Assembly (NCBI GenBank): GCA_964442925.1
Contig: CAYUEM010000001.1
Location: 1-43,826 of the forward strand
From: an uncultured Hyphomonadaceae bacterium
GTDB taxonomy: Bacteria; Pseudomonadota; Alphaproteobacteria; Caulobacterales; Hyphomonadaceae
Direction of reading: 5' to 3'
DNA: 43,826 nucleotides
The translations under genes were made by a program, and so were the position numbers. Shown in pieces: positions 1 through 43,826 of the stretch (position 1 is its first letter; every line of letters starts with the position of its first letter). The notes under the pieces are model-generated. The model worked only from the letters and a program-made list of their open reading frames with translations, was not told the DNA's origin and did not search any database.

Positions 1-458
1 GGGCGATCCTGGGCCCTGGCGGACGGCTCAGTCCGGGCTTGCGGCAGATGGTGGCACATATCGCGTCGAGCGCGGCTGGCTGCATCTATTGCCAGGCCCA
101 TACCAGTGAGCAGGCCCACCGCGCCGGGATTGATGCCGGCAAGATCGAGGCGCTGTGGCAGTATGAGACCAGCGACCTGTTCACCGCTGCCGAGCGCGCC
201 GCGCTGGCACTGGCACAGGCCGCCGCCAGTGTGCCCTGTCAGGCCAGCGATGCACATTTCGAGACGGCCCGGCTTTACTATGGCGATGCGGAACTGGCCG
301 AACTGGTCGCCGTGATTTCCCTGTTCGGCTTTCTCAATCGCTGGAATGCGACACTGGCGACGCCGCTGGAAGAAAGCCCGCTCGCCTTTGCCGAGGCGCA
401 TCTGGCGTCACACGGCTGGAGCATTGGCGCGCATGGTCCGGCCGCAAAGGAAGAATGA
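1..458 (+). CDS. Carboxymuconolactone decarboxylase (AhpD-like) family protein, probably 5-prime truncated by the window edge
   Basis: The reading frame is open from the window start. The translation contains CIYCQAH (a CxxC..H motif typical of the AhpD/CMD fold) and a helical C-terminus. Stop at 456-458. Confidence 0.6.
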   Translation, partial: AILGPGGRLSPGLRQMVAHIASSAAGCIYCQAHTSEQAHRAGIDAGKIEALWQYETSDLFTAAERAALALAQAAASVPCQASDAHFETARLYYGDAELAELVAVISLFGFLNRWNATLATPLEESPLAFAEAHLASHGWSIGAHGPAAKEE

Positions 459-624
459 CTTGGCAAGGACCGCCAGAGGGTTTGCCGCGCCAAATTGACG
501 CTAACGTCAACGTAAGCTTGATTTGGGCCGGTTGGGTCTTTAGCTCTCTGGAGGTTCGCGGCAGGCTGTGTCATGCTCTGGCTTGTCTGCCACAAATCGG
601 TTTGCAAGCCACTGGAGATCACCC

Positions 625-1371
625 ATGAAGGTTCTCGTGCCCGTCAAGCGGGTCATCGATTACAATGTGAAGGTCCGCGTCAAGTCTGATCGGTCAGGCG
701 TCGATCTGGCCAATGTGAAAATGTCGATGAACCCGTTCGACGAGATTTCCGTCGAAGAGGCCGTCCGCATGAAGGAAGCCGGTGCGGTTGAAGAGATCAT
801 TGCGGTTTCTATCGGCCCGCAGCAGGCGCAGGAAACCCTTCGCACGGCGCTGGCGATGGGCGCAGATCGCGGCATCCTGATCAAGACCGATGAGACGGTC
901 GAGCCACTGGCCGTGGCAAAGCTGCTCAAGGGCGTTGTCGAAGCTGAGGCACCCGGCCTTGTCATACTCGGCAAGCAGGCGATTGATGATGACAGCAACC
1001 AGACCGGACAGATGCTGGCCGCTTTGCTTGGCTGGCCGCAGGGGACATTTGCCTCCGAGGTGAAAAAGGACGGCGACAAACTGCATGTGACGCGCGAGGT
1101 CGATGGCGGTCTGCAGACAGTTGAACTTGACGGGCCGGCCATTGTGACCACAGATCTGCGCCTCAACGAGCCGCGTTACGCCTCCCTGCCCAATATCATG
1201 AAGGCAAAGAAAAAGCCGATTGATGTCAAGGAGCCCGGCGATTATGGCGTCGACATCACGCCGCGCCTGAGCGTGATCAGCGTCACCGAGCCGCCCGAAC
1301 GTGCGGCTGGCGAGATCGTCGAGGATGTCGCCACGCTGCTTGCCAAACTCAAAGCTGAAGGAGCGATCTGA
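625..1371 (+). CDS. etfB: Electron transfer flavoprotein subunit beta
   Basis: [21 protein letters not shown]-terminus and overall EtfB-like sequence. ATG at 625 chosen over the upstream in-frame extension from 568. Its stop overlaps the etfA start (ATGA at 1368-1371). Confidence 0.9.
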
Positions 1372-2300
1372 TGGCGGTTCTGGTCATTGCTGAACATGAC
1401 AATGCAGCGCTGAGCGATGCGACCCACAAGACAGTGACGGCGGCGGCAAAATTCGGCGGCGATGTCGATCTTCTGGTTGCCGGCGAAGGTGCGGGCGCTG
1501 TGGCGGAGGCGGCGGCAGGGATTGCTGGTGTTCGCAAGGTTCTGCACGCCGACGCTGCGCCGCTGAAAAAACAGCTCGCCGAAGCGATGGAAGCGCTGAT
1601 CGTGCCGCTGATGGAGGGCTATGATGCGGTGTTCGCGCCGGCCACGACATCGGGAAAGAATGTGTTGCCGCGCATCGCTGCGAAGCTCGATGTGATGCAG
1701 ATTTCCGAAATCACCGCGCTTGAGGGCACCGACACATTCGAACGGCCGATCTATGCCGGCAACGCGATCATGACGGTGAAATCCTCCGACCCAAAAAAGG
1801 TTATCACCGTGCGCACGACTGCGTTCGATGCCGCCGGAGAGGGTGGCTCAGCCAGTATCGAGACCATCGATGCACCGACGGCCACTGCGAAATCACTGTT
1901 CGTCTCGGAGTCGATCGTGGCCAGTGACCGCCCGGAGCTGACGGCAGCCAAGCGGATCGTGTCAGGCGGGCGGGCGCTGGGATCGGAAGCCGATTTCGAG
2001 AAATACATCATCCCACTGGCCGACAAGCTCGGCGCTGCGGTTGGCGCCTCGCGTGCCGCCGTGGATGCCGGTTATGCGCCGAATGACTATCAGGTCGGCC
2101 AGACCGGCAAGATCGTTGCACCGCAGCTGTATATCGCGATCGGGATTTCCGGTGCGATCCAGCATCTTGCCGGAATGAAAGATTCCAAGATCATTGTTGC
2201 GATCAACAAGGACGAAGAAGCTCCGATTTTCCAGGTCGCCGATTATGGTCTGGTCGCGGATCTGTTCAACGCCGTTCCGGAGATGACCGAAGCACTCTGA
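1371..2300 (+). CDS. etfA: Electron transfer flavoprotein subunit alpha
   Basis: [11 protein letters not shown] start and a C-terminal FAD-binding region ([37 protein letters not shown]) typical of EtfA. Translationally coupled to etfB. Confidence 0.92.
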
Positions 2301-2327
2301 GCGGTTCGTTTTTGCGCCTGAACCTCG

Positions 2328-2361
2328 AAAGGCCCTGTGGCGTGCGCTGTGGGGCCTTTTT
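2328..2361 (+). terminator. Candidate intrinsic terminator after etfBA
   Basis: AAAGGCCC (2328-2335) pairs with GGGCCTTT (2352-2359) around a 16-nt loop and is followed by extra T residues. It lies 28 nt after the etfA stop. Confidence 0.55.
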
Positions 2362-2452
2362 CGTGTCACGAAAATTTTTGCGATGCGGCCGGCTGGAGGC
2401 ACTGGTCAAAACCGGCTTATCAACATATTCTGACGTTCTTGGAGGATTGATC

Positions 2453-2590
2453 ATGCTTGCTTTGCTGGCAACGGCCTTTGATCTTGTCGTTCTTGTTTTC
2501 GTGGCAATGTTCGCCACGGGTGACGCCGAAACGCCGGATGCACCAACCGAACCGGCTGAACGTCAGGTGATCGAGCGCCTTGTGCGTTAA
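2453..2590 (+). CDS. Small hydrophobic protein (45 aa), hypothetical
   Basis: ATG at 2453 is preceded by GGAGG at 2441-2445 (7-nt spacer). The translation MLALLATAFDLVVLVFVAMFATG looks like a single transmembrane helix with an acidic tail. No family recognised. Confidence 0.35.
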   Translation: MLALLATAFDLVVLVFVAMFATGDAETPDAPTEPAERQVIERLVR

Positions 2591-2743
2591 TATTTTTTCT
2601 GTTTTGTTGGGTTAGGCTGTGGGGGCGCAAAGGCGTCTCGCGTCTTCCGTTTCCGGGCAGATGGGGTGCCGCGTCAGACAGGTGCGTGTGCCGTGCAAGA
2701 GATATCTCGCCATAACCAGCCAAATCAGGCTAGACTGCCCGTT

Positions 2744-4747
2744 ATGAAGGGTATGACGGAAAACCAATGGTCTGCGCCTGATCCGGCGGCACCGGTTTCG
2801 CCGCCAGCGCACCCGGCCGTAAGTGTTCATCACGCCATGGACACCGCGCGCGGCGCAGGCAGCTGGCTGCCTTGGACGGGTCTGGTTCTGGCGGTCTGCT
2901 GGTGGGCTTGCGTCGCCGTCAGTCTGGTCACGGTGCTCGACCTTGACGCGATCATGCGCCAGCCTCCGGTCACGCTCGCAGCCGGCGCTCTGCTGGCACT
3001 GATGCCCGGAATGCTGCTGCTGATGGCGGGTTTCATGGCGCGTGAAAGCGCACGTGCCGGCGCCGCCAACGCGCTTGTGCTGCAGGCAGCCGACCAGTTG
3101 CTTTCCCCTGCTGCGCGTATTGGCGAGCACGCAAATACGCTCGCCGGCCAACTCGCCGCCAGCACGGAAGAGATCAATCAGGCAATGAACCGGGCGCTGT
3201 CTTCGATGAAGGCCATGGCCGGAGAAATCGGCGATGAGCGGATGCGGCTGGAATCGGTCAGCTATGCGACCGCCGACAATGCGCGCGAACTCTCCACACA
3301 ACTGACACGCGAACGCGAAGCACTGGAAAGCCTCGCACGCGAATTGAAGGCGCAGGGCGAAGCCGTCGCACAGGCGATCCCGCGGCAGGCCGAAGCGATG
3401 GTTGACGCCTCACGCCAGGCCGGCGAAGATATCCGTCGCGCCGATGATGCGCTGGATGGAAGGCTTCAGCACCTGCAAGCCACCCGCGGTGAGATTGGCC
3501 GCCAATTGCAGCAGCTTGAGCAGATCACAGCCAGCGCCGGAGAAAAGAGCGAAGGGCTGATGTTCGCCATCGCCCGGATTCAGGAAAAGCTCGAACAGTC
3601 CGAACAGATGGTCAAGGCTGCCGTTCGCTCGGGCGAGGTTGCCGCAGCTGCTGCCGGTTCGACCGGGGACGCCCTGCGCGCGGCTGTCGATACCGCGCTG
3701 GATGGTGCGCGCAGGGCCAGTCAGGACATCGAGGCCAGCACCCGCGCTGCGCAGGCCGAGACGGCGCGCGCACTTGATGGCCTGCACCGAAAGGCTGAGG
3801 ATGTCGCCGCTGCGATCCGCGCTGCCGGCATGGCCGCGCGCGCAGAAACCGACATTACTGAACAGCGCCTGGCGAAGGTCTCCAGCGCTTTCCGCTCCGC
3901 CGTGTCTGGGCCGCCCGACTCACAGCCGCAGCGCGCCGCCGACACGACGCAAGCCGCGTCCCGATCCGCAGAGGCTGCCGACCCGCCCCCCGAGGCTCTT
4001 CCGATATCTGGTGAGCGCAAACCCGGCATATCCGGAGCGATCGACGCGCCGCCGCGACAGGTTGACGAAGACCTGTTCGAGACCCTGTCACGTGACCGCG
4101 CGGCGCACGCAGAAGACGAGGCGCGCGGCGAGGAAATCGCCATTGGCTGGCCACGCAAGAGCGGAAATGCGCCGGGCAGTTTCTCGGAGATTTTCGACCC
4201 TGACCCCGCTGCCACGTCCGGCCCCGCAGCGCCTGCGCCTGGCTTTGGGCCGACCGAAGCGCCCGACCCCAGCAATGTGGTGCGGATGTCGCGTGCGCCG
4301 GTCGGTGAGACGCCTCCCATAAACAAGGATGCCGGCTGGACCAGCATTCTGTCAGACATGGACCGTTCGGCAGCCGGCCAGCTGCCACGCGAAGACACCG
4401 CTGAGGAAGTCATCTCGCGGCTGGAAACCTCTGGCATCGCGCTGGCCAGTATTTTCCGCCCCCGCGACAAGAAGAAGATTGCGCTGGCCTCACGCAAGGG
4501 CGAGCGCCTGCGCAGGGCGGCAATCCTCAGCGCAGCAAAAGGCGAGGTCGACCGGGTCGAGAAACGTCTCAAAGCGGACGATTATCTCTGCCAGCTGGCA
4601 ATGGACTTCCACGCGATGGAAGAACCGGACGCAATTGCCGCGCTCGACCGGACCCAGAAATCCAGCCGCAATGCCAGCCCGCGCCTTTCCGCTTTCCTGC
4701 TGCTGGATGCTGCGCTGAGCGAAGAGCGGATGCAGGATTTCGGCTGA
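2744..4747 (+). CDS. Membrane-anchored coiled-coil / Ala-Pro-rich protein, function unknown
   Basis: Long ORF. Hydrophobic segments (LVLAVCWWACVAVSLVTVL, LLALMPGMLLLMAGFMA) are followed by about 300 aa of heptad-like Ala/Glu/Arg/Gln-rich sequence, then a Pro/Ala low-complexity region and a conserved-looking C-terminal domain. Start uncertain (2666, 2744 or 2753). Confidence 0.6.
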   Translation: MKGMTENQWSAPDPAAPVSPPAHPAVSVHHAMDTARGAGSWLPWTGLVLAVCWWACVAVSLVTVLDLDAIMRQPPVTLAAGALLALMPGMLLLMAGFMARESARAGAANALVLQAADQLLSPAARIGEHANTLAGQLAASTEEINQAMNRALSSMKAMAGEIGDERMRLESVSYATADNARELSTQLTREREALESLARELKAQGEAVAQAIPRQAEAMVDASRQAGEDIRRADDALDGRLQHLQATRGEIGRQLQQLEQITASAGEKSEGLMFAIARIQEKLEQSEQMVKAAVRSGEVAAAAAGSTGDALRAAVDTALDGARRASQDIEASTRAAQAETARALDGLHRKAEDVAAAIRAAGMAARAETDITEQRLAKVSSAFRSAVSGPPDSQPQRAADTTQAASRSAEAADPPPEALPISGERKPGISGAIDAPPRQVDEDLFETLSRDRAAHAEDEARGEEIAIGWPRKSGNAPGSFSEIFDPDPAATSGPAAPAPGFGPTEAPDPSNVVRMSRAPVGETPPINKDAGWTSILSDMDRSAAGQLPREDTAEEVISRLETSGIALASIFRPRDKKKIALASRKGERLRRAAILSAAKGEVDRVEKRLKADDYLCQLAMDFHAMEEPDAIAALDRTQKSSRNASPRLSAFLLLDAALSEERMQDFG

Positions 4748-4780
4748 CCGCCCGCCTGCCGCTGTGTCCGGCAAACCGCC

Positions 4781-5254
4781 CTAGGCCGCAGATGCGTTTG
4801 ATGTCGCCGAACAGAGAATGGCGCGAACCTCCGCCTCACTGGTCGCCGCGCGCAGGCGGTCACGCACCGTTCCCTGCCGCAGTGCGCGGCTGACCTGAGC
4901 GAGCGCACGCAGGTGATCGGCACCCGCCGAAAGCGGTGCCAGCAACATGAAGACAATATCGCAATCGCGCTCATCAACCGCATCAAAATCGACCCCTGTC
5001 TGCAGGCGCATGTAGCCGCCAACGGGTTTTTCCAGGCGTTTCAGTCGCGCATGCGGTATGGCAACGCCCTCGCCGACGCCGGTTGAGCCGAGCTGTTCGC
5101 GTTCCATCACCGCTTCGATGATGTCGCGAGGTTCGATTGCGACCGTCTGGCCAAGTTCACTGGCCAGCTTGATCAATGCCTGTTTGCGGCTGCTAGCCTG
5201 TGCCAGCGGAAGGATCACCCCTTCGCCAAGAAGGGATGAAAGATCGAACGTCAT
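4781..5254 (-). CDS. ptsN: PTS IIA-like nitrogen regulatory protein (EIIA-Ntr)
   Basis: EIIA fold motifs, including STGVGEGVAIPHARL with the phosphorylatable His. Located downstream of rpoN-hpf as in most proteobacteria. Confidence 0.88.
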   Translation of the reverse strand: MTFDLSSLLGEGVILPLAQASSRKQALIKLASELGQTVAIEPRDIIEAVMEREQLGSTGVGEGVAIPHARLKRLEKPVGGYMRLQTGVDFDAVDERDCDIVFMLLAPLSAGADHLRALAQVSRALRQGTVRDRLRAATSEAEVRAILCSATSNASAA

Positions 5255-5300
5255 GGCGGATCCTCAGATCAGGTCTGTGGTAAGTCGAAGTCAATTTATG

Positions 5301-5900
5301 TCATTGCCCGCCAGGATCGACCCAGCCAATATGACCATCCGGGCGCCGGTAGACCATATTCAGTCCGTTATGCCTAGCATTTCTGAACATCATTGCCGGG
5401 GATTCACCGAGTTCAAGCTGCATGACCGCTTCAGACACGGTCATGGTCGATATCTGGGCACTGCCTTCTGCAACCGTAAGCGGGGGATCATCTTGCGACG
5501 CACCCGCCTCTGCGTCCGTGTCATCGGTGTCGTCGTCTTCGCCCGGAGCGATCACGAAGGCTTCAGCGGCCTGGCTCGGAAACGGCTCGCGGCCCGGGCG
5601 GTGATGATCCTTCAGCCGGCGCTTGTAGCGCCGCACGCGCTTTTCCATCTTGTCGAGCGCAACTTCGAGCGCGCCATAAGGGTCACCATTCTGGCCAACA
5701 GCCTGCAGGATGATTCCGGACGGCAGGTGCAGGTTGAGATCGACCTCGAACTGGTAGCCTTCCTTGCTGACGGTGACATGCGCATCGCCGGATCGGTCGA
5801 AATACTTGTAGACGGCACCTTCAAGGCCTTCGGCGATCCGCTCCTGAAGCGCTGCGCCCAGCTCCATATTCTTTCCGGCGATCTTGATCTGCAATGTCAT
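5301..5900 (-). CDS. hpf: Ribosome hibernation promoting factor (long HPF)
   Basis: MTLQIKIAGKNMELGAALQERI start typical of the sigma-54 modulation/HPF family, an acidic linker and a C-terminal dimerisation domain (MTVSEAVMQLEL...FRNARHNGLNMVYRR). Synteny with rpoN. Confidence 0.88.
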   Translation of the reverse strand: MTLQIKIAGKNMELGAALQERIAEGLEGAVYKYFDRSGDAHVTVSKEGYQFEVDLNLHLPSGIILQAVGQNGDPYGALEVALDKMEKRVRRYKRRLKDHHRPGREPFPSQAAEAFVIAPGEDDDTDDTDAEAGASQDDPPLTVAEGSAQISTMTVSEAVMQLELGESPAMMFRNARHNGLNMVYRRPDGHIGWVDPGGQ

Positions 5901-5984
5901 ACTCCGCGAGTTGATACCCAGCCCCGCATTTAAGCGCGAAACTTTAAAAATGGCAAAGGCTTGCCGGCAATGTGTTCGCTCCGC

Positions 5985-7490
5985 TCAGGCACTCTGGCGG
6001 ATACGTCTGCGTCGCTGCACGGATGAGGCGATGCCAAGGCTTTCGCGGTATTTGGCGACGGTGCGCCGCGCGATGTCGATCCCGTAGCCTGTCAGGATTT
6101 CGACGATCTGGTCATCTGACAGGACATTGCCCGGCATTTCATTCTCGATCAGGCCCTTGATGCGATGGCGGACAGCTTCGGCGGAATGGGCATCGCCGCC
6201 TCCGGTTGAGGGAATGGCTGCCGAGAAGAAGTATTTCAGCTCGAAAAGGCCGCGCGGTGTCGCCATATATTTGTTCGATGTCACACGGCTGACCGTGGAC
6301 TCATGCATGCTGATCGCATCAGCGACCTGTTTGAGGTTGAGCGGCCTGAGGTGTGCAATTCCGTGCGCAAAAAAGGCATCCTGCTGGCGCACAAGCTCAC
6401 TGGCGACTTTCAGAATCGTTCGCGCGCGCTGGTCGAGTGACTTGATCAGCCAGGTCGCATTGGCCGCGCATTCGGTGATGAATTCCTTCTCCGTCTCGCG
6501 CTTCGCCAGCACCGAAACTTCGGCATAATAGGCCTTGTCCATCAGGACGCGTGGAAGGGTATCGCTGTTCAGCTCAACCGCAAACCTGCCATCGGGCAAT
6601 TCGCGGACGAACACATCTGGGGCAACGGCAAGCGTGGCATCACCCGCGAAACTGGAACCGGGCCGCGGCGTGAGGCAGCGGATTTCCTCGATCATGTCCT
6701 CGATATCGGATTTGTCGACGCCGCAAATGTCCGACAGGGCGCGGATATCGTGGCGCGCGACAAGTTCGAGATTTTCGACCATCAGCGCCATGGCCGGATC
6801 AAGGCGATCACGCTCGCGCAGCTGCAGGGCGAGACATTCCGGCACCGAACGTGCCATCACGCCGACCGGATCGAAGCCCTGGCAAAGCTCCAGAATGCGC
6901 TCGACATCGCGCGCATCCGCGCCCAGCGCTGCGGCCGTCTCGGAAATATCGACGCGGCAATAGCCCCCCTCATCAGTCTCGTCGATAAGCCTGGCAGCGA
7001 TCAACCGCTCACCGGGTGTGAGATAAGCCATGTTGAGCTGGCCGTGCAGGTGGTCGCGCAACGAGATTTCAGCGCTGACAAACCCCTCAAAATCGAAATC
7101 CTCACCGCCACCCGCGCCGGTGCCAACGCCCGACCAGTCGGTCTCGGCCGACGGACCGGAGGCGGCGGCTGCCGGTTCGGGCGCATCCGAACCGGTTCCA
7201 TTCTCATAGACATCTTCTCGCGGGGCATCGAGAGCCGCGCGCGCCTCGTTCAATCCACTGGTGTCATCCAGTGTCAGGCTTTCGCGAACGGCCTCTCCAG
7301 GCTCGGCTGCGCCCGCGGGATCGTCTTCGCCCTCCGCCGCGCGCAACAGCGGGTTGCGCTCGATTTCCTGTTCGACAAATTCGGCCAGCTCGATATTCGA
7401 CAATTGCAGCAGTTTGATCGCCTGCTGCAATTGCGGCGTCATGATCAGGGACTGGCCCTGACGCAGATCGAGGCGATGACCGAGCGCCAT
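5985..7490 (-). CDS. rpoN: RNA polymerase sigma-54 factor
   Basis: N-terminal region I (LRQGQSLIMTPQLQQAIKLLQLSNIELAEFVEQEIERNPLL) and a C-terminal RpoN box (ARRTVAKYRESLGI). Confidence 0.95.
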   Translation of the reverse strand: MALGHRLDLRQGQSLIMTPQLQQAIKLLQLSNIELAEFVEQEIERNPLLRAAEGEDDPAGAAEPGEAVRESLTLDDTSGLNEARAALDAPREDVYENGTGSDAPEPAAAASGPSAETDWSGVGTGAGGGEDFDFEGFVSAEISLRDHLHGQLNMAYLTPGERLIAARLIDETDEGGYCRVDISETAAALGADARDVERILELCQGFDPVGVMARSVPECLALQLRERDRLDPAMALMVENLELVARHDIRALSDICGVDKSDIEDMIEEIRCLTPRPGSSFAGDATLAVAPDVFVRELPDGRFAVELNSDTLPRVLMDKAYYAEVSVLAKRETEKEFITECAANATWLIKSLDQRARTILKVASELVRQQDAFFAHGIAHLRPLNLKQVADAISMHESTVSRVTSNKYMATPRGLFELKYFFSAAIPSTGGGDAHSAEAVRHRIKGLIENEMPGNVLSDDQIVEILTGYGIDIARRTVAKYRESLGIASSVQRRRRIRQSA

Positions 7491-7496
7491 GCCGGA

Positions 7497-8237
7497 TCAG
7501 GCCGCGAAGCGGTCGCCGAGATAGACCCGGCGAACATCTTCATTGGCCAGCACGCTTTCAGGCGGGCCGGAAAACAGAACCTCTCCATCATACATGACAA
7601 AGGCCCTGTCGACGATTTCGAGCGTCTCGCGCACCTGATGATCGGTGATCAGCACGCCAAGACCGCGATTTTTCAGATAGCGGACAAGATCGGAAATGTC
7701 ATGGATCGCAAGCGGGTCGATCCCGGTAAACGGCTCGTCAAGCAGCATGAAGGAGGGGCGCGAAGCCAGAGCACGGGCGATTTCGACCCGCCGGCGCTCT
7801 CCGCCGGAAAGCGATGTCGCCGACTGTTCGCGCAGATGCGTGATGTGCAGCTCTTCCAGCAGCGCCGTGACCTGCGCCTCGCGTTTCTTGCGGTCCTTTT
7901 CGAACAGCTCGACCACGGACATGATGTTTTGCTCGACGCTCATGCCGCGAAAGATCGATGCCTCCTGGGGAAGATATCCCATGCCGAGGCGGGCGCGCTG
8001 GTACATGGGCAGTTCGGTGACATCCTCACCATCAATGTGGATGGAGCCGCCATCGGCACCAATCAGGCCCATGATCATGTAGAAGCAGGTTGTCTTGCCG
8101 GCACCATTCGGACCGAGCAGACCGACAACTTCGCCGCGCTGCAGGCTCAGCGACACATTGTTGACGACCTGCCGCTTGCTGAAGCTCTTTTGCAGGCCCT
8201 CGACGACCAGACCTTCTGCGCTGTTGCTCATCATCAT
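7497..8237 (-). CDS. lptB: LPS export ABC transporter ATP-binding protein
   Basis: Walker A GPNGAGKTT, ABC signature LSGGERRRVEIAR, Walker B FMLLDEP. Sits immediately upstream of rpoN and downstream of lptA. Confidence 0.92.
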   Translation of the reverse strand: MMMSNSAEGLVVEGLQKSFSKRQVVNNVSLSLQRGEVVGLLGPNGAGKTTCFYMIMGLIGADGGSIHIDGEDVTELPMYQRARLGMGYLPQEASIFRGMSVEQNIMSVVELFEKDRKKREAQVTALLEELHITHLREQSATSLSGGERRRVEIARALASRPSFMLLDEPFTGIDPLAIHDISDLVRYLKNRGLGVLITDHQVRETLEIVDRAFVMYDGEVLFSGPPESVLANEDVRRVYLGDRFAA

Positions 8238-8347
8238 TCCCTCACGCGACCCATATTACCACCCGGCTCATAACCGGAATAATCGGTTGTGCCTAAGATC
8301 GTCTTAGCAGCACCGGAGAAATTTCCGGCATCGGTCCATTCCGGCAC

Positions 8348-8929
8348 TCAGGGCTCGTCGATCTGTCCGGCTGCACCGGCACTTGCGCCAGCCGGGCCCG
8401 GAGTGTCTTCTGCAGGAACGATCAGCATTTGCACGCGCCCTTCACCGCCATCAAGGACAGAGCGGCCCACACCGACTTCGATAACCAGCGTTTCGCCGCG
8501 CGCGACATCCTCGCCACGCACCAGAATGACCGATCCGGTCATCGTGATCGTGTCGGCCTTGGCGTCATAGGTGCCGACATCCCCGCGCGCCTTGATTTCG
8601 GGCGTGACATAAAACACCCGGCCTTCGGCAAGCATGGTCTCGATATCGCCAAAACCGCCGCCGATCCCGATAGCGCCCTGCGCATCCTGGCGGGGCGCAT
8701 AATTCAGAGTCACCCTGTCGGCGCGCAGGCGGGCACCACTCTGGATGATGTCGACATTCCCCACCACCAGAACCTTGCGCTCGCGCTCGTAAACGGTCGA
8801 ATTGTCGGCATTGACACGGATCGGCCCGCCTTCCGACGACAGCTGGGCCATAGCGGGAACAGCGCCCGACAGGGCAAGTGTCACGGTGAGCGCGCAAAGG
8901 CGGGAGCGGTAATCAGCCATCATTTCCAT
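8348..8929 (-). CDS. lptA: LPS transport periplasmic protein LptA (OstA-like)
   Basis: Signal peptide ending AVPAMA. OstA-type repeats (VLVVGNVDIIQSGARLRADRVTLNY, ITMTGSVILVRGEDVARGETLVIEV). Lies between lptC and lptB. Confidence 0.8.
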   Translation of the reverse strand: MEMMADYRSRLCALTVTLALSGAVPAMAQLSSEGGPIRVNADNSTVYERERKVLVVGNVDIIQSGARLRADRVTLNYAPRQDAQGAIGIGGGFGDIETMLAEGRVFYVTPEIKARGDVGTYDAKADTITMTGSVILVRGEDVARGETLVIEVGVGRSVLDGGEGRVQMLIVPAEDTPGPAGASAGAAGQIDEP

Positions 8930-9665
8930 CCATCGGGGCGCCGTCGGGCGGCGGGTTGGGGGTGTCTTCCTGCGGATTGATCAGCATTTCAACATTGCCT
9001 TTGAAATGAAACACATCGCCGTTTTCGAGGATTTCGTAAGTGTCGGACCGGATATCTCCAAGCGGTCCGGAGCCCTGCAGGGGTTCAAGTCCTTCAACCC
9101 TGCTGTCAACGACATGCAACCGCGCACTGGTGGTGCGGAACTGGTATCCGGCATTATCAACCACGCGCACATCACGGAACAGGTCCAGCGTCTCGCGCGA
9201 CTGGTCGAACACCCCTTCAGGTGCCGTCACAGTCGAGCCGAACCGGTCAACCAGTTTCGGATTGACCAGGTCGATGACATCATCATCGGCACGCCGGCGC
9301 TGCGCACTGTCTGCAATGATGACATAGGTCTCGCCGGACGCATCGCGACCGGTGAAACGCGGATTGACCATGGTCACGATTTCGTCGGACTGAAAGGCCT
9401 TGCGCCCGCCGGAGGCTCCGGCAATGGCATTGGCCACGATATGCCCGGCCAGAAGTCCGATTGCGATGGCGGCGCAAGCCACAAACAGCATTCGCAGGAT
9501 TTTCACCATCCCGGAGCGCCGGCGCACCTGCGCCAGCGAAAGCTGCCGGCGTGGGGCCCAGGCAAATTCCTGTTCAGCACTATAGGTCTGGGTGTCCATC
9601 CTCTTAAAAAGTCTTCCTCGCTCGGCTCGCAATTGCAATAGACTATACTTAGTCGCGGATCGCAT
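8913..9665 (-). CDS. lptC: LPS export system protein LptC
   Basis: Single N-terminal membrane anchor (ILRMLFVACAAIAIGLLAGHIV) followed by a beta-rich periplasmic domain. Its 3-prime end overlaps the lptA start. The true start may be the internal ATG at 9599. Confidence 0.7.
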   Translation of the reverse strand: MRSATKYSLLQLRAERGRLFKRMDTQTYSAEQEFAWAPRRQLSLAQVRRRSGMVKILRMLFVACAAIAIGLLAGHIVANAIAGASGGRKAFQSDEIVTMVNPRFTGRDASGETYVIIADSAQRRRADDDVIDLVNPKLVDRFGSTVTAPEGVFDQSRETLDLFRDVRVVDNAGYQFRTTSARLHVVDSRVEGLEPLQGSGPLGDIRSDTYEILENGDVFHFKGNVEMLINPQEDTPNPPPDGAPMDGNDG

Positions 9666-9719
9666 CAGGTGAAAGCGACGTTTTCATTACGCCTGTGTCA
9701 GGCAGTGCGCCAGCCTTGC

Positions 9720-10361
9720 CTAGCTGCTGTGCGAAAAGATGTCCTGATCGGGCCAGCCTTCCAGATCGAGACTTGCGCGCCAGGGCAGGAAGTCGAAACA
9801 GGCCTGCGCCAGTGCGGTCCGCCCCTCGCGTTCGAGCATGGTCTCAAGCCCGGACTTGATTGCGTGCAGATGCAGGACATCGGATGCAGCATATTCCAGT
9901 TGCGCGCGGCTAAGCTCGGCCCCGCCCCAGTCGGAACTCTGCTGCGCCTTGGAAAGGTCAACCCCGGCGATTTCGCGGGCAACATGTTTCAGCCCATGCT
10001 GGTCGGTATAGGTGCGCGCAAGCCGCGAGGCGATCTTCGTGCACCAGACCGGTGCGCAATTGATGTGAAGCCATTTCTTCATCATTGCGATATCGAAACG
10101 CGCATAATGGAAGATCTTGAGCACTGAAGGATCGACCAGCAACGCTTTCAGCTGCGGACAGTCATAATCGCGCATCAGCTGCACAATATGGGCTTCGCCG
10201 TCGCCGGCTGACAGCTGGACCAGACAAAGCGCATCGCGAACCGGGTTCAGTCCCATCGCTTCGGTGTCGACGGCGACCTGATCGCCAAGATCGAGACCGG
10301 CGGGCAAATCGCCCTTGTGAAAATGAATATTGTTCAAGGTGTTTGACTCTCCGGCACACAT
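9720..10361 (-). CDS. Short RNase D-like 3-prime-5-prime exonuclease (DEDD family)
   Basis: VAVDTEAMGL (exo I), HYARFDIAMM (exo II-like) and LEYAASDVLHL (exo III with Tyr) motifs. Its size (about 210 aa) is typical of the alphaproteobacterial short RNase D. Confidence 0.75.
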   Translation of the reverse strand: MCAGESNTLNNIHFHKGDLPAGLDLGDQVAVDTEAMGLNPVRDALCLVQLSAGDGEAHIVQLMRDYDCPQLKALLVDPSVLKIFHYARFDIAMMKKWLHINCAPVWCTKIASRLARTYTDQHGLKHVAREIAGVDLSKAQQSSDWGGAELSRAQLEYAASDVLHLHAIKSGLETMLEREGRTALAQACFDFLPWRASLDLEGWPDQDIFSHSS

Positions 10362-10497
10362 GATCGCCTGACCGCTTGTAGGCCCTTCTTTGACCGATCA
10401 CCAGAGCCAGCCTTGGCGCAATGACAGTGATTTAAGCCGCGCAAGGGTGGCCGTAGGGCCGTGCGGGACATATCATGTTACTGAGGGGGACCTTCTG

Positions 10498-11772
10498 ATG
10501 TCATCATTTCTTGCCTATGCCCCGCTTAACGCGTCCAGTCCGGTTGCCTGTTATCTCGCAGTGCGCGACCAGACGACCGCGCTGGCCACCACGCTTTCAG
10601 ATGCCGACGCCACGGCCCAGTCGATGGAGGATGCCAGCCCGGCGAAATGGCACCTCGCGCACACCACATGGTTCTTCGAGAGTTTTCTGCTCAAGCCGCA
10701 TCTGCCCGGATACGAGGTCTTTGCAGACGGCTATGACTATTTGTTCAATTCCTATTATGAGGGTGCCGGCGAGCGGCATGCCCGTCCCCGCCGGGGGCTG
10801 ATCACACGGCCGGGCCTGGGTGAAATCGGCGACTATCGCGGCCATGTCGATGCAGCGATGCAGCGGCTGATCGAGGCTGGCGGCGACGCTCGCTTGTCGG
10901 GGCTGATCACGCTCGGGCTCAATCACGAACAGCAACATCAGGAATTGTTGCTGACCGATATCCTTCACCTGTTTGCGCAAAATCCGCTGCGGCCTGCGTT
11001 CCGCGATCCTGAACCGCTGGCGCTGGATGCCGGTGCCCCTCCTGGGCCTGACTATTTCCCGTATCAGGGCGCGATCGCCCGGATCGGCCATTCCGGCGAA
11101 GCTTTCGCATTTGACTGCGAAAGCCCGCGCCATGACGTTCTGCTTGCGCCTTTCGAGCTTGCTGCGCGCGCTGTCACCAATGGTGAATGGATCGATTTCA
11201 TCGCCGATGGCGGTTATCAAAACCCGCACATCTGGCTGTCGGACGGCATCGCCCGGGTGCGCGAAGCCGGCTGGAAGGCCCCGCTCTACTGGCAGAACCG
11301 CGATGGTGAATGGTGGTCGATGACCCTGCGTGGTTTCCAGCCCGTCGATCCGGCTGCGCCGGTCTGCCATGTCAGTTTTTACGAGGCCGAAGCCTTCGCC
11401 CGCTGGGCTGGCGCGCGATTGCCAACCGAGGCGGAATGGGAGGTTGCAGCCAGCACTGTGCCGGTTGATGGCAATTTCGCATCCACAGGCCGCCTGCGAC
11501 CGCGTGCGCAGACGGGTCTGGGTGCGTATCCGGCTGGCCTTTTCGGCGATGTCTGGGAATGGACTGCCAGCGCCTTTCTGCCCTATCCCGGCTATCGCCC
11601 CCTGCCGGGAACGGTCGGCGAATACAATGGCAAGTTCATGAGCGGCCAGATGGTGCTGCGCGGCGGCAGTTGTGCCAGTCCGCAGGGACATCTGCGCGCC
11701 AGCTACCGCAATTTCTTCCCGCCCGACAAACGCTGGCAATTTTCCGGCGTCCGGCTTGCGCGCGACGGCTAA
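10498..11772 (+). CDS. egtB: Ergothioneine biosynthesis sulfoxide synthase EgtB (DinB_2 + FGE-sulfatase domains)
   Basis: DinB-like N-domain ([32 protein letters not shown]) and a C-terminal FGE-sulfatase-like domain ([25 protein letters not shown]). Followed by egtD. ATG at 10498 preferred to TTG at 10390. Confidence 0.85.
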
Positions 11773-11800
11773 CGCGCGCGTCTCAGCGAAAGAGGACCAG

Positions 11801-12745
11801 ATGACAGATAAGGATGCGCCGGCGGCTGACCCCGCCTTCCAGCAGAATGTGCTTGAGGGACTTGCAAGGCCGCAAAAGGCAATCTCCTCGCGCTGGCTTT
11901 ATGATGAGATCGGCTCGCATCTGTTCGAACAGATCACACAGCTGGATGAATACTATCCCACGCGCACCGAGGCGGCGATCTTTCAGGCGGCCCGCAGCGA
12001 AATCGCGCAGGCCTGCGGAGCCGGGGCCGTGATCGTGGAATATGGTGCCGGCGCAGCGATCAAGACGCGGATCCTGCTGGCGGCACTTGAGCGGCCCTGC
12101 GCTTATGTTCCGCTCGATATCTCGGAAGATTTCCTGCACGCGGCGGCGCGCGATCTGGCGCGGGATTTTCCCGGTCTCGATATCCACCCGATCGCAACCG
12201 ACTTCATGACACACACGGACCTGTCGCAGCTGCCCGATTGCGGCGGGCGCCGTATCGGGTTCTTTCCCGGCTCGACGATTGGCAATCTGACCGATGCGCA
12301 GATCGGTGTGTTCCTGACCGAGGCACGCCGCGCACTTGGCCCGGATGCGCGCTTCCTGCTGGGCGTCGATCTGCGGAAATCGCCGGAAATTCTCATTCCC
12401 GCCTATGATGATGCACGCGGTGTGACCGCCGCCTTCAACCTCAACCTGCTGCAGCGCATCAACCGCGAGCTTGGCGCTGATTTCGATATCGCCGCATTCG
12501 CACATGAGGCGCGATGGAATGATGCAGAAAGCCAAATCGAGATGCATCTCGTCGCAAGGCAGGCGCTGCGCGTGCATCTGGCTGGCCTGACGTTCGAGTT
12601 TTCCGCGGGCGAGAGCATACTGACCGAAATTTCCCGCAAGTTCGAAATCGCATCGCTTGCCCGGCTGGCCGCGCAAAGTGGCTGGACGCTGGACCGGCAA
12701 TGGAGCGATCCGGCCAATTATTTCTGCGTCGCCCTGCTGAGCTGA
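11801..12745 (+). CDS. egtD: L-histidine N-alpha-methyltransferase EgtD
   Basis: EgtD-type sequence (KAISSRWLYDEIGSHLFEQITQLDEYYPTRTE, VEYGAGAAIKTRILL, FFPGSTIGN). ATG at 11801 follows AAAGAGGA; the upstream extension from 11672 overlaps egtB. Confidence 0.85.
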   Translation: MTDKDAPAADPAFQQNVLEGLARPQKAISSRWLYDEIGSHLFEQITQLDEYYPTRTEAAIFQAARSEIAQACGAGAVIVEYGAGAAIKTRILLAALERPCAYVPLDISEDFLHAAARDLARDFPGLDIHPIATDFMTHTDLSQLPDCGGRRIGFFPGSTIGNLTDAQIGVFLTEARRALGPDARFLLGVDLRKSPEILIPAYDDARGVTAAFNLNLLQRINRELGADFDIAAFAHEARWNDAESQIEMHLVARQALRVHLAGLTFEFSAGESILTEISRKFEIASLARLAAQSGWTLDRQWSDPANYFCVALLS

Positions 12746-12755
12746 AGCCGCGGCG

Positions 12756-12784
12756 TTGACAGCCTGCCGGCTTCTGGTTCTTAA
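12756..12784 (+). promoter_or_regulatory. Weak sigma-70-like promoter candidate upstream of the RyR/protease operon
   Basis: TTGACA at 12756-12761, a 17-nt spacer, then TCTTAA at 12779-12784, in the 83-bp gap between egtD and the 12829 ORF. The -10 match is poor. Confidence 0.2.
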
Positions 12785-12828
12785 CTGTTCGGTAAGGGAA
12801 TGGGGGAAACCGGGCGGGGAGCCGGGAC

Positions 12829-14865
12829 ATGGCGTCAGAAGATGGCAAGACACGGCAAACCCGCTTCGGCGCGATGGGACAGCGCAGTGTTTGGGATGTG
12901 CCGATCGGCTGGCTGCTGATTGGCGGCGTTATGGCGATTGTGCTGGCCTTTGCCGGCTGGATGAGCGTGCTGCGTCCACAGGAAACCGGCCTGGCGCGGA
13001 TCGGCGAGGCGGTCTATCGCGCTCTTGCCGTCAACACCATGTCCGACATCTATTCCCGGCCGATGAACGACGCGGATCTCGATCCTTCTGCGCCCGCTTA
13101 CGGCTTTTTCCTGCTGACACTGGCGCGCTGGATTGGTGCCCTGGTGTTTTTCCTGACCCTTGCCAAAGTCGTCGTCCGCCTGTTCTGGCAGAATGTCCTG
13201 ACCTGGTGGGCAAGTCGTTTCTACAGCGATCATGTCGTGATTGCCGGCGACCGGCCATTTGCCCGCCATGCCGCTGAGGAAGCGGTGCGAAAGGGGCTGA
13301 AAGTCGTGCACTTCATGCCGGGTGGCCAGGAATTGGTGCGCGATGGTGTTCTCACTCTGGACAGTGATATCGGCCTTGAGGGCATGCTGCGGCTGTCGGG
13401 TGCGCATCGCGCCCGCTCGCTGGTCTTTGCCTTTTCCGACAATGCCGAAAATGCAGACCTGGCGCGGCGCTGCTTTGTCATGGACGCCTTTTCCGAGGCC
13501 GCAGAGACCCATAAGCGCCGCGAAACCGGCCAGATCGGCCCGCGCGAACGTGTCGGCCCGCACATTTTCGTCATGCTGGATGATGACTGGTTCGAACACC
13601 GCGAAGAGCTCAATTACGCGTTTCACAAAGCCCCCGAAGGCGAGGGCACCACCAGTGGCGGCAAGCTTGACTCCATCGTCGAGATCATCAGCGAAAGCCG
13701 CGCAGCTGCGCGCGCCGTGCTGGGTCGTCACCCGCTTTTCACGCTGCAGGAGGGCGGCATCCAGCATACGCTGCTGCTGGGCTTCGGAACGATGGGCGAA
13801 GCGCTGCTGACGGAGATTTGCGAAAGCCAGCGGATCGACCCGGACCGACCGCAGAAGATCACCATTCTCGATCCTGACCCGGAAAGCTGGGCCCGGTTCG
13901 AGCGGCGCTGTCCAGGCTGGCAGGAGGTGTTCGACGGCGCTTTCTTCCCAGCCCGCCTTGATGCGCCGGGCGTGCACGAAGCCGGCCTTCTGCAGCGTCT
14001 CAATTCAGCGCCATTGACGGCGGCTTATGTCGTGACGGGTGCAAGGCTCGACCCGGTCATTGGCGCTGCGCAGCTCAAACAGTGGCTCGACCAGCAAAGC
14101 GAAGAAGGCCGGCTCGACGCGGAGGATATGGCCTTCCCGGTCTTTGCCTGTGTGCGTGGTGGCTCGGCGCAGTCCGGCCCGCTTGCGGCGCAACAGGTTC
14201 AGATCGCCGGCGATGGTCCGGTTATGGCGCGCCTGCCGATCATCGCCTTCGGAGCCTGGCCGGAAGTGGTCGCCGCCGCGCGCGTTCTTGACGAGGAGCC
14301 CGATGCGGCTGCCTTTCTGGTCCACAGCGTGCACAATCAGCTGTTCAGCCCCGATCCGCCGACAAACTGGAGCCAGGTCGAGGAGGTCAACCGATATTCC
14401 AGCCGGTCAGCTGCCAATTTCATTCCGGCGCTGATCCATGCGGCGGGCTATGACCTTGGTGACTGGCTGAAAGCGAGCGCGCCCCTGCCGCCTTCGATCA
14501 ACCGGTTGCCGAAGATCGCTGCGGGCCGGCAACTGGCCGAAGGCGACAGCGAGGAAATCTATCTCGCCAGGCTGGAACATGCGCGCTGGCGGGCGGAACG
14601 GTTCCTGCGCGGGTTTCGCTGGGCGGAGCAAACGGACAAGCCGCGCCGGCGTCATGCCGATCTGGTTGAGTTTGCGCAACTGCCGGCTGCCGCGCAGGAC
14701 TACAATATCAACTATGTCCGCACCCTCTCCGACAGTTTGCTACCAGCTGCGCGCGGCGCACTTGCGCCTGACCGTCCGGCAGCGCACCGCATCCTGCTGC
14801 GTCCCAGCGACATGGCGTTGGCCGCGCGGTCCAGAACACGAGCGGAGGCGCTTGAAAATGCCTGA
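12829..14865 (+). CDS. Membrane protein with Rossmann (TrkA-N/RCK-like) region and C-terminal RyR-like domain (gene A of candidate system)
   Basis: Two N-terminal hydrophobic helices (IGWLLIGGVMAIVLAFAGWM; FFLLTLARWIGALVFFLTLAKVVV). A degenerate Rossmann start (HVVIAGDRPFARHAAEEAVRKGLKVVHF) and a second with an intact GxGxxG (LLLGFGTMGEAL, about 13771-13800). C-terminal LARLEHARWRAERFLRGFRW...RRHADLVEFAQLP resembles the RyR domain (PF02026). Confidence 0.75.
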   Translation: MASEDGKTRQTRFGAMGQRSVWDVPIGWLLIGGVMAIVLAFAGWMSVLRPQETGLARIGEAVYRALAVNTMSDIYSRPMNDADLDPSAPAYGFFLLTLARWIGALVFFLTLAKVVVRLFWQNVLTWWASRFYSDHVVIAGDRPFARHAAEEAVRKGLKVVHFMPGGQELVRDGVLTLDSDIGLEGMLRLSGAHRARSLVFAFSDNAENADLARRCFVMDAFSEAAETHKRRETGQIGPRERVGPHIFVMLDDDWFEHREELNYAFHKAPEGEGTTSGGKLDSIVEIISESRAAARAVLGRHPLFTLQEGGIQHTLLLGFGTMGEALLTEICESQRIDPDRPQKITILDPDPESWARFERRCPGWQEVFDGAFFPARLDAPGVHEAGLLQRLNSAPLTAAYVVTGARLDPVIGAAQLKQWLDQQSEEGRLDAEDMAFPVFACVRGGSAQSGPLAAQQVQIAGDGPVMARLPIIAFGAWPEVVAAARVLDEEPDAAAFLVHSVHNQLFSPDPPTNWSQVEEVNRYSSRSAANFIPALIHAAGYDLGDWLKASAPLPPSINRLPKIAAGRQLAEGDSEEIYLARLEHARWRAERFLRGFRWAEQTDKPRRRHADLVEFAQLPAAAQDYNINYVRTLSDSLLPAARGALAPDRPAAHRILLRPSDMALAARSRTRAEALENA

Positions 14866-16639
14866 TTATAACAAACTGATTTCCGATGGTGCCGGCACGC
14901 TGGTGCGGTTTCCCTCCGCAAATGACCCGGCTTTTACCCCCGGCGAGACCTATATTTCGGTCACGATCCGACGGATCAGCCTGAAGCGTGGGCGGGTGAA
15001 TTTGCGTAAATACGGGCCTTATGTCTGGGGCGTGCTCGGCCAGACAAGTTTTGACCAGCAGGTTGAACTGGCCGGCGTGTTTGCCCCTGCGCGCGAGGAT
15101 GACATGTTCGCCGGCGCTGCCGGGATCCCCGGTTCACAGGTTGGCGCACCGCTCGCGCAGCCGGAATTTTCCGCCGCCCCGGGGCCGATGCAGGCCGAAA
15201 GCTTTCGCCGGCTCGATCGGATGTTGCTTGTCAATCGCCAGCTGACGCCGCGTCTCGTATTTCAGGATGACGGACCGTTCGAGCTTGGCTTCGGCGCAAT
15301 CCTGCAAAAGGATCATCTCGCAGCGACTCTCAGCCTCGTCGAGCAGGTCGTCAAATCCCCGGTCGCGCAATTTGTCTCTGCGCTGGTGCCGCCGGTCGGC
15401 AAGATCGTAGACAGCGCATCGATTGCGGGCACGGTGCGCCGCCTGCTTGGCCGGCTGGATGACGACAAGGGCGCTGAGCGCCTTGCAGCGGTTTCAACGC
15501 GCCTTTCCCAGTTGCGTAACGAGGGTGGACAGCTGCTGGCGGGCACCTATGCGATGATTGCTGAAGATGATCTGCCCGGCGATCTGCGTTTTGATCCACA
15601 GCGCCAGTTGGTGATGCGTGCCGATACGCCTTTCGAGGATGCGCCGTATCTCGCCTTTGATCTTCAGTGCGAGACCACCCGGCCCGACTGGGGCAGCGTT
15701 CCCGATGTCAATTCGGCCTGGCGCACGCTGGAGGCGCAGGCGATGGATGGCGATGTCGAGGCGGCGCTCGCCAGCTTCCGCAGTGCGGTCTATCTGTCGC
15801 CGGATCTCGTGCCGGCCGACAGTCGCCGCCTGCATGAGGCGGCAAGGCGCAAGCTGGCGCCACTGATGGGCGGCGCGGAAAGCTTCTCGCTCGGCGGGCT
15901 GAAAATGCCGGCGCTGGGCCCGCTCGGCAAGGCGCTGCGCGATTCCTATGAAGAAGTGATGGCTGGTGGGTTTGGCGAGGTCCGCTCGGAATGGGATCGT
16001 TTTCACCGCTGTCATGAGGTGATGCGGATCAATGAGGGCGGTTATGTCGATCATCCGTCCGATCCGGGCGGGGCGACAAACAAGGGTGTGACCCAGGGCA
16101 CCTATGACGCCTGGCGCAAACGCAAGGGCCAACCGCGCCGGCATGTGCGCGAGATCGACGAAGCCGAAGTCATGCAGATCTATTTCGAGGGCTACTGGCG
16201 GGCCGGAAACTGTCACCGCATGCCGAACGAAGCGGTCGCGCTGGTCCTGTTCGACGCCTGCGTGAACCATGGCGCCGGTCCGGCAATGAAATTCATCCAA
16301 CGTGGGGCGGGGCTTAGCCCGCAGGATGTTGATGGCGCATTTGGCCCGCGCACGCTGCGTGCTGTCGAGATGACCGAACCGACGCTGCTGGTTGGCCGCG
16401 CGCTGGATGCGCGCTGGCGTTTCTTCGAGAAGATCATGGCCCGCAATCCGAAACTGGAGGATTTCCGCCGTGGCTGGCGCGCCCGGGTCGACGGGCTGCG
16501 CGCGATCACGCATCAGTGGCTGACCGGACAGGAAAGCGCCCTCGCGCCCCTTCCGGACGTGCTCGCCGAACATATAGCGCCGCCGCAGCTTGATGGAATT
16601 GACGCGGCAGGCCCGGAACATTCGGAGGCTGGATCATGA
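14858..16639 (+). CDS. Leaderless fusion of an unknown N-domain to a GH108 muramidase + PG_binding_3 module (gene B)
   Basis: ATG at 14858 with GGAGG at 14844-14848; it overlaps the gene A stop (ATGCCTGA). The C-terminal INEGGYVDHPSDPGGATNKGVTQGTYD is the GH108 (PF05838) core with the catalytic Glu. The following VDGAFGPRTLRAV...WRFFEKI resembles PG_binding_3. No signal peptide or TM segment is visible, and the first ~400 aa are unassigned. Confidence 0.8.
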   Translation: MPDYNKLISDGAGTLVRFPSANDPAFTPGETYISVTIRRISLKRGRVNLRKYGPYVWGVLGQTSFDQQVELAGVFAPAREDDMFAGAAGIPGSQVGAPLAQPEFSAAPGPMQAESFRRLDRMLLVNRQLTPRLVFQDDGPFELGFGAILQKDHLAATLSLVEQVVKSPVAQFVSALVPPVGKIVDSASIAGTVRRLLGRLDDDKGAERLAAVSTRLSQLRNEGGQLLAGTYAMIAEDDLPGDLRFDPQRQLVMRADTPFEDAPYLAFDLQCETTRPDWGSVPDVNSAWRTLEAQAMDGDVEAALASFRSAVYLSPDLVPADSRRLHEAARRKLAPLMGGAESFSLGGLKMPALGPLGKALRDSYEEVMAGGFGEVRSEWDRFHRCHEVMRINEGGYVDHPSDPGGATNKGVTQGTYDAWRKRKGQPRRHVREIDEAEVMQIYFEGYWRAGNCHRMPNEAVALVLFDACVNHGAGPAMKFIQRGAGLSPQDVDGAFGPRTLRAVEMTEPTLLVGRALDARWRFFEKIMARNPKLEDFRRGWRARVDGLRAITHQWLTGQESALAPLPDVLAEHIAPPQLDGIDAAGPEHSEAGS

Positions 16640-19600
16640 GTTTCGACACCACTCTCAACCCCGCAGAAGAGCGCGCCGAGTTCGAGGCTGCGCGCGCCGC
16701 ACTGATGGGGCTGGGACGCGAGGAGGCCCGGATCGACGCCATCGAAGCGGTGGCGCGGCTTGTTGGAGAGGCTGATGATCTGGGTGCTGAGGGCTCTGCG
16801 GAACTGCTCAGCGTCGCACAGACACTGCAGGACCGGCGCGCATTCGGGCTCATGCTTGTGCTGTGTCTGCTTGCGCGTCAGGCCGGTCTTGCCACTCCGA
16901 AACTGCGCCAGAAGGAAGTGCAGGCGCTGATCGAGCTTGGCCGGCTTGAAGAAGCCGTGCGCGAGGCGCGGGCACTGGCCGAACTGACGCGCAGCGCGCA
17001 GCCCGATGATCCCGCAGAGACTGCCAACTGGGCATTGTGGCGCACCGCACAGGGCAATATCGGGCGCGCCTACAAGCAGGCCTATGTCAATGCCGCGCTG
17101 GCCATGGCGGCAGGCGAAGGCGGCGACCGACAGCCCGATCCGCAGGACCTGAAAGCGGCGGTCGAAACCTACAGGGCCGTCTGGGAGCGCCATCAGGGTC
17201 CGGGCACGACTTATCATTGCGTCAATGCGGCAACGCTGATCATTCGCGCGGTGCGTGATCGTGCGACCGGTCGTGAAGGAGACTTCAGCTGGGCGCTTGA
17301 GGAAGATGCGCGCCGTCTGGCCGGGGACATCCTTCGCACGCATGAGAAAGAACTGCGCGCCGCGCTCGCGCCGGGGCCGCAAGCGGGCGGCGATGTCTGG
17401 ACGCTGGCAACCTGCGGGGAAGCCTATCTGGTTCTCGGACTGATGGAGGATGCAGCCCTTTGCTATGGTGCCTATGCGGGCCTTAAGGACGCGGATGCCT
17501 TCGAGATCGGCTCATCGCTGCGCCAGCTTGAGCAGGTCTGGCTGTTCGACGGCAAACGCGATGATGCTGGTGGGCGGATCGTGCGCCTGTTGAAAGGGGC
17601 ACTGCTCAATCTCGAACCGCGCGGCGCGGGCAGGGCGGCGCTGGATATCCAGCGCGAAAGCGTTGTTCTGTCACCACAGGAGGCCGGGCTGATGCGGGCC
17701 GACCTTGAAGGGCGTGAGACGATCGGCGAGGGCCCACCGCGTGACGGCTATGAAGCCTATTTCCAGAAGCGCGGTGCCGCGCGGGCGGCCGGAGGCATGG
17801 TCGATCTCGCCCGCATCCTCTCGGCTGCCGCCCGGGCACAGAGCGTCTGCGCAATCGAGACGCTGCAGGATGGCCGCTGGCAGAGGATTGGCACCGGTTT
17901 CGCCGTCAGGGGCGATGTGTTGCATGATGACTGGGGCGATCTCGACCTGATCATGTCCAATCATCACGTCGTGGCCCAGTCCGACGGCGCGCTGTCGAGT
18001 TCCTATCGCCGCTGCCGGGCCAACTTCGTGGAGTATGATCCGGTGTTGCAGGCCGAGCATGAACATCCGGTCTATTTCGATGACATCCTGTGGCGCTCCG
18101 GCGAGCGGGCAATGGACACGGCGGTTCTGGTGCCGCGCGGCAAACTGCCGGATGTGGCGCGGATCATCACCCGGGATGAAACCTCCAATTACCTGCCGAA
18201 GCGACCCGTGGATGGCGTCGACGGCACGGAAATGCATGTCGTGATCCTCGGCTTTCCCGGCGGCGGGGATATGCAGCTGTCATATGGTGACGAGATGCTG
18301 CTTGATCACAATGCCTGCGAGCCTGGCGCGCTTCCCGACCCTCAGCGGACCCTCAACGGCCAGCCTGTGCGCCTGCACTACCGCACGCCGAGCCGACCGG
18401 GCAGTTCCGGCAGTCCGGTCTTCATGGCCGGAAGCTGGGAACTGGTCGGCATACACCATCGCGGCCAGCGCGACTGCCCGCGCCTGCCGCCAAAACAAAG
18501 CACCTATGAGGCGAATGAAGGCATCTGGCTGCCATCGATCCGTGCGGCCATTCGCCGGGCCAGCCTGAAACTGGGCTCAGCCGATACGCCCGATTCCGGC
18601 GAGCCGCTGCCGGCGTCCGGCCACGCGCCGCAGGGGGAGCTGTTTGGTGCGGCGGCTGCGGCTTATCGCACGCTGCGCAATGCCATACCGGATGCCAGCG
18701 CCCTGCCGCGTCCGCGCGCATCTGAGCATGGCGGCCAGGTCAGCGCTGGTTCGGCCCCGGTGATCGGACGGCCCATCGGCACGGCGCGGCAAGCGGCCGG
18801 GGGCGTGCCACGCGGCGGCCTCGACATTCCGGGGCACACGGTTTTCCTCGCGCAATATGACAATGGCGATGTGGCGGATCGCTATTTGAAGCCGGGCCAT
18901 TTTCGCGGTGAAATGGAGCAGTTTCGCGCCCGCACACAGGGCTTTGAGACCGTGATCGGTGATGACAACCGCACCCAGATCCACGACACGGGTGCCGACC
19001 CGTTCCGGATGATCTGCGCGCTTGTCGTGCACTGGCCGCACATGCCGCCGACCAGCGGAACCGGCTTTCTGGTGGGCCAGCGCACAGTGCTCACTGCGGG
19101 CCACTGCATCCTGCCCGGACCGGGCTTTCCAGACCCTGCAGCGATCGAGGTGCGTCCGGGCCGGTCCGGCACAAGGGAGCCCTTTGCCGATACGCTGGGC
19201 GCGCTGGCAGCCGAGCGGATTTCGCTGCATACGCAATGGTCGGCGCGGTTTGATCCGCGCTTTGATGTCGGAGCGATCCATCTCGACAAGCCGGCAGGTG
19301 AGACCGTCGGCTGGTTCCGTGTCGGCGTGCGCGATCCCCAGCTGCTGACACGCCACTGGGCGCATGTCACCGGCTATCCCGGCGACAAGATCACGCAGGG
19401 TGCCGGTGAAGCGGGCGGAGCGCTCTATGCCGCCGAGCAATGGCACCATGCCACACCGATTGCGCAAGTGCATGACGGGCGCGTCTATTATCCTGCCGAT
19501 ACATTTGCCGGACAGAGCGGCGCACCCGTCTACATCCTCGATCAGGCCGATGGCCTTGCCACCGTGATCGGCGTGCATGCCTATGGTGTCGGTCCGAATG

Positions 19601-19689
19601 CGGGCGCTTTCGCGATGGAGAACAATTCCGCCGCGTGGATTGATGCGGCGATGCTGCAGGTGATATCAGACTGGAGGAATGTGGCATGA
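16636..19689 (+). CDS. TPR-like helical domain + two trypsin-fold serine protease domains (gene C)
   Basis: ATGA overlap with gene B and GGAGG at 16624-16628. The N-terminal ~350 aa are all-helical (DVWTLATCGEAYLVLGLMEDAALCYGAYAG is TPR/DUF4071-like). Protease 1 has SNHHVV (His), MDTAVLV (Asp) and GSSGSPVF (Ser, about 18400-18423). Protease 2 has LTAGHCI (about 19090), FDVGAIHL and AGQSGAPVY (about 19507-19533), V8/Glu-endopeptidase-like. Confidence 0.8.
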   Translation: MSFDTTLNPAEERAEFEAARAALMGLGREEARIDAIEAVARLVGEADDLGAEGSAELLSVAQTLQDRRAFGLMLVLCLLARQAGLATPKLRQKEVQALIELGRLEEAVREARALAELTRSAQPDDPAETANWALWRTAQGNIGRAYKQAYVNAALAMAAGEGGDRQPDPQDLKAAVETYRAVWERHQGPGTTYHCVNAATLIIRAVRDRATGREGDFSWALEEDARRLAGDILRTHEKELRAALAPGPQAGGDVWTLATCGEAYLVLGLMEDAALCYGAYAGLKDADAFEIGSSLRQLEQVWLFDGKRDDAGGRIVRLLKGALLNLEPRGAGRAALDIQRESVVLSPQEAGLMRADLEGRETIGEGPPRDGYEAYFQKRGAARAAGGMVDLARILSAAARAQSVCAIETLQDGRWQRIGTGFAVRGDVLHDDWGDLDLIMSNHHVVAQSDGALSSSYRRCRANFVEYDPVLQAEHEHPVYFDDILWRSGERAMDTAVLVPRGKLPDVARIITRDETSNYLPKRPVDGVDGTEMHVVILGFPGGGDMQLSYGDEMLLDHNACEPGALPDPQRTLNGQPVRLHYRTPSRPGSSGSPVFMAGSWELVGIHHRGQRDCPRLPPKQSTYEANEGIWLPSIRAAIRRASLKLGSADTPDSGEPLPASGHAPQGELFGAAAAAYRTLRNAIPDASALPRPRASEHGGQVSAGSAPVIGRPIGTARQAAGGVPRGGLDIPGHTVFLAQYDNGDVADRYLKPGHFRGEMEQFRARTQGFETVIGDDNRTQIHDTGADPFRMICALVVHWPHMPPTSGTGFLVGQRTVLTAGHCILPGPGFPDPAAIEVRPGRSGTREPFADTLGALAAERISLHTQWSARFDPRFDVGAIHLDKPAGETVGWFRVGVRDPQLLTRHWAHVTGYPGDKITQGAGEAGGALYAAEQWHHATPIAQVHDGRVYYPADTFAGQSGAPVYILDQADGLATVIGVHAYGVGPNAGAFAMENNSAAWIDAAMLQVISDWRNVA

Positions 19690-20045
19690 AGAAGAGCCCT
19701 GAAGCGGAACATCTGACGGCGATCGCACGCACTGTGCATGAGGCCGTTCGGGCATGGTCGGCCGCAAACGGCCAGAAGCCGATCCCACACTGGAACCGCG
19801 CACCGGCGTGGATGCGCGCATCGACCCGTGAAAGCGTCCAATTCACAATCAACAACCCCGAAGCCCCTGACAGCGCGCAGCACGACCAGTGGATGGAGCA
19901 AAAGCTGCGTGACGGCTGGGTCCATGGCAAGGTCAAGGATGCTGGCAAGAAGACCCATCCGATGCTGGTGCCTTATGAACAGTTGCCGGACATGGAAAAG
20001 CGCAAGGACGCTCTTTTTCGCGCCATCGTGCAGGCACTGGTGTGA
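19686..20045 (+). CDS. Standalone RyR-domain protein (gene D)
   Basis: ATGA overlap with gene C and GGAGG at 19673-19677. IARTVHEAVRAWSAANG...WMEQKLRDGWVHGKVKDAGKKTHPMLVPYEQLPDMEKRKD matches the RyR domain signature (GW.yG...d...K.HP.LVPY.eLp..eK.kD). Confidence 0.8.
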   Translation: MKKSPEAEHLTAIARTVHEAVRAWSAANGQKPIPHWNRAPAWMRASTRESVQFTINNPEAPDSAQHDQWMEQKLRDGWVHGKVKDAGKKTHPMLVPYEQLPDMEKRKDALFRAIVQALV

Positions 20046-20130
20046 ACCGAGCCGGGCCTGAGCGCAACGAAGGAGAGGCTTTACCCGTCCCCGTGGCGCC
20101 CTAAGTCTTTTCCGGAAAAGGAGAGCAGGA

Positions 20131-20841
20131 ATGCGGGCGATTGTGTTTGGCGTCGGCGGCGGTATTGGGCGGGCTCTTGCCGCTGAACTGGTCGTGCGCG
20201 GCACCGAAAAGGTGATTGGGGTCTCGCGCAAGCCGCCAGAAAACCTTGGCGATGTGGAATGGGTGCGCGCCGACATCACCGATGAAGAGTCTCTCGCCAG
20301 CCTTGCCGCACAGTTGAAAACCCGCCAGCCGATAGACTTGGTGATCATTGCGACGGGCATCCTGTCTGATGGTGACAGCCTGCAGCCGGAAAAATCCTAC
20401 CGTCAGCAGGACACGGCCAATTTCGAGCGAGTGTTCCGTATCAACACGTTTGGACCGGCGATGGTGGCCAAACACTTCCTGCCGCTGATGCCGGCGAAAG
20501 GCCGCGCCGTGTTCGCCGCGCTGTCGGCGCGCGTCGGCTCGATATCCGACAATCGGATTGGCGGCTGGCATGCCTATCGCGCCTCGAAAGCAGCTTTGAA
20601 CATGCTGATCGCCAATTATGCGATTGAACAGGGTCGCCGCAACGCGGCATTCATCGCCGTCGGCCTGCATCCCGGCACAGTGGACACAGCCCTGTCACAG
20701 CCGTTTCAGGCAAATGTGCCAGAAGGAAAACTGTTCACCCCGGAATATTCCGCCGCATGCCTGCTTGATGTGATCGAGGGCCTTGGCCCCGATAATAGCG
20801 GTCGCGTTCTCGACTATGCCGGAAAGCTGGTCCCGGCCTGA
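20131..20841 (+). CDS. SDR family oxidoreductase (CsgA/C-factor-like short-chain dehydrogenase)
   Basis: N-terminal GVGGGIGRALA nucleotide-binding loop and catalytic YRASKAALN motif. Own AAGGAGA RBS upstream. Confidence 0.8.
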   Translation: MRAIVFGVGGGIGRALAAELVVRGTEKVIGVSRKPPENLGDVEWVRADITDEESLASLAAQLKTRQPIDLVIIATGILSDGDSLQPEKSYRQQDTANFERVFRINTFGPAMVAKHFLPLMPAKGRAVFAALSARVGSISDNRIGGWHAYRASKAALNMLIANYAIEQGRRNAAFIAVGLHPGTVDTALSQPFQANVPEGKLFTPEYSAACLLDVIEGLGPDNSGRVLDYAGKLVPA

Positions 20842-20909
20842 ATTGATATCCGGATGTGCCTTCGCGCTGGCCCTTGCGCCGGCGGGCATGAGCGGACAAA
20901 CACTGTGCC

Positions 20910-21707
20910 ATGACGATGACACGGACCTATCGCGGCGCTGAACCCATTCGCGTGAACAAGTGGCTGGCCCAGGAGGGCGTGTGCTCGCGGCGCGAAGCCG
21001 AAGCGCTGATCGCAGACGGGCTGGTTTCGGTCGCCGGTGAGACGATCAACTCGCCTGGCCACAAGATCGCGCCCGGTGAGACGCTGACCCTGCTGGAACG
21101 GGCCGAGCGCAAGCTGGCCACCCAGCTCTCGGTCGTCATCAACAAACCGGTCAACTATGTCTCCGGTACCCCGGAAGGCGACCAGGTGCCAGCGGTTCGC
21201 CTGCTGACGCGCAAGGCGCTGTTCGGTGAAGCCAGCGTGATGCCGTCGCGCCGCCACAGGCTGGCGCCGGTCGGGCGGCTGGATCAGGACAGCCGCGGCC
21301 TGCTGATCCTGTCGGAGGACGGCGTGGTTGCGCGCGCTGTGATCGGACCGGACTCGCCAATGAGCAAGGGGTATGAAGTCCGCGTGCGCGGCGAGGTCAG
21401 CGAGGATGTACTGGCGCGGCTGCGACATGGGCTCAGCCTCGACGGGCGGCGGCTGAAAAAGGCCGAAGTCAGCCTTGAGGCACCCGCGCGCCTGCGATTT
21501 GTCCTGCGTGAGGGCCGTAATCGTCAGATCCGGCGAATGTGCGATCTTGTCGGGTTGCGCGTGACCGATCTGCGCCGCGTGGCAGTTGGTCCGCTGCAAC
21601 TTGGTGATCTGCCCGAGGGCCGCTGGCGGGTCCTGTCTGCCGATGAACGCGCCGCCCTGATCGCAGCCGGCCAGCCGCGAAGCCCTGCGGCAGGCAAGGG
21701 GCCCTGA
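20910..21707 (+). CDS. RsuA/RluF-family pseudouridine synthase
   Basis: S4 domain (IRVNKWLAQEGVCSRREAEALIADGLVSV) and catalytic GRLDQDSRGLLILSEDG motif; EGRNRQIRRM near the C-terminus. Confidence 0.85.
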   Translation: MTMTRTYRGAEPIRVNKWLAQEGVCSRREAEALIADGLVSVAGETINSPGHKIAPGETLTLLERAERKLATQLSVVINKPVNYVSGTPEGDQVPAVRLLTRKALFGEASVMPSRRHRLAPVGRLDQDSRGLLILSEDGVVARAVIGPDSPMSKGYEVRVRGEVSEDVLARLRHGLSLDGRRLKKAEVSLEAPARLRFVLREGRNRQIRRMCDLVGLRVTDLRRVAVGPLQLGDLPEGRWRVLSADERAALIAAGQPRSPAAGKGP

Positions 21708-21757
21708 ACCTGGTGCCTGTTCACGACCCACTTTGTGGTGATCCGTCTGGTCTACTG

Positions 21758-21788
21758 AAGCCCTTCTTCTTCAATCGCGATCATTTGG
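21758..21788. repeat. Left copy of a 31-bp perfect inverted repeat
   Basis: AAGCCCTTCTTCTTCAATCGCGATCATTTGG at 21758-21788 is the exact reverse complement of 22046-22076. Confidence 0.9.
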
Positions 21789-22045
21789 TGATGTGGATCG
21801 TTCGTGCTGGCGAGGCGCATACCACAGCCAAGATGCTGGCATCCTGCGAGGATTGCAACGACGTCCAGCGCGGACGAGACGCATCAAGCGTCGGTCGGAA
21901 CAAAGCGTTGAATTGATTTGGGTCTATCATGCCTCACACCTTTCGGGCCACTGGTCTTTTCCGCCAGTCTCGCGTCGCGCAAAGACCCGACGATGCCCGC
22001 ATCGCCGGGCTTCACGCTCCTAATCCTGACGAAAAACTCCAGCGG

Positions 22046-22076
22046 CCAAATGATCGCGATTGAAGAAGAAGGGCTT
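22046..22076. repeat. Right copy of a 31-bp perfect inverted repeat
   Basis: CCAAATGATCGCGATTGAAGAAGAAGGGCTT at 22046-22076 is the reverse complement of 21758-21788. Confidence 0.9.
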
Positions 22077-22088
22077 TAAGCCCTTCTT
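22064..22088 (-). terminator. Perfect 12-bp-arm hairpin downstream of the acyltransferase gene (possible terminator)
   Basis: GAAGAAGGGCTT-T-AAGCCCTTCTTC at 22064-22088, 36 nt beyond the minus-strand stop at 22124. On the minus strand the stem is followed by a TTC-rich rather than pure-T tract. Confidence 0.4.
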
Positions 22089-22123
22089 CGAGACGCAGGC
22101 GCCCATTGGCCCGCTCCTCAGGA

Positions 22124-22741
22124 TCAGGGACGGTGAGACGTTGCCGCGCGCTGCTTCTTGCCCTTCGCGCCGTCATAATGGGCGATGATCCGCGCGAAAT
22201 CAGCGTCATAATCGGCACCGGGCTCGAACATGTCGGCGATACAGATGGTCCTGTTGCCATAATCGAGCACGCTGACGATCAGCGCCACATTGGCAGCGCG
22301 CGCGATGCGGTGATAACCGGTCTTCCAGCCGGCCACTTTGGCGCGCGTGCCTTCCGGTGCGATGGCAAGGATCATCTTGTCAGTTGCATTGAAAGCCGCC
22401 GTGGTCTGGTCAACAAGCTCGCTGGCATTGTCGCGATCGACAGGCACGCAGCCGAGCCGGCGGACAATGTCGCCAAAAGGGCCGCTGACCAGCGAAGCCT
22501 TGCCCATCCAGCGCAGTTTGACGCGGTAATATCCCGCTGCAGCCAGCATATTGATCCCGTCCCAATTGGACGTGTGCGGCGCAGCGATCAGGACGGCCTT
22601 GTCGATGCGCGGGAAATCTCCGCGGATCTTCCAGCCCGCCGCACGCAGATAGGCACCGCAGACCAGCCGGATCAGTTCCGAACCCATTCCGCGATAGGCT
22701 GTCGGTCGGGCAGTCGGCTCTGCATGCGTCGGTTTGATCAT
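22124..22741 (-). CDS. Lysophospholipid (1-acyl-sn-glycerol-3-phosphate) acyltransferase family protein
   Basis: HX4D acyltransferase motif (PHTSNWD) and APEGTR motif. Confidence 0.8.
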   Translation of the reverse strand: MIKPTHAEPTARPTAYRGMGSELIRLVCGAYLRAAGWKIRGDFPRIDKAVLIAAPHTSNWDGINMLAAAGYYRVKLRWMGKASLVSGPFGDIVRRLGCVPVDRDNASELVDQTTAAFNATDKMILAIAPEGTRAKVAGWKTGYHRIARAANVALIVSVLDYGNRTICIADMFEPGADYDADFARIIAHYDGAKGKKQRAATSHRP

Positions 22742-22824
22742 CGCGCGAGACTGAACTGCAAAGCGGGCATTGGCCAGCGCTTTGATGCAGCATTGCTGTC
22801 GGGCAGGGGCGATCGCAAACGCGA

Positions 22825-23667
22825 TCAGGCCGCCGCGTTCTGTTTGCCTGGGCGAGCGGCTTCATAGGCTCCGCGCAGACGTCGGGACGGTTGCAGGCTG
22901 CTGTCGGGCGCACTGACAATGTGTTCTTTCTCTCCAAGCAGGACAATGCCGCCGGGAAGAAGCTGGCGTGCGAGCCGCGCGCAGGTCTGCTCGCGGATCG
23001 AAGCGCTCATGGCGCAAAGCACATTGCGACACAGGATAGCATCGAACTGGCCGAGCATGGCTTCGTCATCAATCAGGTTTTGGTGGCGAAACCCGATACG
23101 CTCGCGCAACTCCTCACTGACCTGCCAGTGGCCGGTGTCGAGGCGCTCGAAATTGTCCATCAGGCGGTGAACCGAAAGGCCGTTCTGCACTTCGAAATGG
23201 CCATAAAGCCCGGCGCGCGCCTGGTCGAGCGATTTGCGACAGATATCGGTCGCGGTGATCTCGATCCGCGCGCCTTTCAGGCCGCGTCTGTCGGCCTCTT
23301 TCAGCAAGATCGCCAGCGAATAGGCTTCCTGACCGGTCGAAACGCCCGCGCACCAGATACGCAGCCGACCGGCTTTTGAGTGTTTCAGCCGCTCGGTGAG
23401 GCCCTGATGCACCAGCCGGAGCAGCCGGTCGCGGTCACGGAAGAACCAGGTTTCGCGGGTTTGAAGGCTCGCGGCAACCTCTGCTTCCAGACGCGAATTG
23501 GGCCGCGCCTTCAGGCACGCCGCCAACTCGTCACAGCCGGGAAAGCCCTCGCGACGAAGTATCGGTGCCAGTCTTGCTTCGACCAGATAGGATTTCGAGA
23601 CTGGAATCGACTGACCCGTGCTTCTCAGCGCAAGATCTGCCAGTTCATTAAAGGTCGCGTCCTGCAT
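22825..23667 (-). CDS. cheR: Chemotaxis protein methyltransferase CheR
   Basis: CheR N-terminal helical domain (SKSYLVEARLAPILRREG) and SAM-binding domain (RIWCAGVSTGQEAYSLAILL; FDAILCRNVL). Confidence 0.88.
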   Translation of the reverse strand: MQDATFNELADLALRSTGQSIPVSKSYLVEARLAPILRREGFPGCDELAACLKARPNSRLEAEVAASLQTRETWFFRDRDRLLRLVHQGLTERLKHSKAGRLRIWCAGVSTGQEAYSLAILLKEADRRGLKGARIEITATDICRKSLDQARAGLYGHFEVQNGLSVHRLMDNFERLDTGHWQVSEELRERIGFRHQNLIDDEAMLGQFDAILCRNVLCAMSASIREQTCARLARQLLPGGIVLLGEKEHIVSAPDSSLQPSRRLRGAYEAARPGKQNAAA

Positions 23668-23731
23668 GCCCGCTCCAGCGCTTTATGCGAGGTGTTCGGG
23701 TAATATTTGCGCAGGCAGTCTTAACACTTCG

Positions 23732-24097
23732 TCAAATCAGGCCGACCTCGGCGAATTTGCTGCGGATGATTGTGGAATCGAAGGGTTTCATCACGAACTC
23801 ATCAGCGCCGGAGCGAACCGCCTCGCCGATATGGTCAGCATCATTCTCGGTCGAGCAGAACACCACTTTCGGTGCCCGCCCGCCTTGTTCGCGGCGAAGG
23901 GCGCGCAGGAAATCAAGTCCGTTCATCACAGGCATGGTCCAGTCAAGCAGAATCGCATCGGGCATTTTCTCGCGGCAACTCTGCAGCGCCTGCATGCCGT
24001 CGCCTGCTTCGACCACTTCGAATTCCATATCCCTGATGATGCGACTTGCGACCGCTCGAACGATTCGCGAATCGTCCACCACAAGACATGTTCTCAT
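23732..24097 (-). CDS. CheY-like single-domain response regulator
   Basis: Receiver domain with acidic pocket (VVDDS), phospho-acceptor Asp (ILLDWTMP) and conserved Lys (VMKPF). 121 aa, immediately upstream of cheR. Confidence 0.85.
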   Translation of the reverse strand: MRTCLVVDDSRIVRAVASRIIRDMEFEVVEAGDGMQALQSCREKMPDAILLDWTMPVMNGLDFLRALRREQGGRAPKVVFCSTENDADHIGEAVRSGADEFVMKPFDSTIIRSKFAEVGLI

Positions 24098-24165
24098 CGG
24101 CTTCGGCCTCCGACCTGATTTCCACTTTCAAGCGAAAGGCTAGGCGAGGAGCGTTAAGAAAGCGC

Positions 24166-24609
24166 TTATGCGCAGTCGCCGATACGCACGCCGCTCAACG
24201 TGCCGGAAAGATCCATATTCATGCCCTGGCCTGAACCGCTCATGGTGAATGCGCCGCTGGTCTGGGTCCCTTCGGAATTCCTCTCGATTTCCATACGCCC
24301 CTGCAGGGCAACGCCGTTCTGATCGCAGGCCATGTCAAAGCTGAGCGCGGTGCCGGTCTCTGCAACATTGGAGATCGCGCAGCCATCCTCGGCGACATCT
24401 TCCGGTGTCATCGTAGCGTTCTCCTCGGTGACACAGCGCTGCGAGGATTCCGACTGGCCCGGAATGGGAATGCGCGAACCGCCCATGCTCAAGGTTCCGG
24501 TGACAGCGGTCTTGTATTCCCATTGACCCGGCGCAATCGAAATAGACTGCGCGAGCGCTCCGCCGGTTGCAACTGCAAGGGCCGCGACGGAAAGAAAGAA
24601 AACGCGCAT
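24166..24609 (-). CDS. DUF3617-like secreted/periplasmic protein
   Basis: Signal peptide (MRVFFLSVAALAVATGGALA), a PGQWEY motif, conserved Cys pattern and C-terminal RIGDCA typical of DUF3617. Confidence 0.6.
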   Translation of the reverse strand: MRVFFLSVAALAVATGGALAQSISIAPGQWEYKTAVTGTLSMGGSRIPIPGQSESSQRCVTEENATMTPEDVAEDGCAISNVAETGTALSFDMACDQNGVALQGRMEIERNSEGTQTSGAFTMSGSGQGMNMDLSGTLSGVRIGDCA

Positions 24610-24707
24610 GGGAGGGTCCCTTCCTCAACTAGGTTTGTTGCAGCCTACGCCACGCCGGGGCGCGCGGCGAGACCGAAACTCAGTTCCAGGGCACGCAGGC
24701 CTTGCGA

Positions 24708-25994
24708 TCAGTAGCGGTCTGGGGCGCGGAAAACCACCTCGTCCAGCTCACCTTCCCACTTCGCCACCGCTGTGGCCACGGCGGCATCACCTGAGACATT
24801 GGTCAGCGTGCGCATCATGTCGAGCAGGCGGTCAAATGGCAGGATGAAGCCGATGATCAGAAAAGCCTGCTCCTCAGGAATGCCGACCTGGCTGAGCGCA
24901 AGCCCTGAAAGGAACAGGCCGGCACTGGGGATCCCCGCCGCTCCGATCGAGACCAGCGTCGCCATCAGCGCGATCAGCACATATTGTCCGAGACTGACAT
25001 CAATGCCCATCGCCTGCGCACCGAACAGGGCGACCATGCCGATATAGATCGCCGTGCCGTCCATGTTGATGGTTGCGCCCAGCGGCAGGACCGAGCCGGC
25101 AATCGCCTTGTCGATACCGAGATTCTCCTCCGCGCAGGTGATCGTCACCGGCAGCGTTGCCGACGAACTGGCGGTCGAATAGGCCACCGCCTGCGCATCG
25201 GTGATGCCGCGAAAAAACGGTATGAGCGGCAGGCGCAGCATTCCCTTCATGATCAGCCCGCCATAGGTCACGACAATATGGATGATGCAGGCCAGATACA
25301 GCGCCAGCGCCAGCGTGCCGAGGCTTTGCAACACGCCGAGCCCCTTGGTCGCCATTGTTGTCGTCATCAGCGCAAACACGCCAAGCGGTGCCGTTTCCAT
25401 AACGATCATGGTCACTTTCATCATCGCCTCGGACGCCCCATCCATGACCTTGGCGACCGGGCGGGCGATCTCGCCAGCGATCAGGATGCCGACACCGAAC
25501 ATGATCGCGAAAAAGATGATCGGCAGGACATCACCTTCGGCCAGCGCCTGAACCGGATTGGTCGGCACGATGGCCAGCATCCGCTCTTTCAGGCCGGGAA
25601 CATCCTGCGGACCAACCGCCGGCGTTGCACCGACAAAGGATTCCGGTGTGAGGCTTGCACCCGGTTGCCACAGGGTCGCCATTGCAAGACCGATGGTCAC
25701 GGCAACCGCAGTGGTGAGGAAATACAGCGCCAGCGTGCGTACGCCAAGACTGCCCAGCCGTTTGGGGTCGCCCATCGCGATGATGCCGGACACGAGTGTG
25801 AAGAAGATCAGCGGCACGATCAGCATACGGATCAGCCGCAGGAACAGGTCGCCGATCCAGCCGATCCAGTTTTCGGCAAACGCGCCGCCGGCCTGCTCGC
25901 CCATGCCGTAGCGCAGGGCCAACCCGACGCCGATGCCGGCAAACAGGGCCGCAATCACGCGCTTCCAAAGATCAATCCTGAACCAGCTGTTCAC
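24708..25994 (-). CDS. Dicarboxylate/amino acid:cation symporter (DAACS family)
   Basis: Polytopic membrane protein with DAACS-like motifs (SSSATLPVT, LPLGATINMDGTA, DRLLDMMRTLTNVSGD). Confidence 0.85.
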   Translation of the reverse strand: MNSWFRIDLWKRVIAALFAGIGVGLALRYGMGEQAGGAFAENWIGWIGDLFLRLIRMLIVPLIFFTLVSGIIAMGDPKRLGSLGVRTLALYFLTTAVAVTIGLAMATLWQPGASLTPESFVGATPAVGPQDVPGLKERMLAIVPTNPVQALAEGDVLPIIFFAIMFGVGILIAGEIARPVAKVMDGASEAMMKVTMIVMETAPLGVFALMTTTMATKGLGVLQSLGTLALALYLACIIHIVVTYGGLIMKGMLRLPLIPFFRGITDAQAVAYSTASSSATLPVTITCAEENLGIDKAIAGSVLPLGATINMDGTAIYIGMVALFGAQAMGIDVSLGQYVLIALMATLVSIGAAGIPSAGLFLSGLALSQVGIPEEQAFLIIGFILPFDRLLDMMRTLTNVSGDAAVATAVAKWEGELDEVVFRAPDRY

Positions 25995-26048
25995 GCCCTG
26001 CCCTTTCCCATTGATTTTTGCGTGAGCCTAGCCCGCCCGCCGGTCGCG

Positions 26049-27254
26049 TCAATCGGTGTTTGCGCTGCTCCCGGCCACATCGCGCTCGGCCCGGCGTCGC
26101 TGCGCAGCGCTCTGTTTCACGCTTTCCGAGCGCAGCTGTCCGCAGGCGGCGAAAATGTCCCGGCCGCGCGGGGTGCGGATCGGCGAGGCATAGCCGGCAC
26201 GGTTGAGCACGTCAGCAAAGGCTTCGATCGTGTCCCAGTCGGAGCACGCATAAGTCGCGCCCGGCCATGGATTGAACGGGATCAGATTGATCTTTGACGG
26301 AACCCCGCGCAACAGCCGGACAAGGTCGCGCGCTTCAGCCAGGCTGTCATTCACACCCTTGAGCATGACATATTCGAACGTCACCCGCCGGGCATTCGAC
26401 AGGTCAGGATAAGCGCGGATCGCCTCGAACAGCGTCTGCAGGTCATATTTGCGATTGATCGGCACGAGCTCATCGCGCAATTCATCGCGCACCGCATGCA
26501 GCGAGATTGCCAGCATCGCGCCGGTGCGCGCGCCCAGTTCGGGAATCTTCGGTGCCACGCCAGCGGTTGAGACCGTGACCCTGCGCCGCGAAATCGAAAT
26601 GCCCTCGGGGTCAGACAGCGTGTCGATGGCCTCGGCAACATTATCAAGATTGTACAGCGGCTCACCCATCCCCATAAAGACGATATTGGTCAGCTGGCGG
26701 TCTTCATTCGAGGTTGGCCATTCATCCAGCGCATCGCGCGCAATCATCACCTGCGCGATGATCTCCTGCGCGGTCAGGTTGCGCACCAGACGCTGCGTGC
26801 CGGTGTGGCAGAAGGTGCAGTTCAGCGTGCAGCCGACCTGGGAGGATACACACAGTGCGCCGGCTCTTCCGACGCCGGGAATGAACACGCTTTCCGCCTC
26901 GATGCCCGGGGCAAACCGCGCCAGCCATTTCTGCGTGCCGTCAACCGAGACCTGATGCTGGCTGATTTCCGGGCGGTGCAGGTCGAACGCTTCGCCAAGC
27001 GTATCGCGCAGCGACCGTGCAATATCTGTCATGGCGTCAAACTCGGTCAGGCCATAATGATAGATCCAGCGCCAGAGCTGGCTCGCCCGCATCTTCGATT
27101 TTTTCGGGTCGACACCGAAATCGATCAGGCTTTCCCGTAAGGCTTCGCGCGAAAGCCCGGCCAGATTGGGTTTTGGGGCAGGCGCAAGCGCTGTGCGCGC
27201 AGCAAGGTCAAGTTCGATCTTCATGATGATGTTCGCAAATAGCACGGGCCGCAC
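26049..27254 (-). CDS. rlmN: 23S rRNA (adenine2503-C2)-methyltransferase, radical SAM
   Basis: [18 protein letters not shown] radical-SAM cluster motif, MGMGEPLYN and a C-terminal ACGQL motif. The start may be the internal ATG at 27224. Confidence 0.92.
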
Positions 27255-27275
27255 CGGCGACCAAATGGGCGGGAC

Positions 27276-28007
27276 TCAATATTCATCGATACCTTGCGGG
27301 TTGCGGCGGCGACGGATCAGCCAGGTGACGCCGCGCAGGTCGGACAATGCTGCCCAGAGCCGGCCGAAATTGCTGTATTTCGAGCGCCCGGAACCGCGCG
27401 GGCGATGATTGACATCGCGATATTCGACAGCGTGGCCGTCGGCGCGCATCAGCGCCGGCATATAGCGGTGCATATGATCGAAATAAGGCAGGGTGAGATA
27501 GGCCGCGCGGTCCATCACCTTTATGCCGCAGCCACTGTCATCGCAATCATCGCGCAGCAGCCGCCGGCGCACCGAATTGGCAAGGCGCGAGCCGAACCGC
27601 TTCCATGCCGTATCCTTGCGGCTGGCGCGCCGGCCCATCACCATTTTCAGCGATCGCGGCGCATCGGCGCGGGTCAGCTGGCGATACAGGTCCGGCAGGT
27701 CGGCCGGGTCATTCTGACCGTCTCCGTCGAGCGTCGCGATGATCGCGCCTCTGGCAATTGCGATGCCTGTGCGGATTGCGCGGCTCTGGCCTGCATTCTG
27801 CCTGTGCGCCGCAACCCGCAGACTGGCGTGCTGCGATTTCAGTTCAACCAGCCGGGCGCGCGTGTCGTCGGTGGACGCGTCATCGACAAAGATCATCTCG
27901 AAAGCGCGCCCCTCAAGCGCTGCAGCGATCTCGCCGGCAAGCGTTTCGACATTGCCGACCTCATTGTACACCGGCACAACGACAGAAAGTTCAACGGACT
28001 GGGACAC
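27276..28007 (-). CDS. Glycosyltransferase family 2 (polyprenol-phosphate sugar transferase-like)
   Basis: SVVVPVYNEVGNV and FVDDASTDDT motifs; DGDGQNDP (DxD). Confidence 0.8.
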   Translation of the reverse strand: MSQSVELSVVVPVYNEVGNVETLAGEIAAALEGRAFEMIFVDDASTDDTRARLVELKSQHASLRVAAHRQNAGQSRAIRTGIAIARGAIIATLDGDGQNDPADLPDLYRQLTRADAPRSLKMVMGRRASRKDTAWKRFGSRLANSVRRRLLRDDCDDSGCGIKVMDRAAYLTLPYFDHMHRYMPALMRADGHAVEYRDVNHRPRGSGRSKYSNFGRLWAALSDLRGVTWLIRRRRNPQGIDEY

Positions 28008-28217
28008 TTGGGGAATACGCCTTTTATTGCGGACAGTCTTGATCGCGCGCTCATATCGCAGGCGCGTGCAGATGGCGAGGCTGTGGCAACAATTTCAGCG
28101 CAATCGGCCCTTCAGGCTGGTGGCAAATGCGCCTCAAGCGGGCCATCTTTTAAGGACGTGGGCCTTGTGGTCCGCTCCCCTCCGATGAGGCAAACCTGAA
28201 CAAGGGTTTTCAACAGC

Positions 28218-28934
28218 CTAAACCTGCAGGAATTGTGGCACATGTCCGGGTGCGAGAAGCACCGCCGTCAACGGGCCACCATAACACGCGCCGGTGTCAA
28301 TATTGATCCGCCGGCCATCGTCGGAGACATCAAGGCAGAAATCATCCGGCGGTGTGTGGCCGTGAATGACGCGCTGACCAGTCAGTGCGGGAGCGGTCCA
28401 GAATGCAGTGTCAAAGAACCGGGGCGCGCGGGTCCAGAGATAGACCTCTTCGCTTTCGCCGGGATATTGTTCGGGATGCACCCCGGCATGCACGAAGATC
28501 AGATCGTGTTCGGCGACGCAATGCAGCCGGGGCCGGGTTTTCAGCCAGTCCAGATCCGCTTCAGGCACCGTCTGTGCACGCAGATAACTTTCCAGGGTCG
28601 CGATGCCGCCATTGATAGCCCAGTGGCGCAATGCGTCGCCTTCATTTTCAAGTGCGTCAATCATCATCTGTTCGTGATTGCCCATCAGGCAGACGAGTTC
28701 GAGATCTTCACGTCCAGCCGCATCCGTTTCCATTTGTCTCAGCCGCGCGATCACACCGGCGCTGTCGGGACCGCGATCGACATAATCGCCGAGATGCACC
28801 AGCGTCAGGGCGGCGCCGGGGTGCTGGTCTGCAACCGCCGCAAATATTTCCGCATGCAGGGCCGCAAGGCGTTCGGCATGGCCGTGAATGTCGCCGATCG
28901 CGACATGGATTCGGCTGGTGCGGGAATCTGGCAC
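28218..28934 (-). CDS. Metallophosphoesterase (PPP-family Ser/Thr phosphatase / ApaH-like)
   Basis: GDIHGH, GDYVDRGPDS and GNHE motifs. Confidence 0.8.
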   Translation of the reverse strand: MPDSRTSRIHVAIGDIHGHAERLAALHAEIFAAVADQHPGAALTLVHLGDYVDRGPDSAGVIARLRQMETDAAGREDLELVCLMGNHEQMMIDALENEGDALRHWAINGGIATLESYLRAQTVPEADLDWLKTRPRLHCVAEHDLIFVHAGVHPEQYPGESEEVYLWTRAPRFFDTAFWTAPALTGQRVIHGHTPPDDFCLDVSDDGRRINIDTGACYGGPLTAVLLAPGHVPQFLQV

Positions 28935-29026
28935 GAGACTTGCTCCTCATGGCGGGAGTGTTGAACTCCATCATCAATACCTGTCTCGCCCCGGCCCTTT
29001 TTCACAAGGACCGGGGCTTTTTTCCA

Positions 29027-29938
29027 TCAGCGCAGCTGCGCGGCTGCGCGCGCCAGCCGGCGGGCCTGCGCCTGACCGATCAGACTGTCAGCGGTGAAAA
29101 TCGCCAGCGCCAGCCAGATGAACGCAAACGCAATCGCATGAGTGGTGGTGAACGGCTCCCTGAAAACAAGCACAGCGATCACAAGCTGCAGGCTCGGAGC
29201 AACATATTGCATCATTCCAACCGTTGACAGCTTCAGGCGGGATGCGGCAATCGCAAAACAGATCAGCGGAACCGCAGTGAGCGGGCCTGACGCGATCAGC
29301 AAAGGAATGTCCCAGCCGCCCTGACCCATGATCGGTGCCTCACCGCGTGCGACCATGTAGGCCAGCCCGCCAAAGGCCATCGGGAACAGGATCGCGGCCT
29401 CGACGACAAAGCCGGCACGGCCATCGACGCCAATCCGCTTGCGCACCACGCCATAAAAGGCAAACAGCAGGGAAAGCGACAACACGATCCATGGCAGCTG
29501 TCCAAGCGCGAGCGTGACAATGACGACCCCAACCGTCGCCACCGCCACCGAGACCCATTGTGCCGGGCGCAGCCGTTCGGAAAAGAAAACCAGCCCGAAC
29601 AGGACGCTGATCAACGGATTGATATAATAGCCGATCGAGGCTTCCATCACCCGGTCAACGGAAACCGCATAAATATAAATCAGCCAGTTCGCGCCGATCA
29701 ACACTGCCGACAGCGCCAGCCAGCCCAGCGTTTGCGGTTTCAGCGCGGCGCGCACACGGTCCCACTGCGCAGCAAGAGCGATAAAGACGAGGCCCGTCGG
29801 CACCGACCAGATAATCCTGTGCGCGAGCATTTCCGGCGGCGGTATATGGTCCAGCGCGCGAAAATAGATCGGCAGACTGCCCCAGAGAAAATAGGCTGCA
29901 AAGCCCGCGATCAGTCCGGTGCGCATGTCCGAGTTCAT
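29027..29938 (-). CDS. rarD: EamA-family transporter RarD
   Basis: Ten predicted TM helices; the N-terminal GLIAGFAAYFLWGSLPIYFRAL is typical of RarD. Confidence 0.75.
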   Translation of the reverse strand: MNSDMRTGLIAGFAAYFLWGSLPIYFRALDHIPPPEMLAHRIIWSVPTGLVFIALAAQWDRVRAALKPQTLGWLALSAVLIGANWLIYIYAVSVDRVMEASIGYYINPLISVLFGLVFFSERLRPAQWVSVAVATVGVVIVTLALGQLPWIVLSLSLLFAFYGVVRKRIGVDGRAGFVVEAAILFPMAFGGLAYMVARGEAPIMGQGGWDIPLLIASGPLTAVPLICFAIAASRLKLSTVGMMQYVAPSLQLVIAVLVFREPFTTTHAIAFAFIWLALAIFTADSLIGQAQARRLARAAAQLR

Positions 29939-30027
29939 GCCAGATGGCCTAGCGCGGCAAATGCGATCAAACCATCAGAATCTTTTCGGCGGGCCGGGTC
30001 GGAACCGACCCTGTAACCGGGCTGCGA

Positions 30028-30927
30028 TCAGACGCCGACGGGCAGGCCCTGTTCCTTTGCCATCCTGCGCATCGCCTTTTGCAGTTTCTCGAAGGCGCGC
30101 ACCTCGATCTGGCGGATCCGCTCACGCGAGACATTATAGACCTGGCTGAGCTCTTCCAGCGTCCTGGGCTCCTCCGACAGTCGGCGCTCGGTCAGGATGT
30201 GCTTTTCGCGATCATTGAGATCGGTCATCGCCTCGGTCAGCAATTCCATTCGCGCGCCAAATTCCTGCCGGTCTGCGAACGTGCCGGCCTGGTCGGGCTC
30301 ATCATCGGCCAGCCAGTCCTGCCATTCCATGTCGCCATCCTGGCCCATCGGGACATTCAGCGAGGCATCGGACCCACTCATGCGCCCGTTCATGGAGATG
30401 ACTTCCTTTTCCGACACGTTCAGCCGTTCGGCAATTTCCTTCACCTGCGCAGGTTTCAGGTCGCCCTCTTCCAGCGCGGCAATCTCGCCCTTGATCCGGC
30501 GAAGATTGAAAAACAGCTTTTTCTGTGCTGCCGTCGTGCCCAGCTTCACAAGGCTCCAGCTGCGCAGGATATATTCCTGTATCGCTGCACGGATCCACCA
30601 CATCGCATAAGTCGCCAGACGGAAGCCCTTGTCGGGATCGAATTTCTTGACGGCCTGCATCAGGCCGACATTTCCCTCGGAAATGACCTCCGCGATCGGC
30701 AAACCATAACCGCGGTAACCCATGGCGATCTTTGCCACCAGACGCAGGTGCGATGTCACCATTTTCTCTGCCGCTGCCGGGTCTTCATGCTCCTGCCAGC
30801 GTTTTGCGAGCATGAATTCCTCGCCCTTTTCCAGCATTGGAAACTTGCGGATTTCGCTGAGATAGCGGCTGAGCCCCTGTTCGGGACTGAGCGCGAGAGC
30901 GCGGTCTGGCGCATTGCCCTTGGCCAT
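30028..30927 (-). CDS. rpoH: RNA polymerase sigma-32 (heat shock) factor
   Basis: Sigma-70 regions 2-4 and the RpoH box (QKKLFFNLRRIKGEI). ATG at 30927 has GGAGA 5 nt upstream; the longer ORF to 31002 lacks an RBS. Confidence 0.9.
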   Translation of the reverse strand: MAKGNAPDRALALSPEQGLSRYLSEIRKFPMLEKGEEFMLAKRWQEHEDPAAAEKMVTSHLRLVAKIAMGYRGYGLPIAEVISEGNVGLMQAVKKFDPDKGFRLATYAMWWIRAAIQEYILRSWSLVKLGTTAAQKKLFFNLRRIKGEIAALEEGDLKPAQVKEIAERLNVSEKEVISMNGRMSGSDASLNVPMGQDGDMEWQDWLADDEPDQAGTFADRQEFGARMELLTEAMTDLNDREKHILTERRLSEEPRTLEELSQVYNVSRERIRQIEVRAFEKLQKAMRRMAKEQGLPVGV

Positions 30928-31139
30928 GAATATCTCCGTCATTGCTGGTGGCGACCCACATGAAACGCGGCATCGACCGAAATTGAACCTTGAGGCTGGC
31001 ACGCAAGACGGCCCCGCAATCGGGCACCATCTGCCGCTTCCCCCACCGCAGGCATGTGATGCCCTGCAATGCCACGTCAGATAATCACACTTTTGATGGC
31101 AAAAAAGAGGCGAAACCGATCACGCCGGCTTGATCGGAC

Positions 31140-32132
31140 CTATTCGATCAACCGGCTTGCTTTTGCCGCGCTGAGGAAATCAGACAGCCCGTCAGCTGAT
31201 TTCATCCCGGCGAGCGACTTTTTCAGCAGCTTGTAGCTTTTTGCGGCGTAGCGCTGCGTGGTTTCGTCAAACTGTCCGCCGGCAATCTTCACCGACAGCG
31301 TCTTGCGTCGTTTCGACGCGTTCTCGCTATTGGTTTCGGCCCACGGCAGATAGGTTTTCGCGACTTCATCCCGGAAGATCGGCAGCAATGTCGCTTCCAG
31401 CTCGCCGAGCGGCTTGAACGGCGCACCGGCGTTCGGCTTTTCCATGAATTCGCACCATTCGGTGACAAAGGGCGCACGGTCGCGCAGCCACTCGCCGGGC
31501 GTGGGGTCATTCAGCATCTGCTGCAGCTGGGCAGAGATCGAGAAATCCGCAGCGCTGGGGCGTCCGCCAAAGATGAAAAGATGCTCGGTGAGATGGGCAT
31601 TCAGAAGCTCGGCGAAGCGGTGAAAGCTCTGCTTGAGTTTCTTCGCATTCTTCCCGCCGGCCCCGACAAGACCAAGCCGGCTTGTCATGCTGTCCATGAT
31701 CGAGGCTTCGACGGTTTCCCTTTCCGCAGGTGCCTGGCCGGCAAACAGCTGCAGCATCACACGGTGGGCGGCCTGTTCACGATCCGGCGATTGTGACCAG
31801 CGCTCGTTGAACATCGCCTTGTTGAGCCATTCATCGCCATAATCCTCAAGCACCAGCGCGAGCGCGGCGCAGGCGGGGTCATCGGGCACGGTCGAAGGTT
31901 CCGGGCAATCGATTTCAAGCGCGGCAAGCATTGCCGTTGAGTCCTGGCTTGGCGGGCGGCCGGGCGCAACAAGCAGCGGCACGGTCGGCGTGCTCGCCAC
32001 AGCGCGGAATGCCGCCTCTGTGCGCACCGAACGCTCAACCCAGTCGAAACGCGCGCCCTTGTAGCGCAGCGCTGCGCGGACCTTTTGCGAGTAAGGCGAA
32101 GTTTCTGCGCCGAAGAGGCGATAATCTGACAT
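31140..32132 (-). CDS. Glutathione S-transferase family protein
   Basis: N-terminal thioredoxin-like GST domain (YRLFGAETSPYSQKVRAALRYKG...VPLLV) and a helical C-domain. Confidence 0.6.
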   Translation of the reverse strand: MSDYRLFGAETSPYSQKVRAALRYKGARFDWVERSVRTEAAFRAVASTPTVPLLVAPGRPPSQDSTAMLAALEIDCPEPSTVPDDPACAALALVLEDYGDEWLNKAMFNERWSQSPDREQAAHRVMLQLFAGQAPAERETVEASIMDSMTSRLGLVGAGGKNAKKLKQSFHRFAELLNAHLTEHLFIFGGRPSAADFSISAQLQQMLNDPTPGEWLRDRAPFVTEWCEFMEKPNAGAPFKPLGELEATLLPIFRDEVAKTYLPWAETNSENASKRRKTLSVKIAGGQFDETTQRYAAKSYKLLKKSLAGMKSADGLSDFLSAAKASRLIE

Positions 32133-32283
32133 GGCAGCCTTCTCATTGATTTGCGAAACCGTCTTCTAGGCCTATCGCACCGGCTTCGCCAAGCACAAAC
32201 CGCCCTCGCCCCTTGCGCGAGCGCTCTCGGGCCACTAACCCGTTGTCAGGACAACAGGGACAAGACGGGGACTTTGAAGAACT

Positions 32284-33282
32284 TTGGCCAAGACTGTATT
32301 GGTGACCGGCGGCGCCGGCTATGTGGGCAGCCATTGCTGCAAGGCCTTCGCGGCAGCCGGCTGGAATGTGGTGGTGTTTGACAATCTTTCGCGTGGCTGG
32401 CGCGATCTTGTCAAATGGGGTGACCTGATTGTCGGTGACCTTCTCGACCCGGTTTCGCTCGACAAGGCTTTCGCCCGGGTCAGGCCTGATGCGGTTGCCC
32501 ATTTCGCTGCACTTGCCTATGTCGGCGAGAGCGTTTCCGATCCCGGCCTTTACTATCGCAACAACACGACAGGCTCGATGCAACTGCTTGATGCCATGGT
32601 CCGGGCGGGGACCGACAAGCTGATCTTCTCGTCGACCTGCGCGACCTATGGCGTGCCCGAGCGCGTGCCGATGACCGAAGACATCCCGCAAAACCCGATC
32701 AATCCCTATGGCTGGTCGAAACTGTTCGTCGAGCGGATGCTCGCTGATTATGGCGCTGCGCACGGACTGCGTTCGGTGCCCCTGCGTTATTTCAATGCGG
32801 CAGGCGCCGATCCCGATGGCGAGACCGGCGAGCGGCATGAACCCGAGACCCATCTCATACCGCTGGCCATTCGCGGCATGATGCAGGATGGCTTCAAGCT
32901 GACGATTTTCGGCGATGATTTCGACACGCGCGATGGCACCTGCGTGCGCGACTATATCCATGTCACCGACCTGGCCGACGCACACACGCGCGCGCTGGAT
33001 TATCTCCAGCAGGGTGGTGCATCGGACGTGTTCAACCTCGGCACCGGGACCGGAACGACCGTGCGCGAAATCGTCGAGGCTGTGGAGCGGGTTTCCGGGC
33101 GGCAGGTCAACAAGTCGGTTGGCCCGCGGCGCGCCGGTGACCCCCCGGCGCTTCTGGCCAGCGCGGAGAAAGCCCGGCGCGTGCTTGGCTGGGAGACGGC
33201 ACATTCCGATATCGACACGATCATCTCGACCGCCTGGCGCTGGCACCGCGAAGAGCAACAGCGCGGCCATGCGGGCGCATGA
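32284..33282 (+). CDS. galE: UDP-glucose 4-epimerase
   Basis: VLVTGGAGYVGSH Rossmann motif, SSTCATYG, YGWSK catalytic Tyr-x3-Lys. TTG start at 32284. Confidence 0.88.
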   Translation: MAKTVLVTGGAGYVGSHCCKAFAAAGWNVVVFDNLSRGWRDLVKWGDLIVGDLLDPVSLDKAFARVRPDAVAHFAALAYVGESVSDPGLYYRNNTTGSMQLLDAMVRAGTDKLIFSSTCATYGVPERVPMTEDIPQNPINPYGWSKLFVERMLADYGAAHGLRSVPLRYFNAAGADPDGETGERHEPETHLIPLAIRGMMQDGFKLTIFGDDFDTRDGTCVRDYIHVTDLADAHTRALDYLQQGGASDVFNLGTGTGTTVREIVEAVERVSGRQVNKSVGPRRAGDPPALLASAEKARRVLGWETAHSDIDTIISTAWRWHREEQQRGHAGA

Positions 33283-34412
33283 GCGCGTTTCCAAGACACA
33301 TCCTTGCCTATTGCGACAAGCTGTTCACGCCGTCGGAAAGCTTCATCCCGCGCGGTTACAGCGCCTTTGAGCGGCTGGTTCCAGTGTATATCGGCCATGA
33401 ATTGAAAGGCCCGGTGCCTGAGGGAGCCGAAGTCATCGAACTGGGCCCGCTGCACGGTCCGGGTGGAGAGGCCGCATTCAAACAGCTCGGCACAGTCTCG
33501 GCCCGGCTTGAAGAGACACTGCGCGCGCTTGAGCCGGTCGCGGTCCATGCCAGCTTTGGCAAGTCTGGCGCTTATGCCCTGCCGATCGCGCGCAGGCTCG
33601 CCCTGCCGCTGGCGGTTACCTATTATGGCGGCGATGCGACCAAGACCGCCAATACAAGGGACAGTTTCATCCGCGTCTACAATCGCCGGCGTGCGTCGCT
33701 GTGGAAGGAAGCCGCGCTGATCCTGCCCTGCTCGGACTTTATCCGGCGCGAGCTTCTTGCGCGCGGGGCCCCGGATGAAAAGATGGTTGTCCACCATAAC
33801 ACCGCCGACCCGGAAAAGTTCCAGCCCGGCGAGAAACAGAATATCCTGCTGTTTGCCGGACGCTGGACCGAGAAAAAGGGCATCGACACGCTGATTGATG
33901 CGCTGGCGCGCATTCCCGGCAAGCTTGAGGGCTGGCGGGTGCGTTTGCTGGGCGATGGTGAACTGAAACCTGATCTTGTCGGCCGGCTGGAAGCGGCCGG
34001 TGTTCAGGCCGAACTGCCCGGCTGGATTGCGGCTGACGAGATGCCAAAGCATTTTGCCGAGGCGACGATTGTCTGTGTGCCATCGCGGCGCGCACGCTCG
34101 GGCGATGCGGAGGGGCTGCCGCTGGTCTGTGTCGAGGCGATGCTGGCCGGCTGCGCGCTGGCAGCGACACGCCATGCGGGGATCCCGGAATGCGTGGAAG
34201 ATGGTGAGACCGGCTATCTCGTCGATGAGGGCGATGATGCGGCACTGGCCGGGTGCCTGTCTCAGATGCTCGGCGAGCCGGCGCGCACGCGGGAAATGGG
34301 CGAGGCCGGTCGGGCGCTCGCACTGGAACGCTTCAACCTGAAAAATCAGAGCCGGCGTCTGGAAGATCACCTGATCGCCCTGGCAAGGGCCGGCGCAACC
34401 CTGCCGGCATAA
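33279..34412 (+). CDS. Glycosyltransferase family 4 (GT-B, WcaL-like)
   Basis: ATGA overlap with galE. C-terminal GT1/GT4 motif (EGLPLVCVEAMLAGCALAATRHAGIPECVEDGETGYLV). Confidence 0.8.
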   Translation: MSAFPRHILAYCDKLFTPSESFIPRGYSAFERLVPVYIGHELKGPVPEGAEVIELGPLHGPGGEAAFKQLGTVSARLEETLRALEPVAVHASFGKSGAYALPIARRLALPLAVTYYGGDATKTANTRDSFIRVYNRRRASLWKEAALILPCSDFIRRELLARGAPDEKMVVHHNTADPEKFQPGEKQNILLFAGRWTEKKGIDTLIDALARIPGKLEGWRVRLLGDGELKPDLVGRLEAAGVQAELPGWIAADEMPKHFAEATIVCVPSRRARSGDAEGLPLVCVEAMLAGCALAATRHAGIPECVEDGETGYLVDEGDDAALAGCLSQMLGEPARTREMGEAGRALALERFNLKNQSRRLEDHLIALARAGATLPA

Positions 34413-34519
34413 TGCGGCCTCTTGTGAACATGTCATCGCGGCGGGTTTCCGCCGGGCACTGGCGCGGGTGAATTTGGCGCTGTAGGTTGCGCGCAGAGAA
34501 AAAAGGCAGGAGGAAGCGC

Positions 34520-34924
34520 ATGGAACTCATGCAGCAATTCAATACGGATATGGCGGCCTACAGCCCGGGCTGGGTTGGTGTCTGGGTCAATTTCATGGTT
34601 GCAGTGCTGCTACTGGGCGGTGTCGCGTTCAGCTTTGTGCGGGTGGAGGCGCGCTGGGTGCTTCTGGCGACGCTGCTTGGCATGGTCGGCACGATGCTGG
34701 CTTACAGCCAGTTCGGATTTACGCGCATTCTCGGCATCGGCCATATTCTGGCATGGACACCGGCGCTGATCTATCTGCTGGCGCGGCGCAGGCACTGGCG
34801 GGCGGGCGAAACCTGGTCAGGCAGGTGGCTCGCCCTTGCGGCGGCGATCTTCGCCGTCTCACTGGTGTTTGATTATTCCGATCTTGCCCGCTGGTTGCTG
34901 GGCGAGCGTGCCATCGGGGCCTGA
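34520..34924 (+). CDS. Small integral membrane protein, hypothetical
   Basis: ATG at 34520 is preceded by AGGAGGA (34508-34514). Four hydrophobic segments; no family recognised. Confidence 0.5.
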   Translation: MELMQQFNTDMAAYSPGWVGVWVNFMVAVLLLGGVAFSFVRVEARWVLLATLLGMVGTMLAYSQFGFTRILGIGHILAWTPALIYLLARRRHWRAGETWSGRWLALAAAIFAVSLVFDYSDLARWLLGERAIGA

Positions 34925-35637
34925 TCGCGCAGGAATCTGGCGATCCAGTCGGCGACAAGGCCATTGTCGCTGGGCTGGCTGAGGGAGGCAATGGCCGCAT
35001 CGACGGTGTCATCACCGAGTGGGCGACCGCGCCGCACGTCATAAAGGGCGGTGGCAAAACCATCATCAAATTCCGGATGGCCCTGAAAACTGATTGCCGG
35101 GACGATGTCGTAATCGAGCGCGGCGAACGGGGTGAACGCGCTGGCGGCGATCACATGCGCGCCGGGTGGTGGCGTGACCACCTGGTCCTGATGGCTGACC
35201 GCGAGGGCAAAAGTCTGGCCGCGCGCCGCATCCGGGCCCATCCATATGCGCGGCTCGCAAATCTCGTAAGTGTGCCGCCCGAGCCCCCAGGAGCGAGATG
35301 ATTTCGCCGCATGACCGCCAAGCGCCTCGGCCATCGCCTGGTGGCCAAAACAGACCCCGACCATCGGCGTGCGCTCCGCTGCGGCCCAGCGGATGAAGTC
35401 GAACAGCATGGTCATCCATGGCTCGGGATCATAGACGCCGGCAGGCGATCCGGTGATCAGGATCGCATCCAGCCCGGCCGGGTCTGGCAGGGTCTCGCCG
35501 TCGCTCAGCGCAATGACTTCCCATTCGAGACTGTTATCGGCGTCGCTGATCAGTTGTCTGAACATCGCCGGATAGTCTGGCCAGTCGTCGCGGATCGCTG
35601 GTGGCGGCCTGCCGGTTTCGATGATGGTGATTTTCAT
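34873..35637 (-). CDS. Class I glutamine amidotransferase-like protein
   Basis: MKITIIETGRPP start and a nucleophile elbow VGVCFGHQAMA; HPEF near the C-terminus. Its ATG at 35637 overlaps the stop of the upstream DUF885 gene (ATGA). Confidence 0.75.
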   Translation of the reverse strand: MKITIIETGRPPPAIRDDWPDYPAMFRQLISDADNSLEWEVIALSDGETLPDPAGLDAILITGSPAGVYDPEPWMTMLFDFIRWAAAERTPMVGVCFGHQAMAEALGGHAAKSSRSWGLGRHTYEICEPRIWMGPDAARGQTFALAVSHQDQVVTPPPGAHVIAASAFTPFAALDYDIVPAISFQGHPEFDDGFATALYDVRRGRPLGDDTVDAAIASLSQPSDNGLVADWIARFLRDQAPMARSPSNQRARSE

Positions 35638-37472
35638 GGGCTGGCCAGTGGCGGCAGATCCGTCTGCCCGGCTCTTGTGCTCTGGTCCTCGATCCAACGG
35701 CGCATGCGCCCTTCCAGCACCGATAACGGCATCGAGCCTTCACTGAGAAGGTGGTCATGGAAGGCGCGGATATCAAAAGCCTCGCCCAGCGCAGCTTCGG
35801 CTTCGCTGCGCAGTTGCAGGATTTTCAGCTCGCCGACCTTGTAGGCCACCGCCTGACCGGGCCAGCCGATATAGCGCGTCATTTCGGTTTCGATATTCAG
35901 CGCGCTGAGCGCGGTATTCTCGATGAAACAGGCCTCGGCCTGCTCCCGGCTCCAGCCATACCAGTGCAGCCCGGTATCGGCGATCAGCCGGCAGGCGCGC
36001 CACATTTCGTAGGAAAGCGCACCGAACCGCTCATAGGGTGTCTGGTAAAACCCCGCCTCGCCGACCAGTCTTTCCGCATAAAGCCCCCAACCCTCACCAA
36101 ACGCCGTGGCGTAGAAATTTCGCCGGAAATCCGGCTGGTAACGCATTTCCTGAGCCAGCGCGATCTGCAGATGGTGTCCGGGCACGGCTTCATGCGCGGT
36201 CAGGGCCGGCAATTCGTAAAGGGGCCGCTGGTCGAGCCGAAACGTGTTGACCAGATACGTTCCGGCCTGGCCGGTGCGGGCATTGCCCTGCGCATATCGC
36301 CCGGTTGTATAGCCCGGCGCAATTGCTGCCGGCACCGGCGAGACGCCGTATGGCAGGCGCGGCAACGTATTGAAGTAAAGCGGCAGCAGCGCATCTAGCC
36401 GCTTTGACAGGCGCGACGCCTTTTCCATCAGGTCTTCCGCGCTGCGCGCATAGAAACGCGGATCGGTGCGCAGAAATTCGACGAACGCATCGAAACTGCC
36501 CTCAAATCCGGTCTCTTCGATGATCTCCAGCATCTGCTTGCGAATGCGCTGCACTTCCTGCTGCCCCAGCAGATGGATCTCTTGCGCCGAATAACCCGCG
36601 CCTGCGGTGTGATGAGCGACGTAATCGGCATAGGCCCTGCGCCCGCCCGGCAGGCTGGCCAGTCCGGGATCGGGCCGCGCATATGGTGCATATTCGGTTT
36701 CCAGGAAGCCCAGCAGGTCGCGATAGGCCGCTATGGCTCGCGCGCTCGCCTCAAGGCCATCACGGCGCAGGCGTTCGCGATCGGCTGCCGGCCAGCTTTC
36801 GGGCAGGTCGCGCAGCGGGGCATAGAGGTTGGAGTTTTCAGGCTGATCGGAGATCTGCTCGCGGATCTGACGGATCGTGGTCGCTAGCGGATCGCCATGC
36901 GCGGTCCAGCCAGTGGTCACGCCGCGGCGCATATTGAAGATGTGTTCGGCGAAATAACGCGGCAGGTCGTTCAGCCTGGCAATCCATGCCTCACCATCAT
37001 CAATGGTTTTGATGCGAAGCCGTGCGGCGGCGAAGACTGGCGCGGAATGAAATCCGGAATCGCCGGTAAACGGAATGCGGGCAGCGTCGTGGCGGTGGTC
37101 GATCAGCCGCGCATAGAGCAGGTGGCGGACAATCGCGACATCGATAACGCGTTCCGTGTCGATCTCTGCAAGACGCGTCAGCAAGGCTTGCGCCCTGGCA
37201 GCTTCGCGCTTCTCCGTCGCCGGCGTGACATCGCCCCAGCTGCGCGCAGGCCGACCTTCGGCCCGTGCCGCCTGCCACGCGTCGGCCTCAACGGCAAAGG
37301 CCTCATAATCGGAAATCAGTTGCGTCATCGGGTCGGTCGTGACCGGCGCAGGAGCCTCGTCGTGCGCATCGGACTGCGCCGCAACCATCGGGCATGCCAA
37401 CAGCAAAAGAGCAGCGGCACCAACGGCCCCGCGCACAGCTGCGGCTAAAGAGGTGCGTTGACAGTCGCCCAT
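35634..37472 (-). CDS. DUF885-family secreted protein (putative metallopeptidase-like)
   Basis: Signal peptide (AALLLLACPMVAAQS) and the DUF885 hallmark HEAVPGHHLQ. Confidence 0.75.
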   Translation of the reverse strand: MGDCQRTSLAAAVRGAVGAAALLLLACPMVAAQSDAHDEAPAPVTTDPMTQLISDYEAFAVEADAWQAARAEGRPARSWGDVTPATEKREAARAQALLTRLAEIDTERVIDVAIVRHLLYARLIDHRHDAARIPFTGDSGFHSAPVFAAARLRIKTIDDGEAWIARLNDLPRYFAEHIFNMRRGVTTGWTAHGDPLATTIRQIREQISDQPENSNLYAPLRDLPESWPAADRERLRRDGLEASARAIAAYRDLLGFLETEYAPYARPDPGLASLPGGRRAYADYVAHHTAGAGYSAQEIHLLGQQEVQRIRKQMLEIIEETGFEGSFDAFVEFLRTDPRFYARSAEDLMEKASRLSKRLDALLPLYFNTLPRLPYGVSPVPAAIAPGYTTGRYAQGNARTGQAGTYLVNTFRLDQRPLYELPALTAHEAVPGHHLQIALAQEMRYQPDFRRNFYATAFGEGWGLYAERLVGEAGFYQTPYERFGALSYEMWRACRLIADTGLHWYGWSREQAEACFIENTALSALNIETEMTRYIGWPGQAVAYKVGELKILQLRSEAEAALGEAFDIRAFHDHLLSEGSMPLSVLEGRMRRWIEDQSTRAGQTDLPPLASP

Positions 37473-37520
37473 CCCCCTCTAGAACCATTTCGGAAGCAAA
37501 CAGGCAAGTGAGGCCACTGT

Positions 37521-37940
37521 ATGTCGGGAACAGAATGGAGTGATCCGCGACCCTTGTCACCGCATGTCCAGGTGTGGAAATGGCACGCGACCATGGCCGC
37601 GTCGATCTTTCACCGCGTCAGTGGCGCGGCGCTTTATTTCGGTAGTTTCCTGATTGCACTGTGGGTTTTCGCGCTCGCAATGCCTGCAGGCGCAGACGGC
37701 GCACCGCCAGCACTTTATGCAAGTCTCGACGCAGTGATGGCCTCCCTTCCCGGCCAGATCCTGCTGACCCTGTGGGCCGCAGCGGTGCTGTTCCACCTTG
37801 CAAACGGCATCCGCTATCTGGTCTGGAGCGGGCCGCGCGCCGGCTTCAATCCGGCCACTGCCAGCGCTGTATCCGTGTTCAATATCGCTTTCGCCATTTT
37901 TGGTGCCGTTGCCATCTGGGCGGCGGCAAGCTTGCTCTAA
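37521..37940 (+). CDS. sdhC: Succinate dehydrogenase cytochrome b556 subunit
   Basis: RPLSPHVQVWKWHATMAASIFHRVSGAALY matches the SdhC N-terminus. Three TM helices; followed by sdhD and sdhA. Confidence 0.88.
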   Translation: MSGTEWSDPRPLSPHVQVWKWHATMAASIFHRVSGAALYFGSFLIALWVFALAMPAGADGAPPALYASLDAVMASLPGQILLTLWAAAVLFHLANGIRYLVWSGPRAGFNPATASAVSVFNIAFAIFGAVAIWAAASLL

Positions 37941-37952
37941 GGGGCCGCCGTC

Positions 37953-38354
37953 ATGGCCGATCAGAAGTCAAATTTCATCACACCCGCGGCAAGGGCCCGT
38001 GGCCTCGGCTCAGCCAAGTCCGGCGTCAGCAGCTATATCGGACAGCTGACATCGGCAGTTGCGCTGGCGTTTCTGGTGCCCTGGTTCGTCTTCTCGGTGA
38101 TCAGCGCGGCGCAGGGCGGATATGCCGGTGCGCTTGAATGGGTCGGCAAGCCCTTGAATGCAATTCTTCTGGTGCTGACATTCGGCGCGGCGTTCTACCA
38201 CATGCGTATCGGTATGCAGGTGATCATCGAGGACTACATCGCAAGAAGCGGCACAAAAACCGCGCTGCTGATGGCCAACACTTTTGTTGCGATCGTGCTG
38301 TTTGCAGCCACGGCGTTGAGTGTGATCAAGATCTGGGTTTCCGCTGGCACCTGA
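37953..38354 (+). CDS. sdhD: Succinate dehydrogenase hydrophobic membrane anchor
   Basis: Size, three TM helices, a haem-ligand His context ([17 protein letters not shown]) and its position. Confidence 0.85.
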
Positions 38355-38388
38355 GGGCTGCAGGGACTCGCAAAAAGGACGGATTCAG

Positions 38389-40176
38389 ATGAGCGAATAC
38401 ACTTGGAACGATCACACTTATGACGTGGTTGTCGTCGGCGCGGGTGGCTCGGGATTGCGCGCTGCGCTCGGTGCGGCCCAGGCGGGGCTGAAAACCGCCT
38501 GCATTTCGAAAGTGTTTCCGACCCGCTCTCACACCGTGGCGGCCCAGGGTGGGATTGCTGCCTCTCTCGGCAACATGTCGGTCGATGACTGGCGCTGGCA
38601 CATGTATGACACTGTGAAAGGGTCTGACTGGCTCGGCGATCAGGATGCGATCGAATATCTCTGTCGCAACGCACCGGAAGCTGTTTACGAGCTCGAACAC
38701 TGGGGCATGCCCTTCTCGCGTACCGAGGAAGGCAAGATCTATCAGCGTGCCTTTGGCGGCATGACCAAGAATTTCGGTGAAGGCCCGGTGCAGCGCACCT
38801 GCGCCGCCGCCGACCGAACCGGCCATGCCATGCTGCACACGCTGTATGGCCAGGCACTCAAGAACGAGACCGAGTTTTTTATTGAGTATTTTGCTCTCGA
38901 CCTGATCATGGACGAGGAAGGCGCATGTCGCGGTGTGACGGCGTGGAAGCTCGATGATGGCACGCTGCACCGTTTCCGCGCGCAAAAGACAATCCTTGCC
39001 ACCGGCGGCTATGGCCGGGCCTTCTTTTCTTGCACATCGGCTCACACCTGCACCGGTGATGGCAACGCGATGGCCCTGCGCGCCGGGCTGCCGCTCCAGG
39101 ATATGGAATTCGTGCAGTTCCACCCGACCGGCGTTTATGGTGCAGGCTGCCTGATCACGGAAGGTGCTCGGGGCGAGGGTGGCTACCTCACAAATTCCGA
39201 GGGTGAGCGCTTCATGGAACGCTACGCGCCCAGCGCCAAGGATCTCGCTTCACGCGATGTCGTGTCGCGCGCGATGACAGTCGAGATCCGCGAAAAGCGT
39301 GGCGTCGGCGAGGAAGGTGATCACATCTACCTGAATCTCGACCACTTGCCGCCGGCAACACTGGCCGAGCGCCTGCCGGGCATTTCCGAAACGGCGCGGA
39401 TTTTTGCCGGGGTTGATGTCACAAAAGCGCCCATCCCGGTGCTGCCGACGGTGCATTACAATATGGGCGGCATTCCGACCAATTATCATGGCGAAGTGCT
39501 GACCAAGGCAAATGGCGATCCCGACCATGTCGTTCCCGGCCTGATGGCTGTCGGCGAGGCGGCCTGTGTGTCCGTGCACGGTGCCAATCGCCTTGGTTCA
39601 AATTCGTTGATCGATCTGGTTGTGTTCGGACGTGCTGCCGGACTGCAATGCGGTGCATCTGTCGATGCCGGCGCAAGCCAGCCGGAAATGCGTGACGCCT
39701 TGACCGAGCGTCACCTGACGCGGTTCGACCGGATGCGCCATGCCGCAGGGGACCAGCCCGTTGCGACGCTGCGCCTTGAGATGCAAAAAGCGATGCAGGA
39801 AAACTGCGCGGTCTTCCGCACCGGCGATATCCTGCGCGAGGGTGTGGAGCGGATCGACGGTGTTTACGGAAAACTTCCGGGGGTTGATGTCCGTGATCGC
39901 GGCATGATCTGGAACACTGATCTGATCGAAGCTCTCGAATTCGACAATCTGATTGCCCAGGCTGCTGTCACAGTCAACTCAGCGGCCAATCGCGAGGAAA
40001 GCCGTGGCGCTCATGCGCGCGAGGATTTCTCCGAGCGCGATGACGAACAGTGGATGAAGCACACACTCGCCTGGATCGATCCTGCCGGAAAGGTGACACT
40101 CGATTACCGCCCGATCCATGATTTCACGATGTCGAATGATATCGGATATATCGAGCCGAAGGCGCGGGTTTACTGA
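38389..40176 (+). CDS. sdhA: Succinate dehydrogenase flavoprotein subunit
   Basis: [18 protein letters not shown]-binding motif, [10 protein letters not shown] (covalent FAD His) and [11 protein letters not shown]. Confidence 0.95.
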
Positions 40177-40254
40177 CCTCGACCTGACCTGCGCGCAGCT
40201 TTGTTTTTGCGGATGATCCTTTGGCGGGTTGCTGCAAAAGCGTCGTCAGGTTTT

Positions 40255-40300
40255 CCTCATCCTGAGGAGCGGCCGGCAAGGCCGCGTCTCGAAGGATGAG
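40255..40300. repeat. REP-like nested palindromic intergenic element
   Basis: CTCATCCT (40257-40264) and AGGATGAG (40293-40300) flank an inner GCGGCC...GGCCGC hairpin. Its translation gives the AAPQDEE-type pseudo-peptide commonly produced by alphaproteobacterial intergenic repeats. Confidence 0.55.
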
Positions 40301-40482
40301 CTGCGTGGCCTGGTTTTTCAGCAGCCTGTTAAAGGCGCGGGCTTTCATCAGGTTGTCTCATCGCGAGGCGCGAGCAAAGCGCGCCTTGACGAAACGCCGA
40401 AGCCCTGAACACCCCATATTAACCACTTGGTTGTATTCCACTTCAGATAGAGTTCCACACAACCCAAGAGCGTTTTATTGCC

Positions 40483-41541
40483 ATGACAACAGCAACAGCA
40501 GTCCAAGCGCAGGTCGAGCCCGAGGCCGAACAGGTCGTTGATCCCTATACGCTGGCGCTTGACGTTTTCAGGCTGGTCAAGGCTCATGCGACGCCTCCCT
40601 TTCCGAACACATACGCGCTTTGGTATGCATATGTTTCCGGGTCCAACCCCGAAATCATCACCGAAATAGACGAGAAAGCAAAGCGCGGCGACATCATCAG
40701 CCCTTATGATATCAATCAGCTTTGCGAAACATATCTTACCGCCGAAGACAGGGAAGCCAAGCAAGCCGAGATCAGTCAGGAACTTGAGCGCGGGATGGTC
40801 AAAGCGCTCAAATTCTTTGATCAGGGCGTCAAGCAAGGCAGCGTATTTGCTGATCGGGTTGGCTCAATTTCCAGCGCGCTGAAGGAGCCGGGCAGTGACC
40901 ATAATGAGCTGCTCGACAGACTTATGGACGAGAACAAGAAAATGCTCGGCTCGTCTCAGGCCCTGAAAGACTGCATGCTGGCAGCACGCGACCATATCCA
41001 GGAACTGACCAAACGACTGACCGAGATCAGCGATGAAAGTCTTCGCGATGGCCTGACAGGCGTGGCAAACAGACGCGCTTTCAACCGAAAACTGGCCGAA
41101 GCCTTCGAGCGCGCCATGAACGAACGGCATAACCTGTGCCTGGTGCTTGCCGACCTCGACCACTTCAAAAGCGTCAATGATACTTATGGCCATCAGGCTG
41201 GCGACAGTATCTTGCAGGCGTTTGCCAAACTGCTCGTTGAAAACGTCAAAGGTGGCGACACCGTGGCGAGATATGGGGGCGAAGAATTTGCGATCATTCT
41301 TCCTGAGATTTCCACGTTCGACGCTCACAATCTGATGACCCAGATCCGACATAAATATTCCAAGCTGCGGATGCGGGAACGCAAGAGCAAGGCGGAAATA
41401 ACCAGGCTGACGGCTTCTTTTGGTATCAGCTGCATGCACGATGTCGATTCTCCGGAGGATATGATCAGCCGCGCCGATGAACTGCTTTACCAGGCCAAGG
41501 ATGCCGGGCGAAACACGGTTAAAACAGAATTTTCCAGTTGA
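40483..41541 (+). CDS. Diguanylate cyclase (GGDEF domain) with N-terminal helical sensor-like domain
   Basis: DGLTGVANRRAF, LADLDHFKSVNDTYGHQAGD and RYGGEEFAIIL (active-site GGEEF). Confidence 0.88.
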   Translation: MTTATAVQAQVEPEAEQVVDPYTLALDVFRLVKAHATPPFPNTYALWYAYVSGSNPEIITEIDEKAKRGDIISPYDINQLCETYLTAEDREAKQAEISQELERGMVKALKFFDQGVKQGSVFADRVGSISSALKEPGSDHNELLDRLMDENKKMLGSSQALKDCMLAARDHIQELTKRLTEISDESLRDGLTGVANRRAFNRKLAEAFERAMNERHNLCLVLADLDHFKSVNDTYGHQAGDSILQAFAKLLVENVKGGDTVARYGGEEFAIILPEISTFDAHNLMTQIRHKYSKLRMRERKSKAEITRLTASFGISCMHDVDSPEDMISRADELLYQAKDAGRNTVKTEFSS

Positions 41542-41619
41542 TGCGAAAATTTGTTTTGATTGGCACTGAAGCTACCGGTCGCAAGGCGAAGATCAAATCA
41601 AATCCGGCCTTCGGGAATT

Positions 41620-41985
41620 TCAATTGTCGTTTAATCTGTCAAAATTGATATTCTGAATTTTCATAAATTCGAAACCGACGTCAAAATAGTCCTGACGAAC
41701 GATTGTGGCTTCGCATCGCAAGTTTAGCGCGGGCACGTGTACGATGACCCGGTCCGGAAACACGACCTTATGCCTGAATCTCACCCTGATCCCAGTATTC
41801 GAGATATCGAGCGCCACACCCTTTTCGCATCCGTTAAGCGGATAATAGATAAAACAGCTCGCAAAAGTCGGCATCCGCCGCGACCGCTCGATTGTCGGTT
41901 TTTTTTGTGGCTGAACGGGTGTCGGCGAAGCCCGGCTCAGAGCTTGCTGTATTCGCTGGACAGAAGGTTGCTTTCTGAAACGCAT
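41620..41985 (-). CDS. PilZ-like domain protein (putative c-di-GMP receptor)
   Basis: DISNTGIRVRF matches the PilZ DxSxxG motif. The upstream RxxxR motif is only approximated (ERSRRMP). AT-rich gene convergent with the GGDEF gene. Confidence 0.45.
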   Translation of the reverse strand: MRFRKQPSVQRIQQALSRASPTPVQPQKKPTIERSRRMPTFASCFIYYPLNGCEKGVALDISNTGIRVRFRHKVVFPDRVIVHVPALNLRCEATIVRQDYFDVGFEFMKIQNINFDRLNDN

Positions 41986-42286
41986 GCGCCACTCTCACAG
42001 ATGCGCCTGATTGCGCATCTACTTTAAGTCGCAAAAATAGGTAAATTTTCGCTGAAATTCGCTGCTTTGCGACCATACGTGGAGATTGGCGAAATCTTCA
42101 GCGAAGGCGGTTTCCGCCCGAATGCAGACACCGGCCGCAAAACGGGTTGATCTGCGCTTGAACCGACGGCTCATACCAATGTGCGCGGATGAAGATTCAT
42201 CCGCGGTTACGGCGCATGGGGCGCCGACGCGCAGTCGCGCTTGCCCGGCGCTGCAAGGATCGGTTTTGGGTCCATGCAGCTTGGTA

Positions 42287-42601
42287 TCACTGCGCCAGAA
42301 AAGCCTCCGACACAATTGCCTGCTTCAATGACGTTTCCGCAGCCTGGACACTTTCCCGCCACGCCGCGATGTCCTGTTTTAGCGCTTGCACCCTGTTGGC
42401 CTGATAGGCCTCCAGGCCGTTCCGGAGCGCCATCAGCGCCCACTCCGTCTGCTGGCCGAGTTGCTGCTGGCTTTTTTCAAACAGGGAAAGCTCGGCCTCC
42501 AGGGCCCGCACCTGCGCAATGGCTTTGGCGAGTCTCACCTCAGCCGCCTGGCGCCTCAATTCGGCAAGCCAGACCAATTCGGAAACTTCATTGACTGTCA
42601 T
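42287..42601 (-). CDS. Coiled-coil protein translationally coupled to flhB, hypothetical (possibly flagellar)
   Basis: ATGA overlap with the flhB stop. The 104-aa all-helical heptad-like sequence matches no family I recognise. Confidence 0.5.
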   Translation of the reverse strand: MTVNEVSELVWLAELRRQAAEVRLAKAIAQVRALEAELSLFEKSQQQLGQQTEWALMALRNGLEAYQANRVQALKQDIAAWRESVQAAETSLKQAIVSEAFLAQ

Positions 42602-43671
42602 GACGGTGCTTTCAGGCTTTCGACATACTGTATCGCGGCTGCGACGGCGGCATAAAATTCCGGCGTGATTTCTTCACCGATCTCGACAACACGGAAGAGC
42701 GCCCGCGTCGTTGGCGGGTCGCGAACGACCGGAATATTGTTCTCGCGGGCGACATCGCGGATTTTTGCAGCGAGATGATCGGTGCCCTTTCCGACGCAGA
42801 TCGGGGCATTCGCGCTATCGCGTTCCCACTTCAAGGCGACGGCATAATGCTCCGGGTTCACCATGATCAGGCTTGCACCCTCAACATTTCGGAGCATTTC
42901 ACCATTTGAGATCTTTGCGGCTCTGGATTTGCGTGCCTGTTTGAAATCGGGATCGCCTTCACTTTCCTTTTGTTCCTTCTTCATCTCTTCGCGCGACATG
43001 CGGAGCTTCTGCGCATGAAAAAATCTTTGTAACGGCAAGTCTATAATCGCCAGAATAAACTGAAAAAGTATAAAAGTGGCAAGGAGAAGAACGATCTGGC
43101 GAAAGGTAAAATCGTATAAGCCGTCGAGCGACAAGGCACCCGAATTATAATATTCGCGCGCGAAATTCAGCAGGAACAGACCGGCAATCGCCCCGGAGAA
43201 AATCATCTTGGCGGCATCTTTGGAAAAATCCGTCAAACCCTTTCCGCCATATTTTTTCTTGATATTCTCGAACGGTGATACCTTGTCAAATTTCGGCGTT
43301 ATCGATTTTGCCGAAAAGACGATGGCGCGCTGCAACACAAGGCTCGCAAGGACGGCCAGAACCATCAGACCCACCGGCACCAGAACGGCCAGCGCCAGAA
43401 CCTGCAGACGCGCGAAGGTGGCCGAGGCATCACTCTCGAAAATGTCGCGGGAAATCAGATCGGCCTGACCAAGCAGACCTTTGCTGACGCTGAAAAACCG
43501 GTCTTTGAACCACACTTCAAATGCAAACAGACCGCCGAGGGCACCGGACAGGAGAAACAGGGCATTCAACTCGCGCGACTGGGCGACATCGCCATCGTCG
43601 CGCGCCTGCTGTCGCCGCTTGTCGCTGGCTTCGAATGCCTTGTTGTCCTTGTCTTCGTTGTCTTCTGCCAT
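42598..43671 (-). CDS. flhB: Flagellar type III export apparatus protein FlhB
   Basis: N-terminal KAFEASDKRRQQARDDGDVAQSRELN, four TM helices and a C-terminal domain with LIMVNPEHYAVALKW (the NPTH-type autocleavage site, here NPEH). Confidence 0.9.
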   Translation of the reverse strand: MAEDNEDKDNKAFEASDKRRQQARDDGDVAQSRELNALFLLSGALGGLFAFEVWFKDRFFSVSKGLLGQADLISRDIFESDASATFARLQVLALAVLVPVGLMVLAVLASLVLQRAIVFSAKSITPKFDKVSPFENIKKKYGGKGLTDFSKDAAKMIFSGAIAGLFLLNFAREYYNSGALSLDGLYDFTFRQIVLLLATFILFQFILAIIDLPLQRFFHAQKLRMSREEMKKEQKESEGDPDFKQARKSRAAKISNGEMLRNVEGASLIMVNPEHYAVALKWERDSANAPICVGKGTDHLAAKIRDVARENNIPVVRDPPTTRALFRVVEIGEEITPEFYAAVAAAIQYVESLKAPS

Positions 43672-43826
43672 TGCCAGCCTCTAGGGCATATCCTGTTCAA
43701 TTTGAGTCGGCTGGTGGCCCGCCACGTTCGTGCTGGCAAGGCGCATACCGCAGGTCGATGCGGGCATCGAACGAGGATTGCGACGCTGTCCAGCGCGGGC
43801 GGGGCGGGCCAAGCGAGCACCCTCAA

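Follow-up and report, generated by a model that had tools for sequence, protein, structure and literature searches.

A conserved four-gene operon of Hyphomonadaceae encoding a predicted RCK-RyR channel, a muramidase, a double protease and a stand-alone RyR protein

Type X Thoeris consists of a TIR protein plus an 'ion channel' effector, and the type II system uses a Macro-TM effector (bioRxiv 10.64898/2025.12.03.692087). Two proteins with RyR domains act on cADPR isomers: RyDEP cleaves 2'/3'-cADPR via H75, W78, H100 and D117, RyR-Tad sponges gcADPR via H129/W132, K147/H154 and K170/D171, and both dimerise via alpha1/alpha4 (PMC13232231 / bioRxiv 10.64898/2026.06.04.730250). The RY12 domain of RyR1, which binds ADP/ATP, is an ADP sensor, and 'putative tetrameric cation channels' are among its relatives in prokaryotes; a link between cADPR and RyR gating is of long standing. 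The original prediction for the locus described here held that the function of bacterial RyR domains is unresolved; given the 2026 papers this is no longer wholly so for RyR domains of bacteria and viruses. We tentatively, and at somewhat less than even confidence, read the locus as a resident, vertically inherited operon that joins a nucleotide-gated channel to a protease-licensed muramidase, for regulated self-lysis or abortive infection.

The operon lies in a 43.8-kb window, which is the whole stretch of Hyphomonadaceae DNA that was analysed. Reading of the ORFs placed four genes on the + strand, as are all features given below, with overlapping stops and starts: gene A at 12829-14865 (678 aa), gene B at 14858-16639 (593 aa counted from the ATG at 14858), gene C at 16636-19689 (1017 aa) and gene D at 19686-20045 (119 aa). 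The longest ORF for B begins at 14579; the Met at 14858 was chosen since 20 of 20 orthologues align from there. By direct reading the A/B junction is ATGCCTGA (14858-14865) and the B/C and C/D junctions are both ATGA (16636-16639 and 19686-19689), while GGAGG stands at 14844-14848, 16623-16627 and 19673-19677, that is, 8-9 nt 5' of the starts of B, C and D. The overlaps and the GGAGG boxes bear out the translational coupling of the four genes that had been proposed with a spacing of 7-9 nt. Annotation of the neighbouring ORFs confirmed the expected flanks, egtB-egtD upstream and an SDR gene downstream, and scans of the window agreed with the original prediction in finding no integrase, tRNA or G+C shift around the operon; no Rfam match was found there either. 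When selected ORFs from across the window were scanned with Pfam the flanking genes were housekeeping genes, and no other phage gene, att-like repeat, mobile element or defence-island context was seen around the module. Searches of A-D and 30 other selected window ORFs gave no Pfam match to TIR, TIR_2 or DUF4062, and no signal generator (TIR, cyclase) was found by Pfam in the operon or among the selected ORFs of the window.

The same gene order was found in Hyphomonadaceae loci from 17 GTDB species genomes, wherever contig ends let the order be seen, and an arrangement of four genes kept in this way is far beyond chance. The set is restricted to about 17 Hyphomonadaceae species represented by MAGs, an uncultured marine lineage, within which order and coupling are retained at protein C identities of 47-66%. 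The module is preceded by a conserved promoter-like or leader motif at 12756-12798, in the gap that separates the egtD stop (12745) from gene A, which reads TTGACA, 17 nt, TCTTAAC and then GGTAAGGG. A related motif, TTGAC[AT]-N17-19-C(C)TT..A(A)C-N4-8-G[GT]TAAGGGG, occurs once per locus and always directly 5' of the first module gene; at loci L010 and L011 it precedes an extra lipoprotein gene. The regular expression missed the window's own copy, which was read by eye, and a generic sigma-70 scan gave no match. One natural variant (P0045) is a Rosetta-stone fusion in which the C-terminus of A is joined to GH108-PG_binding_3 and followed by the C and D genes. Coupling through the GGAGG overlaps, recurrent order, a single promoter-like motif per locus and the A-GH108 fusion all speak for the four genes being a single conserved unit. 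The GH108 domain stands outside the invariant core of this unit, being fused to A in one lineage and missing in another, so lysis cannot be its core function.

The position of the module is fixed, after egtBD in all carriers, and no patchy, mobile distribution was found among them. The divergence of the module tracks that of egtB (Mantel r 0.64-0.81; none of 2000 permutations reached the observed value), and the range is 0.64-0.83 when egtB, egtD and rnd are all considered. By mean pairwise identity (A 0.48, C 0.56, B 0.60 and D 0.68, compared with 0.61 for egtD and 0.70 for egtB) the module genes diverge only moderately faster than their neighbours. The fixed place, the module's own promoter-like motif and its co-divergence with housekeeping neighbours thus argue that it is resident and not mobile, as had been proposed. 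Co-divergence of this sort is unusual for a defence system, and together with the constant position, the modest excess in divergence and the housekeeping nature of all flanking genes it would suit an envelope or ion-homeostasis module with no suicide or immune role. In such a module, which we regard as unlikely but worth weighing, the RCK-RyR channel would tune ion flux to how the cell stands in energy or nucleotides (e.g. the ADP/ATP ratio), and the proteases and muramidase would serve regulated wall remodelling during budding, stalk growth or osmotic adaptation. The restriction to about 17 species argues against a general function in Hyphomonadaceae.

All of the domains that had been assigned to A-D were found by Pfam, phmmer or Foldseek. 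Gene A encodes a membrane protein, a predicted ligand-gated channel in which two TM helices are followed by tandem RCK/Rossmann domains and, at the C-terminus, by a RyR domain. Its AlphaFold model (pLDDT 86.7, pTM 0.83) gave GsuK (E value 1e-7, probability 1.0), MthK, TrkA, Slo1 and the DMI1 gating ring as best Foldseek matches, in agreement with the channel-like membrane component that had been anticipated. The two hydrophobic segments of A fall within residues 26-131 (12904-13221), which comprise TM1 (26-47), a short pore-helix-like helix (55-69), the motif AxYRALSVNTLSDxY and TM2 (90-131). V68, S72 and Y75 are invariant among close orthologues, and the pore-region motif is NT[LM]SDxY where the wider family has TF(G/S)DxY. 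The model has the order TM1, short helix, conserved loop, TM2, but no profile homology to K+-channel P-loops was detected: there was no Ion_trans_2 match in a profile search, a TVGYG-type filter is absent, and hhalign of the pore against KcsA/MthK/NaK gave a probability of 0.65%, the same as the reversed control. It is possible that the RCK domains account for most of the match in Foldseek. Two Rossmann/RCK-like domains occupy residues 136-480 (13234-14268), with HVVIAGD at 135-141 and GFGTMG at 318-323; the model and Foldseek matches to the RCK of GsuK, TrkA and KefC place these cytoplasmic, TrkA_N-fold domains after TM2, and weak TrkA_N Pfam matches occur in the relatives P0036 and P0072. 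On the strength of the model, A is predicted to be a channel of GsuK/MthK architecture.

The RyR repeat of A, of the RY12 type, spans residues 519-640 (14383-14748). Pfam RyR matched residues 579-632 with an E value of 6e-5, under the gathering score, many orthologues bear a precomputed match, and phmmer matched the region to a RyR3 repeat-1/2 structure (2e-4). The repeat carries H584, W587 and H609, of which H584 and H609 are invariant, and its Y625-N626 pair matches that of the animal RyR repeats. At the position of N626 an Asp is found in RyDEP, RyR-Tad and the wider A family, and the ligand of A may accordingly differ from theirs. This animal-type Y-N pair, in a domain whose animal counterpart senses ADP, again fits a channel that adjusts ion flux to nucleotide state.

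Gene D encodes a RyR domain on its own, of the type seen in phage RyDEP/RyR-Tad (Pfam RyR 1.4e-11), and the expectation of a 119-aa RyR domain here was correct. With the C-terminal RyR domain in A and the whole of D being RyR, it is also accurate that RyR domains bracket the operon. D combines the PF02026 fold with the ligand-binding and catalytic series H, W, (K), H, (K)D of the phage RyR proteins: H66, W69, K84, H91, K107 and D108 are conserved in 19 orthologues (K84 in 18 of the 19), and their spacing is identical to that in the phage proteins. Phage homologues, found in 289 records among which are Ruegeria and Pectobacterium phages, share 41-50% identity with D over its full length, and D matches PHROG family phrog_5154 (4e-38). 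In phmmer, residues 14-115 of D aligned to residues 22-125 of PDB 35tm; we assume that this 139-residue entry is RyDEP, since the 9-residue offset fits RyDEP numbering.

The pairing of A with D has counterparts among distant relatives of A. One adjoins a small RyR gene (46% identical) and a DUF4062-STAND-TPR gene, in which we take DUF4062 to be TIR-like; others show coupling to small genes with weak SLOG likeness, and in individual loci a TIR-WD40 gene or one for a CBASS-type patatin lies alongside. Of six contexts of distant A-like genes that were examined, four include a small nucleotide-binding partner of the RyR or weakly SLOG-like kind, and the distant A-like proteins gave no PADLOC match. 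The close homology of D to phage anti-Thoeris RyR sponges and glycosidases, together with the TIR, STAND and patatin neighbours of A-like genes, gives indirect support for a role in conflict, and both points argue against a purely homeostatic function.

The same features raise the prospect of a sponge-guard or toxin-antitoxin-like circuit, in which D would always sequester the activating ligand or clamp the RyR domain of A, and loss of D, e.g. when C degrades it, would be the trigger, so that the protease acts upstream of the channel and not in parallel with it. D keeps all sponge residues, a heterodimer is structurally plausible since RyDEP and RyR-Tad dimerise via alpha1/alpha4 and A has a single RyR repeat, and the recurrence of a small nucleotide-binding partner beside A-like genes is consistent with such a pairing. 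We nevertheless judge this circuit improbable: D and the RyR domain of A are only 27% identical over 37 residues, contact between A and D and cutting of D by C are suppositions, and the circuit supplies no source for the ligand.

Gene B ends, as had been proposed, in a GH108 core with a PG_binding_3-like tail. Pfam located the GH108 N-acetylmuramidase core at residues 392-472 (3.3e-26) and PG_binding_3 at 476-543 (1.2e-10), together covering 392-543 (16031-16486), and both the catalytic E393 in NEGG and the DPGG motif are invariant. Residues 1-338 (14858-15871) form a beta-rich N-terminal domain (a model of moderate quality, with pLDDT about 80-90 in the beta core) with homologues found solely within this lineage and no significant PDB or BFVD match, all significant matches falling on the GH108 half. 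The two are separated by a disordered linker, residues 339-376 (15872-15985; pLDDT <50), that contains AESF, a candidate Glu-specific cleavage site. E341 and F343 of the linker are invariant in 20 orthologues, and the P0045 fusion joins A to GH108 at AESL, the same motif, which suggests that B may be cleaved there by a Glu-specific protease. In the PDB the muramidase matched NMB1012 and Brucella SagA (about 4e-21), and in Foldseek SagA was the best structural match, along with phage ZliS/TtsA-like lysozymes. SagA is a physiological muramidase, and the match to it favours wall remodelling as the function of B.

The catalytic half of B is also phage-like, as is D, and the module could be a domesticated phage lysis or anti-defence cassette, with a captured GH108 endolysin and RyR sponge that now lyse a subpopulation to release particles, DNA or public goods and with A as the membrane permeabiliser. 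For the catalytic half of B, PHROG gave the endolysin family phrog_315 (4e-40) and BFVD gave phage lysozymes that are up to 39% identical, a weak match was obtained to the NCBIfam 'holin-associated N-acetylmuramidase' (57 bits against a cut-off of 240), and D has its PHROG family and its relatives in 289 phage genomes. Such an origin is in our view doubtful, and about as improbable as the circuit triggered by loss of D, because the surroundings of the module lack further phage genes, an integrase, att-like repeats and tRNAs, a search of IMG/VR yielded no relative of C, A has no PHROG match and C only a marginal, partial one, to a family without an assigned function (phrog_13651, E value 1.2e-4). 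In addition, A is not holin-like and belongs to a broadly bacterial family, and the GH108 domain is dispensable in one lineage.

Gene C had been predicted to have a helical N-terminal domain and two trypsin-fold domains with intact Ser loops, and all three were recovered. Residues 1-400 (16636-17835) are a helical, TPR-S-like domain with a putative sensor or docking function. The Pfam TPR-S match (PF20308, residues 85-201) scored 26.0 bits and so narrowly missed the cut-off, which is 27.6; among 20 orthologues, 14 matched at E<=1e-3 (best 3e-7), and in the distant relative P0023 TPR-S (62.6 bits) precedes Trypsin_2 in the same order. The first S1 protease, at residues 419-606 (17890-18453), matched Trypsin_2 at 6.9e-19 and has H444, D494 and S591 (GSSGSP). 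The second, at residues 771-1017 (18946-19689), has E771 followed by T772-VIGDDNRT, with Pfam Trypsin at 809-990 and the triad H823, D877 and S961. Each His/Asp/Ser triad is unchanged across 20 orthologues. The second protease matched the GSE/V8 family in a profile search and the Bacillus intermedius glutamyl endopeptidase 1p3c in phmmer (E value 4.5e-13), with residue 2 of the 1p3c chain aligned to V773. E771, which lies at -1 of the 1p3c-like mature N-terminus, is invariant together with I774-R779 and the second triad. In glutamyl endopeptidases the freed N-terminal amine reportedly completes the Glu-binding S1 site. C has the S1B triad and the VIGxDxRT N-terminus, and release of this N-terminus is predicted.

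No TM segment was found in B, C or D by a hydrophobicity check, and no signal-peptide-like N-terminus was seen in these proteins when the sequences were inspected by eye; therefore all four proteins most probably act from the cytoplasmic face of the membrane. This places the muramidase on the wrong side for routine wall remodelling, and two cytoplasmic S1 proteases with intact triads and a zymogen-like junction suggest an irreversible switch, both of which speak against a homeostatic module. It also leaves the preferred reading with a gap, since no holin, SAR or signal sequence was seen that would give B access to the periplasm (B has no hydrophobic segment and A is not a holin) and a folded muramidase cannot pass through a cation channel.

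We propose a scheme for the nucleotide-gated channel and protease-licensed muramidase in which the channel activity, the ligand, the order of cleavage, the trigger and the biological role are our suggestions. The four genes would constitute a membrane-proximal, multi-layer 'kill switch'. A would be a 2-TM, tandem-RCK and probably tetrameric cation channel whose RY12-type RyR domain, at the end of the cytoplasmic gating apparatus, responds to an adenine nucleotide or to a ligand derived from ADP-ribose. D might bind, and perhaps hydrolyse, the same class of ligand and so buffer the signal or return it to baseline, a role comparable to that of ring nucleases in type III CRISPR, or else it may pair with the single RyR repeat of A. 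C would be a cytoplasmic sensor-protease made of the TPR-S-like domain, an S1 protease and then a glutamyl-endopeptidase-like zymogen, in which a cut after E771 would free the N-terminus of the second protease. B would be a latent muramidase from which a Glu-specific cut at the AE|SF linker could free the GH108/PG-binding half. The output would be membrane depolarisation plus peptidoglycan hydrolysis, amounting to regulated self-lysis, and its purpose is most plausibly an abortive-infection-like or stress-triggered suicide response.

Comparison with described systems agreed with the original prediction that no named system has this gene set: A, B and D had no match in PADLOC-DB v2, and C gave only marginal, partial protease matches (E values 2e-6 to 8e-4). 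The module resembles Thoeris, especially types X and II, in that a cytoplasmic nucleotide-binding domain for an NAD-derived ligand would control a membrane effector. RyR domains bind the Thoeris signals 2'/3'-cADPR, and distant A-like genes adjoin TIR or TIR-like genes. As a candidate effector, A has H584, W587 and H609 but N626 in its RyR domain, and D has the full residue set. The module differs from Thoeris in having no TIR or other signal generator in the operon or among the scanned ORFs of the window, in lying outside defence islands and in its additional two proteases and muramidase. D is like RyDEP and RyR-Tad in fold family (PF02026), residue set and spacing, and the phage proteins to which it is 41-50% identical include those of phage groups used in the experiments. 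In contrast to those proteins it is the last gene of a conserved chromosomal operon with housekeeping flanks, and hence not an anti-defence gene; from its sequence and setting it is more likely to be a host-side buffer, off-switch or channel partner.

In its predicted topology A shares with GsuK and MthK (PDB 4gx0-4gx5, 6u68) the succession of TM1, short helix and TM2 and, as in GsuK, two RCK-like Rossmann domains per chain; the GsuK entries, to judge by their titles, are crystal structures with ADP or NAD. A differs in the lack of a TVGYG-type filter and of any profile match to K+-channel pores, and in the extra C-terminal RyR domain. With animal ryanodine receptors it has in common an RY12-type domain on a channel-like membrane protein and the H, W, H and Y-N residues; however, its 2-TM architecture is unrelated and much smaller, it has a single repeat where the receptors have tandem pairs, and it has RCK gating domains, so that shared pore ancestry is not implied. 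B is like Brucella SagA and the endolysins of phage holin-endolysin cassettes in its GH108 and PG_binding_3 domains, its catalytic Glu, its lack of a visible signal peptide and its place beside a membrane-protein gene. The module differs from those cassettes in that A is not a holin, B has a 340-residue orphan N-domain and a putative protease site, and the whole is chromosomal and ancient within its lineage. The second protease of C aligns with the S1B glutamyl endopeptidases (1p3c, V8 protease) over a stretch that opens with the mature N-terminus, VIGDD.RT, and takes in the whole catalytic triad. Those enzymes are secreted, whereas the C domain would be cytoplasmic and stands behind a TPR-S-like domain and another protease, and being fused behind these domains it would have as its 'propeptide' the 771 residues of a regulatory protein.

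Genes A to D lie on the + strand of the window as a run of overlapping reading frames. Gene A occupies 12829-14865 (678 aa), gene B 14858-16639 (593 aa, counted from the ATG at 14858), gene C 16636-19689 (1017 aa) and gene D 19686-20045 (119 aa). The A/B junction is ATGCCTGA at 14858-14865, the B/C and C/D junctions are ATGA at 16636-16639 and 19686-19689, and every internal start is preceded by GGAGG at 8-9 nt. These junctions, read from the sequence, bear out the original prediction of four overlapping same-strand ORFs with GGAGG ahead of the internal starts. The domain anatomy it proposed was also correct; Pfam recovered all of the domains in A-D, with the RyR domain of A (23.7 bits vs a cut-off of 27.4) and the TPR-S domain of C (26.0 bits vs 27.6) falling just below threshold. 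Both of these are backed by the orthologues, and the RyR domain also by PDB sequence matches.

Full-length relatives of C were scarce, with 22 clusters in 5.8 billion proteins, and the exact protein C sequence had no record in public assemblies. When a single genome from each GTDB species was scanned, 17 loci were found, nine of them labelled Hyphomonadaceae and eight labelled only Pseudomonadota or Alphaproteobacteria. Scanning metagenomes with the A alignment added one orthologue (locus L025) and one unrelated TrkA_N protein (L026), and nothing else, and searching IMG/VR with the alignment of C gave no relatives. Genes A-D form a real, conserved operon: in tblastn searches with the window proteins as queries, the gene order was A-B-C-D wherever the contig permitted.

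At the related loci the module is invariably downstream of egtB-egtD and in the same orientation, with rpoN-lptB-lptA-lptC-rnd further upstream. The position after egtB-egtD (10390-12745 in the window) is kept even where two genes have been inserted, and the downstream flank varies between genomes. The pairwise identities of A, C and D follow those of egtB (Mantel r 0.64, 0.81 and 0.76, respectively; 0 of 2000 permutations reached the observed values), and the module has evolved only moderately faster than the neighbouring genes. G+C over the module region is even (0.62-0.66), neither a tRNA nor an Rfam family was found across the whole window, and elsewhere the window carries ordinary chromosomal genes (etfBA, hpf, rpoN, lpt genes, sdhA, flhB, glycosyltransferases and others). 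Since the module co-diverges with egtB and lies in ordinary chromosomal surroundings, it is resident and vertically inherited and is no mobile island. The earlier suggestion of a resident module is thus upheld by the fixed site after egtBD, the Mantel co-divergence and the housekeeping character of the window.

Elsewhere in the window, G+C dips to 0.51-0.55 between 40001 and 42000, compared with about 0.61 outside this interval. The dip, which may reflect a more recent acquisition, spans a GGDEF diguanylate-cyclase gene (40483-41541) that also gives a weak match to the Cas10/Cmr2 palm domain. Two ORFs, at 2666-4747 (+, 693 aa) and 28233-28964 (+, 243 aa), matched no Pfam family at E<=1e-4; of these, the first is overlapped by other candidate ORFs on both strands and is only a candidate gene.

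Each locus has one copy of a conserved motif that resembles a promoter or leader, TTGAC[AT]-N17-19-C(C)TT..A(A)C-N4-8-G[GT]TAAGGGG, immediately ahead of the first module gene. In the window it was read by eye at 12756-12798, and among the other loci it was found at 6105 in L001, 7781 in L003, 6122 in L005, 3707 in L010, about 3624 in L011 and 530 in L024, as well as in others; a generic sigma-70 scan missed it. The single motif before the first module gene suggests that the module is probably transcribed separately from egtBD. A candidate alphaproteobacterial SOS box upstream of A was rejected, as its spacing is GTTC-N6-GTTC instead of N7 and it is not conserved among the orthologues. The adjacency to egtBD may be an accident of history where synteny breaks, or the module may be functionally tied to the thiol or redox state. 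Because a separate conserved promoter-like motif serves the module and egtD and A may be parted by two further genes, a functional tie to ergothioneine is disfavoured and the adjacency looks historical.

The invariant core of the operon is A, C and D, with the muramidase as an accessory output, physically joined to A in one variant. One lineage (L003/L018) has the order A-C-D and lacks the muramidase gene B. In L024 (650-3412; P0045, P0046) the C-terminus of A is fused to GH108-PG_binding_3 in a protein of 920 aa, followed by C and D; the N-terminal domain of B is missing from this fusion, and the joint falls at an 'AES' linker motif. In four loci of one sub-clade (L010, L011, L017 and L020), genes for a lipoprotein and a stand-alone trypsin-like protein are inserted between egtD and A. 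The pair in L011 (3690-5978) encodes a 456-aa predicted lipoprotein, with the lipobox LAAAGC and no Pfam match, and a 297-aa trypsin-like protease. In L010 and L011 this pair belongs to the operon, since the promoter-like motif precedes the lipoprotein gene there; the insertion hints that the system has an arm in the periplasm or outer membrane.

The AlphaFold model of A, made with 20 orthologues, was confident (pLDDT 86.7, pTM 0.83). In it, TM1 (26-47) leads into a short helix (55-69) and a conserved loop, and a long TM2 (90-131), two Rossmann domains (approximately 136-300 and 313-480) and a helical RyR domain come next. The best Foldseek match in the PDB was GsuK (E 1e-7), a channel with entries crystallised with ADP or with NAD, followed by MthK, TrkA, Slo1/BK, KefC and the DMI1 gating ring, and the C-terminus was matched by a Bacteroides/human RY12 chimera. 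Together, the modelled layout and these matches point to the architecture of a 2-TM channel gated by RCK domains and extended by a RyR domain. The inter-TM loop reads AxYRALSVNT[LM]SDxY in the module orthologues and TF[GS]DxY across the wider family, and looks like a degenerate P-loop. Pfam gave no support for a K+-channel P-loop in A at E<=10, and an hhalign comparison of the pore with KcsA, MthK and NaK returned a probability of 0.65%, equal to the reversed control; we infer a channel function from the predicted topology and fold. The RyR domain of A keeps H584, W587 and H609, and has Y625-N626 as in animal RyR repeats, the position of N626 being Asp in D and in the wider A family. By analogy, the Y-N variant hints at ADP/ATP-type sensing as in animal RY12.

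Beyond the RyR domain, the tail of A (residues 654-678, window 14800-14865) carries an invariant R658-P659-x-D661 ('VRPTDxALL') in the orthologues and in the fusion protein. This motif could be a docking peptide for the TPR-like domain of C, or a cleavage site.

Phage RyR-Tad and sponge-type RyDEP homologues bind gcADPR or cADPR with nanomolar affinity, and RyDEP hydrolyses the ribose-ribose bond of 2'/3'-cADPR; the key residues are H75, W78, H100 and D117 in RyDEP and H129/W132, K147/H154 and K170/D171 in RyR-Tad (PMC13232231, bioRxiv 10.64898/2026.06.04.730250). Protein D has H66, W69, K84, H91, K107 and D108 with spacing identical to that of the phage RyR proteins, and five of these six residues are invariant in 19 distinct orthologues, with K84 present in 18. 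Proteins of 289 phage genomes matched D over its full length at 41-50% identity, including Ruegeria/Silicibacter N4-like and Pectobacterium phages, which are source groups of the characterised active sponges, and D matched phrog_5154 at 4e-38. By these shared residues and the full-length identity to phage proteins, D is assigned to the RyDEP/RyR-Tad family as a host-encoded member. A different wiring of the module, as a variant of a sponge guard, is considered quite improbable. The possibility that D is a recent duplicate of the RyR domain of A was rejected, as the two share 27% identity over 37 residues and are only distantly related.

Protein C has no TM segment and, by eye, no signal-peptide-like N-terminus. 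Its TPR-S-like helical region is followed by Trypsin_2 (invariant H444, D494 and S591), a variable linker and a second protease, the closest solved relatives of which are Glu-specific endopeptidases (B. intermedius GSE 1p3c, V8 protease and exfoliative toxins). The alignment of 1p3c to C starts at chain residue 2, which corresponds to V773, so that the equivalent of the mature N-terminus is T772, and this residue is preceded by an invariant E771 in G-[FY]-E-[TS]-[VI]-I-G-D-D-N-R. The linker (640-770, window 18553-18945) is highly variable in length and sequence among the orthologues (alignment columns about 700-800) and terminates at the invariant GFE/TVIGDDNR junction, which would fit a disposable tether or propeptide. 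Meijers et al. are said to have described in 2004 that in the glutamyl endopeptidase family the freed alpha-amino group completes the Glu-binding pocket. We infer that protease 2 may be held within C as a zymogen until it is cut after E771, either autocatalytically or by protease 1. The neighbourhood of a distant TPR-S-Trypsin_2 protein (P0023) was uninformative, and literature searches on TPR-S, RyR plus trypsin, and SLOG/RyR/TRPM found nothing relevant.

The C-terminal 200 residues of B are a canonical GH108 plus PG_binding_3 muramidase with an invariant catalytic Glu, E393. The N-terminal 340 residues form a beta-rich domain restricted to the module lineage, for which fold searches of the PDB and BFVD returned only non-significant beta-sandwich or C2-like matches. 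In the linker (339-376; pLDDT below 50) the only invariant residues are E341, F343 and L360, and the joint of the A-GH108 fusion is this same linker motif, 'AESL'. With a gene for a Glu-specific protease alongside, the conserved Glu in this disordered linker would be the foremost candidate site for a licensing cleavage. The module has no holin and no SAR or signal sequence that could take the folded muramidase across the inner membrane. The reading of the operon as a domesticated phage lysis cassette is considered quite improbable.

The architecture of A is widespread; a profile search of 1.84 billion representative proteins gave 103 clusters at E<1e-30, many of them full-length at 550-640 aa. 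Six contexts of distant A-like genes were examined, which is a small sample. In L027 (6844-10378) a CBASS-type patatin gene (PADLOC phospholipase effector match, 2e-44), an A-like gene and a 170-aa gene follow one another, all overlapping by 4 nt, and the cassette adjoins nSTAND1 and FGE-sulfatase-domain STAND-like (faint AAA_16) genes. L032 (4552-10297) has a divergent TIR_2-WD40 gene, an A-like gene and a 167-aa gene, and L033 (2400-8914) has a DUF4062-STAND-TPR gene, whose DUF4062 we take to be TIR-like, a 134-aa RyR gene encoding a protein 46% identical to D, and an A-like gene. In L035 (661-3110) an A-like gene is followed by a 180-aa gene, and the two other contexts had no evident partners. 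The three small downstream proteins (167-180 aa) gave weak, sub-threshold and concordant matches to the SLOG family (YAcAr, YpsA and DprA; E 4e-4 to 8e-3), the family to which the cADPR-binding domain of ThsA in type I Thoeris belongs (bioRxiv 10.64898/2025.12.03.692087). A-like proteins are repeatedly paired with small nucleotide-binding proteins, and within these six contexts the neighbourhoods link the A-like family to nucleotide-signalling conflict systems. None of the distant A-like proteins had a PADLOC v2 match, and these 2TM-RCK-RyR genes may represent a family of nucleotide-gated channel effectors not described before.

The samples of L035 and L036 (ERR6290775, ERZ10759729) also hold the module-bearing contigs L001 and L002; the second A-like gene in them is 26% identical, with a small, weakly SLOG-like gene downstream.

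We propose that the module would act as a two-branch switch on the cytoplasmic side of the membrane. The first branch would be the nucleotide-sensing RCK/RyR channel (A), its ligand pool buffered or reset by D; in the other, the sensor-protease (C) would activate itself and then release the muramidase (B). No TIR or cyclase that could supply the ligand is present at the module. The proposed conflict or lysis interpretation stood as to a conserved unit with the predicted parts, and a defence or lysis role is plausible and unproven. Because of the gaps in the mechanism (ligand source, TPR-S stimulus and muramidase export) and the core-genome-like locus, we put a suicide or abortive-infection switch at slightly less than an even chance. 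A physiological role in the envelope or in ion homeostasis is a credible but less likely rival.

Taken as a whole, the following is tentative and rather doubtful. The A family would be bacterial cation channels gated by RyR domains, the prokaryotic counterparts of nucleotide-gated RyR signalling and effectors for ADPR-derived or adenine-nucleotide signals. Host D-like RyR proteins would be ancestral off-switches and the source of the phage anti-Thoeris sponges, and the operon would be a previously unknown system in which the channel is wired to a zymogen-type protease cascade licensing a cytoplasmic muramidase, that is, a TIR-less, protease-armed lysis switch fixed in the core genome of the lineage. 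If so, it would offer a tractable bacterial model for an RY12/RyR domain attached to a channel, a role that is open for the animal ryanodine receptors, where cADPR and ADP sensing have long been debated. It would also give a host-side context to the RyR proteins with which phages counter Thoeris, as shown in 2026, suggesting an origin for the phage sponges and that bacteria use RyR proteins as built-in signal buffers. Pairing a cytoplasmic Glu-specific protease that has a zymogen-like junction with a conserved matching site in the linker of a cell-wall hydrolase would be an unreported way of arming such an enzyme. Conflict-type machinery could then stay fixed at a core-genome locus over long evolutionary time, and surveys confined to defence islands would miss such modules.

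The PADLOC check for a named system matched none, and PADLOC and NCBIfam together gave no system-level match for the module. No description of the A-D combination, the zymogen-like fusion or the chromosomal fixation was found in the sources searched. The components come from known families, namely a RyDEP-type RyR protein, an RCK channel-like protein, GH108 and an S1B protease. The module lacks the TIR that defines Thoeris, and its nearest likeness is to systems with a signal-gated membrane effector, for example Thoeris II and X, with a lysis enzyme in addition.

Follow-up and report, generated by a model that had tools for sequence, protein, structure and literature searches.

Organisation of the locus

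The window, that is, the whole stretch of 43,826 nt that was analysed, carries four genes (A to D) on the + strand. Gene A (12829..14865) encodes a protein of 678 aa with two transmembrane helices, a TrkA_N domain and a RyR domain, and gene B (14858..16639) a protein of 593 aa composed of an N-domain, a linker, a GH108 domain, a PG_binding_3 domain and a tail. Gene C (16636..19689) specifies a protein of 1017 aa in which TPR-S repeats and two S1 protease domains are identified by Pfam, and gene D (19686..20045) a stand-alone RyR (R12) domain protein of 119 aa. Neighbouring genes overlap by 4–8 nt, with 8 nt shared between the end of gene A and the start of gene B and 4 nt between the end of gene B and the start of gene C, and a Shine-Dalgarno sequence lies ahead of each; A-B-C-D is a translationally coupled four-gene cassette.

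Within the window, the cassette is surrounded by housekeeping genes (egtB/egtD, an SDR and a pseudouridine synthase) and lies outside any variable defence island, and no defence system was recognised at it by PADLOC. The order exo-egtB-egtD-A-B-C-D is kept in ~15 Hyphomonadaceae species-level genomes, in which gene B identity amounts to 42–68%, and genes B and C are adjacent in all of the more complete Hyphomonadaceae loci. In these ~15 species the cassette is chromosomal and passed on by vertical inheritance.

Gene B: reading frame and muramidase module

The mechanical open reading frame of gene B spans 14579-16639, and the ATG at 14858 is the correct start, given a GGAGG motif ~11 nt upstream, the 8-nt overlap with the gene A stop and an N-terminus conserved in 22 homologues. 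The first-pass annotation had chosen the same start.

In the C-terminal half, Glyco_hydro_108 (PF05838) was matched by Pfam at residues 392–472 (16031..16273, + strand; E 3.3e-26, 92.1 bits against a gathering score of 21.2), directly followed by PG_binding_3 (PF09374) at residues 476–543 (16283..16486, + strand; E 1.2e-10, 41.8 bits against 24.6). Together these domains occupy 16031-16486, in close agreement with the 15990-16510 to which a muramidase module had previously been assigned. The PDB relatives of the module are NMB1012 (2IKB/2IS5), 7DNP and Sen1395/TtsA (6V3Z/6V40), with an E value of 3e-22. Residue E393 (nt 16034-16036), within the motif NEGGY, is matched in alignment with Sen1395/TtsA to the catalytic Glu14, and D398 (+5) and T407 (+14) are spaced as in the TtsA triad (Glu14/Asp19/Thr28). 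Among 23 homologues, E393, D402-P-G-G and T407-N408 are invariant and D398 varies (D/S/N). The catalytic residues are intact and, judged from sequence, the enzyme looks active, as the first-pass annotation had concluded from the catalytic Glu and the DPGGATNKG loop.

The same annotation had noted no signal peptide or transmembrane helix, and the hydropathy profile concurs: by a Kyte-Doolittle heuristic, used in place of SignalP or DeepTMHMM, the maximum over 19 residues is 1.28 and an N-terminal hydrophobic stretch is absent. By this measure the protein appears to be cytoplasmic. For access to the peptidoglycan, a muramidase that carries no export signal depends on a membrane lesion or on a partner; this part of the earlier argument is supported.

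The N-domain and its family

Residues 1–341 of the gene B protein (14858..15880, + strand) form a protease-associated N-domain. In the two models obtained (pLDDT 73 and 83; pTM 0.71 and 0.80), the fold comprises a C2-like beta-sandwich with strands in residues 5–75 and 122–149 and a disordered insert at 84–120, followed by an alpha/beta part (153–272) and a three-helix end (282–337). Most of the top 50 PDB matches returned by Foldseek for both models were C2 domains or C2-containing proteins, including cPLA2, AIDA, DOCK, otoferlin, E-Syt and PI3K. This likeness is weak, with a best E value of 0.017–0.019, a TM score of ~0.5 on the target and no match reaching E 1e-3. Residues 1–377 matched nothing in Pfam, NCBIfam, PADLOC or PHROGs, and stand-alone members of the family matched nothing in Pfam or PADLOC. 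Several known identities were considered and rejected: no Pfam, PADLOC or NCBIfam profile for Pepco/Trypco1-2, EACC1, MBL, alpha/beta-hydrolase or CATASP matched the domain, and no bacterial gasdermin appeared among the top Foldseek PDB matches of the two models or in PADLOC and Pfam.

The profile search defined a family of 332 clusters at 50% identity, consisting mostly of stand-alone proteins of ~330 aa. In other members, the N-domain is fused to GH108, Phage_lysozyme, Endonuclease_NS (NucA) or TIR_2 and, weakly, to a GDSL lipase. Proteases neighbour the family in most loci. Among 61 metagenomic loci, 25 carry a divergent S1 protease gene whose end lies 4–43 nt upstream of the N-domain gene; Trypsin_2, CHAT, caspase and ClpP genes are also found as upstream neighbours. 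Other contexts include a C1 peptidase followed by CHAT-nSTAND1, a pair of Trypsin_2 genes with a STAND NTPase and, on a Sporomusa plasmid, a neighbouring C1 peptidase. The long N-terminal region had been described as lacking any recognisable motif; this stands as far as database matches are concerned, but the region can no longer be called unknown, being a widespread protease-associated module. The best reading is that the N-domain is a non-enzymatic module of a widespread family, usually located beside proteases and able to carry different "warheads". A pore-forming role is not required of it, since the nuclease and TIR fusions need no membrane lesion.

Proteases, RyR domains and candidate processing sites

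Gene C combines TPR-S sensor-type repeats (about 16888-17238, + strand) with two S1 protease domains, located at 17890-18453 (triad H444/D494/S591) and 19060-19605 (triad H823/D877/S961) on the same strand. The TPR-S match is weak in gene C itself (26 bits against a cut-off of 27.6) and reaches 40 bits in a fused homologue described below. Sensors accompany the proteases both here and beside N-domain relatives, where STAND or CHAT-STAND proteins are found. Both protease triads are invariant in 13 homologues. The first domain had no PDB relative by sequence, and the best PDB match of the second was the glutamyl endopeptidase 1P3C (E 2e-9). This modest E value, together with the presumed role of His213, suggests Glu specificity for the second domain. 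Neither a CARD nor an NTPase was matched by Pfam in genes A to D.

In gene A, hydropathy indicates two N-terminal transmembrane helices (12898-12966 and 13096-13188, + strand), followed by a TrkA_N/RCK-like Rossmann domain (about 13237-13458, + strand), another region of Rossmann type and, at the C-terminus, a RyR (R12) domain (about 14524-14748, + strand). Among 19 homologues, RyR was matched in all and TrkA_N in 13. The gene A profile retrieved RyR repeats from the PDB (E 1.8e-13), and no ion-channel family was matched in Pfam. The RyR domain of gene D (PF02026) was identified by Pfam (E 1.4e-11), the PDB (E 1e-20) and phage RyR PHROGs (E 4e-38). Its residues H66/W69/H91/D108 reproduce the RyDEP ligand-binding/catalytic spacing H75/W78/H100/D117, as mapped by spacing and the PDB match rather than by a curated alignment. 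Gene A, mapped by spacing only, has H584/W587/H609 but N626 at the Asp position.

The gene B protein contains exactly three Glu-Ser dipeptides, all within predicted disordered linkers at domain borders. Glu114-Ser115 (QAESFR; 15197..15202, + strand) falls within the disordered insert that interrupts the sandwich, is kept in two of three subclades and may be a third processing site. Glu341-Ser342 (GAESFS; 15878..15883, + strand) lies where the N-domain gives way to the disordered linker; all 23 homologues have E341, followed by S or F, and the motif is also kept in distant GH108 fusions. Glu559-Ser560 (TGQESAL; 16532..16537, + strand) lies just past the muramidase module, with G557, Q558 and E559 invariant among homologues and an LPxL-type tail after it. 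A Glu-Ser dipeptide likewise follows the muramidase domain within ~25 residues in eight of nine distant GH108-fusion lineages. Both short disordered linkers flanking the muramidase present Glu-Ser followed by an LPxL-like peptide. Glu341-Ser342 and Glu559-Ser560 are the predicted cleavage sites for the gene C proteases, and the motifs could instead serve for docking.

Fusion proteins bring the same components together elsewhere. In P0096 and P0162, the N-domain, GH108, PG_binding_3 and Trypsin_2 reside in one protein of ~1240 aa, corresponding to a fusion of B and C; P0096 also matches TPR-S, and a RyR gene adjoins it. In P0206 and P0207, protein A is fused at its C-terminus to a linker and GH108, with C and D coming next; these proteins lack the N-domain yet retain both Glu-Ser motifs (AAESLAV for the first motif in P0206). 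The flanking Glu-Ser sites, the glutamyl-endopeptidase-like second domain of gene C and the B+C fusions jointly point to gene C proteases that would cut the N-domain from the lysozyme domain.

Proposed mechanism and alternative explanations

Most likely, gene B encodes a latent effector of self-lysis that is freed by a neighbouring protease, and not an ordinary phage endolysin; we consider it probable that A-B-C-D forms a protease-gated programmed-lysis system in which gene B is the latent lytic effector. A signal would be sensed by the TPR-S repeats of gene C and/or by the RyR domains of genes A and D, which may bind adenine-nucleotide or ADP-ribose-type ligands. The S1 proteases of gene C, the second of them glutamyl-endopeptidase-like, would then become active and cut gene B after Glu341 and Glu559, perhaps also after Glu114, freeing a muramidase of ~218 residues from the N-domain and the tail. 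No recognisable holin or pore-former was found in the cassette, and the muramidase might reach the wall through a membrane lesion produced by the 2TM protein A and/or the C2-like N-domain. The predicted outcome is cell lysis, be it in defence of the abortive-infection type or in a lysis step for which the system was co-opted.

A bolder extension, tentative and somewhat doubtful, holds that the N-domain family constitutes a new class of protease-activated, membrane-directed death effectors partnered with a previously unrecognised, divergent S1 protease, so that gene B, once cut at its Glu-Ser sites, would open the inner membrane as well as degrade the wall under RyR gating by ADP-ribose-type nucleotides. 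If this were true, the family would work like gasdermins, Pepco and EACC1 while being unrelated to them, a single polypeptide would act as holin and endolysin, and in Hyphomonadaceae the family would have captured a GH108 muramidase.

The core-like nature of the locus, found at the same chromosomal position in ~15 species and flanked by housekeeping instead of defence genes, is what would be expected if the cassette had been co-opted for host-programmed lysis, such as the release of GTAs or other cell contents, with gene B as the terminal wall-degrading enzyme rather than a component of anti-phage defence. LypABC offers a precedent, being a chromosomal trypsin-peptidase/NLR system of a related alphaproteobacterium that lies outside defence islands and is required for GTA-mediated lysis (PMC13236601). 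However, the window holds no GTA cluster, the cassette has neither a CARD nor an NLR ATPase, and N-domain relatives occur beside STAND, CHAT and TIR genes of the kind that characterises defence systems; this role is judged unlikely. It shares its mechanism with the protease-gated lysis reading, and only the biological role differs.

Less probable still is a TtsA-like muramidase specialised in exporting proteins without lysis (type 10 secretion), or one that remodels the wall locally in the stalk or bud morphogenesis of Hyphomonadaceae, with protein A as membrane partner and the proteases in maturation or quality control. The vertical inheritance of the locus, the physical fusion of A to GH108 in P0206 and the presence of secretion-associated muramidases without signal peptides (TtsA, Sen1395) among the solved GH108 relatives agree with such a function, but the cassette encodes no holin, cargo or spanin-like gene, and an N-domain that is also fused to nucleases and TIR and found near STAND and CHAT fits cell-death effectors, not secretion.

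Finally, that gene B is an ordinary phage-type endolysin or prophage remnant working with a holin, its N-region being an accessory wall-binding or regulatory domain, is highly improbable: its GH108 part does match the PHROG endolysin family phrog_315 (E 3e-40) and, weakly, the NCBIfam "holin-associated N-acetylmuramidase" (NF040573), and it lacks a signal peptide like holin-dependent endolysins, but the NF040573 match is partial and scores 57.4 bits against an equivalog cut-off of 240, the window is free of phage structural, integrase, holin and tRNA genes, neither a PHROG match nor IMG/VR relatives were found for the N-domain, gene A encodes a 678-aa 2TM protein and no small holin, and synteny with the protease and RyR genes is kept across species. 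The holin-endolysin logic of the first-pass annotation is only partly supported for this vertically inherited locus, and a protease-gated effector of a conflict or programmed-lysis system is the better frame.

Comparison with known systems

Site-specific proteolysis of adjacent latent effectors has been established for other families (bioRxiv 10.1101/2025.11.14.688446), and the protease-effector modules of prokaryotic defence include trypsin-MBL, caspase-alpha/beta-hydrolase, Pepco/Trypco1-2, EACC1 and bacterial gasdermin (Evans et al. bioRxiv 10.1101/2025.11.14.688446; Kaur et al. eLife 2020, PMC7159879). As in these modules, a putative latent effector lies beside an S1, caspase or CHAT protease that bears a TPR or STAND sensor, or is joined to it in one protein, and conserved short sites in linkers or tails point to cleavage at defined positions. 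The predicted two-site excision of gene B would resemble the MBL and alpha/beta-hydrolase zymogens, and the putatively cleavable C-terminal tail of stand-alone N-domain proteins resembles bGSDM and Pepco. In contrast to these modules, the N-domain matches none of ten such families in Pfam or PADLOC and its fold is not gasdermin-like, and the warhead of gene B is a peptidoglycan muramidase that has to cross the membrane. A GH108 effector with this type of N-domain was not found described in the papers on protease-effector modules that were consulted; lysozyme effectors recruited via EAD1 in the trypsin-NucA "System 3" are only mentioned by Kaur et al. (PMC7159879).

LypABC of Caulobacter crescentus is a CARD-NLR-like system needed for GTA-mediated lysis, whose terminal lytic effector is unidentified (PMC13236601). 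Like the cassette, it is alphaproteobacterial, chromosomal and outside defence islands, and has two trypsin-like peptidase activities, with lysis as its outcome. The trypsin and NucA architecture of LypC is echoed by an N-domain-NucA protein with two trypsin genes (locus L006). The cassette differs in having TPR-S and RyR in place of the CARD and NLR ATPase, and in having an explicit muramidase effector, which LypABC does not.

Phage N4 gp61-type endolysins, TtsA/Sen1395 (6V40/6V3Z) and NMB1012 (2IKB) share with gene B the catalytic and PG_binding_3 domains, the Glu/Asp/Thr triad and the absence of a signal peptide. These muramidases are stand-alone proteins of ~165–200 aa, whereas gene B adds a 340-aa N-domain, conserved Glu-Ser linkers on either side of the module and a 50-aa tail, and shares its operon with proteases instead of a holin. 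The phage protein RyDEP has the same R12 fold as genes D and A (PMC13232231), but it is a counter-defence protein, whereas the RyR domains of the cassette are host-encoded and one resides on a membrane protein.

Implications

Licensing death effectors by proteolysis has lately come to the fore as a dominant principle of bacterial immunity. To this principle, the locus would add an unnamed, widespread effector/adaptor family partnered by a divergent S1 protease of its own, and a muramidase as a protease-gated warhead, raising the question of how a cytoplasmic wall enzyme exits without a holin. It would further add a host-side role for RyR domains, whose phage counterparts were shown in 2026 to bind or cleave cADPR immune signals. 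Being stable and syntenic on the chromosomes of a marine lineage of alphaproteobacteria, the cassette may represent a second case, after Caulobacter LypABC, in which immune-type machinery serves programmed lysis.

Gene B encodes a GH108 muramidase with no apparent export signal

Gene B (14858-16639, + strand, 593 aa) takes second place in a run of four genes that share a strand and overlap at their stops and starts. Its mechanical open reading frame begins further 5', at 14579, but three observations identify the ATG at 14858 as the true start: a GGAGG lies about 11 nt 5' of it, it and the stop of the upstream gene overlap by 8 nt, and 22 homologues keep the N-terminus that it predicts. The first-pass annotation had read the product as an apparently active muramidase lacking an export signal, and this reading holds. 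In Pfam, residues 392-472 match Glyco_hydro_108 (E 3.3e-26) and residues 476-543 match PG_binding_3 (E 1.2e-10), and the solved relatives of the module are NMB1012, 7DNP and Sen1395/TtsA. The catalytic Glu14 of Sen1395/TtsA aligns with Glu393 of B (NEGGY); D398 and T407 lie at +5 and +14 from E393, as in the triad published for TtsA, Glu14/Asp19/Thr28 (PMC6996933). None of E393, DPGG and T407-N408 varies within the B family. By a hydropathy heuristic, no hydrophobic segment is present in B (maximum 19-residue hydropathy 1.28; the gene A TM helices reach 2.3), consistent with a protein that carries no export signal.

A 375-aa antisense frame lies opposite gene B (15494-16621, - strand), and other long antisense frames lie within genes A to C. 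Such frames are typical of DNA with 62-65% GC, and those in A to C are taken as non-coding because the + strand frames hold conserved domains.

The N-terminal domain of B belongs to a widespread family

A profile of B residues 1-377 was searched against 1.84 billion representative proteins and recovered 332 proteins at E <= 1e-3, 97 of them at E <= 1e-10. Most members of this N-domain family stand alone: they are about 330 aa long and align with query residues ~105-340. The stand-alone members share a conserved C-terminal peptide, 'LPxLxx[IL]x[LI][YF]'. In several divergent lineages, GH108 and PG_binding_3 lie C-terminal to the N-domain; further second domains include Endonuclease_NS and TIR_2, along with a weak GDSL lipase match and, in one case, an N-terminal Phage_lysozyme. 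Family proteins are annotated as 'hypothetical protein' in their source records. No Pfam or PADLOC family matched over the N-domain in B residues 1-377 or in the examined family proteins, NCBIfam and PHROGs gave no match for the B N-domain, and two stand-alone members were likewise without a PHROGs match. In addition, no catalytic-looking set of conserved residues is apparent in the domain.

Two AF2 models of the N-domain (pLDDT 73 and 83; the second from 108 sequences, pTM 0.80) share an N-terminal beta-sandwich, an alpha/beta region, three long helices reaching residue 337 and a disordered linker. In the Hyphomonadaceae clade, the modelled sandwich is interrupted by a disordered insert at residues 84-120. 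Foldseek against the PDB, a search that the first-pass annotation had proposed, returned nothing at E <= 1e-3 for either model. Both top lists consist mostly of C2 domains or C2-containing proteins (cPLA2, AIDA, DOCK, otoferlin, E-Syt; best E 0.017-0.019), a weak but reproducible indication that the predicted sandwich is C2-like. A gasdermin identity was rejected, as neither model matched a gasdermin, MACPF or other pore-former in the PDB. The sole significant BFVD match of the N-domain model, in itself uninformative, was the uncharacterised Hokovirus HKV1 protein A0A1V0SF49 (323 aa, E 7e-5, full length); it suggests that this giant-virus record either includes a member of the stand-alone family or is contaminated.

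Proteases accompany the N-domain family

The N-domain family travels with proteases. In one context, an N-domain-NucA gene precedes two Trypsin_2 genes and a gene for a STAND NTPase; elsewhere, the gene order is Peptidase_C1, N-domain protein, CHAT-nSTAND1. An FHA-Trypsin_2 gene occurs near TIR fusions of the N-domain, and on a Sporomusa plasmid a C1 peptidase precedes a distant stand-alone homologue. A metagenomic sample of 80 loci with stand-alone members was assembled using a 10-sequence alignment subset, and upstream genes were counted in the 61 loci whose upstream sequence extends for 1.1 kb or more. In 25 of these 61, a gene for a ~370-440-aa protein ends 4-43 nt upstream of the N-domain gene; examples from loci L030-L109 are L030:4758-5981 and L039:2956-4140, and proteins of this family are also encoded at L005:1682-2806 and L024:5940-6974. 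This upstream family had no Pfam match. It has an invariant His, Asp and GDSG-Ser, and its profile retrieved from the PDB nearly exclusively HtrA/DegS-type S1 proteases, all weakly (E >= 0.0065), so that it is apparently a divergent S1 protease family. Other genes upstream of stand-alone members encode Trypsin_2, CHAT, caspase, ClpP and EACC1 proteins.

Candidate cleavage sites flank the muramidase

Gene C (16636-19689, + strand) encodes a protein with TPR-S repeats and a pair of S1 protease domains; both triads are invariant in 13 homologues. A PDB search with the first protease domain gave no match. The best PDB relative of the second is the Bacillus glutamyl endopeptidase 1P3C (E 2e-9), with several other glutamyl endopeptidases ranking more weakly below it. 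The second domain also keeps a 'GVH' histidine, H981, which we take to be the His213 tied to Glu specificity in V8-type enzymes.

Exactly three Glu-Ser dipeptides occur in B, all in AF2-disordered segments or past domain ends: E114 within the sandwich insert, E341 at the border of N-domain and linker, and E559 directly after PG_binding_3. In an otherwise variable linker, E341 is invariant and followed by S or F, and G557-Q558-E559 is likewise invariant in variable surroundings, with S as the next residue in 21 of 23 sequences. Corresponding borders of distant GH108 fusions (27-29% identity), of the B+C fusion and of the A-GH108 fusion carry 'AES', 'TES', 'FES' or 'QES', and in 8 of 9 lineages an 'ES' follows the muramidase module by no more than ~25 residues. 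Furthermore, each Glu-Ser site is followed by an LPxL-like peptide resembling the tail of the stand-alone N-domain family. Cuts after E341 and E559 would release a muramidase of ~218 residues. Such a release from B, which we infer, would parallel what is described for MBL and alpha/beta-hydrolase zymogens, where cuts at two sites excise the enzyme (bioRxiv 10.1101/2025.11.14.688446).

Fusions couple the four genes, and A and D carry RyR domains

Gene fusions show a functional coupling among A, B, C and D. The homologous proteins P0096 and P0162 (~1240 aa) combine N-domain, GH108, PG_binding_3 and Trypsin_2 in a single chain; TPR-S was also matched in P0096, and a RyR gene lies just upstream of it. 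In P0206 (L029:650-3412) and P0207, both of 920 aa, a gene A homologue is joined directly to the linker and GH108/PG_binding_3, and genes for C and D homologues follow. The B N-domain is deleted in these two proteins, making it dispensable in at least one lineage, and both Glu-Ser motifs are retained.

In the product of gene A (12829-14865, + strand), two TM helices are followed by a TrkA_N-like Rossmann domain, a second Rossmann fold and, at the C-terminus, a RyR domain. The segment between its TM helices (AVYRALAVNTMSDIY) resembles the pore helix of a K+ channel but lacks the GYG filter, and 'AVNTMSDIY' is, in our own reading, a putative pore-loop-like segment. A K+-channel identity was rejected, since 19 homologues gave no Ion_trans Pfam match and no PDB channel was matched, leaving TrkA_N and RyR only. 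Gene D (19686-20045, + strand) encodes a 119-aa RyR (R12) domain protein that matches phage RyR PHROGs (E 4e-38). Binding or hydrolysis of 2'/3'cADPR by phage RyR-domain proteins was shown in 2026 (PMC13232231). When mapped by spacing only, the ligand-binding and catalytic residues H75/W78/H100/D117 of the phage cADPR glycosidase RyDEP correspond to H66/W69/H91/D108 in D; mapped in the same way, H584/W587/H609 are the counterparts in A, whose RyR domain has Asn in place of the catalytic Asp. It is plausible that the RyR domains of A and D are sensors, and D could bind or hydrolyse ADP-ribose-type signals.

The cassette is a stable chromosomal locus

No more than 24 clusters of close B homologues were obtained, each with identical architecture, and 17 loci were found in species-representative genomes, every one from Hyphomonadaceae or unclassified Pseudomonadota MAGs. 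The cassette is flanked by housekeeping genes, upstream by lptC, an RNase D-like exonuclease gene and egtB/egtD, and downstream by SDR and pseudouridine synthase genes; rpoN, sdhA, flhB and rlmN lie elsewhere in the window. The order exo-egtB-egtD-A-B-C-D is kept in all more complete close loci. The ergothioneine genes egtB-egtD (window 10390-12745; loci L001-L021) are directly upstream of the cassette in all of these, and the downstream flank varies among close Hyphomonadaceae loci (ClpB, beta-lactamase, SDR). Divergence is slightly greater in the cassette than in flanking housekeeping proteins (50-68% identity for B, 66-74% for egtB). In one subclade, two extra genes lie between egtD and A (L003:5648-7936; also L004, L017, L019 and L020), encoding a 456-aa protein without a Pfam match and a 297-aa Trypsin_2 protease. 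The distant locus L022 (~34% identity) has no egt linkage. Together, order, identity and taxonomic range point to a stable, vertically inherited chromosomal locus and not to a mobile island.

A prophage or plasmid origin was rejected: neither a tRNA nor an integrase or other phage gene occurs in the window, and the N-domain matched no PHROG and, in B, no plasmid sequence. IMG/VR, searched with patterns of the stand-alone family, held no N-domain relative. Assignment to a known defence system was also set aside, as PADLOC returned nothing for A, B and D and only marginal protease matches for C. A promoter and terminator scan of 12600-20400 gave nothing above shuffled expectation. Two long frames elsewhere in the window had no Pfam match at E <= 1e-4, namely 2666-4747 (+ strand, 693 aa) and 33000-34436 (- strand, 478 aa); the latter overlaps a 377-aa frame on the opposite strand, and either of the two may be the real one.

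Proposed mechanism and role

On balance, gene B probably encodes a lysis pro-effector that is gated by proteolysis. C would act as a sensor-protease, B as a latent muramidase, and A and D as nucleotide-responsive and membrane components. The positive-inside rule places the large domains of A, and the GH108 module fused to A in P0206, in the cytoplasm. Candidates for causing a membrane lesion would be A, with its two TM helices and RCK-like gating domains and without a channel Pfam match, or the C2-like N-domain of B, which need not be a pore-former given its nuclease and TIR fusions.

With regard to role, the main rival keeps this mechanism and holds that the cassette was co-opted for programmed lysis, as in Caulobacter. 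There, the chromosomal LypABC system, of trypsin-peptidase/NLR type, was co-opted for lysis mediated by GTAs, with an unknown terminal lytic effector (PMC13236601). The Hyphomonadaceae cassette is core-like and, like LypABC, chromosomal and outside defence islands, a position that speaks for co-option. STAND, CHAT and TIR genes accompany relatives of the N-domain, an association that speaks for abortive-infection-type immunity.

The logic of protease-licensed effectors is already known, and Kaur et al. (2020, PMC7159879) note an alphaproteobacterial trypsin-NucA system that recruits lysozyme effectors via EAD1. In the literature searched, neither GH108 nor a B-type N-domain was described in protease-gated systems. 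Within the libraries and papers searched, three features appear undescribed: the N-domain family with its divergent S1 partner, a GH108 muramidase warhead placed between conserved Glu-Ser sites, and the coupling with two RyR proteins, one of 2TM-TrkA_N-RyR architecture and one that stands alone.

Follow-up and report, generated by a model that had tools for sequence, protein, structure and literature searches.

Gene C, which lies in a 43,826-nt stretch of DNA from an uncultured Hyphomonadaceae bacterium (contig CAYUEM010000001.1, referred to as the window), is predicted to encode a cytoplasmic protein that combines a helical sensor domain with two different, apparently intact serine proteases. 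The second protease looks like a latent enzyme that has to be cut free, and the bond E771|T772 is its predicted maturation site. Gene C is located in a rare four-gene operon whose other members are predicted to encode an ion channel, an enzyme that cuts the cell wall and a small protein that binds nucleotides; gene C therefore probably triggers a module for self-destruction or immunity. We give about an even chance to the reading that this operon encodes a protease cascade which is gated by a nucleotide signal and executes a lysis or abortive-infection-type response. On this reading the operon would be a novel form of the protease-effector and Thoeris-like systems already known. Table 1 gives an overview of its features.

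Table 1 Features of the operon A-B-C-D and their positions in the window
Feature	Position (nt)	Strand	Evidence
Gene A (678 aa), predicted 2-TM ion channel with tandem RCK domains and C-terminal RyR domain	12829..14865	+	AF2, Foldseek
Gene A, RyR domain, ~aa 573-640	14545-14748		Pfam
Gene B (593 aa), N-domain, linker, GH108 muramidase + PG_binding_3	14858..16639	+	Pfam
Gene B, invariant E341|S/F in the linker	15878-15883		
Gene B, GH108 + PG_binding_3 module, aa ~392-543	16031-16486		Pfam
Gene C, TPR-S / MAP3K_TRAF_bd (ex-DUF4071)-like sensor domain, aa 1-403	16636..17844	+	Pfam, profile, AF2
Gene C, protease 1 (Trypsin_2), aa 404-644	17845..18567	+	Pfam PF13365
Gene C, triad of protease 1: H444, D494, S591 (in GSSGSP)	17965-17967, 18115-18117, 18406-18408		
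Gene C, disordered linker, aa 645-771	18568..18948	+	AF2 pLDDT, Glu conservation
Gene C, E668 in the linker	18637-18639		
Gene C, G769-F-E771 in the linker	18940-18948		
Gene C, protease 2 (S1B glutamyl-endopeptidase-like), aa 772-1017 + stop codon	18949..19689	+	phmmer, Foldseek
Gene C, triad of protease 2: H823, D877, S961	19102-19104, 19264-19266, 19516-19518		
Gene D (119 aa), small RyR-domain protein homologous to RyDEP	19686..20045	+	Pfam, PHROG, BLASTP

Domain architecture of the gene C product

The reading frame of gene C (16636..19689, plus strand) is open and gives a product of 1017 aa. The protein begins with a helical domain of the TPR-S/ASK1 type, which is followed by a Trypsin_2 protease, then by a disordered linker and finally by a glutamyl-endopeptidase domain that resembles V8 and BIEP. 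Pfam matches were obtained for Trypsin_2 (aa 419-606, E 6.9e-19), Trypsin (aa 809-990, E 7.9e-11) and TPR-S (aa 85-201). All motifs quoted in an earlier, sequence-only reading were recovered in place in the translation: SNHHVV (aa 441-446, nt 17956-17973), MDTAVLV (aa 493-499) and GSSGSPVF (aa 589-596) in the first protease, TAGHCI (aa 820-825), FDVGAIHL (aa 876-883), GYPGDK (aa 913-918) and GQSGAPVY (aa 959-966) in the second one, and DVWTLATCGEAYLVLGLMEDAALCYGAYAG (aa 253-282) in the N-terminal domain. The same reading had proposed two different trypsin-fold domains. This is borne out by the Pfam matches and by the two intact catalytic triads, whose residues are invariant or nearly so in 22 gene C homologues. 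Motifs and domains together are far beyond chance. In the AF2 model (pLDDT 73) aa 9-403 are all-helical and aa 644-728 of the linker are disordered. The linker had been described as rich in Ala, Pro and Gly, and indeed these residues make up 40% of aa 645-771 compared to 31% of the whole protein. Likewise, the predicted absence of a signal peptide was confirmed: neither a signal peptide nor a TM segment was found, and the N-terminus is hydrophilic with a maximal Kyte-Doolittle score of 0.42 over the first 25 windows.

The N-terminal region had been regarded as helical and TPR/DUF4071-like, and both parts of this description hold. The helices of aa 9-403 reach pLDDT values of up to 96. For this copy the match to TPR-S (PF20308) is marginal, with 26.0 bits for the whole protein, which is below the cut-off of 27.6, and 28.7 bits for the isolated domain. 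All 34 members of the aligned family match TPR-S, and 19 of the 34 match MAP3K_TRAF_bd (PF13281). A profile of the domain showed weak similarity (E 0.013) to the central regulatory region of ASK1/MAP3K5 (5ulm), a homologous helical repeat scaffold with which it has the motifs GRxYK(Q/D) and GINxxxLL in common. In contrast to ASK1, the output of gene C is a protease and not a kinase, and the context is bacterial. Eight residues of the domain (Q96, G143, R144, K147, Y179, F289, R296, Q297) are invariant across phyla. Furthermore, gene C and TIR-associated TPR-S proteins have an invariant polar cluster in common (R144/K147/Q148/Y179/N197/R296/Q297), which is compatible with a putative binding of an NAD-derived signal by TPR-S. 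The domain appears to belong to a type of helical sensor that is associated with NAD-derived signals in immunity. For the TPR of ThsI, a type VIII Thoeris effector, perception of cADPR has been presumed (10.64898/2025.12.03.692087).

Protease 1 scored 69.4 bits against PF13365 (cut-off 27.6). Its triad is invariant in the 22 gene C orthologues and in 53 of 53 members of the wider family across phyla. By profile and by the order of His, Asp and Ser it is apparently a serine peptidase of clan PA, and it is predicted to be active.

Protease 2 resembles a zymogen

A Foldseek search with domain 2 yielded 1p3c, the glutamyl endopeptidase of Bacillus intermedius (BIEP), as top match (TM 0.86 on the target), followed by Esp and V8. 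The best structural matches include pro-Esp and an Esp variant with a locked N-terminus. Domain 2 shares its fold with the S1B glutamyl endopeptidases of MEROPS (BIEP 1p3c, Staphylococcus aureus V8 1qy6, S. epidermidis Esp 4jcn and pro-Esp 6q24), as well as the His-Asp-Ser triad, the pocket motifs DTFxGxSG and GVH and the GYPGDK loop. In the S1B pocket the Glu side chain is bound by the equivalents of Thr/Ser190 and His213. The pocket equivalents of gene C, T956 (in DTFAGQSG) and H981 (in GVH), are near-invariant. Among the best 150 relatives of the domain the triad residues are kept in 146 (H), 149 (D) and 147 (S) sequences and H981 in all 150.

By phmmer, aa 773-985 were aligned to chain residues 2-190 of 1p3c (E 3.3e-12). 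T772 therefore falls on chain residue 1, which we take to be the mature N-terminus of BIEP. Glutamyl endopeptidases of the BIEP/V8/Esp type need a free N-terminus to complete the S1 pocket. The sequence of domain 2 begins at this mature N-terminus (VIGDDxRT) with a Glu directly before it, and both G769 and E771 are invariant in the 22 homologues. Since domain 2 starts where mature BIEP starts and is preceded by an invariant Glu, it is zymogen-like. The sequence-only reading, which had called both proteases apparently active, is to be refined accordingly: domain 2 is probably a zymogen that is released at E771|T772 and not a constitutively active enzyme. A Glu residue is aligned to E771 (P1) in 94 of 143 sequences from the best 150 relatives, within the motif E|[ST][VI]IGxD[DE]R. 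Model confidence is low here: the linker has a pLDDT of 22-40 at aa 644-728, and aa 767-778, which include the predicted site, stay below 50 and are flexible. The linker contains a further Glu, E668, which is kept in 21 of the 22 sequences and forms an island in flanks with a conservation of 0.33.

The relatives of domain 2 among the best 150 are mostly ~300 aa long with an N-terminal extension of ~65 aa, and 8 out of 108 have a signal-like N-terminus. By sequence, fold, triad and pocket, domain 2 is S1B-like but not a classical secreted member. Unlike the known S1B enzymes, it is non-secreted. It forms the C-terminal part of a cytoplasmic protein of 1017 aa, in which it is preceded by a sensor and another protease, and its 'propeptide' would be the whole regulatory protein.

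The partner genes of the operon

Genes A and B overlap by 8 nt (ATGCCTGA), and gene D starts in an ATGA overlap with gene C and has a GGAGGA Shine-Dalgarno sequence. The four genes A-B-C-D are translationally coupled.

The gene A product has a first TM segment (aa 26-47), a pore helix (aa 55-70) and a second TM segment (aa 90-131). A Foldseek search with its AF2 model (pLDDT 83.9, pTM 0.81) ranked GsuK (4gx1/4gx5), the TrkA ring and the MthK channel highest. It shares the fold of two TM segments and two RCK domains with the tandem-RCK K+ channel GsuK (4gx5), for which NAD- and ADP-bound structures exist, but gains an RyR domain and lacks the TVGYG selectivity filter. The filter position reads NTMSDIY, a degenerate sequence that corresponds to N-T-M/L-S-D-x-Y in the family. 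The GxGxxG...D residues (G318xG320xxG323 and D348) are invariant. Sequence and model point to a channel-like protein with a GsuK-like fold, which is not a canonical K+ channel; gene A is a channel-type pore and not a holin. The Pfam match to RyR is weak in this copy (6e-5) and clear in orthologues. H584/W587/H609 correspond to H75/W78/H100 of RyDEP, and the position of the catalytic Asp is taken by Asn626, which suggests a putative non-catalytic nucleotide-binding domain.

The RyR domain of gene D was recognised by Pfam (1.4e-11) and by phrog_5154 (4e-38). Gene D is 41-50% identical to 297 phage records across most or all of its length, and 46% identical to a homologue from a Ruegeria phage. 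Proteins with RyR domains either bind 2'/3'cADPR or cleave it, and both sponge-type RyR proteins and the phage cADPR glycosidase RyDEP (DyoEdafos gp78) are known (PMC13232231). An ungapped BLASTP alignment with gp78 placed H66/W69/H91/D108 of gene D on H75/W78/H100/D117 of RyDEP, and all four residues are kept in orthologues. Gene D thus keeps all four ligand and catalytic residues, whereas the RyR domain of gene A keeps the three ligand-contacting ones and has Asn at the catalytic Asp. In contrast to the phage protein, gene D is host-encoded and stands in an operon with effectors. With RyR, RCK and TPR-S, which are candidate binding domains by homology, a nucleotide-signal theme seems to extend across the operon, which adds to the earlier view of gene C.

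In gene B a family-specific N-domain (aa 1-~335) precedes a linker and the muramidase module (GH108 4e-26, PG_binding_3 1.5e-10; phrog_315 endolysin 4e-40; PDB relatives 7dnp, 2is5 and 6v40). Besides E341, which stands in the linker before this module, E393 of the EGG motif and G557-Q-E559 are invariant. Like E668 of gene C, E341 and E559 are conserved islands in variable sequence, and all three are candidate cleavage sites. In P0072 the muramidase is fused to A and not to the N-domain of B; nevertheless both the 'AE|S' site and its downstream linker are retained there. Gene B, or A, may be a substrate of gene C, as had been suggested before, and the comparative data fit this putative role. 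Gene B is absent from one lineage (L003/L017) and thus cannot be the only substrate. No export signal was found in the B, C and D proteins, and the muramidase-bearing C-terminus of A is predicted to be cytoplasmic. The muramidase is therefore without an evident route to the wall.

Relatives of the first half of gene C and known effector systems

A total of 63 loci from many phyla match only aa ~40-640 of gene C, the half with TPR-S and Trypsin_2. Their partners include alpha/beta-hydrolase-like proteins (14 adjacent, 6 fused), NucA (5 adjacent, 2 fused), metallophosphoesterases (5 adjacent, 1 fused) and a second trypsin, and some relatives carry two trypsin domains together with NucA. Of the other neighbour families TIR_2 is the most frequent, with 10 of 127 ORFs, and ThsI/BcTpr-like TPR-S proteins come next; SLATT_2 is also present. 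At one locus (L038) genes for TIR_2, a CAP12-type TIR and DUF4062 as well as a small RyR gene adjoin the TPR-S protease, at another one (L033) a peptidoglycan hydrolase gene (M15) and a small RyR gene. The recurrence of TPR-S+Trypsin_2 beside latent-effector-type enzymes and TIR genes in many phyla agrees with the earlier proposal that gene C is an effector or activator which works by proteolysis and is coupled to a sensor.

Experiments have demonstrated both pro-nucleases that are activated by trypsin and hydrolases that are activated by proteases (PMC12799240; PMC12642450). Such protease-activated effector modules (trypsin-NucA and similar; PMC12799240, PMC12642450, PMC7159879) combine a sensor-fused trypsin-like protease with a latent effector, which is unmasked when it is cut at a specific site, and the gene C operon would follow this plan. 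In gene C, however, the sensor is TPR-S and the downstream element is a second, different protease, as in a cascade, and the candidate final effector is a muramidase. The term 'TPR' does not occur in PMC12642450, and PMC12799240 and PMC7159879 mention TPRs solely as generic repeats elsewhere and never in the role of sensor for the trypsin protease. Thoeris systems whose effectors are TPR proteins or proteases (type VIII ThsI, type IV ThsE, BcTir/BcTpr) have the TPR scaffold (TPR-S/MAP3K_TRAF_bd) in common with gene C, and ThsI/BcTpr-like, SLATT and TIR genes adjoin TPR-S proteases. Type VIII ThsI consists of a CMP-hydrolase and an 'Aravind' TPR and responds to cADPR. Type IV ThsE, a caspase-like protease activated by N7-cADPR, is a precedent for a signal-activated protease as killer. 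Different from Thoeris, the gene C operon has no TIR gene, its protease is of trypsin and not of caspase fold, and ligand binding by TPR-S is only putative. A TPR-S-trypsin effector is not described in the Thoeris and protease-effector literature examined.

Proposed mechanism

From the domains, triads, Glu sites, operon structure and associations described above we infer a ligand, an order of cleavage, substrates and a biological role for gene C. It would act as a cytoplasmic, signal-gated, two-stage protease with TPR-S, an ASK1-type scaffold, as sensor. A ligand, most likely an NAD-derived nucleotide of the ADPR/cADPR class, would turn on protease 1, and the flexible linker would then be cut at conserved Glu residues, namely at E668 and primarily at E771|T772. 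This cut would free the N-terminus of protease 2 (TVIGDD...) and complete its S1 pocket. The freed Glu-specific protease would cut partners after Glu, with the invariant AE341|S of gene B as predicted target; cleavage at E341 would detach the GH108 muramidase from the N-domain, and broader cellular targets are possible. Gene A would contribute a GsuK-like RCK channel with a non-catalytic, nucleotide-binding RyR domain, while gene D would set the threshold by buffering or destroying the signal. The predicted outcome is failure of membrane and cell wall, which means abortive-infection-type death or regulated lysis.

A more specific version seems unlikely as a whole, namely a TIR-less, chromosomally fixed receiver of cADPR-type nucleotides, in which a nucleotide-gated R12-type channel is combined with a TPR-S-started two-protease cascade that frees a muramidase and with an RyDEP-like threshold. 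If true, a channel with an RyR R12-type domain would be a bacterial counterpart, and possibly an antecedent, of the animal cADPR-to-RyR axis. An initiator trypsin acting on a Glu-specific zymogen would be analogous to initiator and executioner caspases. The cascade would free a muramidase for lysis from within, with a host-encoded RyDEP-like protein setting the threshold.

Genomic site, distribution and alternative functions

The full-length gene C family comprises 22 proteins among 5.8 billion clusters. Full-length homologues were found only in ~17 Hyphomonadaceae-type MAGs, always in the order egtB-egtD-A-B-C-D. In all 17 genomes with enough flanking sequence the position is fixed within rpoN-lptBAC-rnd-egtBD-A-B-C-D. 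The flanks of the operon contain egtBD, an SDR and a pseudouridine synthase (Pfam), and ten further ORFs of the window were housekeeping genes or without Pfam match. The divergence of the operon tracks that of the neighbouring genes, the site being conserved across 47-66% divergent genomes, and the operon appears to be vertically inherited within one clade. Defence systems are usually patchy and located in islands. The fixed site beside egtBD among housekeeping genes is thus atypical for a defence system. Moreover, the operon, its flanks and the ten further ORFs yielded no enzyme that generates a signal, be it TIR, DrHyd or another, and PADLOC gave no system-level match.

These observations favour a lineage-specific physiological module in place of immunity. 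It would serve regulated autolysis or envelope remodelling in this Hyphomonadaceae clade, e.g. upon redox or nutrient stress or for the release of DNA, vesicles or gene-transfer particles; the channel with its RyR and RCK domains would sense the NAD(H)/ADPR status of the cell itself, and B would be a substrate of C. The GH108+PG_binding_3 arrangement of B, which is of the 'holin-associated muramidase' type (NCBIfam), also fits. Nevertheless we consider this module rather improbable, though the strongest of the alternatives. TPR-S+Trypsin_2 elsewhere accompanies TIR, NucA, patatin, SLATT and hydrolase effectors, the vocabulary of conflict systems, and gene D is closest to phage anti-Thoeris-type RyR proteins. 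In addition, the divergence of A, B and C outpaces that of the flanking genes (35-66% identity for A, 81-87% for LptB), and the composition of the module differs by lineage: one lineage has lost B, another has it fused to A, and others have an additional protease.

The operon could also be a domesticated phage cassette, i.e. a prophage remnant for counter-defence or lysis with endolysin B, pore A, the anti-Thoeris RyR sponge D and a phage-type protease C. The phage-type matches of the C-terminal module of B (phrog_315) and of D (phrog_5154, 297 phage records) agree with this origin, but it is very doubtful: a search of 2.9 million IMG/VR viral contigs yielded no relative of C or A, gene C has one faint PHROG match only (1.2e-4), B bears a 335-aa non-phage N-domain, and among the nearby ORFs scanned with Pfam there was no integrase, capsid or other phage gene at a site that is conserved between divergent genomes.

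TPR domains commonly bind peptides, and Trypsin_2 also includes housekeeping proteases. Together with the intact triads this would suit a constitutive cytoplasmic quality-control or processing protease (HtrA/Lon-like), with substrate peptides bound by TPR and neither gating nor a zymogen. The very narrow distribution of the family, the polar cluster in common with TIR-associated TPR-S proteins, the conserved Glu of the maturation site and the tight coupling to channel, muramidase and RyR genes make such a role about as doubtful as a phage origin. Finally, a secreted nutritional or virulence protease is extremely improbable even though the closest solved relatives of domain 2 (BIEP, V8, Esp) are secreted enzymes: signal-like N-termini are rare among the relatives of domain 2, the operon is without secretion genes, and gene C, without signal peptide or TM segment, carries a 770-aa cytoplasmic-type N-extension with TPR-S.

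Architecture of gene C

The reading frame of gene C is open and encodes 1017 aa, and every motif quoted in the sequence-only reading was found at its assigned position, so that this reading is confirmed. Two different trypsin-fold domains, also claimed by that reading, were identified by Pfam as Trypsin_2 (aa 419-606, 6.9e-19) and Trypsin (aa 809-990, 7.9e-11); the segments of the AF2 model (mean pLDDT 73) are listed in the table. This architecture is common to 21 homologues, 19 of which are full length. The triad of domain 1 (H444, D494 and S591, the latter in G-S-S-G-S-P) is invariant in the alignment of gene C homologues and is kept in 53/53 sequences from many phyla, and that of domain 2 (H823, D877, S961) is invariant in all aligned homologues reaching this domain. 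Conservation of the triads in both domains ruled out pseudoprotease readings. A secreted protease was likewise ruled out, since the signal peptide is absent as had been noted: a sequence scan found no hydrophobic segment at the N-terminus of gene C, nor of genes B or D. PADLOC yielded only sub-threshold fragments for gene C (PDC-S45, RT-Protease_XI) and no match for genes A, B and D, NCBIfam had no match for genes A, C and D, and PHROGs gave a single faint match for gene C.

Positions of features in the window, in gene C and at related loci, with identity of the related products to the window's copy
Feature	Position	Strand	Identity
Gene A	12829-14865	+	35-66%
Gene B	14858-16639	+	50-68%
Gene B N-domain	14858-15880 (aa 1-~335)		
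Gene C	16636-19689	+	47-66%
Gene C, all-helical region (AF2)	aa 9-403		
Gene C, beta-rich domain 1 (AF2)	aa 404-644		
Gene C, disordered stretch (AF2)	aa 644-728		
Gene C, beta-rich domain 2 (AF2)	aa ~780-1013		
Gene D	19686-20045	+	57-80%
LptB			81-87%
EgtB			65-74%
egtB and egtD	10390-12745		
TTGACA hexamer	12757		
ORF without Pfam match, 693 aa	2666-4747		
ORF without Pfam match, 253 aa	22106-22867		
ORF without Pfam match, 383 aa	32143-33294		
Region of lower G+C	40001-43000		
ORF in this region	40483-41541	+	
ORF in this region	42598-43671	-	
Fusion of gene A to muramidase (metagenomic)	L085:650-3412		
Locus with two additional genes	L008:2738-5059		
Dense TIR locus (Planctomycetota MAG)	L038:6296-15005		
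Small RyR gene	L038:13554-13934		
Small RyR gene	L033:11637-11996		

The putative TPR-S sensor domain

Pfam placed TPR-S at aa 85-201, with 26.0 bits for the whole protein, just below the cut-off of 27.6, and 28.7 bits when the N-domain was scanned alone. In a 34-sequence alignment Q96, G143, R144, K147, Y179, F289, R296 and Q297 are invariant. All 34 members of this N-domain family match TPR-S, and 19/34 match MAP3K_TRAF_bd (formerly DUF4071). The definition of TPR-S reportedly goes back, in all likelihood, to Burroughs and Aravind in 2020. The best PDB match of the N-domain profile was the central regulatory region of ASK1 (5ulm), a weak one (E 0.013), in which GLLGRxYKQ is aligned with CLVGRIYKD and GINxxALL with GINYAVLL. 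Two preprints link this TPR to TIR signalling. In one, BcTpr, which combines a glycosidase with TPR, produces a cADPR isomer; in the other, the type VIII Thoeris effector ThsI contains 'the TPR predicted by Aravind and colleagues', and its authors presume that this TPR perceives canonical cADPR (10.64898/2025.12.03.692087).

Domain 2 as a putative zymogen

Judged by sequence and fold, domain 2 belongs with the glutamyl-endopeptidase-like S1B enzymes. Its aa 773-985 were aligned by phmmer with residues 2-190 of the Bacillus intermedius glutamyl endopeptidase BIEP (1p3c; E 3.3e-12), and the structures ranked at the top by Foldseek were 1p3c (TM 0.86), Esp, pro-Esp, N-terminus-locked Esp and V8. 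Both pocket motifs, DTFAGQSG and GVH, are retained. When aa 740-1017 served as query, an exhaustive HMMER search returned 4653 relatives, and H981 is present in 150/150 of the best 150 of these.

In enzymes of the V8/BIEP type the Glu-binding S1 site is complete only once residue 1 offers a free alpha-amino group, and Glu is the last residue of the BIEP propeptide. The alignment of domain 2 with 1p3c opens at the mature N-terminus (TVIGDDNRT in gene C, VIGDDGRT in 1p3c). E771, directly before the start of domain 2, is invariant among the gene C homologues, as is G769, and aa 767-778 have a pLDDT <50 in the AF2 model. Beyond gene C's own family, the relatives are mostly ~300 aa long with an N-extension of ~65 aa; among the best of the 4653, a Glu is aligned to E771 in 94/143 (context E↓[ST][VI]IGxD[DE]R) and a signal-like N-terminus occurs in only 8/108. 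Domain 2 of gene C thus looks like a zymogen, which a cut between E771 and T772 would activate. E668 forms a second conserved acidic island in the linker, which is not conserved elsewhere (flank conservation 0.33).

Products of genes A, B and D

Gene A is predicted to encode a GsuK-like channel with two transmembrane helices, tandem RCK domains and a C-terminal RyR domain; the best matches of its model, a confident one (pLDDT 83.9), were the GsuK tandem-RCK channel, the TrkA ring and MthK. A pore helix is present, and the filter is degenerate and non-canonical (N-T-M/L-S-D-x-Y; NTMSDIY in the window). The GxGxxG...D fingerprint of RCK2 is invariant. As shown in a 2026 preprint (PMC13232231), phage RyR proteins (RyDEP) rely on H75, W78, H100 and D117 to cleave or sequester 2'/3'cADPR. 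The RyR domain of gene A keeps the three ligand-contacting residues, and Asn replaces the catalytic Asp of RyDEP in all orthologues. In effect, gene A would be an ion channel with a ryanodine-receptor-type, predicted nucleotide-binding module. The host-encoded gene D product (119 aa) shares 41-50% identity with small RyR proteins of 297 phage records, including Ruegeria phages, and its gapless alignment with RyDEP retains all four residues (H66/W69/H91/D108).

Gene B consists of a family-specific N-domain followed by GH108 and PG_binding_3. In the linker E341 is invariant ('AE↓SF' or 'QE↓FF'), and this site and the sequence downstream of it persist where gene A is fused to the muramidase. Neither Pfam nor PDB contains relatives of the N-domain, which occurs only in the Hyphomonadaceae-type clade and in which YISIAVRRISL, GVLGQTNFD, QLTPRLV and RPDWGSVPDVN are strongly conserved.

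Operon layout and distribution

Genes A/B, B/C and C/D overlap by 8, 4 and 4 nt, respectively, and Shine-Dalgarno motifs precede genes C and D. A scan of 12600-20300 gave 0 promoters, and terminators did not exceed the shuffle level, which is uninformative. Full-length gene C homologues were found in 17 species-level genomes, all of them MAGs labelled Hyphomonadaceae or merely Alphaproteobacteria or Pseudomonadota. The order egtB-egtD-A-B-C-D is constant in these genomes, with lptB-lptA-lptC-rnd ahead and, where the fetched flank extends that far, rpoN ahead of lptB. Gene B is absent from the variant operon of two related loci (L003/L017), and in another (L085) gene A is fused straight to the muramidase ([A-GH108]-C-D). 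The L085 fusion joins gene A by a linker to GH108/PG_binding_3 and skips the B N-domain, with the 'AE↓S' site kept. Four loci (L008, L009, L015, L019) carry two additional genes between egtD and gene A, encoding a 471-aa putative lipoprotein and a standalone 293-aa trypsin-like protease that would be a third protease of the system. Pattern scans of IMG/VR viral contigs revealed no relatives of genes C and A, and the gene A query gave one locus only in JGI metagenomes.

Directly upstream of gene A lie the ergothioneine synthesis genes egtB (DinB_2 + FGE-sulfatase) and egtD (Methyltransf_33), an adjacency kept in all related genomes; the 83-nt gap between egtD and gene A contains a TTGACA hexamer. 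A functional tie of the operon to ergothioneine synthesis, whose egtBD genes precede it in every case, was considered; such a link is inseparable from plain vertical inheritance of the locus.

Wider family of TPR-S proteases

A further 63 loci match gene C over aa ~40-640 only (26-32% identity) and span Bacteroidota, Acidobacteriota, Planctomycetota, Actinomycetota, beta- and deltaproteobacteria and others. Partners were counted at the 58 loci where a gene could be called: an alpha/beta-hydrolase-like protein (14 adjacent, 6 fused), NucA endonuclease (5 adjacent, 2 fused) and metallophosphoesterase (5 adjacent, 1 fused). Pfam upheld these identities. One locus, L081, has the architecture TPR-S + Trypsin_2 + Trypsin + Endonuclease_NS, so the double-protease design has precedent. 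Among 127 other neighbouring ORFs TIR_2 was commonest (10, with 4 more for TIR), followed by TPR-S (6), MAP3K_TRAF_bd (5, ThsI-like), Trypsin_2 (5) and Patatin, SLATT_2 and Amidase_2 (2 each).

Two loci resemble the window operon in composition: L038 (DUF4062 / hydrolase-TPR-S-Trypsin_2-Metallophos / TIR_2 / RyR of 126 aa / CAP12-type TIR) and L033 (hydrolase-like / TPR-S-Trypsin_2 / M15 peptidoglycan peptidase / RyR of 119 aa). At both, small RyR genes adjoin TPR-S proteases. L038, with a fusion protein of 1376 aa and a CAP12/Pycsar-type TIR, may represent a Thoeris-like island whose effector is a protease.

Proposed mechanism

The reading with most support is a signal-gated protease cascade; its domain assignments and conserved sites are shown, whereas all its steps are inferred. 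The TPR-S of gene C would detect a ligand, probably an NAD-derived nucleotide, and protease 1 would be switched on. Cleavage at Glu sites would liberate protease 2 with its native N-terminus, and this Glu-specific enzyme would free the gene B muramidase and possibly cut other proteins, while gene A as channel and gene D as buffer or hydrolase would answer this signal, too, and tune it. Analogous cases established by experiment are trypsin-activated pro-nucleases (PMC12799240), protease-activated hydrolases (PMC12642450) and the caspase-like, N7-cADPR-activated ThsE.

Several points weaken this reading. The A-B-C-D operon contains no signal-generating enzyme, its locus is fixed in a housekeeping-like manner, no evident path leads a muramidase from the cytoplasm to the cell wall, and gene B is dispensable in the L003/L017 lineage. 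The main rival, a non-immune, lineage-specific regulated lysis, appears rather unlikely to us.

Each part of gene C and its operon is of a known kind. The literature surveyed described neither a single chain in which a TPR-S sensor drives a trypsin that precedes a Glu-specific zymogen, nor an operon in which such a protein is joined by an RCK channel with an RyR domain, a muramidase and a host RyDEP-like protein. The boldest reading, a bacterial cADPR-to-RyR-channel axis together with a true protease cascade, is improbable. If the proposed mechanism holds, bacteria would possess an immune or death module executed by a protease cascade within one polypeptide, a kind of which the surveyed literature offers no description. 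A trypsin-fold enzyme would join the signal-activated proteases of TIR-type signalling, exemplified there by the caspase-like ThsE, and the TPR-S scaffold, which human ASK1 shares, would gain a testable ligand-to-protease read-out. RyR-domain nucleotide binders would be used by the host rather than by phage, one of them fused to an ion channel, which bears on the question posed in PMC13232231 whether the RyR R12 region is a target of cADPR. Precise and cheap mutational tests are possible at the conserved Glu sites.

Other features of the window

Ten further ORFs scanned were housekeeping or without Pfam match. Pfam returned nothing at E<=1e-4 for three long ORFs, some of which may be non-coding shadow ORFs in this high-GC sequence. 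Towards the end of the window G+C falls from ~0.61 to 0.51-0.57, a possible sign of foreign or atypical DNA.
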